A stretch of 64,000 bases of DNA from Catajapyx aquilonaris (Eukaryota). The stretch is from NCBI GenBank assembly GCA_000934665.2, contig KZ538008.1, positions 1 to 64,000 on the forward strand, given 5' to 3'. A program made the position numbers and the translations under genes. This document shows positions 1-64,000 of the stretch, one piece after another (the first letter of the stretch is position 1; each line of letters starts with the position of its first letter). The notes beneath the pieces are model-generated. The model did not search any database and was not told the origin of the DNA. It worked only from the letters and a program-made list of their open reading frames with translations.

Positions 1-24
1 CTGCAAAAAAAAAAAAAAAAAATC
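1..24 (-). other. dlg1: 3' splice acceptor of the next dlg1 exon (exon itself lies outside the window, expected to begin the PDZ1 region)
   Basis: Minus strand reads gattttttttttttttttttgcag and ends exactly at position 1; pairs with the phase-0 donor at 5590. Confidence 0.75.
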
Positions 25-1051
25 ATAGGCAGGTAGATACTGTATATCCAATCCATCTTGCTCCACCACCGAAAACAACCCCGATTTTGACGCGGTAATC
101 CCGCTAAAAACACCATCGATCTGCTTCCCTAGAAAATCCCTCCAGTCTTTTGAGTTCGACACTTGGAGCAATTTGAGACCATGTGCGGGGATTCCTTTCT
201 GTCACATCCATCCTGACTTAACTGATCCTCCTATATATATATAAAAAAGAAGCGAAATTTCGCCGCCTCCCCTAGATAAACGCAATTTGTGTCCTCCGAT
301 GGTAATCGCCGCCAGCGCCATCTGCAGCCGGAAGGCTTTACGCCCATTCTTTTTACGGGGGCCAAGTTGGTAAACTGACCCAGATGGGGAAAAGGCCGTT
401 CGGAGAGATCCGCAATCCTGGTTTATTCATGGAGACTCAACCTCTGATCGCCTTTTACCTATTTAACAGCGGTCGATTTTCAAACGGGCGGATATTTCAA
501 ACGTGCCTAACTAGCTAGCTAATTAGAAGCAGACCTCATTTTTTAAATAAAAAAACCAGGATAAATATTCCTGAAATATGGATCAACCGTAATGCGGGCA
601 GCCTAAATATAGGCCCCTGTTTAATATTCACGCCGTGCTCCAACTCCGCAGTTAGTTTTATACAATCTGGCAGTGTCCCTGCACTATTACAAAATTTAAG
701 CGCAATGTAAACTCATACTCGTGACGAAACAACTGACATTGCAAAGCCGCAATGGGTTTTGGTGTAAACCGGTCGCTTTAAGAACGCAAAACGCGGCGAT
801 ATTTTTAGACGATAAATTACACCAGTGACCTAATTCTACTCCTCGGGAAACCCGATACAGAGATGGCCAGGATCGATTTTTGATAGACCTACTCGTCCAT
901 AACACCCATAGACTATGAGAAAATAATTACACTCGGCAGCCGGGAAGCGAAAAACGTGACCGATCAGTCCAAGCGCAGACCCAATACCCTGCAATGGTTA
1001 CAAACTGCGACAAATGAGCCTGACTATGTCCCCCGCCTCTCTCTTTTTTTT

Positions 1052-1084
1052 NNNNNNNNNNNNNNNNNNNNNNNNNNNNNNNNN
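1052..1084. other. Assembly gap (33 N)
   Basis: Run of n directly in the sequence; further ambiguous bases at 20667 and 36651-36652 inside poly-C tracts. Confidence 1.
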
Positions 1085-2149
1085 CATTTCCATGAGACAG
1101 TACGTGACAGTCGGACTTCGAACCGGCAGGACGAAGAAAAATCGCGCACTCTCCTTGAACCACGGGGGCCATTTGTCTGAAACCCAAGGTGCATTTCAGA
1201 CGCAACAATGTATCATTGCTCGAGTATATAAAAAGCTGGTGGGGGGGCCATAATAATAGCGCACCTTTAACCTTTCAAAACCACCAGGAAACACCGACCT
1301 TGGCTTTGATCCTACCGTGTATGGAACCAATGCACCTCTGTTGAGCTGCGGATCGCATAATTTACAGGCGCATCATTACCATCCCAAAAGCGGGCCTAAT
1401 CTTACCCACCGAGTTAGTGTGGTTCCTGATAGCGGTGGTAATTCCAGAAAGCCATCTTCCGGGCTCTTAATTACAAGTGACGACTACAAAAGACGCAGCC
1501 TGAGGTCGTCCTCTGTGGGAATGTTGGAGAGTTTCCAGCTAAGTGTCAATCCATTCAGGCTTCTTTTTTCTTTCGGTTTCGCTTTTCGACTACGGTCACC
1601 CCCGTTCAACGTAACTCATAGTTACGAAATATGGGGAGTCATTGCGCAAGCCAGCACGTGCTGGGCCGGTATTTGCCCCGTTTATTACTACCCGTGGGAC
1701 CTGCTGGCCGGGGTGTAACTCCGTCAAAGTGTTATAGGCACTCCTTCACTACCCCGCCCCCAGTACCCGATGTAATTAGCAGGTTGCGGTTTATTACGCC
1801 CGCTGCCATAACGATAATCAACCCCTTTTTTCATACAAAAAAAATCGACTAGCGTGACACATTTTAAACATTTAAACCTCTTAAAATACCTATTAAAATA
1901 CGTATTAGAAAACGCCGCTCAAGTACTATGGGGCTCAAATTCTTTTGGCCACTTTATCCTGGTCTTGAAGCAACCCTTCGCACCAGCCCCACGGTGAGGA
2001 AGTCTGTGTGTGTGAAGTGTAGCTTCAAGACCAGGATAAAGTGGTTAAAAGAATTTGAGCCCCATAGTATACATCAAATTATTGCAAAACCAATATTAAT
2101 GAGCGAGTTTCACTTTTTTAATTCGCCCTCGTGAATACTTGAAAGCCTT

Positions 2150-3010
2150 TCGTGATCGGAGTATAATCCCGTGAAAATCTGGGTCGATTGGCGCAAAGCA
2201 GTATAAAACCCCTTTTGTTCGAAGACGCTTCCGTACAGGTATACACGCGATCACTGCACTGTAGCCGCCCCACGTGCTGCGTCAGCACCTGGTCTATCAA
2301 CACTCCAGCACTTCATCCAGACAAGCGGCCGGCCAATCCAGCAACCGGTCCGAAACTAAAGCGCGGTGGCCACGGGGCCAAACTTTCCGAAGCCTACGGT
2401 TTCAACACCAGGCCTGCTGTGCCGCTGCCAGCCTTCTCTTTTCGCCGGCGAGGATTGTCGCGGCGCAGACTGCGCGCTATTCGATATACCCCCCCGGCCC
2501 TCGCACACCAGCCCCTGCCAGCACCACCACCGCCCCGCCAACACTACCCGTACCAAAAACCAACCCCGCTGTATGCGACTGGCACCTTTCTGCTACAGTT
2601 TCGAAAACAATTATTCACATCTGGGCCATGCCGAAATTACCCAACCGAGGGGACGAAATTACCAACAAATCGCAACTTGAGTCGCCTCCCGGCAAATCCC
2701 TCCTGGGTTTTTCCTCCCGCGGGCTAATTGTCGCGCGGGTTGACACCTATCGACGAAACATGTGCTGGGTCACTAATGGGTTCCCTGACCCGACTTAATG
2801 AAGCAAATCGGCAACGCGGTGTGAGGGGCGGGGCAGGCGCGACTACTGGGCCGGGAATCGATCCACGGGCCCCTCTCTTCGGAGGGTCCCCACCCCTACC
2901 CCCTTTCCCTGCAATTCTGGCCGCAAGACCCTGCACAAGTGCCTGGCTGCATGCAAGATAAACGGGGCAGGGGACCCCACCCACCCGACCAGCCCTCTTC
3001 AAAAATCCGG
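2150..3010 (+). mobile_element. Decayed non-LTR retrotransposon 3' fragment (RNase H-containing LINE)
   Basis: Degenerate motifs in order across frames: QVYTRS (cf. VYTDGS), IIHIWAMPKLPNRGDEITN (cf. IIWxPGHxGxxGNExA), TNGFPDPT (cf. LQTxxFPxP). Boundaries approximate; by-eye similarity only. Confidence 0.45.
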
Positions 3011-5590
3011 AAATGATCGAATGGTTTGTGCCATCCGCCTCCTTGTGTTGCCCCGGCTTTAGGGCAAGCCCACAATATTTGGACCCGGTATTAATATTGA
3101 TGGGGGCAGGTTATTCCATTCAAAGTTTGCATTTTTCAGAGCTCCAGGCCTGCCATGTCGAACCATTCTTTATTTATAATGGCGCGGCCATTATTCATCG
3201 TCTGATGCAGAGGGCGGGAAAGTCCCTAAACTGTCTGTGCGATTTTCCGAGGCGCAAATTAATAAAGATGCGGAACTAACGGGGGCCCTGTAAATAATTT
3301 CCCCCGCTCGCAACTGCCGATGCGAGGAAAATTCAATTACATCCAAATTACGAACTTAATCGGTATCGCGGCGGTTAAACGGCGTGACAGTGCCGCGGGG
3401 GTTGCCGTGGGGGCACACCTCATTTTCATAATTTAAGGCCAGTTTTACGCAAACAGTTTAGGCCGCCGCTTAGTCAAAAAAAAAAAAAAAAATAGCAGCC
3501 TACAATGGGACGCATGCATTTCCAATCACTGTCGATACCTACGCCCAAATTGCACTGCGGTGAGATTCCCGCAAGCCCATCTGCAGGCACAAAAACCCGT
3601 TCTATATATTCTGCCAGCCCCCGCCCCTCCTGAAAAAATAAATTCCTGGCTTCTGCCTGAATGTCACCAGCACATGCGGCGTGCCATGGCAAAACCGCCT
3701 GTAGCCCCTCCGCTTTAACCCGGGTCTTGCCAAGCGTAGCCTCCTAATGAGGCGCCTTCTTCTTGAGCCAGATATGAAACACTGAAGCCGCCACTATTGT
3801 TACTACACGGGCACAACTTCATGATCGTATAACTAGTTTACGGGCGGCGCAGTCCCTTTTGTCCCTCCATAGTCTAGACGCCCCATTAAACCCACGTCAT
3901 GGGCCATCGCACCAGGAAATATGCTCTGGCTGAACTGCGCCATTTTTTACCGAGCGCAGCACAATGGCCAAGAAAGCTGGGAATCTACCCCAAAAAAAAC
4001 CCCGCCTCATTTGTACCAGACAAACACCGCCAGGCTGCAACAGAAAAACAAATGCGTGCGGTGAGACAAATGGTCCCGAGGCATCCTCATGATATTACAC
4101 TCCGAGCCAGCATCCCCATCGCTTAAGAGTGACGTGATTGGAATGGGTGCACCCTCATGTGCACATTATTTACCGGCTCAAGACGGTACACACCGATTAA
4201 CCTGAAGTGGCTGCGAATAGTGTCGGCAATTAACGTGCCTCCAGCCACCCCCTCACTCCGGGCATAAATACGGATTAGGGACCGGAGATAACGTCCCTTT
4301 AATGAGATGAAGCGGAAACGGACGATATTGCATTTTGGCGCCATAATGGGATTCCTCTTAGATGCATTACGACCCCAGGAAGACCCCCGCATTCCCTTGC
4401 CAATTATCGATCAACCCCCCCACCAACGGTGATACACTCCTGGGCACCCCATACATTTCTCTTTTATCTCAGGTCGAACCGGATGTGGCTCACTCCCTGT
4501 GCAAGAGTGGGCGTGGCTCCAATTCGCTAACACGTGGCGTGCAGCACGCGTGCACTCAAAAGGTCCGCATTTTGCCGCGGCTTTTTCGGATTTCGAATCG
4601 ATAAGGCTACGGGGTCCACCAGGTGGCGAGGCACACAAAACGCCATCTCTGGACGCCAGGAGACGACACGCAGGAACTTCAGTGCGGTGGAAACAGATGG
4701 CCCACTCACCAGAGCCTGCGAAATATGCTAATGGAAACAGAGCCATGCACATGCAATCAGGCGAATGCATCTCCACCCCGGCCGCAACCGGTGATTTCAC
4801 GCATCGCGGGTTTGACACTTCGCCACCTAGCATACCCTGAAAAAACCCCGTACCTAAAGGCGTTGTCGAGCCCAGGTCCCTGTGCGGCTCTGTCCATAGT
4901 TAATGAACGGGAAAGATGGATATGGACCGCGATGACAGTTAGAGCTTTTTGCCAGAGGCGAAACTTGGCGCAGACTATGTGGGATTTTGGGCCTCCGCCT
5001 ATGGTGGAATGACTCGATGACGGGACTACCATTTCCGGAATTTAAGGTTTGGTAGCCGGAATGTCTTCTGGCAACAAATTCACGTGTCGGTTGCTCAATT
5101 TATTCACAAGAATTATACCATTGCTCTTACAAAGGGTGCTCACTGTCATATAGCACAGAGCTTCGGAAACTACTGTTGCTGGGGGAAGTAATCCACGAAT
5201 TTTTCTCTATAATATGCTGCGGATTTGGGCAACGATCAACCCAGCATAATATGATACCGGGCCATTTTATATAATTAAAATCGAACACAGGCAATGCGTA
5301 AATTATGTCACGGTATTAGTTACAATCAATCCCTTACATAATCTGCAATTAAAAATTAATTTGTACCATAAATCCAAATATGCCCATAAATTCCCCGATT
5401 TATGAGCCAGAAAATAGATAATTTCGTAATCAAACGTAATTGCTCGTCGTTATCTTATTTACACCGCATCGATCTGGACAAGATAGCATGAGGCCTCTGG
5501 TGGCAGAGACCGCAGGAGCAAACACCACAACTGCTTCGGTATCACCTGCCTGATACCCCTCCACCGCACGCCAAGTTTCCTCCTCCTTAC

Positions 5591-5815
5591 CTTGGGTTGA
5601 GGCTCCCATTCGTGGTCCCGGTCGCGGTCCCGGTCTCGGTCTCGGTCCCAGAGCACGTGCTGCATGGCCGTCTGCTCCACGATGCGCTCGGTGGCCGTGG
5701 GAGTGTACTGCTGGTGGCCATGCTGGCGAGGGACGCCGTCCAGAGCAGATATCTCTTTTAAGATGGGCGGCGATGGCGGGGGTGGCAGTTCCTCCTCCGA
5801 TCGGTAGCGTGTCTT
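5591..5815 (-). CDS. dlg1: dlg1 internal exon, MAGUK N-terminal PEST-like region (75 codons, phase 0-0): KTRYRSEEELPPPPSPPILKE...WDRDRDRDRDRDHEWEPQPK
   Basis: Acceptor gcgtttttttggtttgtattttgcag|AAG and donor CCCAAG|gtaagg; 225 nt; open frame with GC-rich third positions; KTRYRSEEELPP resembles the [12 protein letters not shown] motif of vertebrate DLG1/PSD-95. Confidence 0.88.
5615..5647 (-). repeat. Coding hexamer repeat (GACCGN)5-GAC encoding DRDRDRDRDRD
   Basis: Minus strand GAC CGA GAC CGA GAC CGG GAC CGC GAC CGG GAC; variation confined to the third position of the Arg codon. Confidence 0.95.
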
Positions 5816-8800
5816 CTGCAAAATACAAACCAAAAAAACGCTACAATTCCGTGTCAAAATGTACCGATTTGCATAGCGGCTCGTAACAACTTGGGACACC
5901 TGTTTATGTTGGAACACTGTCATATGCAACCCGTTATAAATTTTCCCGCAGCCCATTGCGCATGGATGCCAAACACAATTTCGGTACATGTCCCACGCCT
6001 GGTTGAACCCGACGCCATTGTCTGATCCTTACATTCGTACATGGCAGCCTTTTCCCGTACATGGGATCCTTCTGGCCCCATGCCTATATACACTTGTATC
6101 GATTTGGGAGCCGGAGCGACATGGTCCTTTTCAGGAGGCTGCGTCAACGGTAACCTGGACGTGGGACATACCGCAACTGGAGACTCCTAACCGCAGAGGT
6201 CCTGCTATATGTTGCTGGATGAATTATTTGCAGGAGTGCACGAAGTAGAGAAAAACAAATATGTGGACACGATGTCAGCTTCTGGCTCAGACGTGGACAA
6301 GATCAAAGCAAAGCCACATGTTACGTGTCAATCTCTGTTGCGTATAATAGTAATTGCACCATAACGTGGCAGGGGGATATCACGGTTAGTTGGAGTATGA
6401 AATGCCAGTGCATATCTGATGGAGATCGGATGAAAACGCGCATAATTTGCTACCATGGAGCTATTTATAAACTGACGCTCATTAATAACGCTCGTTCCAC
6501 TCTTGGCAGTTTTCGTTCAAAATACTGTTGCGCGTGTTAACCGAACAGCTATATTTAAATTATTGATACAACTCTCATGATGTAGCAGCCACTACATTCC
6601 TCTTGCACACCTGCAAGGTTTGTCTCACGCAGCCTAAAATTATTCATATCTCTGTTCATTAACCTCATCCAATTTCCGCTTGTCTGTTATCCAGCTAATA
6701 ACTCAAGAATTTAATACCCTTATCTCTTCCATGACAACCTCCCAAAACTAACACGTATAATCCGAACATTCCCTTTCCATATACATTGCTGAGTGTTATC
6801 GGCTGTGGAATGTCACTTGAGCACGTCAGAACATGTTTCCTACCAATTATATGGACCATAGAAATTTCATGTAATCTGACCAACTCTGTAATTGGCGGAA
6901 AAAAGATACCTGTACATCTAGGTTTGCCGCCTGCCTCCTACAGAGCATAACCAAAATGGGCAAACGGCCGGTTCTGGTTGTAAAACGGGCCCAGTTAGTG
7001 TTAGAAGTGCTAATTCATCCGAATGCAATTTGTGTACAGTGCAATTTACTGAAATTAGGCGAGCAGAGTTGGTCACAAACTTCCGCCTACACGGTCTACT
7101 CCCTGATCCTTGATGCACTGGGAAGGTACACTTGTTGCAGCTTTGGTTGCAGCAGCGGTAGGATACAGTTGGACTTTATTGAATTTCGTACCTGACTCGG
7201 TACACTTGCAACTTGCTTATTGAATTACCTTAACAGCGTGCCCACTGCACCGCCCACTGACAACTGCTGATCTCCCTAACCAAGACCTACATGGGAAAAA
7301 AAACTCAAAAAAAGGGCATCTGCGTACATGGTCATTTCCATGCACCTGACGTTAGTAACCTGATAGTTTGAACGCGGCTGGGAGGAAAATTACGCCTTGC
7401 TATTATGACGCAGTGAATGATATATGATAATGGCTACTTCACGATGAGAGCATATTCCCGCGAGGCAGTGACGGATGACACCGGAACCGTACCGTACACA
7501 TTACAAATGGCCACTGTTATAGATGAGCACACATATGAACGTCTCGAGTTCTATTTACAGCATATACTTAAGAGTGCACTTGCAGTGTGAATGGAGGTCA
7601 CCTCTAAAATCAATTACAAAAGTACTTGCATACCATTTTCTCTCTGAATCAAACAGTATACTGACGTTCCATATACAACTACCTCTCCAGCAGCTCTCCA
7701 GTTATGCGTGACCCTATACCCGATCCAATCCGATCCCCCATGAACAATGCGTCCTTAAAATTCGCCATGGGCCTTCTGAAAAGACAGCTCCATTCTCGGT
7801 ATCACATTCCAGCTCGCTAAACCGGAAGCACGACAAAACTTCGGAGCACCCCTGCATGCATATCCCTATGGCTTGTCCTATAGGGTACAATGCCGTTCCA
7901 ATCCAACAGGTGCTAGGCTTCCAGTCTTGAGCCCCCAGTTTTCTGACACGGACCTATAGGATCCGTTTTTTCCTCCTATTTTTTTCTCTTTCCCTCAGAC
8001 CTGGTCACATCCATAATGCATAGGACGCACCCTGTTGGAAAGTCCCAAGTTGGAGGCGCTTTTCCATTGGTGTGTGCGGCCGGGATCGATTGAAAGCGCC
8101 CACCTTGCCTCCCAGAATGCACAATGGTGGTGCTTCGTTAAGGAAGAAAAGTGGGTACGCCTGTGTCGGAAGTGCCACAGAGGACCACACTTTACGGACC
8201 AGATGCACTTCGGGTGCTTCCTCTTTGCTGCTACACGAGCATGGATTCAAACACCTGACCTCAATAGTTGCAATTAAGCGCTACGTCAATAATAATGAGG
8301 GAAAATTAACCACAATTATTCATGTACAGTAATCAAAGACTGCTGAACTCGCAATAACAAGCCTCGGAAGAGAGAAAAAAATAAATTACTTTCCCAGAAT
8401 CCTCTTGCACACCAAGCAATTTCCACTCAAGTATTTACTTCGTTGAACAAAGTTTCAGTAAGGATCCCGCAGTCTCATTTCATCCCCAGAACTTCCATCC
8501 CTTTAACACCTGCTTTCCAGGAATAAGAAGCTATTTTTCTCTCTCAAAAACCTCGTTAACTCCACTCGCCAACCCAGGATATTTTCTCTCCCTTTTCATT
8601 TCGCCGCTCCTTATAGTTTCCATACGACTTCGTTTTTTTTTTGGTTTACGAACTTGTAAATTCGAGTTGGGCCGACCTTAACAGCCATTTTGGATCCAGC
8701 CAGGGTGGATGTAAAGTCGCCAATAAATTATCCCAGCTGAAAACACAGCCGTCTTGAGCCGGAATAACCCTAGCTGATAACGGAAAAAGAAAGTATTAAA

Positions 8801-9492
8801 CAACCCTCCTGCGTGCAAATATACCACAAACTAATCTTTAAGAGCTGTCTAAATGCAATGTCGCCTGAATCTTGCACGCGAGCCCGACCCAAGGGCGGAG
8901 TTGACCCCGATTTTGTAGCTCGCTATTGAAACAATTAGTTAGCATCGGTAGATGAAGTTCGGTCACGCACCCCATAAGCCCAAAGGTCACATCAACAGGT
9001 ACCATGCACCTGTAGCGTGTGTGACCTATGCTCCCGACATCTGACCTTCACCTTGTCGAATTTATAACATTCTCGGTACTCGAAACTGCCGCAACGCTGC
9101 AGCAATTTTTTGCATATACGTTCCTGTAACGGTGTCCTGAACCAGTTAAACAGGTCCGATTCAATGGGCGAAAGTTATCAAAAGGAGTACTGAACACCTG
9201 GCACACCCCTGTACATCGCACCAAAAATTCGGGTCATATTGGTATGTTCATTTACATACAAGTATTTGGAAGCAAGTCGTGAGACAGACCACGCATCGGC
9301 TTAATTACCAAGTTCCACGTGGATAGATACCCGAGTGAAGTTTCTAGTTTCCGAGTGGAGAGTCAATTTGCGTAGGCTCAGCTCCTAAGTGGTTTACTTT
9401 CGGCGAAAGTCAGCTGTCGGGACAGGGTAATCCATTCTAATTAAGCAGACGAATCGATCCTCGTAGCGTACGGCGACGTTACCCGGACTTAC

Positions 9493-9654
9493 TTTCTTGG
9501 CCTGGCAACATCCGCAAGTTGGGGTGTTGTCAGTGGGCGTAGGCTTAGGGGGTCGTCGTACCCTCCTCTTCTTGTGGTTCGTGCCCGGAACCACGTACCA
9601 GTAGCTGGAGAACCTCCGACGGGAATGTCGCACGATAGACACCCAGTCGATCAT
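9493..9654 (-). CDS. dlg1: dlg1 alternative first coding exon (54 codons, phase 0): MIDWVSIVRHSRRRFSSYWYVVPGTNHKKRRVRRPPKPTPTDNTPTCGCCQAKK
   Basis: ATG in accATGa context, perfect donor AAA|gtaagt, phase 0 matching the 5815 exon. MIDWVSIVRHSRRRFS matches, from memory, the N-terminus of an alternative L27-less Drosophila Dlg1 isoform. Confidence 0.88.
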
Positions 9655-12600
9655 GGTCTAACTCCTGTGACCAGCCGCCAACGCACTGAGGGGCATGCCG
9701 ACCCTCTCCTTCACCCTGCACACACTCGCACAGACGCAGATGGACGGTGAAGGTACGTTAACGTATCTCTGCCGAGCCCGTATGGCAAAAAGACGCCGGC
9801 TTGCAGCATGGCAATGTGGTCCAGCCCGGTGTGCCAGCTGCACCCAACACCTGCCCGCATTTGGGGGCACCCAGCCCCTCCCTGAACGGACAGCTACCGG
9901 GTTTGGTAGAGAGGCGGCGCGGCAGCGGGGCTCGATATCTCCCAGGTACGACCGTGGCCTAATCAACCAAACAATTACACACCCACTTCCGGCATCTGTC
10001 CGGATGCTGAGTATCTACATCCGGTATGTCTGGCATTAGCTAAATATGCAAATCTGAGCGCCTGTCGCCAACATTTCAACGAACGTACCTATTTTAGCCG
10101 TACATGACGGGCTGCTCTGTCCTCACTTCCTAAGGAATCTGGCCAACTAAGGCACAGTCCAATATCAACTAAGGGGAGCACCTAACCCTGGTAGCAAATT
10201 CAATGTCAACCACCGTCGGATTTCTCCCCCCTAGACACAGATTGTTGTGCCAAATCGTTCCCCCAGCCAATTATCAGCTCTTGTCCCGGTCCTGCCCTTG
10301 GGGAAGAGCATCTTTTGTGCGTCCCAGAGCCGGAAATAGGACAGGTTTATTTACCCAGCCCCCCCTTTTGCTATGACGCACACACTTTTTTTTTTCTTTC
10401 TCTCCTATTCCTTATATCCAGCTAACTCCCTAGACAGGCCGGAATCGCATTTTTTAAGACGAAGGTTCATGACACGACTGCCGAAGAAAAATATACATAT
10501 ACTGTATCTGCGTGGTTCAAGTTGCGCGTTGGGGTATTAATTCGCGAGCATCTCGGCGTTACCATATCGATCCCATGCAGATTTCCTTCAAAACGTGCAG
10601 CACATTTTGCGCCGATTGCCACCCGCCAAAAAATGTGTCGATTTATCGAGAGTCTGGTTGACCTCAGGTAAGAGTTCGGGACCTACACCCGGCGCTTCCG
10701 GGTTTTTTAAAAAAAACCCTCAATTGGACCGAATCGTACCCAAATTTCATATTCAGAGCAACGCTTTCGGGCCTAAAAAACAAGCTTACATTCTCCTCCA
10801 AGGGCTGTTTCATGCCATAATGCGGACTACATATCCTCCCCCAAAAGGGAGATTACCGCCTGAGTAAACAAGTTGGCGGTTTTGAAACTTTGTGCAACTC
10901 CATAATTGCGCTTTATGGGCGGCGTCCCCTGCAAAGGGCCATTAGCTCCCCTCTCATTATGACTTCTGCTACAATAAAAATTGGCGCCTATTAGTAGATC
11001 ACATCTACTTACCCCGTCAGTGTTTACTATTACATTCTACACGCCTTTGAAACCTGGCATAGACCCACTTTTTGAATGCTGGCCACCACCCAATATCATA
11101 AACCCACGACTTGAACCGCGCCAAATTCGAAAAATGGCTGACCCCCCCACGTGCCACGCCTAAATGACGTCACAACCCGCACTTATCACTACAGCTCCAT
11201 CACCACTACCAGCCAGCTTCCAAAAGGTGCTAGGTAAGACAGGGGGGTGTGCACATAGAGAAAAACCCCCCCACCTGTAAAGCCGCCCCCGCCAGTGTGC
11301 AACTGCGCGAGAGTCCCACCCAGCCTCCCCCTACAGCTCCCATCCTATCGCCCCAGCGCCGTCGCCATGAAACTCGCTCAACTAATGTACTAGTTGTGGA
11401 CTTTTTTGCCCTCAAACCCACCCAAAAAAATACCCAATCGATACCTTAACTCGGTTACCTCCCTAGCTTTGGACCGCTGTATCAAAACTCGGGCCTAGAA
11501 CGGATTTTAATTAGGGACGCGTATATCCCCCCATAACTGATTTAACACGGCTATGCGCACGCACAGGGTAAGGTCAATAGCTACGAGTCGCTTCGTTGTA
11601 TACGATGAATATGGAGTGGCCAGAAATGCGCTGTTCTAGTCGAGTTCCTACATTTCTATTCGACGTCCCACTTCCAAGTCTAGGAGCCTGCTATTTTCGT
11701 ACTGAGGGAGGGGGGGGGGGGCTCCCTCCTCGACGCCGAGTTGCCAAATTAAATGGCCCAGACGAGCCCGGGTCAAGAAATGATGCCTATTAGGACTAAA
11801 CTGCATCGGAGAGATATGGCTCCCCATTCACTCCGGTTCTCAGATGGCGCCAGGATCACCTTGACGGGAAATTACGGTCTGGGATGGACCTTTTTGCGAA
11901 ATCGCTCCGTGACGGTAATGACATCTACTGATGGCTGCTGCAAGAAAAGTGCAGCGTCACCTCGCTTTCCTTGCTAGAACTAAAATTTGGGAGATATGTC
12001 TGTTACCCTTATCGGGGTATGCGGACTTGACGTGACGTCCTTTCACCACAAATTGCTCGTCTCGGGTATATCTGCGACCAGCACACCATTACGGGCTAGA
12101 TTCGCTAAAACAGATGCATACGACAGTTTTTGCAGCCACCGAAAAAACTGGCGACTTGCTTATTAACGAGAACAACGGTCCAAATTTCACGAGCAAAATC
12201 CGGCTCTACAGGAGCAAAATAGGTGGCACATCGCCATAACACGGTTACTCCACCGAAAACCTACAGCCTTACTGTACATTTGCATAATGGACTATTCAAC
12301 AGGCGCCACCATTGCAAAATCTGACAGCTCTTACTGTGGATGTAGGCCGAAACATATTGTACAGGCCGTAACCCAACTGTAACACAGTTAAGCCGTCAAG
12401 ACCGCACATCCGTGTCATCACTGCGCTTTTTCAGACATCCTGTTGGCACACCGTCTCTGACGTCACCTGGCAAATACGCTCAGTTTATGAACTCGCCCTC
12501 TTACCGCAGGCCTCCCCCTAATAAAAATTCGGCTGCAAAGCCCTTAATGCGCCTCAATACACTGCATACCTCCAGCAATTATGCAAAATCCTCGGCAACA

Positions 12601-15600
12601 CCCGCATCTTATGATCCGAACCATGTAAACACTTCAAGAGGGCCTCTCTCATCACGGCCCCAAAATTGGCACCCAACTCTCTGTAATTATCAGGCCACTT
12701 GGGACCAGATGAGGCCATGACATTTCTGCGAAACACAGCCCAAAGTTTAATGACTCGGGGGGGCAAATTTCCATCCTGCAGGGAGGATTAAACGCCGGAT
12801 CTAGATCCCCATCCTATTTTTGATCCCTTTTTTGCACCCGAAATGGGCCATGTTTCGCACTAAAACTGGGACGGTTAAGACCGTTGACATAATCGCACGT
12901 TGTGCCGAAAGTCATGCACCATTTTGTAAATTCCTTTCGGGGGAAAAGCCCCATAACACGGTCCAATTTCCCGACAAATTGTCCTCGGAATTAACCGCCG
13001 GAGTAGGCAATAAGATGGTGACAACTCTAGAAGAAAAAATGGCACACCCTGTGCGTATTCCCATCGGAATAAGTCGATTCGAAGAAGTAGGCGGAATAAT
13101 AAAAAATTGCCTATACTATACGTGCCCCCTCTCCATCACTGTCAGAAAGCGAGAGCGCTTACTGTAGACTCCGGCACTAAAGTTCCCGTATTATTACTTT
13201 TCCCTCCTGCATTCTAGGCAGCAGATACATTGGCTGGAGCTGACGATTTACACTTTCCAGCGCGACACTTGTCCTACGTCGCGCCAACTTCCTGACACCA
13301 CCCATTGATTTACGCGCTAAAAAAAATTCAGCTAGTCACTCAACAATCTGAAACTCCTAGAGTTGAAGCGATTGCACAAGTCACTCAGCTAGATGGCGTT
13401 GAGGCAAGTTCTGAGAGGCTACCAGCTTGTAGCCAGTCCTCGGTTGAGGCTATCATTCTGATTAAAATGAACTCGATGATTCTAATCACTGATTAGCCTG
13501 GAAGAACAGCCTTAAGCACGGTCTGATAGAAAAAAAAAACCAACCAAGTGCTGACCAATTTTCATACTGGATGGGAATGATTAGTCGTAAACCCAATTAG
13601 GGTACATGGGAAGCGCTTAATGTGCTTTCACTCAATTACGGACATGGACGAGTGGGTGGAATGGGCGGGACGGGGCCAACTCTCACCCGCTGTTCCTACA
13701 ACATGAATCGATAGACTCTAAAATGGTGATTAACTCGCCAACATCCCCGGACCCGCACCACTAGTGCACCTGAGTCACACCCACCGAACCCCCCTGTCAC
13801 TGTGGGGGTTTTTACCAGGACGTGCGCGAACTGCGGCCACGAGGCAAGTGAACGATGAAAACCGGGGACGTGCAGCCACCAGGGGGGTATGGAAGCAGCA
13901 GGGACCCCGGATAAAAAGTAAGGGCGGGTTGTCATGGCAACTGCTTTTCCACGTGACGCTGGCAGGGGAGGAAGATTTGACGAGGGTTGGCAGCCAAGAG
14001 AAAGGAGGGCGAATTGACTTCTTTCACAGCAGAGGCCAACTGCCAGTTAAAACTTAACTATCAACACAACTGTCACCGCACGAAACAGTCTCTGCCACCA
14101 TCAAATGATATATTATTATGTTTCTCAAATTCTGCCAATCCAAACTTATGGAAATTTCCTCGATCAGATGAGCTTACTGCATGGCCATGCAACAGTAAAC
14201 AGCCTTTTGCATGGCATGCACTAGATTGCAATCTGATATATGGAAGCGATATCGCGCCGAAACGCCGCGAGTAAAAGCAGGTTAATGTTTGATTATGAGG
14301 CATGTTGAGCAACGCCCGGTAATACTACGCCCCGAGTAGATTGGACCTATATTATGACCCACTTACCTATAACCTATCGCGATCCGCGTGCCTTTGCGAT
14401 ATCCACCTATACTTAAGCCTGTTTAAGACCACAATCAGTCAAAAGGTGGTAGGAACAAATCTCAAGCATCGAGACAGCCTGACCTCGAACACCCACTCAA
14501 TTAGTGCCCAATTCCAACTTCCAACCCCGTATCTAACCCAAGAATCGATTCCAGTTAACACACCCCCGAACCTCCCATTACCACCGCTCACAATAGTCCT
14601 CTCCTTCTCTCACAGTACATAACATTGCACTCGGTCGCTCCCCAAAGTCTCTAGCGATTTACCCGCCAAAAAATTATATAGCCCCCTCGGATATCCTGAT
14701 CAGTATGCATCCCGGATGACTGCTCCGCTCGGCTTGTTCGTCAACTTGATTCTAGTTGTGCAAATGGCCACTTGGCATTCTTGGAAGCCGGGGCATAAAA
14801 ATTCCTTGTACATTAGCGAATGTGCATAGCTTCGGCCGTGTATGTTTGGGGCGGGCCAACCCCCCAAAATCAATGAGGGTGTGGAGTGTGACTGCCAGAT
14901 GGCCTCCCCGGATGTTTCAAAGGGAGCCGGGGCTAAACCGCTTCCGCTCTCTGTTGTGCAGCGGGCGAACCACAAACGGAGCTATCCTATTCGCTCTACA
15001 TGCGTATGGCTGCCGCTAGAGCACTTCATGGGACAAAATCGGGACAGGTAGATCATGGTCTTGCCGGTGCGGGACATCAGGGGGACAAAGGCTGCTATTT
15101 GATGTGGATTGGTTGGGAATGTCGAGTCTTGTCATGTCATGTGCGTAAAAGTGCCTTGGAGACATGCTATTGTATAGGTGTATTACTATCATTACTTGAG
15201 CAAATTGTTCAATTGAGAGATATCTCCCTTGATCGGTGTCAGCTGTCAGGGAACAACCTCACTAAATATTAACGCAATCTGTGCCGACACAAATATTTCT
15301 TCTGATCTTATACAGGCCACGGTGTCAGGCTCAGAAATAACACTGGGAATGGTCAAGTTGAACAAAATGCTAGTAAATTCTCTATTGGCTTATTCCCATG
15401 CCAGACACATCCCTTCCCTGAACTGGTTTACAGTGAGGCTACAGTATAATCTAATAGAGTAAATTCTGCCTCTAATGGACAGTGGATACTACAAGGTAAA
15501 CTTGCTTGGTCCCGGTGCGGCGCGGCGCGGCGGAGGATTTTCGGTGTATTTCTGTATAGTACACAATTAAGAGTTTCAAAGACTGGGTTACTTGAAAATG

Positions 15601-18567
15601 TTTTACAACCCAGGGATTGAATAAATTATCACATGCTCATATAGCACTATATGCCCTGCATTGTTCGAAGAGTACATTTTACGTAAGCAAACCTTGTTAC
15701 AACCCCATATCCGCTCAATTCGTAATAATGTGCCTACTGCCGCGCCTGCACTGATTAGGTCTACTACCACGTTAATTTGCACATATTCAAAATGATGAAA
15801 GGCACCACCGGATCACACCGCTAGCAACACTCCAATATTGCACCAGCCCAGAAATACCACTACAGTACAACCGCAATTTATTCACGCCTGACAATATTCT
15901 CTATGCACCCACACAATATCCACACACCTATATGGGGGGAAAAAAAGTCCGAAAGCAATGCACTCCCGGGTGCAGTTCAGCTGAAAGTTGCGGTTAGTTG
16001 GACTAATTATGTCGTCACAGGAACCCGAGTCAAGGCCTGCTAAAGACAAGCCCATGCACATCACTGCACACTAAATAATGATACGCACATAATCCCAGCG
16101 CCCTTTTGTGCTAGAAGCAAGTGAGGGGGCAAGGAAAATCCTGGTATTATTTCCCCACTGGAAAAGGGCAGGCCAAGCGCCAGAAAAATACTGGGGGACA
16201 TGCAGTATTTCCTGGTTTGGTGTCAGACGTTATAGATTAAATCCCAATGTGCCAGGGCTTAGTGGTCATTTCGGTGGCTTTTTGGCGGACACACCGCAAG
16301 ATTTACTCTGGAACGATAGACTGTGGTGACACTGGGATAAAATCAGCAGGATAAAGGGAGGGGGCGAAAAAACTGTACAGCAAACGGCCCACTTCCCTGA
16401 TTTACTATCAGAGACAAACTAGTAAACGAGACGCTTGATAATTCCGGTCATACACTACCGCTATGTTGCTTGTAGGCAGCCTATAAATTGGATCGGGTTA
16501 GCGGCCAGGGGTGTTACCAATACGTGCGTTATCAGGACTGGCCGGGGTGTATCAAACTTTCGATATCGCATACCGTCGATTTTTTAAAAAAGAAGTCGAT
16601 GAACCCCATCGACAATATTTGCAGCAAGACGGTATTTTTTTAAAAAAGGTGGAATGATGGCTATAAAAAATGAGCACCAATTTAACTCTTAGGTACAGCA
16701 CGATATTAAATCCACTCTTGTGCACCTCACCTCCAGTAACAAGTTCAGATTTTCCCCAATTTCCAGCCTCCTCCGGACTGGCTAAGAAAATCCACAGGCT
16801 CTCCCTTTACAGCTTGGAATGTTTCCAGGACGAGCTCGAAACAGGAGAAATTACTCCGGAGCTTTGAACAAATTCCCTGCAAACTTTCCAGGCGAGGACC
16901 TTGGTGGGGCGCCACAATTCCAGACCAGAACCCAGTCTCGATTTTCCCAATACCGAGGGTCTACCAAACGCCACATGTCCTTCCAACCTCCATCACCCAA
17001 CTGAAATTGTTCCGAACTGTGCCTTATTTTCAAAAACTTTTTTTTCCCCCCCACTCTACAACCAACGATGCCTGATGGTTAATTCAGAGGTGCCGATCGG
17101 TTGGTCGATACCGCGTAATTGATAGGGATTAAAAATTAACGCGAGTCAACTGTTCATGCCCTGCATTATTTGCCGTGATGACAACCAATCCGCGGGAATT
17201 TCCAAAAAATGGTTCGAACCTGCTGAAAAACATTAGCCATTTCGCCAGCTATATTAATTCTCCCCTTCCTGAGCTTCCAACATGCATTACGAAACACTAC
17301 CTAGCACTGGCCGGCGAGCAACCCAGTATATCTAACCCACACAAAAAAAATAGTTGAACCCATCCATAGCAGACCCTCCCGGGCAGCTGGTGCATTGGGG
17401 CCTAACAGAATGGACCCCACCATCCCTCCGAAAACAATGCCCCTCCCACGCGATTCAATAACTCCGGCAGGGAACGCGGCGAATTAGCCAATAAATTAGC
17501 GCCCTGGCCCAAAGGCGAAGCCCGAATGCACACACACTACACTCTACCCGGTAACACAAAAAGTTCCTTTCGTCTTCCCCAACATATTTGTCCCCTCCCC
17601 TTTTCTGCATGTAATGTATGAGACCACCATATATCCGCTCCACTCACTATTCGTCCTCGCCACGTCCGAGCATGTACTACACAGACCATTAACCGGGCTA
17701 AAACATGCAGGAGTTTTCAGAAAAATTTTGGTTTAATTTTCCCACACGCTTGCCATACAAAAAAAAAAAAAGTGGTCATGAACCAGCAGACATGGCCAGT
17801 TCAAAAATTTAGCCGCGACTTCCGCAAGTTGCATGCGCTTTCTGTTAAATGCTAGTTGGTCAAAGGTCCTGAAGAATTACCAGGGAAAGGTCATCAGAGT
17901 TTGAAACCTGTAATCAAATCACGTCACTTAATTCCCTGTAATAAATTTGCATGATCCGCGTGGGTCGAAATGGCCCTACAGTCACTTCAAACAAGCTCAC
18001 GTATATGTGGTAAATTATTTCACAGCCTATTAGGTTTAATTATGACACTGTATGTACAGTAACCTTCATTATCCCCTGCGGTTCTATACCCTTAACGTAT
18101 AACTGCAAAAAAAAGTTTTGATGACAGATACACCTCCCCAGGGCGAACGCTGCTCAAAAAGTACAACAACTGCATCAGGAACAATTATGTAGTTTTGCTC
18201 AGGTAAATATTAAACAGTAACAGTTATAACTAGAAAACTGTGCACTTCCAAGAAATGTCATCGACAAAAATAACTTTCGAGAAAAGTGTATAGTGTCTTG
18301 GTCTTCTCTGGAACCTTCTCTCGTGATTGTGATATATCACCGCGTCGTCGCCCTGGGCGGACAGCGCCTTCGTCTAGGCCCATATGCAAATCGCAGGGAT
18401 TTGTTCTATTGCTGGGCGGGTTGCGAATGGTTAGTCCCTCGCCCGACAGGGAATGAAAGGTGGGGTTTAGCTTCCCATCGAGTCTTTGGTTACTTGCCCT
18501 CTTGACATTTAACTCATGTCACCTGAATTTCTTACGCCACAGTAAAAGTCGATTCGTTTGAAATACT

Positions 18568-18606
18568 TATATTTGTATATCGAAGATATATTTTGTATAT
18601 CGAAGA
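18568..18606. repeat. Short tandem duplication (tatattt(t)gtatatcgaaga x2), possibly within a small DNA-transposon/MITE relic
   Basis: Two adjacent near-identical 19/20-nt units visible directly. Confidence 0.7.
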
Positions 18607-19349
18607 ATCTCCGGTAACTGCGAATTTGACACTATAGTGAACAACTAAACTGGTGCTACTCTTCTGGTATTCAGAGCAGAGATTCCACAGACTCAAATAT
18701 TTATTTGCCAGAAAAGTAAGCTAAGACGGCCAAGAGGAACTACAAACCGTGAAGCTCCTGAAGATTTACAATTTAAAAATCTTGCGACTCCTTCATGACT
18801 ACAGTCGATTCATTCTTTAGTTTCCTCAGCTGTATGCATTAAATCCGATAACTTTTTTTGAGTCAATTTTCCCATTAATTCACGCTCGAATGACACATAA
18901 CACGACGCATTAAAAACTCTGACTTCATAAACATGTAACAGCAATGTTTCCTTGAGGGAATATGCAAATTATGCAAATTCAAAACACCGGAAATTACACG
19001 CTGACTGACCCAGATAATTATCTATTCATTACCGTTTCAACAAAACGCAATTAATTTCGGGAGTGATGTAGTTTTAAACCTGGATGGGCGTGCACTAGAA
19101 AACAGCCAGTGGATACAATTATTTGTTTATCCGTTTAAAACACCAGCTTTGGCACGCGCGATTTCAGATTTCCGCCCCCTCTGAATGTGCTTGCAACCGA
19201 AAAAAGCGTCACATCTCTCCCCAAAATATTCCCACTTTCTCGCCCCCGAAAAAAATCCGGATCTAGACCCAGCCTAGATTTCCCGCCTCAATCCATTTGG
19301 CGGGGAGAGAAGGCTGGGCAATTTCTAGTGGGTGGGGTGCTAGGGTGGG

Positions 19350-19750
19350 TAGAGAGAGAGAGAGATACGATAACACCCTTGCCAGCCAGCCCGTGCAATC
19401 CTCTTAGGGGCCAAGCCAGGGCCCCCCCGAAGACCCCGGGGGATCAACAGGATAATGCTGTGGGAATTCCTAAGTCCCCACTGAGGCTCCCACCCAACAT
19501 CCCCCCTACCAAATTTCATTGCAGACTCCCCTCCATCCCCCAGTCATACTCCAGACCAACTCTTTAGATATGGGTCCCTCGGGCGCCTCCATTTTCAACG
19601 CCACTCTAAGGCCTCTCCTTCCTTTTTTTTATGCATTTCTTCTAGGTGCCAGAATGTGCTGAGAGAGGATGTCGTGACTTGAAGTGAAGTATTCCCACCC
19701 CTAGGCCCGTCCTTAAAATTAACGAGTCCAGTCACCCGCAGTGGTCAAGG
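19350..19750 (-). mobile_element. Possible LINE 3' end relic with (TC)n tail
   Basis: Minus strand ends in ctctctctctctc after a degenerate ELVWS (cf. HxxWEC) segment; weak. Confidence 0.25.
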
Positions 19751-21949
19751 TGCCAACTTCATTCGGCTGTCACTGATGTCTTCCTGGTAACGAGTAAAAT
19801 GAATTTTATTGGACGCTTTCAGAGCTGCAGTTCGTGGCAGAATGAATAGGAAAAAGTTGCAGAACATCACGCTCAAACTATGATTTCCGCAATTTCGGAA
19901 TAGCAGGTAAAAAAAAACTGACAAGTGAGTTTTACTTTTGAAACCGATATTATAGTAAAAATCATGCCGAAAAAATGGGTTGAATTTTCCAGACAGATCA
20001 ATATTACAAAAACCAGAAACAATGTCTCATTGTTGATGAAGCCTATAGTGTGCAAAAAGTGTCCCATTCAAGCCATGACCGATCCAAGCTGGAATTTCAT
20101 AATACGTTCAAAGACCCTTCTCTGAATGTCATTAACCCAGTCTAACATACTCTCATCGTGTTAATATTATTTCACAAAACAGGTCCACGGGTATAGCGGC
20201 TACCATCAGCTGCAGGGCTCAATTATTCGTATCTCAAACTCTATGTCAACATCTTTATATTATTTTATAACTCTGGCCGTATAGTCTGGCGTGTTATTAT
20301 TAGACGGTTATAAGTTATAACTGAACGTATATGCGCAAATGGGTGAATTTTCCATCTACGTGGTATGTGTAAAAACTTCCGCGAAAATATTCAGAGTTCA
20401 AATAGCCGCACTTTCCTTCTCCAGAGTATACATGATTTTCCAACGATTAAACTAATGCATGCGTAATAACGGTTACGGCTGTTTCAGCAGTCAGCTGTTA
20501 ATTCCCGAGTTTTTACACGCATATCTACTCATATGGTTTTCAATTCAGGTACCCGTTCTCTCTTCAGACATATTTGGTAATAATCCAGATAACGTTCAGA
20601 TATACCCTAAGGGCAAGTGTGCCTATATCGGAAAAAAATATAAATTCGCCGAAACCCCCCCCCCCCNCTAACTGTTGCATATAAGTTCCATTTCCGATGT
20701 CATATTAACCACAGCCACCATTGACCTCGTAAACAAACAATATATTTTTAAAAAAAAACCTTGTATTCCAATCTTATGGTGAAGCCTATTATCCCAACGA
20801 GGTCATAAAGTGTAAAGTAGACATTCACAATACGAAATGGAATTTTACATTTCTCATAAACCTAAGCACATATTGCAGGAATTCTGTAGGCTGCATGAAA
20901 CACGAGAATGTTTTATTGGTTTTAAAAGAAAGGACACCACGTAATATTTCAACTTACACCACTATAGCCCACCAGAGGCCTGCACAGGTTTTATGGCAGC
21001 GATGTTCCCGCTTTCACTAGGAATTAAACCCCAGTTTAAAATTATTAACATTCGAATAATGCCAGCAAATGAGATGTCACAACCATACGAACTGCATTAC
21101 TAACTGAAACACCACATCAAAATACGCTCCTCGAACCAATGCACGATACATGCTTGCCATGTAAAATTAAACATGCCCTGCAACCATTTCCTACAAAAAA
21201 CGATAAAAACCCGCCGTTACAATGAAAAACGGCATTATTTGATCCCCACTTACTAGATATGATAGTTACGACCACTCCCTGTCGATCAATAACTGTCCGC
21301 CCTTTTGACAACTGTTACAGCATTAAACATGACAGTCGCGTTATTAAATACACAACTGGGAGGGGGGATTCAAATAAAAAAAAGAGAACCGGACATTTTA
21401 TTGCACCCCATTAATGCAGCGTGTGAATGGTTCAAATGGGGACGCAACTAATTATCACAAGAAACATTATGTGCTGGTTGTGTACACATTACGACTCCTC
21501 TTGTGCCACATTTTCGAAATATTCGTGAAACTTCCACATTTACGAACATGCTGTAAACTGAAGTACTAAAGCAAGCCTACATGAAGACCCTGCAGAGGTG
21601 GCTTTTTCGTTCAACAAAATAAGGAGAGAAAAAATGGATCTCGATTGGAAGAGGCTTCCTAAGCTTTCCTATCCAGGAACTTGATCTTAACTTGGTCGCT
21701 AATCCCTTCAGAGTACAATAGCGCCTCGGGTCGTATCTCCTGTCCCTTTGTCCCCTCCGTCAAATTAGGAGCTGACTGGGTGTACTTTTCAAAAGACATC
21801 GCAAAAAATAAGTCCAGATCGAACAGTATTGCTTTTCAAAACCTGTTATGCCACTTTGCTAGTCACGCCGGGAAAAGAAAAATACCAAATCCCCTAATAC
21901 CACCAATTCTGCTGGAACCGCAACCCTGACATGTTTTCCGCCCGAACAA

Positions 21950-22780
21950 ATCTGCATATCCCCTAACTTTGACGACCAAACCTTTTTTTTTTGTCCCATC
22001 CCAGAAAACGAGTCCATTCCATTATTAGCTCCTTTTTTCCAGCCTTATCGTCAACCCACTCCCAGACCTTCAATTTCGGTAATGAATCTAGGGCCTTGCA
22101 ATTTGCTTGAGTGTTCTTTAGTTAAAGCGGAGCAGATTTAAAAAAAAAATTGTCGACCATCCCACCCACTCAAACGAACTCATATACTTTTCACACCTTC
22201 GAATCCCCGCCTCTAATCCTCCCTCTTAATTCCCACGTGATAATCCCCTTCTGCCACCATTGTTCTATTCCCACAGCATTGGGAGAGCCTTTGGGCTTCC
22301 CGCACAAACAATTCTCTTCCGCTCCGAGTCCCCGAAACAGCACGGTTCCTGTCGGACGAATTGACAAAGATGGGATTAAGTGTTCCAGATCTTCCGGAAG
22401 TTCGAGCGCCGCCGACAGGCATCAAAGCAACAAGATCGCATAATCAAATTGGAGTTCTTATCCGGCAGATCAAACTCTCTAGAGGTAAGCTCTAGGGTCG
22501 GAAATCCACTAGTTTTTTTTCTGTACTACCAACAGATGGCGTTCAGCCTCTACCGTCATATACTGGCCTAAAATCGCCAAACTTGCAGCGGTTACTTATG
22601 CCCCACGTACTCCCACGTCTCCAACTCTGACAATGGCCTACCCCACGTCGTGACAAAAAAAATCCTCCACCGCAGTCGCAGGTGGTCCGTAGAGAGCTGC
22701 GGAACGGAAAAGTAATTTTTCCCAGCTTCCCTCAGGCATGTCCTCCAGGATGGCCCTGAATATTCATTAGACCTATCTAT
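21950..22780 (-). mobile_element. Decayed LINE apurinic-like endonuclease (EEP) fragment
   Basis: Ordered degenerate motifs LMNIQG (cf. xNxQG), LETW (cf. ETW/ETH), TMVAEGDYHV (cf. GDFN), RCEKYMS (cf. KCEGxxTW); interrupted by stops and frameshifts. Confidence 0.4.
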
Positions 22781-24795
22781 CTTGGGACCCCCCGTGGCGT
22801 GCAGGAGGGAGATTATTACCCAATAGCTCGTTCTGGAATCCGCAATCCCAGAAAAAAAAAGAAGGCTCGCTAAAGTGGATTCGGATTTTCCAACTGCTGC
22901 CTGCCTAGCTCAACTAAATATATTATTTTATTCTCAGGACCCCTTTTTAAAAACCAGGTTTAATTCCTCTGCCATTCACCAGACTTATGATTGCATCAAA
23001 CAGTCCCATGGCAACACTGCCTCACCGATTGGTTCTAGCCGCATTATCAAGCTGGATTTACAGCCACTGGCTTACAATTCCCAGTCGCAAAAAAGTACAA
23101 TGCAGTCTTAAGAAGTCAGGAGGCAGTTCCGGAACATGGGATGAGCCCGGAACATTCTTGCAGCAGCGATTAACAACCGCACAATGGAGGTATTGTTGCC
23201 AGTTATTTTCCTACATAAAACCGGGCCTATACAATGTGCCTTCTCGTTGTTCGCCCTACAGTAAACCGGCTCATCACGTAATGAAAACGCAGCCAGATTT
23301 TTATCCGGGGGTTGATGGTCCAGACGCTCATCCCCGGGCTGCGATCCCGCCGTCTTTTATTACCTCCACGGCTTTCCTTCAAACCAACCTTGATGAACCC
23401 CCTCCCTGTTTAATGTCTATTCCGTTTGAATAGCAACGACGCTCTTTCTTCCTTGGGATGCGAGAACAATACCGATTCAATTCCGCCATTTTTCCCCCTT
23501 GGGCCTAAAACCCCACTTCATAACCGGACCCGAAAAGACTCAATTAAAGTTCCACCTCTTCCCAAGCCGTTTTACTACCTCCCAGACAAATCGGCAGTAT
23601 TTCCACCCTGCTTTATGACCGCCCCCGCGTGTGCAGTTACACCGTGTTGTGCCGATTTGCAAATTACAGTTTCGGCTGGTCCACTCCTCCAATTAGGTAA
23701 TGAATCTGTCATAATTCCCACCCGACTTGCAATTGGACACCTTCGTCCTCCAACGCGTGCAAAAAATAATATCTTTCAAGCGCAGAACACAATTTCGGCT
23801 CTATTCTCCTCCCCCCGGGCCATAAATGGACAACTGAACTGCTGATTCACCAGATGTTACATGGGAAGAAAGGACGTCCCGGAAAGCGAGAGACAGTAGG
23901 CCGGGCACCAAAAAAAAAAAAAACAAAAAAAAAAAACCTGGACTGGTTTTTAGCGGTAACGAATATCGATTTCCGTACTGAGACCACCACTCATGTTGTC
24001 GAGAGCGCATCCTCTCTCACAGCAGGACAACGATGAATTCAGCCTCCCACAAAAAACACTGTAAAAGAAGCCGTTCCACTAGTCGCAAGCGGTGACGTAA
24101 CCCACCGACAGATGCAGCCACTGCATATGGCCCACCAGTAGATGGCGCCACTGTACGTACAACGGTGGCGGAATCTACCGGTGTCGCATTGCAAAACCGA
24201 TGCAGGTGCAATAAATGTGAGGGTCGTGTGTATGACGGCGCGACGAATGTTGACGAGGCATGACTACGGGAAAATAAAGATACGGCAGGATCACCCTTTC
24301 AGCCTCGTTACCTGCCGTCTCGTGTTTCTTTTTAGCCCCAGTTGGCGCCTCTTTCGGGCCTATTCTCCAGGTTTTTTCTCTCTTCCTTCCCATTTTCCGC
24401 TACACACATCAGCCGTTTCTCGCTCCGGGGAACAAGACAAGCGAAGTGTGAGTTACGAGGTCCGCAACCGGATTTAACCGCCGCGATATTACGCTCTCCG
24501 TTACAACCTCTGCAGGGGGGGAAGAGAACCGGAGCCCCGGAATTAAATCACACCTGGCAAATTTAATGAAGCAAATGAGGTGTACGTGACGCCACAGGGA
24601 CACCTCGCTGTCAACTCGCAGCCTCCCCGGAGGTCAACCCAAGCCCGAGATTAGTCACGTTACAGGCCATAGGGGTATGTGACACTCTATTTCCAGCACT
24701 GAATCGGGGGTTTCAGCAGAGTGCCATACTTTCACAATCGGTTAACCTCTCGACCCAATGCACTTGTGCCCATCGGTCCTGAAAGAGCCACTTAC

Positions 24796-24929
24796 CTCAC
24801 TGTTGGAGATAGCAGCGACGATCGGATCTTCGGATTCCCACTTTTTGGCGATGCGGATTGTCTCTGCCGTCTTCTGCTGGATCGACTTGGAGTCGTCCAG
24901 CAACGTCAGCTCGTAGAATTCCTGGATAT
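24796..24929 (-). CDS. dlg1: dlg1 exon encoding C-terminal part of the L27 domain (phase 1-0): (D)IQEFYELTLLDDSKSIQQKTAETIRIAKKWESEDPIVAAISNSE
   Basis: Acceptor ccttctctctctcctgcag|AT and donor GAG|gtaagt; 134 nt. The peptide matches the Dlg L27 signature DIQEFYELTLLDDSKSIQQKTAET. Not shown in the ORF track in this frame. Confidence 0.97.
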
Positions 24930-25849
24930 CTGCAGGAGAGAGAGAAGGAAAAGTTCAAAGTTAGTCCAAGTTGCTCCAATCCCCTAGAGGGGGGTAGTCG
25001 AAAACCTCCAAAAAGCAAACCCCGGTGTAGTTGCCCTCCTTGCGAGCCTCCCATTACCTGGCTAATTTTCCCTCGCCCTCTGCTACAAGGCAACTCCCCT
25101 CAAGCTCGAGGGAGATTCGAAATTAAGAAACTCCGCATTATCGTATGAATATGCATGGCGCTTAAATTCAACCAATTAAGTCCGACGTCTTGCGATTAAT
25201 CTTTCAGCCACCCCCTCCCCCCTCTTCCCTGCTAACCCCCCTTCCCTAAGATGAGATCCTGCGAGCGAAGAAACTTCACTTCCGACTGCGCCAGCAGGAA
25301 TTCCAAATTACGACCACTGCCCTGAAAGTAATTGGTTGCCAAAGAGGGTCACGAGGGCGTTTGGCATTGACGACTGCCACACACCAGCCAGCCGCCTTCC
25401 CCCACCTCCCTGCACGGGGAGGCTCTCATTGGAATTTCAGTCCTTCTCAGGCACATGTCAGAAACATGGCGCGATTCGTTATTTTACTTGTTCATGCGCT
25501 TAACACTGCAAAAGACACTTACAAACTTTTCTCCGGGGGACACAAGCGTCTCTGTGTAATTTTCTTAACAACAGCTTTCTGTTGCTAGTATATAGCTACA
25601 AGAATAGCTGCCAGCCAGCAGTGTTTTGAATATGTGTAATTTAAGCCTATTGCAATTATTGCCTCAAGCGCAAAGCTTGGCTGTTAATGTATACCACATT
25701 ATAGGCTACTACAATATGAAAATAAATAAACAGAGGCAACTACTGCCTGGCTAGGAAGCTGGAACACATTGCATCGTCAAAAACATGTTCTCCCAAAATC
25801 GATCCAGAGACCCAATTGATTTTTGCATTTCCAAGCGATGACACTTCCT

Positions 25850-26700
25850 GGCTGCGGATTTACTACCGCGCGGAAAACGACGCGGAAATAAAGATAAGCA
25901 ACAGTGGCGCAGCAAAGAAACGTTTATGTTCCTCCCAAGAATAGCGGCTTCGTCGCAGTAAATTCAGCTCGGGAAATGGCCATCCCCATTATTCACTTTC
26001 TCTCCAACGCCCGATCCTTGTTCGGAGCAAACTTGTGGAAGCACCGGTTGGGTTAGATCCTCATCGCTTCCGGTGTCTCTTCCTGCACCTCAGACACACG
26101 ACCTTTTTCTCCCAGGTCGCAGGCCAGAAACCTCTTGGGAGAAAAAAAAAAAATCCATCCGGGCGCCATATCGTCGCAACTTTTGGAAAATATCCTCGAT
26201 GGGAATTTATCGCCGTGTCCCTTGGGGGGGTCCACTTGCCGGCAACAAAACCGGGGGGGGCCTCGTAATTTATAGTCCCAATTGACAAGATCGGACGCCG
26301 TGCGAATGTCCAGCAGTGTGCAGATTTCAATAGGGTGCCCATGCAAGGTCCTCGTGGATGGCCAGGTTCCGACACGCCCCCCTACACCCATTCCCAGGGA
26401 AATCCTTCTTTGTTCTTGACATCCATTTCAGATCGTGGCCAGCGCCGTCTCACAAATTACTTTCCGAAAGCCATATTTCCCGAGCGCACCAAATCCCACC
26501 ATAACAATAAAAAAGACGGTTCGCTTCCGAAACTTGGGGCCAAAATGCTCTCGCCTGACTGGAATTTTTTACGACGACAAAGCCCACTGTGCTTAAACTG
26601 CGTAGGTGCGCTTCCTTCATCAATACTGCACCACGTGTTCGTAAGCCGGAACTACGCGGTGCATAAAGTGCATCCAGCCGGTACTATTCCAATCCTTTAA
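25850..26700 (+). mobile_element. Decayed LINE ORF2 C-terminus (RNase H end + CCHC-type zinc finger)
   Basis: YRRVPWGGPLAGNKTG (cf. QWVPGHxGIAGNExAD) followed by SPLCLNCVGALPSSILHHVFVSRNY (cf. SPxCxxC..T..H.L..C..Y). Confidence 0.5.
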
Positions 26701-29700
26701 AACTTGGGTGTGCATTTTATTGCACACTTTTGCGCATAAAACGTGACATGCACTTTATTACTGGTGCGACTATATAACTATGTACAAAAGTGGTAATAAC
26801 GCGCAATACCGACTTGTAGATGGTATACGTTCATTTATAGACCACCTCTACCCAACTCTAGCTTTAAAATAATGTATGTACCTGACACAGGCTTACGCCC
26901 TGTTGCTTAACCCTCCCAACCGATTACCAGCCTCCTGGGCGTGGTAATGTTGTAAAAAAACCATTAACTCGTTGTCTGCATAACAATGCGTGATATGTAA
27001 CCGCGAACCTCACACAAAGGGGAGTTATACCTCGAGGAACTTGTTCTCCTGTCTTTCGTGCTCGCTGAACTGCAACAGCAGCCCTTCTTACCCTCGGTGG
27101 AATGAAACCAATTGCACCGTCATAAATGACAGCAACTCTCAAGTTGGCATAGTGAAACCTGGAGAGAAGAGCTCGGGTCGATACACGCCCGCCAGCACTG
27201 GATATATTGCAAATGCCACTAGTCTACCCCTCACGAGACAGCAAACTAACTTGTACTGCACTGCATGATACGAAACTTCTCATGTAGCATTGCAATTTCA
27301 ACGTTCCTTGAATTCTCTCCTAGAATCCGCACCCTGATATGTAACGTCAGCATTGAAATCAATCAACATGCATGTGGGTCCTACCACTGGCTAGTAGTAA
27401 TGGCGTATCCAGACCCGGTACATAAAAATAGTGAAGTGTGACTAGATTCGCACCCGATTCAATGAACACTGTCGCATTAACTCTCCATGACTTTTTTTTT
27501 CATATACGCCAGATAAAATGGTGTATTAAACACATTCCAGCCATTTTCCGTCCGTTAGCTAGGTCCGAAAGGCCCTAGCACAGCTGTGAGATTGCCAGGA
27601 AACGAGGTTAATTGCTCCGGCGCCTTCACTGTGACAGCTCCCAACCCTATACATGCATATAAATCTTGCTGATCTCATTTAGCCCATTTCCTCTCTGCCA
27701 ACATCACATGCGCCCGGAAACTGCATGGAATAATAACGCCGGGACTAATGGATTCGACATATGCAAGCCCTCCTACTTGGATCCAATATGTGTTGGGCAT
27801 TATTTGCAAATCCATCATTGCCCAAAGTAACACTATGCCTTAGTTGCCTCGGCTCTCCCAGATAACACTGAGAGCAGCAACAATCACGAAAATCACATTT
27901 TGAGCTAAACCGTCGGTGTCAACCTGCGAACAGATTATGGTACCTGGAAATTACTTTTTTAAATCTCATTTTGACCGGGTTACCATCGCCACCACGGTGG
28001 GCAATCATGGCTCCGAGATAATCTTATTAACTCTGTATAAAATATGAACTTAATATGGCAGTCAGATAAAGCGCGGATCTAGTTAGCCGGAGCTTATGCC
28101 TTGCAAAATAGTTTTAGGAGGCCCGCCTAGAGAACTTTGGCCCAAGCAGTAATGTCTCTTAATAAATGGGCCTTATACCGGGCTGTCATTTATTCCCCAC
28201 TCATAAAAGTCGCATTATACCTCTGGATTAGGTGTAAACTTGACATTATTGGCTTATGTATTACAATCTGATTTTTTTGCAACATATATTACATACTTTA
28301 AAATGATCAATGCATAATGTATTATCAAGTCTAGGAGCTTGCCTTACGTTAGCGAAGTACATTATACTGTGCAACTCCGTGGTGGGATTCAGCATCGCGC
28401 ACAGATGGATGCATATAAATCTTGCGCCTAGGGAGGATGGGAGGTCGTGGATGAGGCTCACTCCCTTTAGACCTCGTGCTTTTGGCACCACTATATAGGC
28501 AATGTTTGTGTATATGGCATTATGCATGCCCTCTGTTGTTAATGTTATGAGCCTTACATACATAGCCGATGGGAGCAAAAAATCGGTGTAGGCAAGACCG
28601 CAAAGAGCCAAACCACCTGCCGGGCTCCCACCTCCGCCTCTAATTATTATTTCACTCCCTATATTATCTTCTTCACATGTATGTGCTCATCTCCTCGTGT
28701 GCTTTATGTGTAATTAAATGCAGCACACTGTGGGAGATACTATAAAGGAAAATAGAGCCAGATTATACACTGATGTTGTTTTAAATACTGGGATGGCTCA
28801 GCGTTAAAAATTAATTAAGAAATGAATCCACTGGGTAGAACTTTTTGCGATCAACTTGAACTTTCATCAGAGAGTGTACGGTATGGCCGAATTTGAGGCT
28901 CGTACCGTTCCAAAATCAGCACTGTCAAACTTTATGCTACCAGGTGAGAAAGATAAGTAACAAGTTCCCATTGATATGGGGATGCTGGCATGCTTTTAGG
29001 CGTGACGAGAATTTACATAATATTTACAGTCAGTTGCCACGGCAACTGGAAATTGTGAAAGTTAATTTTCCCACAAGAGCCGCATAAAAGGCCGTTACCA
29101 TCGAAATTAGGTCACATATATCTTTGGCGCATTCCTTTACTGTTATGTTTTATCTGTACTTTAACATATTGTGTGATACATTACGTACAGTAGGTGACGT
29201 GACAGGTGGTAACACATGCACTTTGTTAGACACACCAGTCTACGAGTGTGAGAAGTCAGCCATTCTTAGCAGATGCCCGCATGTGACCCACCAAGTGTGC
29301 TACCTCTCAACAATCAGGAAACTTTCCAAGAACCGTCGTCGCCATGAACCCCCACTCTGTGTGCATGTCTTCCTGTCCGCTTGTCCCGTCCGAGCGTCCG
29401 TCAGCTCGCCACCCGACCGAGGACAAGCTGCCAGAGCTGTGAGGACAGTGACAACAAACTTTCACATGATGCTCATGAGAAGGTCAGCCAATTTAATCCA
29501 GATTAACACCCACTTCACAATCATTCGTAAACCAAGAAAATTTGCAACCGTGTTGGCAAGTTATACAGTACACAAAACTGCACACTTTTAAAATCGCACC
29601 TTCTAAACAAGTCAGGAAAAACCAACAAACCCGCCACTAACATTCCTTCCCATGTCTGAGGAAATCGATACCACCCAGAATTGCTAGATTGTGGACGAAA

Positions 29701-30551
29701 CACTAACTGATGACGAGCACCGATGAAATCCGGTATGCCAATCTCGCCTGGCGTTTCGGATATCCCAAACGACCAGGATTTCAAATTAAATTTCTACCAA
29801 CAGTTATTATCACACAGCTTCCTGCAAAACTGTAAACTCGCTTTGATAAAAACACGAGTACTGCTCATGCCCCGGAACTTCTTCCCACACCGTATCCTTA
29901 GAATTAATTCCGCGAATCTACATCCAGCCCGCCCACTCTCCAAATTGGAGAAAGGGGTGGCCTCAATACTGCTTAACTAGCATCGTTCCCTGTGATTGGT
30001 AGTGATATTTAATAATACATGACAGAAGCAGTTTTCCAAATAAAAGGGCTACGACCAACTTTGAAGCCGCTGGTGGGATTATTATCCGGACGTCAAGCTG
30101 ACACTAATACTACCCTGTATAGGGGGGGGCGCAGGGAGCCTGATTTTAATGAAGGTGATCCGAAGAGCTTCCTGATAGGATAAAGGTGGAGCAGATAGAA
30201 AATTGGCAAGAGCCGGGTAGCGTAGAAAAGGGAAGGTCTCTGATTAGACCAAGCTGCCATCACTAAATGAGCTACCACTGTGCAGCCTCCTTGGCTATGG
30301 AACCAGCAGAGGGCCAGGGTAATGCGAACTATTGATTTCGCAATCATTACCATCACTATTCGCAGGGATTGCTTCCAGCACAATTTCCTCATTTGGCCGT
30401 AATGTAACCACGCTGGAATGGCCTCCAGAGATAGATAACCTACTATAGCTCTGCATTTTTGTCCGACACCCGCACAACAGCTCTAAACACTCATTTACAC
30501 CCTACATTTTTTTCTTGGTCGCTGATGGCAGGTGTGAACCCCACCCTCTAG

Positions 30552-30576
30552 CCATACCTGTACATAAAACGAATTG
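30552..30576 (-). other. Candidate recursive splice site, junction 30558/30557 (ttcgttttatgtacag|gtatgg)
   Basis: Juxtaposed 3' and 5' splice motifs on the dlg1 sense strand; moderate pyrimidine tract and donor. Confidence 0.3.
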
Positions 30577-32699
30577 GCTGATACTATAGCGCGAAAAACA
30601 ATTCGCGAGCCATAGCCGAATGTGCAAATTAGTCGGCATGGCCAGAACGTCGGGGTCATTTGCATATTCGGTGGTGGCAACTCCGACTGGATGGGGAAAT
30701 CAGCGCGTGTAGTGTGCTGACTGCACTGTACACATATAGCCAGCGCTTTCCCCTGCTACACGCATGACGGCCGTGTAATTTTATTAACAATGGACACACA
30801 TCGGGTTGTCGGGTGTATAATGCGAATATACGTCCGCTGTCCGTTCCCCGAATATACACACACCGCTCCCGATACTGAAAGCAATGTTCAGTGCATATGA
30901 GACATTACTCATGCATTATCAATCCCGAGTTCATTTAACTGGCATCCCTTTTCTTGTTGTCCGCGGTTCAAATGATCATCCGCTGACTTTTGTCCCAGGC
31001 GGCTCGTTTTTCTCTAATCAGTCGCCTTTTTCACTCCGCTCGTGGGTAACGCGATTTGTCAACACCTTTTATCTCTTTTGAGAACCCCCCCTCTTGCTGT
31101 CTGACATGGATGAACGCCGCTCAAGCACGGGGGGGCCAAAAAACTCGCAAATTTTACGCACAACCAGCCCGGCAACACTGCTCTGGGGATATCGAACCGA
31201 ACTGGGTTCAAGTGCATCCCTGCATCTACACCAGTCGAAACCCAAAGTTGCCCCGTATTTTCTCCCAAAATTCTGTGTTTACAACCCGGCAGCACATAAC
31301 CTTAAAAAAAAAATAGTAACCGGACTTTTAATTCCGTGAATAGCCAGGTCACCAAGATTGCACCAGTTTCGCACCCAGAAAAAAAATTAATAACTTTACC
31401 CAAATTACACGGTGCGGACTAGTTTACTGCACGCATAGGGAGTGCTGTAATCCAAAACTGCATATTCTGCAGGCGGAGTAACAATCCGTAACCGCGTTTT
31501 CATGATGATGAATAGGGCATTAAAAGTGGCGCCCCAGAACAAAAAAAAGAGAAGGTTCCAATTACTGTCTGCAAGAGAGGAAGTAAAGGTAAAAAGCGAG
31601 AGAAGCGACGTTAACACGACGGCTTTTCCGGCTCGCTTTAATTCTTACTTCATACATTACAGTTATTGCGAGGGTATCATTGCGGGAGTAACTGTGGGCC
31701 CAAAGGAGCTTAATATCCCATAACATTGTACGAGCCCACGGAAGAGAACCACGGGGGGTTTTCCTCTTCTCTTTTTTTGGGAGGGGGGGAGGGGGGTAGA
31801 TGGGAAGGGTCTCTCTCATTTGCGCCACCCTCTGGACCATTGGTTCTACCTCGGCGAGAGGGCAAAATGAAACCCATTCTTCCTGGGCAAGAACTCCCAA
31901 ATAGCTCCAGGCTTTGCTCCCTCGGTATGTCGTTTTCTTGGCTGTGGCAAGCAAGACCAACCCCCGTCCCCGTTTTTCCAGCTTGTTCTTGGTCCTATTT
32001 CTTCGCTGCCGCTGTGTTGTATCCAAAGTGCTCCGTAAAGTTGTTTCCCTATCGAGCCGGTGCTTTAAAAGGTTGTGGCGGATGCAATTTCGACAAATTT
32101 CGACAAATTTACGACTGCACCGTTTTCGTTGGATTCGACCCAAGGTGATGGTCATGGCCTAAAGTTTGGACTGGTGCAATTCAATTGCAGGTTCTGCTGA
32201 AATTGGATGCTGGCAGGCACAGCTACTGAAGATGCAAGGTGTTGATATCAAATTCAACAAGCATCACGTTTATCTGCATGATTCTGAAATCTAAATAGAG
32301 ACTAAAACAAAGCTGCTGTATTAGGCAGCATATATGGCATCGTACAAAGGGTATCGAGGCAGTGAGCGACCACCCATTATATCCAAGTTTTCAATGAGCA
32401 TTGTACTACTGTACAACAACAAGTGCCACAAGCTACCAGCATTGTACTACGGAGAACTATTACCACAGAAATACTTGTGTAACAATGAAATAACGTATAG
32501 TACAATTTTTTTATTACACTTCCAATGTTATCACGGTTATCATAAGCATGGGCCAATTTAATTCTCCACCCTCAACTTTTCTCCTCACACACTACTAATC
32601 CGCCCTGTCATTACAATAATTACACCTCCTAATTCCACCAACCCGATTCCCCACGATGTTGCAAACCACCCCAACAAGCAATTCACCACACAGAATAAT

Positions 32700-33000
32700 A
32701 ATTCATCTCTGCAAGGAACATTCCTAGATTGCGCAAGTGGGCTCTCTCCCAAAACCAGAGGAAATGACGCCCTACCATGCCTGCTTGGCTCTGCATGTGG
32801 ACCTCGTTAGTTAGCAATCCCCGATGGCAACCCAAGTACACAAGAGGACGTCCTCCTCCTCTAGGCAATTCCGATCCGGATAGACAGCGGGTCCCATCGC
32901 AGAAAATTCGCCACATTATCGATCCCCATGCGGGAGGGGTCAGAGGAGCGTTTTGCACACAAATGAAGTTAATTCGGTGGCAGAGTTCCGGTTATACATG
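32700..33000 (-). mobile_element. Possible LINE RNase H relic
   Basis: IFCDG...LVYLGCHRGLLTNEV (cf. LxWxPGHxGxxGNE); weak, by eye. Confidence 0.25.
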
Positions 33001-36000
33001 GTGCGCAGCAGCGCTCCTCCGATACACCCTATAGTTCACCAGCACATGGAAAATCATTACCAGCCAACCCGGCGACAAATTTTTATCGCTCTGGAAAAGT
33101 GCAGCTGCATTTTTGTCGCGCGATATTTCAGACCGGGATAAATCAATGGTGGCAGCTTACTAATTAGACACCTAACCCCCTGCGCCTGCTGCATTCAGAA
33201 CCCTGGGTTTATATTCGGTATCGGTTTCGAAAAGCGGGTTCCGAAAAGTTACTCATCAATTGTAGGATGTTTGCTAAGGGAGAGATAAGGTGAGTGCAAT
33301 GGTATATAGAAAAGTACTTCACATCGCCAATATCGGAAATTGATCGCACCAAATATCGAATATCGCTCAACCACATCGATATTCAATATATTGAAATACA
33401 TTCCAGGGAAACTCTCACGGAGTAAATCGAGCACATCGGTCATGCCTTCCCTGGCCACTATGCAATCATCGGTACTCCGGTTCACCAATTGACATATGTA
33501 CTAATCCTGCACAGCTGCGCGAATCTATTGCCTTCAACCACACAACACACACATATCATATTTCCATTAGCAGGTTTGCCGCGGTTTTTCGCCATCAATT
33601 TATGAGCAAGCCGTAACGGCCTGTGATGTAAATGTATAGGGTCGATTAATATCTTTCGTATTTATCAAAAGTGAATACGTCTTTATTTAGATATTTGTGG
33701 CCCAGCCCCAAACATGCTAATGAGGTTCACGTATCGTTTATGAGCATAATAATTAGGCTGTCAGGTGCATCTGCCCATATGCCTTACAAGTCCAGTACAT
33801 GACAGTACTTATACGTAATGCTCCATGCAATTGCTCAAATGTTGGACTACTATTATTTTTGTTAATGATTGTCAACATGATGCCATTAAAACAAAGGCAA
33901 CAAGCAGGCCCATTTTCATTGTTTTCCCTCTGGCATATAAACAAAGCAAGGCCCTTTTATATAAAACAATTAGAGAAATGACAAGTACATTGTTAATTTT
34001 TGTGTTTAAATTTTTTGATACCGCCCAAAGCTGGGTTTTTATTGATGAAATTTCACCAGGATACTTTGTATTCGGCTTTTGTTGTTGTTGTTTTGCCCAG
34101 ATAGTATATGTAGATTTTTCCAACCAAAATCGAGGGAATTATTCGTACTGTTGCAGAGGTCAAAAACGGGCAATCGCTTGCGCCTAAATTATAGAGCTCC
34201 TGCTGTAATTAGTAAAATTTCAACTTTCATTACTGGGGAAATTAACCAGGGAAATTTATTACTGATCATAATCTAATTTATCGCGAACACCACTTCCCTA
34301 CTACACCATCCCAATCAGGATAATTACAAAATATCATTCGGCCACAACTACGCCAGAGGAATACCACACGATACAAACTCGCACCACCACACCATGCTGC
34401 CAAATGCACCCATATTAACCAAACCCACTTGCTAAGATAATTTTTACACACCTTCCCCAGCAAAAGTCGCGTCGAGATACCAGCTTGAGTTAAACTAACT
34501 TCCTATACAGAACCCAATAAATAGCAAGTGATAACCCCTTTAAATGGACTAACGTCGTGAACCGTGTGAGATAGCCCCATTTTGTTAGGCGAGGAGTTCC
34601 TCTCTCGAGAAGATCCGAGTTTACTCATATCGACCTAAGCCTCGGCGGTACTAAAAGAGCGAGAAAGGATGATAATAGTACTCTCCCAGAAAAAGGAGCT
34701 AAGAGAACGGGAGGAAAAGACACAAAAAAACACCCAAGTCCAAAAGCCATTATCGATACATCTCTCTCTTTCGCTTATTGGAACAATGTATCATTGCCAC
34801 TTCAATCTCCTGTTTGCACAATCTCCCTCCCCTTTTATTGGCTTAATTAATGGACCTGTTGGCAGCTGATTTGGCGCTGCAACCATTTTACAACACGCTG
34901 TATTATTTGCTGTGGAGATTTAATCGCCACACCTTCATTTGCATCAAATTGTTTACCTCCAGGGGTGTTCCAGTCCCGATGCGGAATCAACCTTTTTAGC
35001 ATCCTTGTGTATACCATGGAGGGAGGAGGATTAATGCTCTCCGACAGTGGTTTCCATCCCGGATTCCTGATGGAAGACGACGTTTCCGCCTCAAATACCC
35101 GCAGTTCTCCAGAATTTTACGGCCATTTTTCCTCCTGGTGTAGGCAGCACAGCAAAATTGGCCCAAGTTTTTTTTATCTCCCAAATCCTCCCTAAGAGCT
35201 AAAAAAAAAAAAAAAATCGCACCAGGTTGCTTAAAAGGCCATAGCGCCTCGTCAAATCTCCTCGCAATTTCTTAGCTTACGTGCAGGAACGCCTTCCACC
35301 TCCACACTTTTCAACGAACTTCCAAATTTGGCCTGCCTATAATCCTTTTGACGACGTCAGCAAGATGCTCTCCGACGTAAACTTCAGACCTCTGAGCTCA
35401 GTATGCAGGTGACTTTGACATGTATCTGGTAAACTTGTTGTTCAGCGGCTTCTTGAATTCTTCTCTCTCAAACTATTGGGTTTCTAGATTGATTGACTGC
35501 TGGCTGAGGTAATAACGTATCGACTATTTTCAACTGTTCCCACCGGTAACACACGGCACTACCCCTCCAAAAAGTCATTTAAGACTCAATTCCACCCAGC
35601 GGTTATCTCAAGTTCGCATCCCTGATAAATCACCATTTCCAATAGCGCACACAAAAGGTATTAGCAGCTATCCCCCATTATCCACCCAAAATGAAGCCGT
35701 GGAGACTCATTCATCCGGCAGGACCAGCCAAGATAGTCCCGGGCATCTTTTTGCTGCCCCTTGGCCCCATCCCTGCCTATTCAGGCCTCCGATAATCAAC
35801 ACCGTTGCAAATGGGGCCCAAGAGGCTCCCAAAAGCCTGGCTTGGCCCCCCCCATCCCAAACATCCTGGATCGCCCCAACGCCCAAACTGCATCCATCAG
35901 GCCCTCCCCTGCTCTCACTCTCACTTCTATTTCTCCTTTTTTTGTGTACTCCCTGTAATTACATCAGAGGGGCCTTGGGAGGATGCCGCCTGGATGCAGA

Positions 36001-39000
36001 CGTTAAATCCAGCCAATAGCTATGGGCTTTGCGGGGGATAAGAAATACAAGTTTGCTTCCAATGAATGTTTCCGGTTAAATCTTGTGCCAAACGCAACCA
36101 ACCCTCATTAGGAATAATAGGCATGAATCTGGCCGAAAAGACTGTCATTAATTACCCGAGTTAAAAAAAAAAAACCGTGGCGCCCAATCGGCGTGCACTT
36201 GAAAGCTTTTGATGGAAGACTTGCGCTTTAAAAAGAATCATAATGTAGGTGTGTTATTTCCAGCAAATTCTTATACTCCCCTGCTCTTCAGTCATTGTCA
36301 GCTTTTAGCCCAGAAACAAAAGTTATCTCTGCTGAGCTCCCACCCCCCACCCTCCACAAAGTTCCTAGGGTATAAGGAAGAAAAATGCGCCTAAGTGCAA
36401 AAACTTTCTGCAGAAATCCAAAACAGTTTCGCAGCGTCGGTAAAAATCCCAACCTCCTAACACGATTCTGCTTTTTATTTTGTGTGTGGAAAGATGAAGA
36501 ACTGCTACCATCGTTTCATCATCCCTGCAAGTGAGGTACACACTATGACAGAACAACAGCCACACCATTGAGTTGAATAGTAAGCTTAAAATATAGGCCA
36601 CATCTGTGCAAGTCGAGGACCGGCCAAGCCTGTGCAGCCCCCCCCCCCCCNNCCCCCCCCCCCATCGCGGACCACTGTGACATTTCCCGCATCCACAAGA
36701 TGGAGTTAGATTGCAGTTGGCAGTTTTCCCTACAGATGGCGTTGGAACCTGGAGGGAGGTGTGCAGGCTTGTAGTCAGTCGTAATGTAGCCGGATACGAT
36801 GCTATTATGTTGCTGGTTATTGGACCTCGAGTGACTGCGAAGTACCTGGCTGAAAGGCAGGCCAATTTTGCTCATGCTACCTCTAATATGACCTGTGTAA
36901 CTTAGGGACGGGCCATTTTATTCCCCGCCAGGCTTTTTTTTATATATCCTCCCTCTCAGTATTACAAAGGGAATTAATCATTCCAAGTTTGTTCCTGGGG
37001 CGTCGTCTGGAATCAATAAAGAAGCGCCACCCCAGGTCCTGCAGGGGTCGATTTCGCCGAGATTTTCCTCCCAATACCTGCTATTTTTCAGAGCAAGATG
37101 GAGAGCGCTGGACGGAGGCGGAAGCTCGACAACAAAAACTCGAAAAGGTATTGGTGGCGGCGCAGACATCAAAGGGTAAAATGCGATGCTATCCACTTTT
37201 CAGTGACGTCGCTTTCCCTGCAGCTATACATTCCTGACAAAGACCGGTCCTCTTCTTACAACCAATCGATCCCATCCACATCTTCTCTCTTTCGAGTCCA
37301 ACTTGCAAGAAATTGAATCCTTCACATTTTTTGGGGGGTCCCTGTCAATTTCAAATCGTGGGAGGGGAAAAAATAGTGGGTACATGCGGTGATTCAGGAG
37401 AGACATCAACTTGACACTGTTACAGCCTGTTCCGCCGGACGGTTGAAAATGGGCGCAAGTTTCACAACTCCTTTTTTTTTTTTGCAAAAAAAATTATTGA
37501 GCCGTGTATAAAAGCCCTGGAGTTGTTCCAGCGGGTTCAACTTTTTGCTCCCGGAAACAATGTCTTACGGCCAGAGTGCTGTGGAGCAGGTTGTTGTGGA
37601 TGATGAGGTTTTAGCTCCCCCCGATCCTGCCCTCAGCAGTGCGGTGGCCTATCATACTAGCTACGAACTGTAGCTTAACAAAATACTGGCCACTATACTA
37701 ATTTTCATAATTGGTTTCTCACATTACAATGTATTCATCGCTAAATGCATTCATTAGAAATATTAACGCAGAATTGTATTAATAATAAGCAGATTTACAA
37801 AATCAGCTTATGAATTGTTGACTACACGTGATTGGCAGCTTACCACATGTTGCATGTTTAGTATACAATTCAAAACACGATTAATTTTTGGGGGGTACAG
37901 AGTAGAGCAAGTATAGGTTCAGTCCAACGACCCCGTTTCACACCCAATTAATATGCAGGACTACCCCCTCGACATGATGCAATCGACAATTATTTTTTTT
38001 ACCAAGACCCAAAATTTTGCATAATTAGATTCGGCCCTGAATGCCCCTCCTGGACCAATATCTTTCTCGTTGTTTGGCTTTTGAATTTTTCAAATTATGC
38101 TTCATGCAAGTCACCGATTCACTGTATCTAGTTAACCTCTGTTTGTGCTCTTGATTGCTAATGGTAGGCTTCGAATGTTTGCACAATAAGTGCGCAATTA
38201 CAATTTGTACCAGAGCCATTATGATTATAATCAGGGTCGGGCCGCGTGTAATTGTTCTATAGATTATTCATGCAACTCGGTAGACCGCATGTGTGTCCCC
38301 CTGAACCCTGCCTTTTTTTTCACCATCAGGCTTTACACCCACCAGAAAGATTGGAGCAGTCGCAATCAAATCACACGGCCAACCGCACAAATGGCACCCA
38401 TCTTTCCTCCCGTTAAAAATCGGCCATTTTCACACCCCCCATCTCTCACAAACTTCCATGTCGCCCTCCGCATTAAATCGGTCCCAATATTTAGAACCCC
38501 ATTCATATTTTATTAACGAAGTAATTCAATTCGCTGATTGCCCCCGCGGATTCAGGAAAAGGAGTTCCCCCCCAGCCTATCTACCGAGGAAGCGACATCA
38601 AAGGCCAATAGAATTAGGCTGCGAACACGGCGCCAGGTTCACATATCGGCCTGGAATATCTTGCTCTAGCCTCCACCCACACACTGCTGCTAGAGGGGGG
38701 TCATTTTCCATTCCATGCAAAATGGCAAAACGTCTGGAAACGCCATGGCAGCCACAGACTCTAATTGTGCCTACTTATTCAATTTTGGAACCGGGGCTGA
38801 GGGAGGTGGAAGGGTAAGGGTGGGTGGTGTTCCTTGAATGCGTCTCTAAATGAAATCGGGCAAGGCGACGGGAGCAGCTTCTTGCGTCCTGAATGGAGGC
38901 CGCGGGGTCATTTGTACAAATTCCAGCAAAGCGTGGAGATGGAGGAGGAGGAATCTTTTGTTCCATTCGCTCCCACTGCCGGGCGCCAAACTTGCCCTGG

Positions 39001-40806
39001 AGGTGCCTGCCACTTGGCACACTAGCGGATAATTATCTCAAGGATAATTATCCCCATGGGAAGCAGCCAAGGTACACTCCTGCCCAAGAAATGAACTACG
39101 CTACAATATTATGCAACACACGTATGTATATCCGTTATTAGCCCTGTTATGTCAGGCCGTCACGCTAATACCACCCTGATAAGAATTTGATGCGCATTAC
39201 CTGACCGCCGGAGTGGTGTTTTAGCATAAATCCATGTAATGCTGCCAATCCATACAAGGATGTATTGTACCCTGCAGCACGCACAGTGCTACAGTGCTGT
39301 TAAAACCAACGTAAAGCAGATGCTATCTTGACGAGGTGGCACCACGCACTTTGCGGTTTGCAGATTAACAATGAGGCAACATCTAATTACATCTGCCCGT
39401 TTGTGACCCATACGTGACAGTACAGTACGCCCCATAGCATATACAAACTTTACACAAATGACGCAACCTCCTAATTAACGAACGGCCGACAGTTGTTCGT
39501 TACCTCTAAAAAAATCCTCCAGGGTATCAATAAATCCCTCTTTAAGAATACCCCCAACCAGCTGCGTCCTACCTCATTATCCGGTTTTATACACCAGAAA
39601 AATGAGGCTCCCGGAAGTACAGCCAGGTACAAAATGTGGCACCGGAAGGTTCCACCTGGCTCTCCCCCCCTCTAGCTACACGCCTCAAATGAGTCCGGAT
39701 CCCCGGACAAATGGGATGCGGGGCAGGTGCGCGCATGAAACTCCAGGAGCCTTCTGAGATGGTCGCCAATGTTCCGCCTGCTTGCCTCCTTATGGGCTCC
39801 GGAATGTGCGCCCCGGATACAAGGGCCGAACTCTTAATGGCCGAATCATCCTTAATATACTGTGTACCTGCCGCCATCAAACGGGGCCGTGACGCCAGAG
39901 CCAAATCCGAATGAAATTCCGCCTAAATTTTTTAAAAAGCGTAGCTGAAAATTCAAATGGGGGTTACGCCAAATTAACGGTCGTGTCCCCCAGGCAGTGT
40001 CCCAAATTACGGGGGGCCTCCCCGGATTTTCCCTTAATGTGGCGTACATTTGCTAATTTTTTAGTCAATTGTGAGGGGGTTGCGGTTGATGCGAGAAAAA
40101 TGACCTGATGAGGATATACCGACACTAAGCATGGCTCTATTAACTTTCGGGCGCCTTTTTTCTTGGGATCGTTATGGTGGCGGTGGGCAGGGGGACGGAG
40201 GGGGGGGGGGGACGGAGGGAGGAAATTCCCCAGAATTAACTGAGCATTAATCAACGTCACCAAAGCTAATCCCCCTGGCTTCATAGTTGAGCTCGTTGCG
40301 CACGATCCCTGTTCAACTCCGGCTGCTCATCTTGAAATTAACCGTGCACCAATCTAATGCCTATTATATGGAATGATCAAAATGTATACCAACAACAAAG
40401 TATTTGATTACACATTACACCATTTTGTCAATAATTTCGCCAATTTCAAATCAATACACGAACAGAATCTTCCCACGATAAATTTTCACGCGGTAACAAC
40501 CTGTGAAAATGACAGTTGGACTAAAAATTGGAGGGATGATATTTGCCCCGGCTTATTTCAATCTGCAGTTAAAATCCGGACACTTTCGCCCCGTCGATCC
40601 TAATTTCCTAAAAGTACTTAAAAAAAAAAATGTCCCACCTCGATCCGGGGGACGAAGTTTCTACGGAGAATCGGCTGTCGCTACTTTATCTTTTCCCGCT
40701 AAAATCCAAGAGATCAATTCGGTTCCCATCCGCTACTCTGGGCAAAAGTTAAATGAACCTTTCGGTATGGAGGGGAGAGCCTGGTAATGGAAAATTCCCC
40801 CAAAGC

Positions 40807-40830
40807 TCTTACCTGAAATGCAAAAAAATT
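40807..40830 (-). other. Candidate recursive splice site, junction 40813/40812 (aatttttttgcatttcag|gtaaga)
   Basis: Strong T-rich tract with TTTCAG directly followed by GTAAGA on the dlg1 sense strand. Confidence 0.5.
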
Positions 40831-43800
40831 GGGATTCGGTCGAGTTGCGTGACAACTGCCGGTGTAACAACCGTGCAAGACCAATCCTGTTCTGTTCCGA
40901 GGCAAAAATAATCGATTTGCTACGCAAGTTTCAAATTTTCGTGGGTTAGGAAACGCAATTCCTTGTGGCGGAATAAAATATTCTCGGTGCATCAACTCGG
41001 CCGCAACTGTGGTTCGGTCTCGAGCGGCCCTTACTGTAGACCGTGGGTTTTTTACGATTACAGTTACTCTGGTCAATAAACGTGGTCAGGTACGGCCCCA
41101 GCTACACGGGCTTGAATAAGTTACATTGTTACAGTAACTGAATCACCTAATTTTGTTCTGTCATTTGCTAGTGCCGGTTCCTCTGAGACGTATAGCACAA
41201 CAGAGCTACAATACACAGTGTATGTTAATAATATCCTTATGAAGAAATAATTTCCTAACATCGCTGACCAGACCTTAATATTTTAAGGCCATGCCCTTGA
41301 GTGATAGTTTATCCTGACTCTCAAGGGCTAAACATCAGCCACCTCTGCACGCCAGGATGCCTGACACCCAGGGGCTCAACTCCGTACATTTCAACTTATG
41401 AAAACAAGACAATGCAGTTGTTTGTCATGTTTCACGCGATCAATATTGCGTACTGTACTACACCTGCAACAAGCCTGACAGATATTTGCGGCGACCCCCA
41501 ATTCAAAATGCCGGCACCTCCCATCCAATCCTCCAAATTGAAATGTACATTTGAGTTGAACCATCCACCCCCAACAATTCGCAGATGACTAATTAGAACA
41601 AAGTTGGGGCCCTACCCAAACCCACCGGAAGAGCCGAAGTTAAGCAATAACTATAATCCTCGACATCCGACATGAATTCCGGCATTTGAGGTCCCCGCCG
41701 TTGTAACTCCCCAACAAGCTGTAACAAAACATGGCAGCTCCCAATCATCCAAGTCCACATTCAAACTACTGCTCGTTAATTAAACTTTCATTGCAAACCA
41801 CTAATTACCACCCGATGAATGTCAGTCACTCGTTTTGTTGTGTTTAACGCCATTATACACCCGATCTGGACCCAACGCCCACACCGATAAGTAAAAAATG
41901 CAGATAATGTTTGGCATTATCTGCATGAAAAATATCCAGCTGTCGGCAAAAACGCAACCACCCATTTCCCCCGGGAGCGCAAAAATCCAGCATTCACCGC
42001 CAACCGTTTATGCATAAGTTTTCATACATTGCCCACGTCCATCCGCATCATCGGAAAAATCACGTCCCTCACAAACCTTGCATTATTCCTCATAAGTGCT
42101 ATTTTTTAAAAATTTATCCTCCAACCCGGATTATTTCCCACCCCTGCCTGCGTTGATTTTGGCATAGCCAACAAAATACTGGCCAGCCCCCGCCATGCTT
42201 GACGTGCATTTCGCCGGCTTAACATCTCTTTTGTTTCCTGCTCTTGTGGCCTGACAGGCCCCATCCGCATGCCGGGATCATGGCCGGTGTGTGCGTTTTT
42301 ACTTGCCGTCAGAATCGAGGGGGCCTCGGCGCAAGATAAGCGTTGCGGAACTGGGTATGAGAAAAAGTGTCAAAACTCCGTAAATTGCAAGGGCCAGTCT
42401 ATGGCACACACCAGTTAAATCACAGATCATTACTATATCTAAAAAATTTAAGGCCAAGAAACGCTGGACGTATCTGAAATATTCAGTGAAGTCTCATGCA
42501 AATTAAATATTGAGGTTTGACGTACCTATATTAATAATAGGCTGAATAATTTGGCACTAATCAGCTGACACACGAATAGACACCCCTACTAAAATATTGT
42601 GCAGCCCCCACCTATTTCTGCCTAGACATAGTAGGCATCGACAAAAAAATATACCAGACATATGACATTTTCCCGGACACTGGGCATAAAAAATTTACTG
42701 TCCCTGCTGACACAGAAAATTCGCTATTGTAATTGTTCCGAATGATAACGACCATTTTGCACGGCTCGTTTTCGGTTTTTTGACAATGTGTTGCTTACTA
42801 TTATCGGAGTATTCATTTCCATTCCGAATGCACGTCACCATTTCAAAAACACAACCTAGACAGTTATTATATTATCTGATGAAAAAGCACATTCACAATT
42901 TGCTGAATAGAGGAGGCTGGGGAAATATTCGAGCCTGCACAGACCCGAACAATAATGAAAAGCATGTTTCGTTCGTTTACAAATTCTTTCCTGGGAATTG
43001 CTGTTTGCTTATTACGTTAGTTTTTTTTTTTTGTATCCAAGGGCCCCTTTTTATTAATTAATGGGAGACTTTACGAGTGCTCTGTGCAAACGTTTCCAAT
43101 TACCTCCCTTCTCTCCTGCCTGCGAGGCAAAATGCCTTTCCCGCAGGAAAGAAATTAAAATCACTCCGGAGAATTCTTTAGAGGACTTGAGCGATCGTTG
43201 CGGGTAAACTTCTTATGAATGAGAAGAAGTTGGGACCTTTGAGAGGATCATCACAAGTACAAATTACTATCTGCAGCATTTCTTTGACCTCGCATTCCTT
43301 TCGGAGAACACGCAACGATCTAACTACGGAGATGATTCTCTCCTAGTAACCAATGAGAGCTCTCGTTCAAATGTAATTGGCTTCATCACTACGTAAGCAA
43401 TACATATTGCTCATAATTTAAGGCTGGTCTACATTTCCTCATGCATGATTATTTGCTCCACAATTTTTCTAATTTCCCTGTTATTTTTTTGTGTCAATAA
43501 TTGACAGTATTCACATTCAATTACAGTCATTTTTGAGTTCTTGTGCGTCACTATTTACAGTAAGTTACAAAATGTGAATTATTTACCACGTTAAACAGTG
43601 CATTCGATTGGTCTTGTTTAACTGAAACCATAATTATATCGCCGTAGGATTTTTTTGGGTATCCTAGGTATTTTTGGTAATTACAATATAATAATTGCAA
43701 TTTAAATTAATCACCCTATTTGCTAACATGTTTCTGCTTTTAATTAATTTGTATTTTTGTTGCCATTGATTAATTGTTATCAGTTTGATGTTTGCATTTG

Positions 43801-44099
43801 ATTTGCACAGCTAACTTTTAACGCAAAATTTCAGTGTGCATCAATTGATCAACATATCAAAGCAATTTCATAATAATATCGTATTACAATACATATATGC
43901 ATAAATTTGAGCATGTATAACTGCTTCTTGCATTATTACAATAGTGTAAAACCCTTTGTTAGTCTAATTGCAATCATGAAAGTTTCATTATTACTGTGAA
44001 GCCAGGAGAGGACGCCTGGACTACCCAAATTAGAAAGTAAAACCAGCCTAAAGACTCCCACGTGAACCTAACCTGACTGGACACATCCTGCCATTACAT

Positions 44100-47050
44100 G
44101 CCGGGTTCAAAACTTTCACCGGTCCTCCTGAGACCTCGGAGGACCCAGGCGGGTGGCATCGACCAATCCAGAATAATAAGCAGCACTTCTAGCAGCCAGA
44201 TTTTTCAGGTGAACACTACGGGAAGCGCAGAGGGGGTTGCGTGAGCCCCAGAATAAAGCGCATCCCCAAGTGAGGATGGGCAAATGGCATGCAGGAGAGA
44301 GAGAGCTAGAGAGAGCAGGCGATGGCATTTCCTGGTCGGAATCGTAACCAGCAGCAGGGCCGGCACTAAGGCAAGTTGAGAGTCGTTGTTATTCGCGGTA
44401 TTTCACAGGCACGCCCGTCGTTTGCACACGGCAAGTCCTGATGATTTCAACGTTTGCATGGAGAGTGGTCGTTGCTTCGGGGGACGGCTGGAATATGGGA
44501 CCCCCTCACCTCTAGCTTGCCAGAAACGCTCTCTCCCAATCCCTCGGAGCACCTCTTTTAATGCCGCCCTAAGCGGCCCACCTACCCAATTATAATTCTC
44601 TCCATTCTCGATTCCGACACAACGCGCCCGGTAATGAAGTCGGCGATGCAATTGTCAGCGTCTCAGCTCGTCGTTCTCTCCTCCAATGCAACCGGGGCCT
44701 TCGGATCGATCAGTTGGAGGCCACGCGATGTGGCATTCGCAACATGTTTCGCCAATCGATTCGATCTTGTAATTTTGTCACGGAACGTGCAAGCAAGGAG
44801 GTGTCATGCAAACATCCCCCCATCCCCCACTCCCCCAATTTCACAGGAGATCGTGCTCGAATAGCATAATGACACGGATCGTGACCATATGATACGGGGG
44901 CGACTATCCACTTCAATTCCATCGCCCCCCAACCTTTCAGTTGTGCGGATCATTTCGAATGGTTACCAGTGTCATCGCATCTGTATCACCTCCAGAGAGC
45001 CTGATTCAAACCAGCGTTGTGTGGATTCCTGGCCAATCCCATTTAGGGCGTGCAATTTACCGCGTTGAGAGTGGCAGACAAACTGACTATGGTCAAATGT
45101 CACGGCAATGCCCCGCAAGAGTAAGTAATTTGGTTGCGCGCTGCTGTGTGAATGCAATTAGCTTGATTTGGAAGGCATTACCGCGCCAACATGCTCAACT
45201 ATGACCCCTTCCACAGGTTTGTAATCATGGCGCGTGCAGGGCCTTGCAGTGCTGAGCCGCGTCTCGAAATTCGAGAGGGGACAGTCTTCGCGACAATCAA
45301 TCACCCTCTTGAGTGCTGCTAATTCATCTCGACCAAACTTTTTCGCAGGGCTGGAAAAGCCCCTGGCCGGCCATTCGCTGCGACAACATTTGAAAACCAA
45401 TCAGGGATCAGGTTCTATCTCTCCCAGGACGGCCATGCAGCACAAATAGGTTCGCGCCTGGACGCCCAGTTTGGCAATCACTGCGAGCAAACCTACAGGG
45501 CAAACACCAAACACCGTGCTCCCTTCTGACTTTTTCCACAATGCCTTAACCCAACAACAATGAGCCGGTAACGAGGCTTCTCATTGCTAGGAAAAGCCTG
45601 CTGATACTGGCAGTGTTGTTACACACCCGACGGTGCAAATGACACCCTTGGTGGGTATTACGTAGCCTGTACGCGCAAGCCCGATTGCCTGGCAACAATT
45701 GGGCGCTTGTGCTGGCCACACAATTCTTCATGCACTGACACTCCATGGTTCCTTACTCACTTCGATATCTCTTGCCAGACATCTTGGCGTGCGGAACCTC
45801 TGAAGCCTCACCACTGCATCTTAAGTATCTACTTGGGATCCCCGCCCAACAATCCACTTTTCAAGTCCCGCTGATGGGCACCGTCAGCAAACCCGAATTC
45901 CGGAAAGGCCTCATTTCATCCCCCATGTCCATTTAATGCGATAATGGCAAATATCACATAATAGCGCATGCACGTGTAACGGACCAATAACCCTGAAGCA
46001 ATAACTGCAAAATTCAGCAACTCCTGAATATTTTACCATCCCCTTTTCCAGCTCAAGAGTCCAGCCCGAAGGCCTCCTTTCCCCGCCCAATCGACAACAA
46101 ATAGCATTAGCATGGGGGAAATTCAGAGAGCTGCAGTAAAGGAGGGTTCCCCCAATCGCAGCCGGAGGCAACGTCTAACTAAGCGCCCAGAATTTCCTGA
46201 CGAGGCCTTCCGCCCAACGAAAAAAAATAAAAAATCCCCAAGACCGTCATTACCAGTGTGTTGCCAGCCCCCCAAAAATTGGCAAGGCAGCATCTGTTTT
46301 TCTATGCAAAACATTGTGAGTATATGTTGTGACAGTGCACTCTACGGGATTAAGCCGTCCGGTCCAAGCGTGTAAACATGCATCAAGCCATTTTTTTTTG
46401 TTCCCAGGGACGGCAGGTAAGCAGTGTCGGGTGCATATTCATGAAGGCGCCCTCCGGAATGGACGTGCAAGCCCGGACAGCCGATGCCAAAGCGCATCCC
46501 TGGCAAGAAAGCTTGTGATTCCGGCTGGCACCCTGTCCTTGCAATTAGTCCCGCCCCTTGTCTGCGAGAAAGCGTCACGTCGGCAGGCCCGTCAGAAGAG
46601 ATGTGGGGATGTCCTACTCCGGGGTTTCCTTTTCCCTTGCTGGTAAGAACGGAGGAAGCGACTTGGTGCGAGAGAGAGAGAGATGAAAGCCGCTCTGCGT
46701 CTCTTCTGGAATAACGAGTTCCATCTCTTGCATTATGCAAACTCGTCTGGCGTAAAATGGCCTTGTCGGGGCAAGGCTTGGGGGAATTGGGATCGTGTTT
46801 GGAGCTGCCGCCCACGGGGAGGTTCCTAGGCGGCGGCCAAGAAGCGCACCCACTCCTCAATCTCATTCCTCACTTCAGGCTTGGGTGCCCAACCTCGTCG
46901 GTGGTCATTGCTCTGGGACCGCGACACTGCTCCACGACCGCAGGTGGAGGGCAGCATCCGCCTTATCTCCGATAAGAACCTTGACACATACATTGTGCCA
47001 GTTCATATTTTCCGCCTTGCCGCCGTCCGATTCTATTAAGAGGCGCACTG
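44100..47050 (-). mobile_element. Decayed, internally deleted LINE (gag zinc-knuckle-like remnant near 46850-47030; RNase H/C-terminal remnants 44100-44990)
   Basis: NVCVKVLIGDKADA/CPPPAVVEQC (cf. CxxCxxxGHxADxCP..C..C), a GNERAD-like remnant near 44660, ILTWGC (cf. HILWEC), and terminal AARSAAYYSGLVD. No RT YADD motif found. Confidence 0.35.
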
Positions 47051-48299
47051 CAGATTGGGCCTCCGGCTCGGCAGTGTACCCAAGACGAAGTGAAATTGGA
47101 AAATCAGAAAATCCTTCCTTTCCACATGGATTCCCTTTTGCCAATTAGAGACTGCGAATAACATTAAATGTGCCTTACCTCTCGCCTTTCCTGTTTAATA
47201 TTACAACTGCTCAGCCTTTGGCTCAAAAGGTACTTGGGAGAACTTTGCTGCAACGGATGGCTGCATTACCATGAATAGAATCTCCACAGTGTCATTAGAT
47301 TAAACGGCAGTGAAGCTCACCGAAGGGGACACTCCCGTCCTTAATTCGATTCGAATTGATAGGAATAAGAATTCGGTCGTATATGTCAGCTGTGACTGCA
47401 AGTCTGGTTGCGCATCCCTCCCTACCCGGGCATACCCCAAAAACCCCATAGGCCCGGGCCACCCTCCATAAAATCAGCATCGCGCGTCCCGCAGGATCCA
47501 GCTGGTGGAGCAAGATGCATGGGCCTCTCGCGATTCAATTAGGCCTGTGCAGGCTTTGTTGACTTGGGCAAATGACGCAATGAATCACAGGGGCCCAGCA
47601 CGAGGTGAGCCGCCAATTGAATTCTGCAGACTGGTCCCTGCCTCTGCTTTTTGGTGCATATATGCTCACAGGAAGGCGGCCTCCTACCCGGGTTCCCAGA
47701 GGTGTTGGCCAATTTTTGCTCGGGAGAACCCTAGGCAATGCGCCGCTCAAACTTCAAGCTTCCTCAGTTACATATATAAAACACACCTATAGGTAATTCC
47801 AGCATCGTGTAAAGAGAATCAGTAATGCACCTCCTGGCCTGTGGGAATACAAACAAAATTACGTCCCTAAAATATGACTTTCTTTTTTGTCCGTGTCGCT
47901 TGTTCCAGCCCCCGATGCGTGTCTTTCCCCATTTCCCTTCCTACACCAGTGTCTTTGCAGCCCTCGGGAGAGCAGCCAATAGCCCTTGCGCCTGGGATAA
48001 CGAGGGGTAATTTCCACTTCAGGATTGCCTTGATATTTGGGAATCGCAAGCAAAATTACGGACGAAACTGCAGCGCCGGGAGATAACCGGAGTCACCGCC
48101 GGAATTTTTATGCAACACAACATCGGTCACGCAGACGCCTCTTTTTCTCCTCCAAAAAGTTCTCAAGATGGATCTCCATCTAGCTTGCCGACGTCCCGGG
48201 CTCCTCGTCTACATCCGGGCCTCAAGTAGAACAAAGGAAAATGTCTCGTCTTTCTAAGGCTCTGCTGTCAGGAGTCTACAAATAGTCCTTTTCAACTCA

Positions 48300-49990
48300 C
48301 AACTTTTACTCGGGGGCTCTTATTGAGCAAGAAAACTTAATTAAAGGAGAGGTATGTCGGAGTCAGTCTCGAGGTTTTGCTCCGTTTACAACCCCCTCGG
48401 ATAATTCGGGAGTAATTTATCATGTAACGACAATGACAGGCTTTTGCTTCGAGTTTTGCACTTGATCATTAGCCGCTCTGTCGCATCGATTGTTTGCCTT
48501 AAAACTTGGTTCAAACCGCAGAATGGCTCGAGATAGTTGCATAAAATAACTAGTCATCCGAACCACGGCTTTGTGAGTTCTCCCAGTACTTCTATCAGGG
48601 TTGGAAAGACTTGTGGATAATTTGATACGGTCTTACCCACGCTCAGGACAAGGATGGCCACTGCGATGAAGTGCACTTACCTACAAAAGAAGAAAATAGT
48701 CATTAGCAAATTGCACACAAGTTCTGACATAATACCAACTGCATGCAATAGTAACACATAGTATCGCACTCCTGCATGAAATCGATAAGCTTTTCCTCAG
48801 CCACTGCTCCTCAGATGTGGTGAGGCATGCAGCGAACTAACCCAGCCCGGAACACCATTGAACTTAACCTCTGTTTGCACAAGACTCCCTGAGCAACGAG
48901 CAAAAACAAGAGCAGCCGTTATTTGAAAACGCAGTTAAGAACATTTTCCGGGTTATTTGGCGGCAGTCAACTGCACCGCCAAGTAAGCACTGGGAAATGT
49001 TGATGAAGTGATGGCTTCCCCCTCTTACAATTCTCCGAGTGACAACGGCCAGTTGATCCCCTGAGAGTGGTGGGTGGGGGGTATGGGCAAGAAGGCTCTT
49101 GATGATGATTCCCATCTGAGGGGGGGGGGGGGTGGGGGGCATCAGCGCTTCCTGCAGATGGTCCCGAGTGGGGGCCGAACGAAAAGCGTCGATATTTCAG
49201 GGCATTTCGGCCAGACAAGGTGGGCGTCGGCAGGGACGGATTTTTTCCCAAGTGTCTCGTCCCTTGTTTGACAAATCCACTTAAATGCACGGGGAGGAGA
49301 GACCGGACGGAGATAAATTCCGGACCATTCGTCTGACCAGCACATGTCGGTACGAATCACCCTTGCCGCCGCCCATGCCATTTGTTTCAGCCCCCTACTG
49401 TTTGCATTGCGGATGGATTTCCACAAATGGGTAACCCATAAATATCGATACATATCGATTTTGTACGCTCTGGTTCCTTACAAGATATCAGGGTCAGATT
49501 TCAGACTCATCCATCACTTGGCACTGATGGAAGGCCAGTTTAGCCCCTCCTGTCCATCATGTTCCACTCAGGAAGACATCTGCCTGAGGCTCCGACGCTT
49601 TCAGGCACCGCAATCCTGCTTAGGTAAATGTGTGCAGGCGGATCGCATGACTTCACTAAAACCGGGGAATCAATTACGGGACATCCAGGCCTGCCAGCGC
49701 GCAAGAGACTTAAAAGAAAAGCGAAGTGCAAAGTCTCTTGAGGAAATCGCCAGGGAAACAAATCGCCCGAGTTTGACTTGATTCTCCGGCCTTGCCATTA
49801 CACGTCAGGCAGCGATCTATCGCCCTGAATAGATAGAAGGAAGACAAGCCCTGCTCGTTTCTTCTGAAGGGGAAATTAAACTTTCCGTCCTTCTCTCTGA
49901 TGCCTGTATAACTTCCCCCTCTGGCAAGAGACATGGAAAAAAAGGTCGGCTTGAGAAACGAATGACACGTGTCGCGAGACAACGCAGTTC
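48300..49990 (-). mobile_element. Decayed P-element/THAP9-type DNA transposon
   Basis: Ordered remnants: THAP-like GSYTGIREKDGKFNFP...RAIDR...AICF, VMDESEI (cf. first catalytic DE), VIRTDM (cf. VTSDM), SADAPH (DxxH motif), YLEPFCGLNQ (cf. YLLTxRLNQD). Confidence 0.45.
48637..48708 (-). other. Candidate recursive splice site (junction 48681/48680) with 44-nt cryptic RS-exon 48680-48637
   Basis: gctaat (branch point-like) gactattttcttcttttgtag|gtaagt, and a second donor tgg|gtaaga 44 nt downstream. Confidence 0.55.
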
Positions 49991-51649
49991 AATACATTGC
50001 AAATCGAACCCGCTGAAATCGCAACCCCCAGATGCAAATGCTTCCAATTCGTTCTCCACCAGCCACTCAGAGTTCACACCGCAAAACCCTCCAAGCCTAA
50101 ATCCTACCCTGCACATTTTCCAGGTCCAGGATTTGATGGTGGAATCCTCCTAATGCATTATTCTGTGCTCTCGCCTGTACAGGCACCATCCACGACCAAA
50201 GAACCCAGAAAAAAGCGCCACTTTGTCAGCCTTGGTTGCCACTTGCTCAAATCCCAAAGATCTGCGCTGGAGGATCAAAATGGAGTGTACTTTTCGAGCG
50301 AATGACGCAGTCAAAGCCTAGGCACCGCCAGTTCAGTGATTATTCTCATTACTTGCTTTTTCTTTTTTCCTACCCGCCACGTCTTCAGTGCCGGAGGGTT
50401 GTTTGTTATCAGCTCGTATTTTAACTTTTCTCATAAATCCTTGCTCGGGAGAGAGGTCGGAGCGAAACGAGCGGTCCTGCGAGACGCCTCAACTCGGATT
50501 AACTTGCTTTTAATCCCTTCGTCCTACTCGCACGCAGCACACTTGAACACTCCGCCGCACATGGAAGAAGTGCTTTACTGCTAAAAATGTACAGGGTGCT
50601 CCAAAATGCCCGGGTAAGGCTGAGCTATAGACGCCAACTCCACTTGGGTGCCTATAGCAACCAATGCACCAGGTACACTCTGGACCTGTAAATGATCCTA
50701 AAGAACGTTCCTTTAATTCCAGCCCATCCTGTGCATAAATCCAGGCCCAGCACACCCAATTGCCCCCGCATTATGAAAACCAATTTGGATTACAGTTGCC
50801 GGAGAGCAATACTGTATCCCCATTTGCAAAAGCCTAACGTGGTAATTCAGGCATGCAATGATGCAATAATAGCGTGTATTACTAGCGAATGCAATCAAGC
50901 CGTCTCTCAAAGGGCCAGCCCTTCTTCCGGCAGGCCATTATATTACGAGTCCCCAAGCCGCACGATATTGAAGGAGAACAGAGGGCCTACCAATTTCGAT
51001 CTCCTGATCTTGCTTCCACAGAGATGGAGAGAGAATTTACAACAAAAAAGTAGGGGAACCCGCATGCACATTGCTTCGATTAATTCTTTTCGGATATCCG
51101 ATATACGATGCCCAAGACGGAGAAGAAGAGGTGGAAATAGCCGCCCCAATAAATATATCCGACTCGAGCAAATGGCCTGAGAGGACATAAAATGTACGGG
51201 CCCGGTTTTTGTCTCGCGTATATCAGGCAAAAAAAGAGCGCGCAATAACATACAAAAGGCTGTCGACAATAAAATTCCATTATATAAACAGGCAGTTTTC
51301 ATATTTTCATACAGGCTTAAAACCGTTGTAAATAAATTTCCCACCCCTTTTGTAGAAAAAACAATGTTGCAGTAGTTCGAGCTAATCGCATAGGAAACTG
51401 CAGTATTAATGCACAGATAGTCGCCAACCATTTACATTGCAGACAAAGGGTAACAAAAAAAAAAAGTTTGTTTTCGCATTTAAAGCCAAACACAACCCCA
51501 TCCCTCCACATATTTTGTTGATATGCCCCTGCTGTTGTTTCCGCAGTCATGTTTTATTTGTTCTACTCCCTATTTGCAAAGTTATACTGGTGTACCGCCA
51601 TTAATTTTCGCTCGAACGTGTAAGCCCCCGTACACAGCACGCCAACATA

Positions 51650-54450
51650 ATAATGCTCTAATCCGTCCGCCATAATGAACCTATAGGAAAAAAAGTCCCC
51701 CGCCCCCTCCCCCTAAAAAAAACTGACAACACCCTCGTAATTCCACTAGAACTTTCCCCACGTAAACTTTCCTCCTCCTTGCAACCGCACCACTCTCGCC
51801 TAAGACTAATACACCCACAAAGTTTCGTACACCGTCCACAAAATTTAATCCCCCGCCGGACTATACCCTTTCCCCCTAGAAAATTCCGACGGGGCTTGTA
51901 TTTTGCGAGCAACACACCTGTTTTTACCTCCCCTGCATTCCCTCCGGTAACACCCTGGCTGAAAAATATAGTATACAGAAAAAAAAAGCAATTCTTGGCT
52001 CTGGCGCTCCGTGGACTAATCAAATGGGGTCCAAGCTTGACACATCGGGCGCGAAGGCCTCTGGGAGCACTTGACGAAGGCCACAATGGCCGCCCCAATG
52101 ACGTCATTTGGGCCTCACTCGTAATGGCAGTGGCGCTGCCTGCGAGCTCAGAATGGACGCGCAGAAACGTGCTCCGGGACGCCATACACACAAGGGAAAT
52201 TCCGCCGCTGACAAATTCCTTCCCACTTGAAAAATAACGTAGACAAGGTATTCTCAGGCGCATACGCCCAAGGTGACGCTTGGGATGCCTGATGCACAAC
52301 AATGTTGTTCCTACTGCTAAAGCCACGACGAATTAAATTAATCTGAATTTACCATAAGTAATGGTGTCAAACAACAATTGACAATTCAGCTGGACCACCA
52401 AGCTGTGGCACTGCTTTCATCCCTAAAAGGGTCTATAAAGTGCATCTGTGGCGCTCTAGAACGGCGCTTCCCAGAATCGTCGCCTCTTTTTGGATCCATG
52501 CCCTGACGCAACACCTTGGAGCAATGTACTTGATCTGGAAACATTCTGTATAACGAACGATAATGTGTCGCCGCACAAGTTTTCACATTGTGCAATCTGG
52601 ATTTACAATCATGGCTGAGAGATTTAAAATACGAGCTGGTAAGGCCTGATTTCCAGAGGAAATGGGCGCGGAAAGGAACTTCCCGAATCTTTCTTCCTCT
52701 GAAACGACTCTGGAGGAAACGGTTTCAGAGTTTCTCCTCACGATTCAGCCCCCCCGAACCCCACCGATTTCCTTCCCCTAACACACGCCCCCCTCGAATA
52801 AGCTCACTTCAAGCCCCATAATCTATTTTTATCTGAAATGAATAGTCTGCCGAGTAGTATAAACTTTTATAACTCTCTCCCGGACCCTCTCCAGGAAGAA
52901 AAAAAGGGGGGAGAATCCGGAACTAGAAACTTTCCTCTCTTCACAAATGCGCTGTTCCCACTTGAATATTTCCGTCTCTTAAAAACGGGCCAAACATGAG
53001 CTAAGAGACGTTTAGAAAACGTCTCCAGCAGTGACAAGTTACGGCGAAAGCGAACCACTCCAGACTCTAACGCTGCATAGAACCTCTGCCAAAAACTGCA
53101 GATATCCTGATATGTGAAAGCTTTTGAGCAAAAGAGCACTGAGATATTCATGAAAATTCAACAGAATCAATATCTCCGTTTCCATAGCGGTGCAATTGTG
53201 TGAAGGATGTGAAGCCACACATGAACGATCCATGTGTCGGATAAAACTGAAGGCAGAAAACAATTTCATTTATTTATTGGAAAATTCTTCTCTCCACTTC
53301 AATTATGGCTCTTGCATATATTCCACATATACAGTAGCAATATTCTCCATCACACTGAACTTTGCCAATAGTTTTCCGCACACACGCCCTTATCAGGCTA
53401 AGGCAAATAGTTTGCCAGCCCTGAGTGGCGATATTTCTCCCAGAATAATAGGAATGATTTCTATTCCTAGGACGGATCGCTATTTGACCACAAGTGAGAC
53501 GAAGGCAGCGACGAATATTACTTGGCCCCCAGTCAGGCCCAAGATAAATACGGCGAGGTTTTGGGGGGATTTCCGGCGCAGGCGATGATGGCCCCCGTGT
53601 CGCATGGGCGGGCCTTGTACCTGGACTGGGGCCAAGAAAAATGCCTGGAAGGGTCTCGCCTCGGCTCAAGAATCGTCTTCCAATAGGAGAAAAGCCTCAA
53701 GAGCACTGCCAAGCTCCCGGATCTGTGTATTTGATACTCAATCTGGATTTATATTGCTCGACGGTTTCGTCCGTCGCAGTTCCAGACTCCTTTTTTGCCA
53801 ATTCAATAGAGCAAATTCTCCCCCTGGAAAGGCTCAGGCAAACTTTCCGCTACATGCTGGCTTCACAGGGTAAGAGAATATTTCTCGATCGTCCCCAAAT
53901 GTCATTTGGAATGTTCCGAGTCGACAAAAACTATACCCGCCGCCATTTCGCATGCACTCTCGATATACTGCTTCACCTGAAATTTCGAACGATCAGCATA
54001 ACAACTGAGTTTGACGTTCTACGATTGAATTTACCCTGTATAGGAAACATTACTCTACGGGCCTGATTACTCTAGCTGTCAAATCCCTTGAGGCATACTT
54101 GACAGCTAGAGCATTACGCCTAACTCAATTTAGACCCCAAGTGACTGACCATTCCGCAATTCAGATCTTCAAACGATTTCATTCGCGACAAATGACAACC
54201 TATTTTTATACCGGCACAAAAAAACACACCCATACAACGTTATGACATGACCAGCTTGACAATGGCACATAAACTGTTCAAATCATGCTTCAGGTAATTT
54301 TTCCCAAGTGGCGTGTAAAAATATCCGCCCAAAGCACGCGACGGCAAATCAAACCATTCACCCTCACACAGCCAGAAACCCAACAACGTCCAGCACACCA
54401 CATCGAACGCGACAGCTTATGACGCTTCGCATTCACAAAAAGCGTCTGCC
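51650..54450 (-). mobile_element. Second decayed P-element/THAP9-type transposon
   Basis: RCWVSGC (THAP start-like), NILLPCEAS (cf. LxLPSxxTL), LIRACVRK (cf. HLIKCVRN), MNISV (cf. KMNVxxA), WCGCKEE (C-terminal GCxxH-like) in the expected order. Confidence 0.35.
54070..54111. repeat. Perfect 13-bp inverted repeat with 16-nt spacer (ctctagctgtcaa / ttgacagctagag)
   Basis: Seen directly; arms 54070-54082 and 54099-54111. Confidence 0.9.
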
Positions 54451-56399
54451 AAGCACGATTTTTCCGCCACACCGCTCCGGATAAAAATCCAACGCTTGAA
54501 ATATCTGAATGTTTCCGGAATAAAGGCCATCTACATCTGTTTGTCTGCAGTCTGCCCCACTACATTTGCCTGCGACGCTCTCCTTTCTCCTGCACCTTCT
54601 AACTACAACTCATCCTCTTTTTTTTTCAAGGGTTGGCCCGAGGGTTGACTTGAAAAAGTTTGGCACCCGCTAGGCGCAGTCAGCACGATCTGTCAACCCG
54701 GCTCCGTTTGCGAGGCGGTTACCGCTTAATAAAGAGTTGCGGAGATGATTTGCGACAGGCATTTTTTGGCGCAATGACCGGTTTCCACTGCGTTGTTCCC
54801 CGCGACATATTTCCTCATTCCGCCAATAATCCTTGCCAGTAGACGGCCACAAGCAGCTGTAATGATCACAGTAAAACTCGTCCATCAAGCGTTAATGCTG
54901 ATTGCCGGATCTTTCACCCGAAATGGACTCTTCAGCCTCCCCTGGCATTTGCAGAAGTAGATGTGAGGGTAGAAATGGGGGCCCGCTTATCCATCCTCTT
55001 CATGCAATGCTTGCCAACCACTTGCGGCGAAGGAACGCCTAAATCCATCATTACCGGCCCGCTGAGCTTATCGGTCCATAAAAACCGCGTTACTGACCTC
55101 ATCTACATATATGCCCCCCCAATCGTTAGGTGACACGCCTTTGTGGCATGTAAAAAGTTTACTGGCGATGTAAACCAGCACCGCGTATGTACGAGTCGCA
55201 TTTTTCCGTGCGGAAATCAAAACCAGGCATTAACGCAACAAGTGAATCCATATTAGGGCCGTGCATTATTCAGGCCTCCCCCTGGAAAAAAAAATAATCA
55301 TATACACCGATTTTGCGCAGTGTGCAAAAATCACGATCAATATTTGCATTCCCAAAATGCCCAGTGATATGCGGACCCCCAAAAAATCCAGTCCCAACCC
55401 GCCTTAATATTAGGAGTCAGGGCGTCAGGCAACAAGCTACACAATGCAACTTCTGTACACAAACCCAATTTGGGAAATGGGTCTCATGCGCCGGAAGTTC
55501 CCCGCGACTAAGTAAGATGCAACGTCAACATGGTAATAGGTAGCTTAATGCGCGTAGAAACTTTTAAGGATGTCCCTAGTTGCCTTTGCAGCCGTATATA
55601 GACCTGACCCGCTGAAATATTAGAATCTCGGCTTGTTCATGCAACAGGAGACGAAAAACTGCACAATAAAGTTATATGATTGCAATTTTGTACACAAAAT
55701 TGGCAAACAACTGGTGTCAACACAAAATCAATGGGCACTCGCTAATCCTGTCAGCCCAACCACTAATCCACAAAAATACGGATCCCTTAATCCCTAGGCC
55801 GAATTAGTTGACGGGACAGGTCAACGTGAATATCGTCGCCGCAATTTTTCAGGGGTGGATGTATGCGTGGGAGGAGACAACCAATGGGGCATGCCAGTGC
55901 GGCGCTTATTGAGCGTGGAGGTAGACCCTGGCCATTAGCACAAGCCATGACACTCAATATGCACAAAATATGGGTAAACAGGCAGCAACAAACAAGAACC
56001 GGACAAAACGCGCCGAGCTGGGTCGGGGCCTAAATTAGTATCACCTCCGCATCCACATGACAGTAAACAGACATGTAAGAGTGGCTCATTTTATCCCTCC
56101 CGCCCGTTAAATGAAGATGAATTAACGCAAAGGAAGGCGGCGCGGAAATAAGAGTCAACGCGCAAGTCCCGGTCATAAATAGCTGTGATGAATTACCCCC
56201 GTCTCTATATGCACGGTTTCACTCAAGCCGGATATTCAGCTCCGACCCTCACATATACCGAGGACTCCAATTTCTTGGGATGGAATGTGAAAATATTTCC
56301 AATCTATGCAATATTTCCGCCACCAACATCGGATTGACAGTCCTGACATTTTTACACAATTGGGAAGAGGTTCTGTCACACTCTTTGCCAAAACCACGC

Positions 56400-57480
56400 A
56401 AAACTGCCTCACGGGTTTAGGTTGTTCGCCTAACTTTCGTCCACACTTTTTCCCTGCCCTCCAGCTATACCAAGCACGGGGAAATGTGTAGCGTGCAAAT
56501 GAGGCACCTGAGGAAAACGCAACGAGATTGCGTCCAGAAGCCTCTCGCTGGAAAAGCGCATTAGCTGGTGAGGAACGTGCTAATGGTACACGACAAGCTC
56601 TGCCGTACGGGGACACAACTCCGGAAGCCCCACTTTTTTACTACCACTACGAAACTACATAAGAAGCGCTATACTGCCAGGAGTAAACTGCAAGGAAGTC
56701 GGGGCTGACCTGATTCATATTATTAATAATGAATGAAAGGTCACTCGGGTTGAGCCACTGAAATACGGAGGTAGTGAGAAAAAAATATCCGGTCCTTCTC
56801 GAGGTACAACAGCAACTCTTGGGAATCATCCCAAAGCGTTGCGGCAATAAAAATCGCGGCGACATCTTCGTCCGCGAGCAAGGAGAGAGGCAATAAAATC
56901 GCTTTGGCCGGATGGAAACAGTAAAACTTACCGGGGTTTTTATTACTGCGTTTGCCGTGTGGATGACCTCGTATAAACTTGTCTCCAAGCTTTATTTCTT
57001 CCTATAAAAATTTTCCTCCGTCCGGGTTTTTCCAGAAATGAAAGAATCTTCCTCCTGGGCTTGTCCCCAGAGGCTTCCCCGACTGCATCGTTTGGCATCC
57101 TCCTCCACACTTCCATGGAAAGCATTACCAGTTTCCGATACGAAGGACTGGGAGGGTCACAACAAATTCACTTAAAAGGGCTTCCGCAACACCGAGGTAT
57201 ATAATCTGGGAATAAATTGTTCCCAGATGCTGCTCTCACGAACACTGCAGTGCCCATCAGACTCGGAACAAAACGACCCCAATGTAATGCGATACGCCAT
57301 AAATCTCCGCCTTTTCCAGTCATGAGAGAAGCATTAATGCGCTGAATTGCACTTTGCAGTTCACTGCCAACTTTGATACGAAGCGTTAAACGGTATGACA
57401 AAATGACAGCCGTCAAGAGGTTAGCAATGACGCACTTCTTGGACACCAATCGCTCTACTGCTTGTCACACTAGTAGTGAG
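56400..57480 (-). mobile_element. Decayed L1/Tx1-like retrotransposon ORF2 C-terminal fragment
   Basis: KKCVIANLLTAVILSYRLTL...AIQRINASLMTG (cf. RAxVCNxxLxxKLWYxxxxL...IQxxxxxFxWG) and LYEVIHTANAVIKT (cf. FFKLHTxTLPxK). Confidence 0.35.
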
Positions 57481-57809
57481 TGCTTAATCACATCGGACCT
57501 GTATGTTTCTATCTCTCACAACATCCGCTAGATGGAGTTGGGGCGAGCTGTGATGTTTTCCGGTAGAGGGTGCTGGGCGTTGCGATATTGCTGTGGAGCC
57601 GAGGAGATGGCTACACCATTTGTCAGAAGTCATTGTGTTGAGAGTAGCTGGATGCTGGAATAAACAATTTGTCCTCACCAGACCTTAAGTAACCCTCTGG
57701 TGCGTCATCCGCCACACACTCGAGAGAAGAAACAAACAGGTCCAATGTGATGCAGTACAAGCAGTACAAATCGGACGACAACCCATGGGTACACAGATGT
57801 TGGTCCTAC

Positions 57810-58209
57810 CTGAAGTGGATGGAACGAACCCGTGTACCTCGCAGTAAGTCCCCGGGGCTGCGGCTCCTCCCGAGCAGGGCTGCTGCTGGGTCGCCGACAC
57901 AGCACCACTGCAAGAGTCCGCTCCCGACCCCGGGCCCGACACCACCCCTGTCGCCGGGGCAGTCGTCCCTGTTCCGCCACTCCAGTAGGTCCCATATCCG
58001 GAATATCCAGCCACGGAGGGCGGGGAGGGAGGGGTGAGCAAGTGTTCCCTGGAGGCCACCACCACTGACCCGCCGCCACTTCCGCCCCCGAGGTTGACCA
58101 GGGGGACTGTGGCCACCTGGGGCTGCCCCACCAACCCCAGCCCGACCCCCAGACCCTGTCGCAGCTCCGAACGCACTCGCAGCATCCACACCATGCCGAA
58201 AAGGGCCAT
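57810..58209 (-). CDS. dlg1: Probable dlg1 alternative first coding exon (133 codons + 1 nt): MALFGMVWMLRVRSELRQGLG...GYSGYGTYW...QQQP...YCEVHGFVPSTS
   Basis: GC-rich island unlike its surroundings; tccATGG start; donor TCA G|gtagga is phase 1, so G+AT rebuilds the Asp of DIQEFY at 24929. No homology recognised and other frames are also open. Confidence 0.6.
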
Positions 58210-61200
58210 GGACGGCGGATCACCATGGGGGGAACAAATCCCAGGGGGGCCCACCCCGCCCTGCGCGCACTTTTTGGCCCCACGCAAACTTCTCCCAAAT
58301 ATCACATGGCAGCACTTGAGAAAACAGCGGTCACTTCGCCATCTTTGCACTCGCGAACACAGCCAGACACGCTACCGTCATCCTGGCACTATGCCAACCA
58401 ACCGCGTGGTTGCTTCCGACGCCATCTTGCTAACTAGTCCAGGCTGCATATCTGGAAAAACATGGCGGCGGTTGGTACATGGCCAACCACCAGTCCCACA
58501 TAGGAAATCTCCGGGCCTCGAATTTTCCGGGCATGCCCCACAAGTTTTGATTTCCGGGAGCTTTCCCTTAAGCCGCTCGGATGACCGGTCCAAATCCTCG
58601 GCTTAGCAGTCCCACTCTCCTTTCCGGAGATAATGAATGTCCGCTGCGTTGCGTTGGCTATGTCTGGAGGCCCCCCCTTTACCTGTACAACAGGGCCAGG
58701 TAACCTCGCCTCGTTTCGCAAACGCTAATCCGTTCACTAAATGGACTACGACGGAGCAGTCGAGTGATGGCCCCCGTTACAGCTTCCGAAATGGAGCTTA
58801 ACAGGTTTCCTAAATGTGGGAGCTATCTGACTCGCGATTAAAATCTTATTACGGCGATTAAATCGTCACACCCTGACGGAACAATCCGCCCACTCCTTAT
58901 GCTACCCGGGCTCGACAGGTGACACCCACCTATAAAACGGCTTATGGTCCTAGTGTTGCAGCCAATAGGCAATTGAATCTCAGCAGCTACGATACGTGAA
59001 ATTGTCGGTCCTGATTGGGAAAAAAAAGTCGTATATGCAATGTGCTCACATGGGATAGTCGCAGTAGCGGCCTCATGTAAACCACCAACGATGGGAAGTT
59101 TGTATACAGCTATTTTTCCCGTCCTGTACTAGAAGGAATTGTGAGAAATTTCGACCCGACCATTACCCACCAATAAGGAGCTCCCAATATTATTTGAGAG
59201 GGAATATATTACGTTTCTCACGGCAGGATGGGCCGATTCTCACGTTAGACGGCGCCCGACTTCACTTCGCGCCTCAATTCGTCCAGCTCAACAGGCCTGT
59301 CGTAAATCTGCGCCGCAGAATGACGCGAGTTCAAAGGGGATCTACAGATACGATTACTCTTTTTCCCATTCCACAAGACCGCAGCATATTTCCAGGATAA
59401 TCGCCCTCAAATTAGCGTTATCCTACTCTACTTTTTCACGGAAAAAGACTGATCAAATCCGCTTCATAATAGTGTGGTTCCCCTTTGTGAGATACACACA
59501 CCAGTGCTTCAATTCAGGCATGGCGGACTCAGTTCTGCAAGAACCGGTTTGATAGACTGTTACATTAGCGACCGGCGATTAAACGTGGTAATTGCGAGAA
59601 AAGTAGTGCCGATTCCCCCGGCGTTTTATTCACATACAGGAGGGCATTAAGCAGTAAAGAGCCGGCTTTAGAGATTCGCAATCAACCGCAAATGTGGAAC
59701 GCCCATCAACTCAATTATCTCGCTGGAAACGCGTAAAAAAATCAGGGTGAGACACGGCTTGCATAACAATCAATGGCGGCAATAAGATTTACTGAGGTTC
59801 CGCTCCTGGCGCGTGGAAAAAGGCGCTTCGCTAGGGTGGTGTAATACCAAACAGCACACTCAGTCAATGTCTATTTAAAGAGGCGAAATAAATTCTTTAA
59901 AATCGTGGTAAATTTCTTTTCACGTGATCATGACTCCTCTACTAAAATAACTTGACACTGATTTTCCCCTTTACTAACAGTAAGTGGGTAAGTCCCGAGT
60001 TGTGGTGTTACCTCTCATCACAACCGAAATGGCGCGACTTTCAAACAAAAAAATAGCATTCCAGCCACAATACCAGTTCAATGTCCTGCTACGTAATAAG
60101 CTTCGTTTTAAAACCAGGTCAAGCCCAGCTTTCCCTGCATTTGCTCAGCTTACCTCACCCCACGATCGCCGAAATAAGCCTCATATCTGAGTGCAGGTGC
60201 TTAATTTGCAACAAAGCTTTAAAAGTATAAAAAAAAGTTTGCTTAATCCTTCTCCGCATATTTCTCTCTCCCAACCCAAGTTGGTAGTAAGTCGGCGAAC
60301 AAATAATTCCCATTAAGTCGTGTTCTTTTGTGGAAGCATCAAGACGGCGTGAGAGCTGCAGACAACTGTGAAACCGCCGACAGTCTCCTTGCAAATTGAG
60401 CCGGGATATAACGTATTCCCTTCTTTGTTTTCTGCATAACAATGCGGCCATCAATTGCGGCCAACAAAGTATCGCCGGGGGAAGACGGGAGGAGGGGGAG
60501 AAAGAAGGAAAGGAGATGGAAATCGAAGGAAAAGGAGCTCGCTTTTCTCCGCGTTAGTGCGGATTCTACAGGAACCGCCAGAGACGTCACGCTCGGCTGA
60601 CTTGCCAAAGAAACTCGCGGACAAAAGGAAAAGTGTTCCCTCCTCTCCTCCCCCCCCCCCCCAAAAAAAAAACAGGGTGTCATATCCCCGACAGACATAC
60701 ACAACAGCATGAATATATACAGAGAGGAGGTCAGCTCTCAGGTCATCGCTCCCGTTTCCCTGCTGGTCCCCCTCCGAAATTTCAGTGGAGGAGAAGCCAT
60801 TCCAGTCGAAATGAGCTTTCCCAGCCCGCAGCCCACGCGTATATTTCCCCTTCCCCGCCTCTGCAGGAAACGCCACTTCCTCAGAAACCGCCTCCGTGTT
60901 TAGGCGTATGAAAGAATTATACCCGCTTCTTAAGAGAATAAAGTCGGGGCTCGTGACTGTCATTTGGAAGGAAAGAGGGGGGGATGGGTGGTAGGGGTTA
61001 CAAGTTCGTGAGAATAAAAGCTAAAAGCGTATCTGACGAGTGCATGAGGATAAAGAGTGACTCCGGCAGTTATAAAACCATTGTGAAGCAGATAAGCCTA
61101 TATATACTCCCCACAGACCCTGAGGCTACACACGTTCACAAAGCCAGTTTTTTTGAAACCCCCCATCAGTTCTGCACAGAACAGCACGTCATACCCCAGC

Positions 61201-62599
61201 CTCAGCTCAAATTGAAACCAGGCTTTCCTACAAAAAATCGACATGAAATTGCATTCTGAATTCTTCTCCAAGCGGACCCCATATATTCACACATTCCAAT
61301 CTATCCTTCCTAGCCCCCACATATATATCCATACTCTCGCCTTACATTGTTTCAGGCCCAGGACATTCCGGATGCAAAATGTCAGCGAAATAGGGGAGGA
61401 ATCAATGGTCTCTTGCCTCAGATATTGGATTCCCGCTTCTCCAAAAGTTCGCTATTTTATTCTTCCCAACCACACTATGCGGGCATGTCTATTTTTTTCT
61501 ATTTTCACAACAAACCCGTACTTTTACACTGTCTGCTTGCTCCAATCCCCCAGAGTCGGTACTAATTACCCACAGCAATCAATGGCGCGCTTGCTTGATG
61601 CAAAATTAAATAACCTGCAGTAATTAAATCGTGGGGAATCGACTTGGCGAAAATTCTGCCAGACGCGCTCTTTTATTTAAGAGGAGTTGGGTGCCCCCAG
61701 GACCAGACGCAGCTTGACTTGCACTAAATCATCCTGTCGTTGCGTCCTACTTCGTGGGGCGCTGTCTCTTGGGAGACCTCTTCGATTTCCAGCTGTATGT
61801 GGCGGTACTGCTTCCATTAGTCCAAATCCGGGGCCTGCCTCACTCGCCCGGATTGAACCAGTCATCCAATGTTCAGTCCCTAATTTCAAAGTAGATCCCG
61901 AAATTCTTATCCGCAAAAATGATTGAAACGCTCCTCACTAGAGGGCAGTGGCGTTGCGTCGGCTGGGTGTAGACTTGGAGTGCTCTTTTGTGAGTGAGTC
62001 GTGAAACGGCCTGGCTACAGGCTGGTCTGAATACGTGGGTTGCTCATAAACTGTGTATTATTGGACCACGAGCATGTGTGACCTGTTTATGCAGCAATAC
62101 AGCTCGTATGAACTGAAAGGCCAAATTTCCACCTGATTTGAGTTCCTTAAGATCCCCTTAAAGTTCCTTCCGGAGCAGGCTTCATTTGAAGTGGGTTATA
62201 CTTCACAAAAAAAAATTTTTTTTGGCCTCCTTCGTTCCCCAAAAAACTCGCCATCTCTAGTTGCTTTTGTTGACTCGCACATCGGAAAATCCGTTTCCTT
62301 TAACCGTTCCCTCCCCCCTTGCAGTCGAGTCCTTATCTCTTGGCAGGTTACACGAATGGTTCCCGATGCTGTCCAGGAGCAATTTGGGAGGAGGCCTGAC
62401 CTCATTTGGGCTCGGACCCAGCGCTTTTCCCGCACTGCCTGCCGACATTGTTGGCACTATGTCGTTGGAATAGTCAAACCGTCATTTGTAGCGCTCCCTT
62501 CGCTCCGAATTGGACTGGCCGGAATCGCCAGGAAGGATCCACTGGGGACCACTTGCAGCATTATACTGCCGCTCTATTATGCCGCCCTATCCTCCCTCC

Positions 62600-64000
62600 A
62601 CAGTTTGCAACGCCCAACAGCTTGATTTCTGCGTGTCAATTGCTCCCAAATAATAAAACCCAGCCGAGCTCGCACCTTAACTTGTGTTCCAGCTCTATTA
62701 TGCCCTGGTCCATTGAATTGCCAAGACACGAGCTCCTCTCTGGACCTCACTCTCTCTATAGCGTTTTTTTTGGTGTGCGAAGCCCCAATACCGAGGATAC
62801 AATGGAGAAAACCTATTGATTTTCTCATCGGACTGCTCCCTAGCATTCCATAGCGTTTCATACAGACACTGTACAGATATAGCACGCCCAGATTACATTT
62901 CATTGCAGACCACAAAACGAATGCAAATGAAGTCTCGAACGTCAATAACTGGGTTTCGCACTACAAAGAAACTCGCTTCCGAACGTCACAACTGTAATTG
63001 AGGCAAGAAAAGACACTTCTTTTTCTTATCTAAGGCATGAAGGAACGGTTGCAGGAATAGGATATTTTTTTTCTCTACTTCGCATAAAAAGCTGGCATTT
63101 TCGCTGACATTTCCATCCACGTCCTCAATGCTCAAATAAACAGAAACAAACATTTGTAATCGACATGAATGGATATCGGATGCTGATAATTCAATGCAGA
63201 ACTGAAGGTCCAATTGGCAAGTCAAAGGACATCAGAGCCAACAAATAATGCCAAATTTTCATGGATTTCCAACTCCCTATCCACATGCTGCTTCGTTCCA
63301 GGCATAGCTAATTAGCCATAAAATGTCGGGTTAATGCCAACAGGTACAGTACTGTGGTTTTAATCAACGCTACAAATATGTGGCACTTGAATACAAACAA
63401 AACACCTAGGCATTTGTTACTTGAAAATTATTTACTAAATAGGCTTATCATAACAGTTCACAAATCACACACTAGACACAGGTGCAACCGGCCATTACGT
63501 GAAATGACCCGTAAGCGATCTTTCAGGAAGGTCCTAGCCATATCCAAATCCGATACTATCCCTACATGAAAAAAATCGATATATTGCATGTCCATCGAGT
63601 CACCCAGGGCTTCAACCTCCAAGATGGGGGGAAAAAAAAGTCTGGACATGTTTTCCAGAAGGGTAGCTGCACCGAATAACAGATTATGCCCTTGTAAAAT
63701 CCCAGAGTCAGGCCTGGCCCCTAACCCTTTATTCATACCAAGTAGGAGGCTGCTGGCTAAGAGAGGTTCCCCCCTACTTTCTTGCTGCAGAGGACGCGGG
63801 TCCTTTTCTGGAAGCCCCCTGCCTTGATTTATGTATTTACCCGGGCAGGAGGGCGTTTTAAGTGATGGGCGTCCGGGTCCCGCAGGCACTAGGAGCAAGT
63901 GACCGCGACAGGAAGGCATCCATCGCTTCATGCACTTGATCCAAGTCGCTGACTTGCCCACAGGCACGAACAACCCATCTTACCCTTGCAACACAACCCG
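62600..64000 (-). mobile_element. Third decayed P-element/THAP9-type transposase, truncated by window end
   Basis: ILEVEALG...GIVSD (cf. IxxxExxGxxVxxIVSD), KQHVDRELEIHENLA (cf. KHVxPxxxEKMxVxLA), LTFETSFAFVL...YLY...SSPM...G (cf. LTxETxxAL...YLL...SSDPxExxFG). Confidence 0.45.

Follow-up and report, generated by a model that had tools for sequence, protein, structure and literature searches.

A candidate recursive splice site was found deep in the long first intron of a dlg1 gene, on the minus strand of the 64,000-nt stretch of DNA that was analysed (hereafter, the window). At this position, junction 48681|48680 (site 1), a complete 3' splice site is fused to a full-consensus 5' splice site; another, weaker donor follows 44 nt downstream. 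Judged from the sequence, site 1 has about an even chance of working as an intronic ratchet point (a recursive splice site) with a cryptic RS-exon of 44 nt. Another such motif, at 40813|40812 (site 2), was found in the same intron. More tentatively, at slightly below an even chance, the long first intron of dlg1 would be removed in three steps via ratchet points at 48680 and 40812, in a non-dipteran arthropod with long introns.

Host Gene and Intron Model

The gene model was built from homology, by a protein search with an open reading frame (ORF) followed by tblastn of eleven of the matching proteins against the window. For the ORF at 24745-24954 on the minus strand, 843 proteins matched at E<=0.001 among 879 candidates, and the named ones were disks large 1 (DLG1). 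In the tblastn search, three collinear dlg1 exons were obtained on the minus strand of the window. The features of the model, in the direction of transcription, are as follows.

57810..58209, minus strand: alternative first coding exon of dlg1, with the ATG at 58209, encoding MALFGMVWMLRVRSELRQ … YCEVHGFVPSTS plus 1 nt; donor tcaG|GTAGGA, phase 1
24930..57809, minus strand: host intron, 32,880 nt, bounded by donor 57810 and acceptor 24929
24796..24929, minus strand: dlg1 exon for the second half of the L27 domain, (D)IQEFYELTLLDDSKSIQQKTAETIRIAKKWESEDPIVAAISNSE; acceptor ctgcag|AT, donor GAG|GTAAGT
5591..5815 (the 5591 end is approximate), minus strand: next dlg1 exon, KTRYRSEEELPPPPSPPILKEISALDGVPR…; acceptor ttttgcag|AAG, probable donor AAG|GTAAGG

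The alternative first coding exon matched the N-termini of beetle and bedbug isoforms by tblastn (P0007 and P0017), and one match of 18 residues was obtained with P0121. Searches for transcripts of the host species gave nothing further for this exon, and nothing for exon 3. When 57810 was joined to 24929 in silico, the product read …HGFVPSTSDIQEFYELTLLDD, with a spacing equal to that of …HGFVSPDEDIQEFYELTLLDE in P0007; the resulting junction, …HGFVPSTS|DIQEFY, resembles that of a fly isoform, and its spacing is identical to that of P0007. The L27 exon and the isoform-specific N-terminus are therefore collinear on one strand with agreeing splice phases, as dlg1 exons should be. The sequence-only reading that preceded this analysis had placed the motif deep in a long dlg1 intron on the minus strand, downstream of the donor at 57810, and this placement was borne out by tblastn and by the exon model, in which site 1 lies 9,129 nt into the host intron.

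Weak tblastn matches at 44.5 kb (E 0.3-0.8) were considered as the canonical first L27 exon; the ORF concerned had no Pfam match, and they were treated as chance matches. Judging by the sequence, the canonical first L27 exon is outside the window, which means that the intron of the L27-first isoform would be longer still, with the host intron described here forming a part of it.

Anatomy of Site 1

On the minus strand, which is the sense strand of dlg1, the sequence around site 1 reads ...tttgCTAATgactattttcttcttttgtAG|GTAAGTgcacttcatcgcagtggccatccttgtccTGAgcgtgg|GTAAGAccg. Its elements, from upstream to downstream, are listed below.

48702..48706, minus strand: branch-point-like box CTAAT, a candidate read from the sequence, with its second A (48703) at -23 from the acceptor
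48681..48696, minus strand: acceptor half of site 1, a 12-nt pyrimidine run (48696-48685) followed by G, T and AG (48682-48681)
48675..48680, minus strand: donor half of site 1, GTAAGT, whose ligation to the upstream exon (…TCAG) would give CAG|GTAAGT
48637..48680, minus strand: putative cryptic RS-exon of 44 nt; in the frame that a phase-1 upstream donor sets, it has a TGA at 48645-48643
48631..48636, minus strand: second donor TGG|GTAAGA with GT at 48636, a 5/6 match to GTAAGT, the presumed exon-definition partner and competing donor

The pyrimidine run occupies positions -16 to -5, with TT at -5/-6, and pyrimidines make up 15 of the 18 positions from -22 to -5. With T at -3 and G at -4, the junction itself reads TAG|GTAAGT. 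Against the consensus MAG|GTRAGT, a manual count gave 9/9 for CAG|GTAAGT, the donor that ligation would produce, and 6/9 for TGG|GTAAGA. Among the sequence features of ratchet points for which site 1 was tested, the juxtaposition of AG and GT, the TT with its pyrimidine tract, the size of the intron and an RS-exon followed by a weaker donor were all present.

When the 44 nt were placed in silico behind the phase-1 donor at 57810, the translation was ...STSGKCTSSQWPSLS followed by a stop codon, so that inclusion of this piece introduces a premature stop, as in a poison exon. The fused 3'/5' splice site, the second donor 44 nt downstream and the premature stop behind a phase-1 donor had each been claimed by the sequence-only reading. 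All three were recovered here: the motif and its coordinates proved correct on the minus strand, the GT was found at 48636, and the TGA at 48645-48643 is in frame.

The 44 nt were also considered as part of a coding first exon, and this possibility was rejected. A TAA immediately upstream closes the frame compatible with exon 2, VHFIAVAILVLSV (hydrophobic), and reading from each of the three upstream ATGs ends in a stop.

Proposed Course of Splicing

In the proposed mechanism, the strong acceptor of site 1 would first be recognised together with the donor GTAAGA at 48636, by exon definition, and the upstream exon would be joined to 48680 with removal of 9.1 kb. This ligation would create CAG|GTAAGT, a full-consensus donor expected to outcompete TGG|GTAAGA, and as a result the 44 nt would leave with the next segment of the intron. 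That segment would probably end at 40813|40812, 7.9 kb further on, where CAG|GTAAGA would be regenerated, and splicing to the L27 exon at 24929 would then take out the final 15.9 kb. Should the second step use the weaker donor at 48636, the 44 nt would be kept, and the resulting frameshift and TGA should cause nonsense-mediated decay (NMD).

Stepwise removal of this intron had already been suggested by the sequence-only reading. The suggestion gains from the fly-like anatomy of site 1 and from the presence of a second motif on the same strand; recursive splicing as such keeps the standing of a prediction. A look-up of sequencing runs for 48400-58399 listed no RNA run; this stretch is mostly intron, and exon-only RNA runs may have fallen below the threshold of one-twentieth.

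A Second Motif in the Same Intron

All AGGT positions of the window, 225 on the sense strand and 167 on the antisense strand, were ranked by simple splice-site features. The second motif that resembles a recursive site is given below.

40807..40832, minus strand: site 2, cccaatttttttgcatttcAG|GTAAGA, with its junction at 40813|40812, TTTCAG|GTAAGA

Site 2 shares the intron and the strand of site 1, and it has TT at -5/-6 and 14 pyrimidines among the 18 positions examined. Within ~190 nt downstream, no donor with a consensus match of at least 5/6 was found, so an RS-exon of the type predicted at site 1 is not evident there. Together, sites 1 and 2 would split the host intron into segments of 9,129, 7,868 and 15,883 nt. 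Local alignment of the flanks of the two sites gave a score of 16, compared with a mean of 13.2 and a maximum of 24 for shuffled sequences; the two sites are thus alike only in the motif and are not copies of one repeat.

Chance Occurrence and Enrichment

The alternative that survives best is that one or both motifs arose by chance, as a pyrimidine run before AGGTAAGT in a long unconstrained intron, and that the spliceosome ignores them or uses them as noise. This was considered rather unlikely. On the two strands of the window together, one copy of the motif YYYYNYAGGTAAGT was found where 0.08 were expected, and at least one copy appeared in 8 of 100 shuffled windows. The longer form with TT at -5/-6, YYYYNNNYTTNYAGGTRAG, likewise occurs once, against 0.03 expected, with at least one copy in 3 of 100 shuffles. 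Bare AGGTAAGT shows no enrichment, with 3 copies where 1.69 would be expected. The added details weigh little, since a GTRAG 20-100 nt downstream has a probability of ~0.11 on the sense strand and an insert of 44 nt will shift the frame regardless of what it contains; the second donor and the stop codon therefore contribute little against chance.

A metagenome scan for the 22-nt core of the motif also bears on this question. The core was present in four contigs (31-36% GC, three of them mutually related), none of which resembled the window outside the word itself, and such words consequently do arise by chance. Moreover, the window had been selected by a reader who was seeking motifs of this type. 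The core motif is rare, yet possible by chance in one window, and many chance copies must exist across a large genome.

A filter based on the fly literature (YAG|GTRAG, TT at -5/-6 and 14 or more pyrimidines among the 18 positions from -22 to -5) returned two sites on the sense strand, 48680 and 40812, and no site on the antisense strand. In Markov simulations of the sense strand, 400 for each of orders 1, 3 and 5, the mean number of sites was 0.010, 0.015 and 0.010, respectively, and two sites never occurred. By a context-times-word estimate, 0.019 sites are expected on the strand and 0.009 in the intron. Two strong sense-strand sites in a single intron thus stand against an expectation of 0.009-0.02, with the reservation that the p-values are optimistic, the filter having been written after site 1 had been seen. 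Site 2 had been picked by nobody beforehand, and for this reason it was taken as real support.

At each pyrimidine threshold from 10 to 14, sites 1 and 2 were the only matches on the sense strand. At the loosest setting (at least 10/18 pyrimidines, without the TT requirement), the antisense strand also gave two sites, as many as the sense strand, which is in keeping with chance; at no other setting did it give any. The pattern TTNYAGGTRAG had three matches, all of them on the sense strand, compared with 0.54 expected on both strands, and three were reached in 2 of 100 shuffles. This strand bias argues against chance, as does the full set of fly ratchet-point features carried by site 1.

Possible Poison Cassette Exon or Inserted Element

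A second alternative is that 48680-48637 is an ordinary cryptic or regulated poison cassette exon, which would lower dlg1 output via NMD and would undergo no re-splicing at its 5' end. Its parts would serve such a function: the acceptor is strong, the donor TGG|GTAAGA is usable, and the 44 nt carry a premature TGA. However, an RS-exon is defined by just this feature, a full-consensus donor at its first base, and such a donor should beat the weaker one downstream. Site 2, at 40812, lacks a donor downstream and would also be left unexplained by a cassette exon. This alternative was therefore regarded as improbable, well behind a chance origin of the motifs.

The searches for foreign elements around the two sites gave uniformly negative results. 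On the minus strand at 45.5-64 kb, 115 ORFs of 45 aa or more had no credible match in Pfam, which gave just two sub-threshold chance matches, above 62 kb; on both strands at 38-53.5 kb, 98 ORFs of 55 aa or more had no Pfam match at all. No Rfam match was found in the window, and nothing relevant emerged from the comparison of 46-52 kb with the window or from the repeat search of 44-54 kb. The sequence-only reading had spoken of a surrounding transposon family, of which neither Pfam, nor Rfam, nor the repeat searches within the window revealed any sign. That the motif is an exon-intron boundary or a terminus of a transposon, nested gene or pseudogene fragment inserted in the intron is accordingly very improbable: non-coding repeats would escape protein scans, but there is no protein-domain match on either strand around both sites, no Rfam family and no repeat inside the window, sites 1 and 2 are unrelated in sequence, and upstream of the 44 nt every one of the three frames is closed, hence no coding first exon.

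Affinity of the Coding Exons

The sequence-only reading had attributed the DNA to a tick or another chelicerate and, on that basis, had suggested a first case in ticks. The coding exons speak against this. The L27 exon carries ELTLLDD and TIRIA, as in insect sequences, whereas the proteins of three ticks (Ixodes persulcatus, I. scapularis and Haemaphysalis longicornis) and of a centipede have EITLLDD and TLQIA(C/S)KWE. Over the whole L27 exon, the best matches reached 34/45, and beetle and other insect isoforms with 32-33/45 were among the top 23 matches; the ticks reached 31-32/43, with tick-specific differences.

Residues of insect dlg1 were also found in the KTRY..LPPPPSPP..LDGVPR exon and in the MALFGMVW N-terminus. 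For exon 3, no tick was present among the best 25 of 126 proteins, and the named ones were insects. The coding exons are thus of hexapod type and differ from the three tick sequences, which leaves the attribution to ticks or chelicerates, and with it the suggested first case in ticks, unsupported. If the host nevertheless proved to be a chelicerate, the site would be the first case in that group, as far as the titles of the literature searched show.

Significance

Good maps of recursive splicing exist only for Drosophila and, in sparser form, for vertebrates. If both ratchet points in dlg1, a conserved gene for a polarity and synapse scaffold, were validated, the mechanism would be known from one more arthropod lineage, and the intron would offer a simple model with three segments and one RS-exon. 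If removal in three steps is true, it would show that recursive splicing of the fly type, with cryptic RS-exons, is general in arthropods with large genomes and is not a peculiarity of Drosophila. The dlg1 sites are put forward as a plausible, sequence-based prediction of a known mechanism.

Comparison with Known Systems

In Drosophila, ratchet points with cryptic RS-exons have reportedly been described in Ubx, kuz and Bx (Duff et al. 2014/2015; Joseph et al. 2018/2021; Pai et al. 2018). The identifier of fly dlg1 is presumably FBgn0001624. Neither this identifier nor the name 'dlg1' appears in five of the files that supplement Pai et al. 2018 (PMC6110457), and as far as these files go, there is thus no precedent for dlg1 in fly S2 cells.

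In flies, 197 ratchet points were reported in 130 introns of 11.3-132.7 kb, which they divide into segments of 2.6-63.6 kb (Duff et al., bioRxiv 006163). According to the same study, TT is present at -5/-6 in 196 of the 197 sites, the pyrimidine tract is more prominent than in ordinary introns, the branch points of the recursive lariats lie mostly at -36 to -21, and the ratchet points are strongly conserved. In the accessible text of Pai et al. 2018 (PMC6110457), a high-confidence site is given for 63% of fly introns >40 kb; in the S1 table of that paper, as far as available, CAG is the commoner form and TAG also occurs, for example in TTTTTAG|GTAAGT and TTTCTAG|GTAAGC.

The likeness to the fly sites is considerable. 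AG and GT are juxtaposed on the sense strand of a long intron, TT occupies -5/-6, the pyrimidine tract is long, and a branch-like box falls within -36 to -21 (at -23 for site 1). The intron of 32,880 nt and its segments of 9.1, 7.9 and 15.9 kb are in the fly range, and several sites per intron are possible. In the available portions of Joseph et al. 2021 (PMC8605326), intronic ratchet points are described with a short cryptic RS-exon (~50 nt) that is generally out of frame, and the ratchet-point donor as generally stronger than the donor of the RS-exon. The putative cryptic exon of dlg1 is similarly short and out of frame (44 nt, compared with ~50 nt) and is followed by a weaker donor. The agreement of site 1 with this literature upholds what the sequence-only reading had said of an AG|GT junction combined with a short cryptic exon.

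In the same portions of Joseph et al. 2021 (PMC8605326), weakening of the ratchet-point donor is reported to force inclusion and to produce loss-of-function alleles of kuz and Ubx. If the present prediction is true, a single base change in GTAAGT could knock down dlg1 through forced inclusion of the 44 nt, in the manner of these alleles. There are also differences from the fly sites. The latter are backed by junction reads, sawtooth coverage, lariats and conservation, whereas the sites described here are predicted from sequence. Site 1 has TAG in place of the commoner fly CAG, site 2 is without an evident RS-exon donor, and the host is not a fly.

RS-exons of vertebrates occur in long neuronal genes (Sibley et al. 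2015, as cited in the accessible text of Joseph et al. 2021, PMC8605326). The same source points to shared features: a cryptic exon is defined, the regenerated donor then competes with the RS-exon donor, and inclusion is harmful or leads to NMD. In contrast to the intron considered here, few fully suppressed intronic sites are described there for vertebrates, and the vertebrate host introns are usually far longer; the dlg1 site, for its part, is predicted from sequence.

Poison cassette exons resemble the 44-nt piece in that its inclusion would lead to a frameshift and a premature TGA. They differ in being a class defined by regulated inclusion, often highly conserved, for which a consensus donor at the first base is not a feature.

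For arthropods outside flies, the literature located yielded one motif-based prediction, namely a recursive site in intron 2 (230 kb) of NPF1 in the locust (Wang et al. 2022, PMC8892266, in its available text). As described there, the locust site has support from U2AF65 RNA immunoprecipitation, whereas the dlg1 site was read from the DNA letters. Both are motif-predicted recursive sites in a long intron of a non-dipteran arthropod.

Further acceptor-donor motifs in the dlg1 introns

Two additional motifs on the sense strand of dlg1 were found beside site 1, the candidate ratchet point at 48681|48680 on the minus strand:

40807-40832, minus strand: TTTTTTTGCATTTCAG|GTAAGA, another strong motif with an acceptor fused to a donor, sharing both intron and strand with site 1
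14362-14372, minus strand: third motif, TTATAG|GTAAGT, in the next dlg1 intron (24795-5816)

The second motif, which the initial note did not list, lies 7.9 kb downstream of site 1 and, in the proposed explanation for removal of this intron, would be counted alongside it. The third is located 10.4 kb from the donor of its intron, near the intron middle. Because pyrimidines occupy just 8 of the 18 upstream bases, it ranks at best as a weak candidate.

Other features of the locus

An open reading frame on the minus strand (44487-44615) showed a faint likeness to the first L27 exon in tblastn (E 0.3-0.8), and a Pfam search of it returned no match. The similarity is probably due to chance; less probably, the frame represents a decayed copy of that exon. 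In the third dlg1 exon, a (GACCGR)n run at about 5610-5650 (minus strand) codes for RDRDRDRDRD.

Runs of N were located as follows, and probably represent assembly gaps:

1052-1084: N run
20667: N
36651-36652: N run

On the plus strand, GC skew was negative in all 2-kb bins of the window (1-64000) and AT skew was positive in all but two, so that G and T are enriched along the whole minus strand. This pattern fits minus-strand transcription of the entire window, which would place the dlg1 promoter further upstream than 64000.

Alternative first coding exon

The sense strand carries GAG|GTAAGC at 60153, upstream of the alternative first coding exon (57810-58209, minus strand) by approximately 2 kb; an untranslated leader exon could use this motif as its donor. 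The middle of the coding exon is long, of low complexity and rich in Gly, Ser and Pro, without a counterpart in the insect isoforms retrieved, and both ends of the exon, MALFGMVW… and …YCEVHGF, are conserved.
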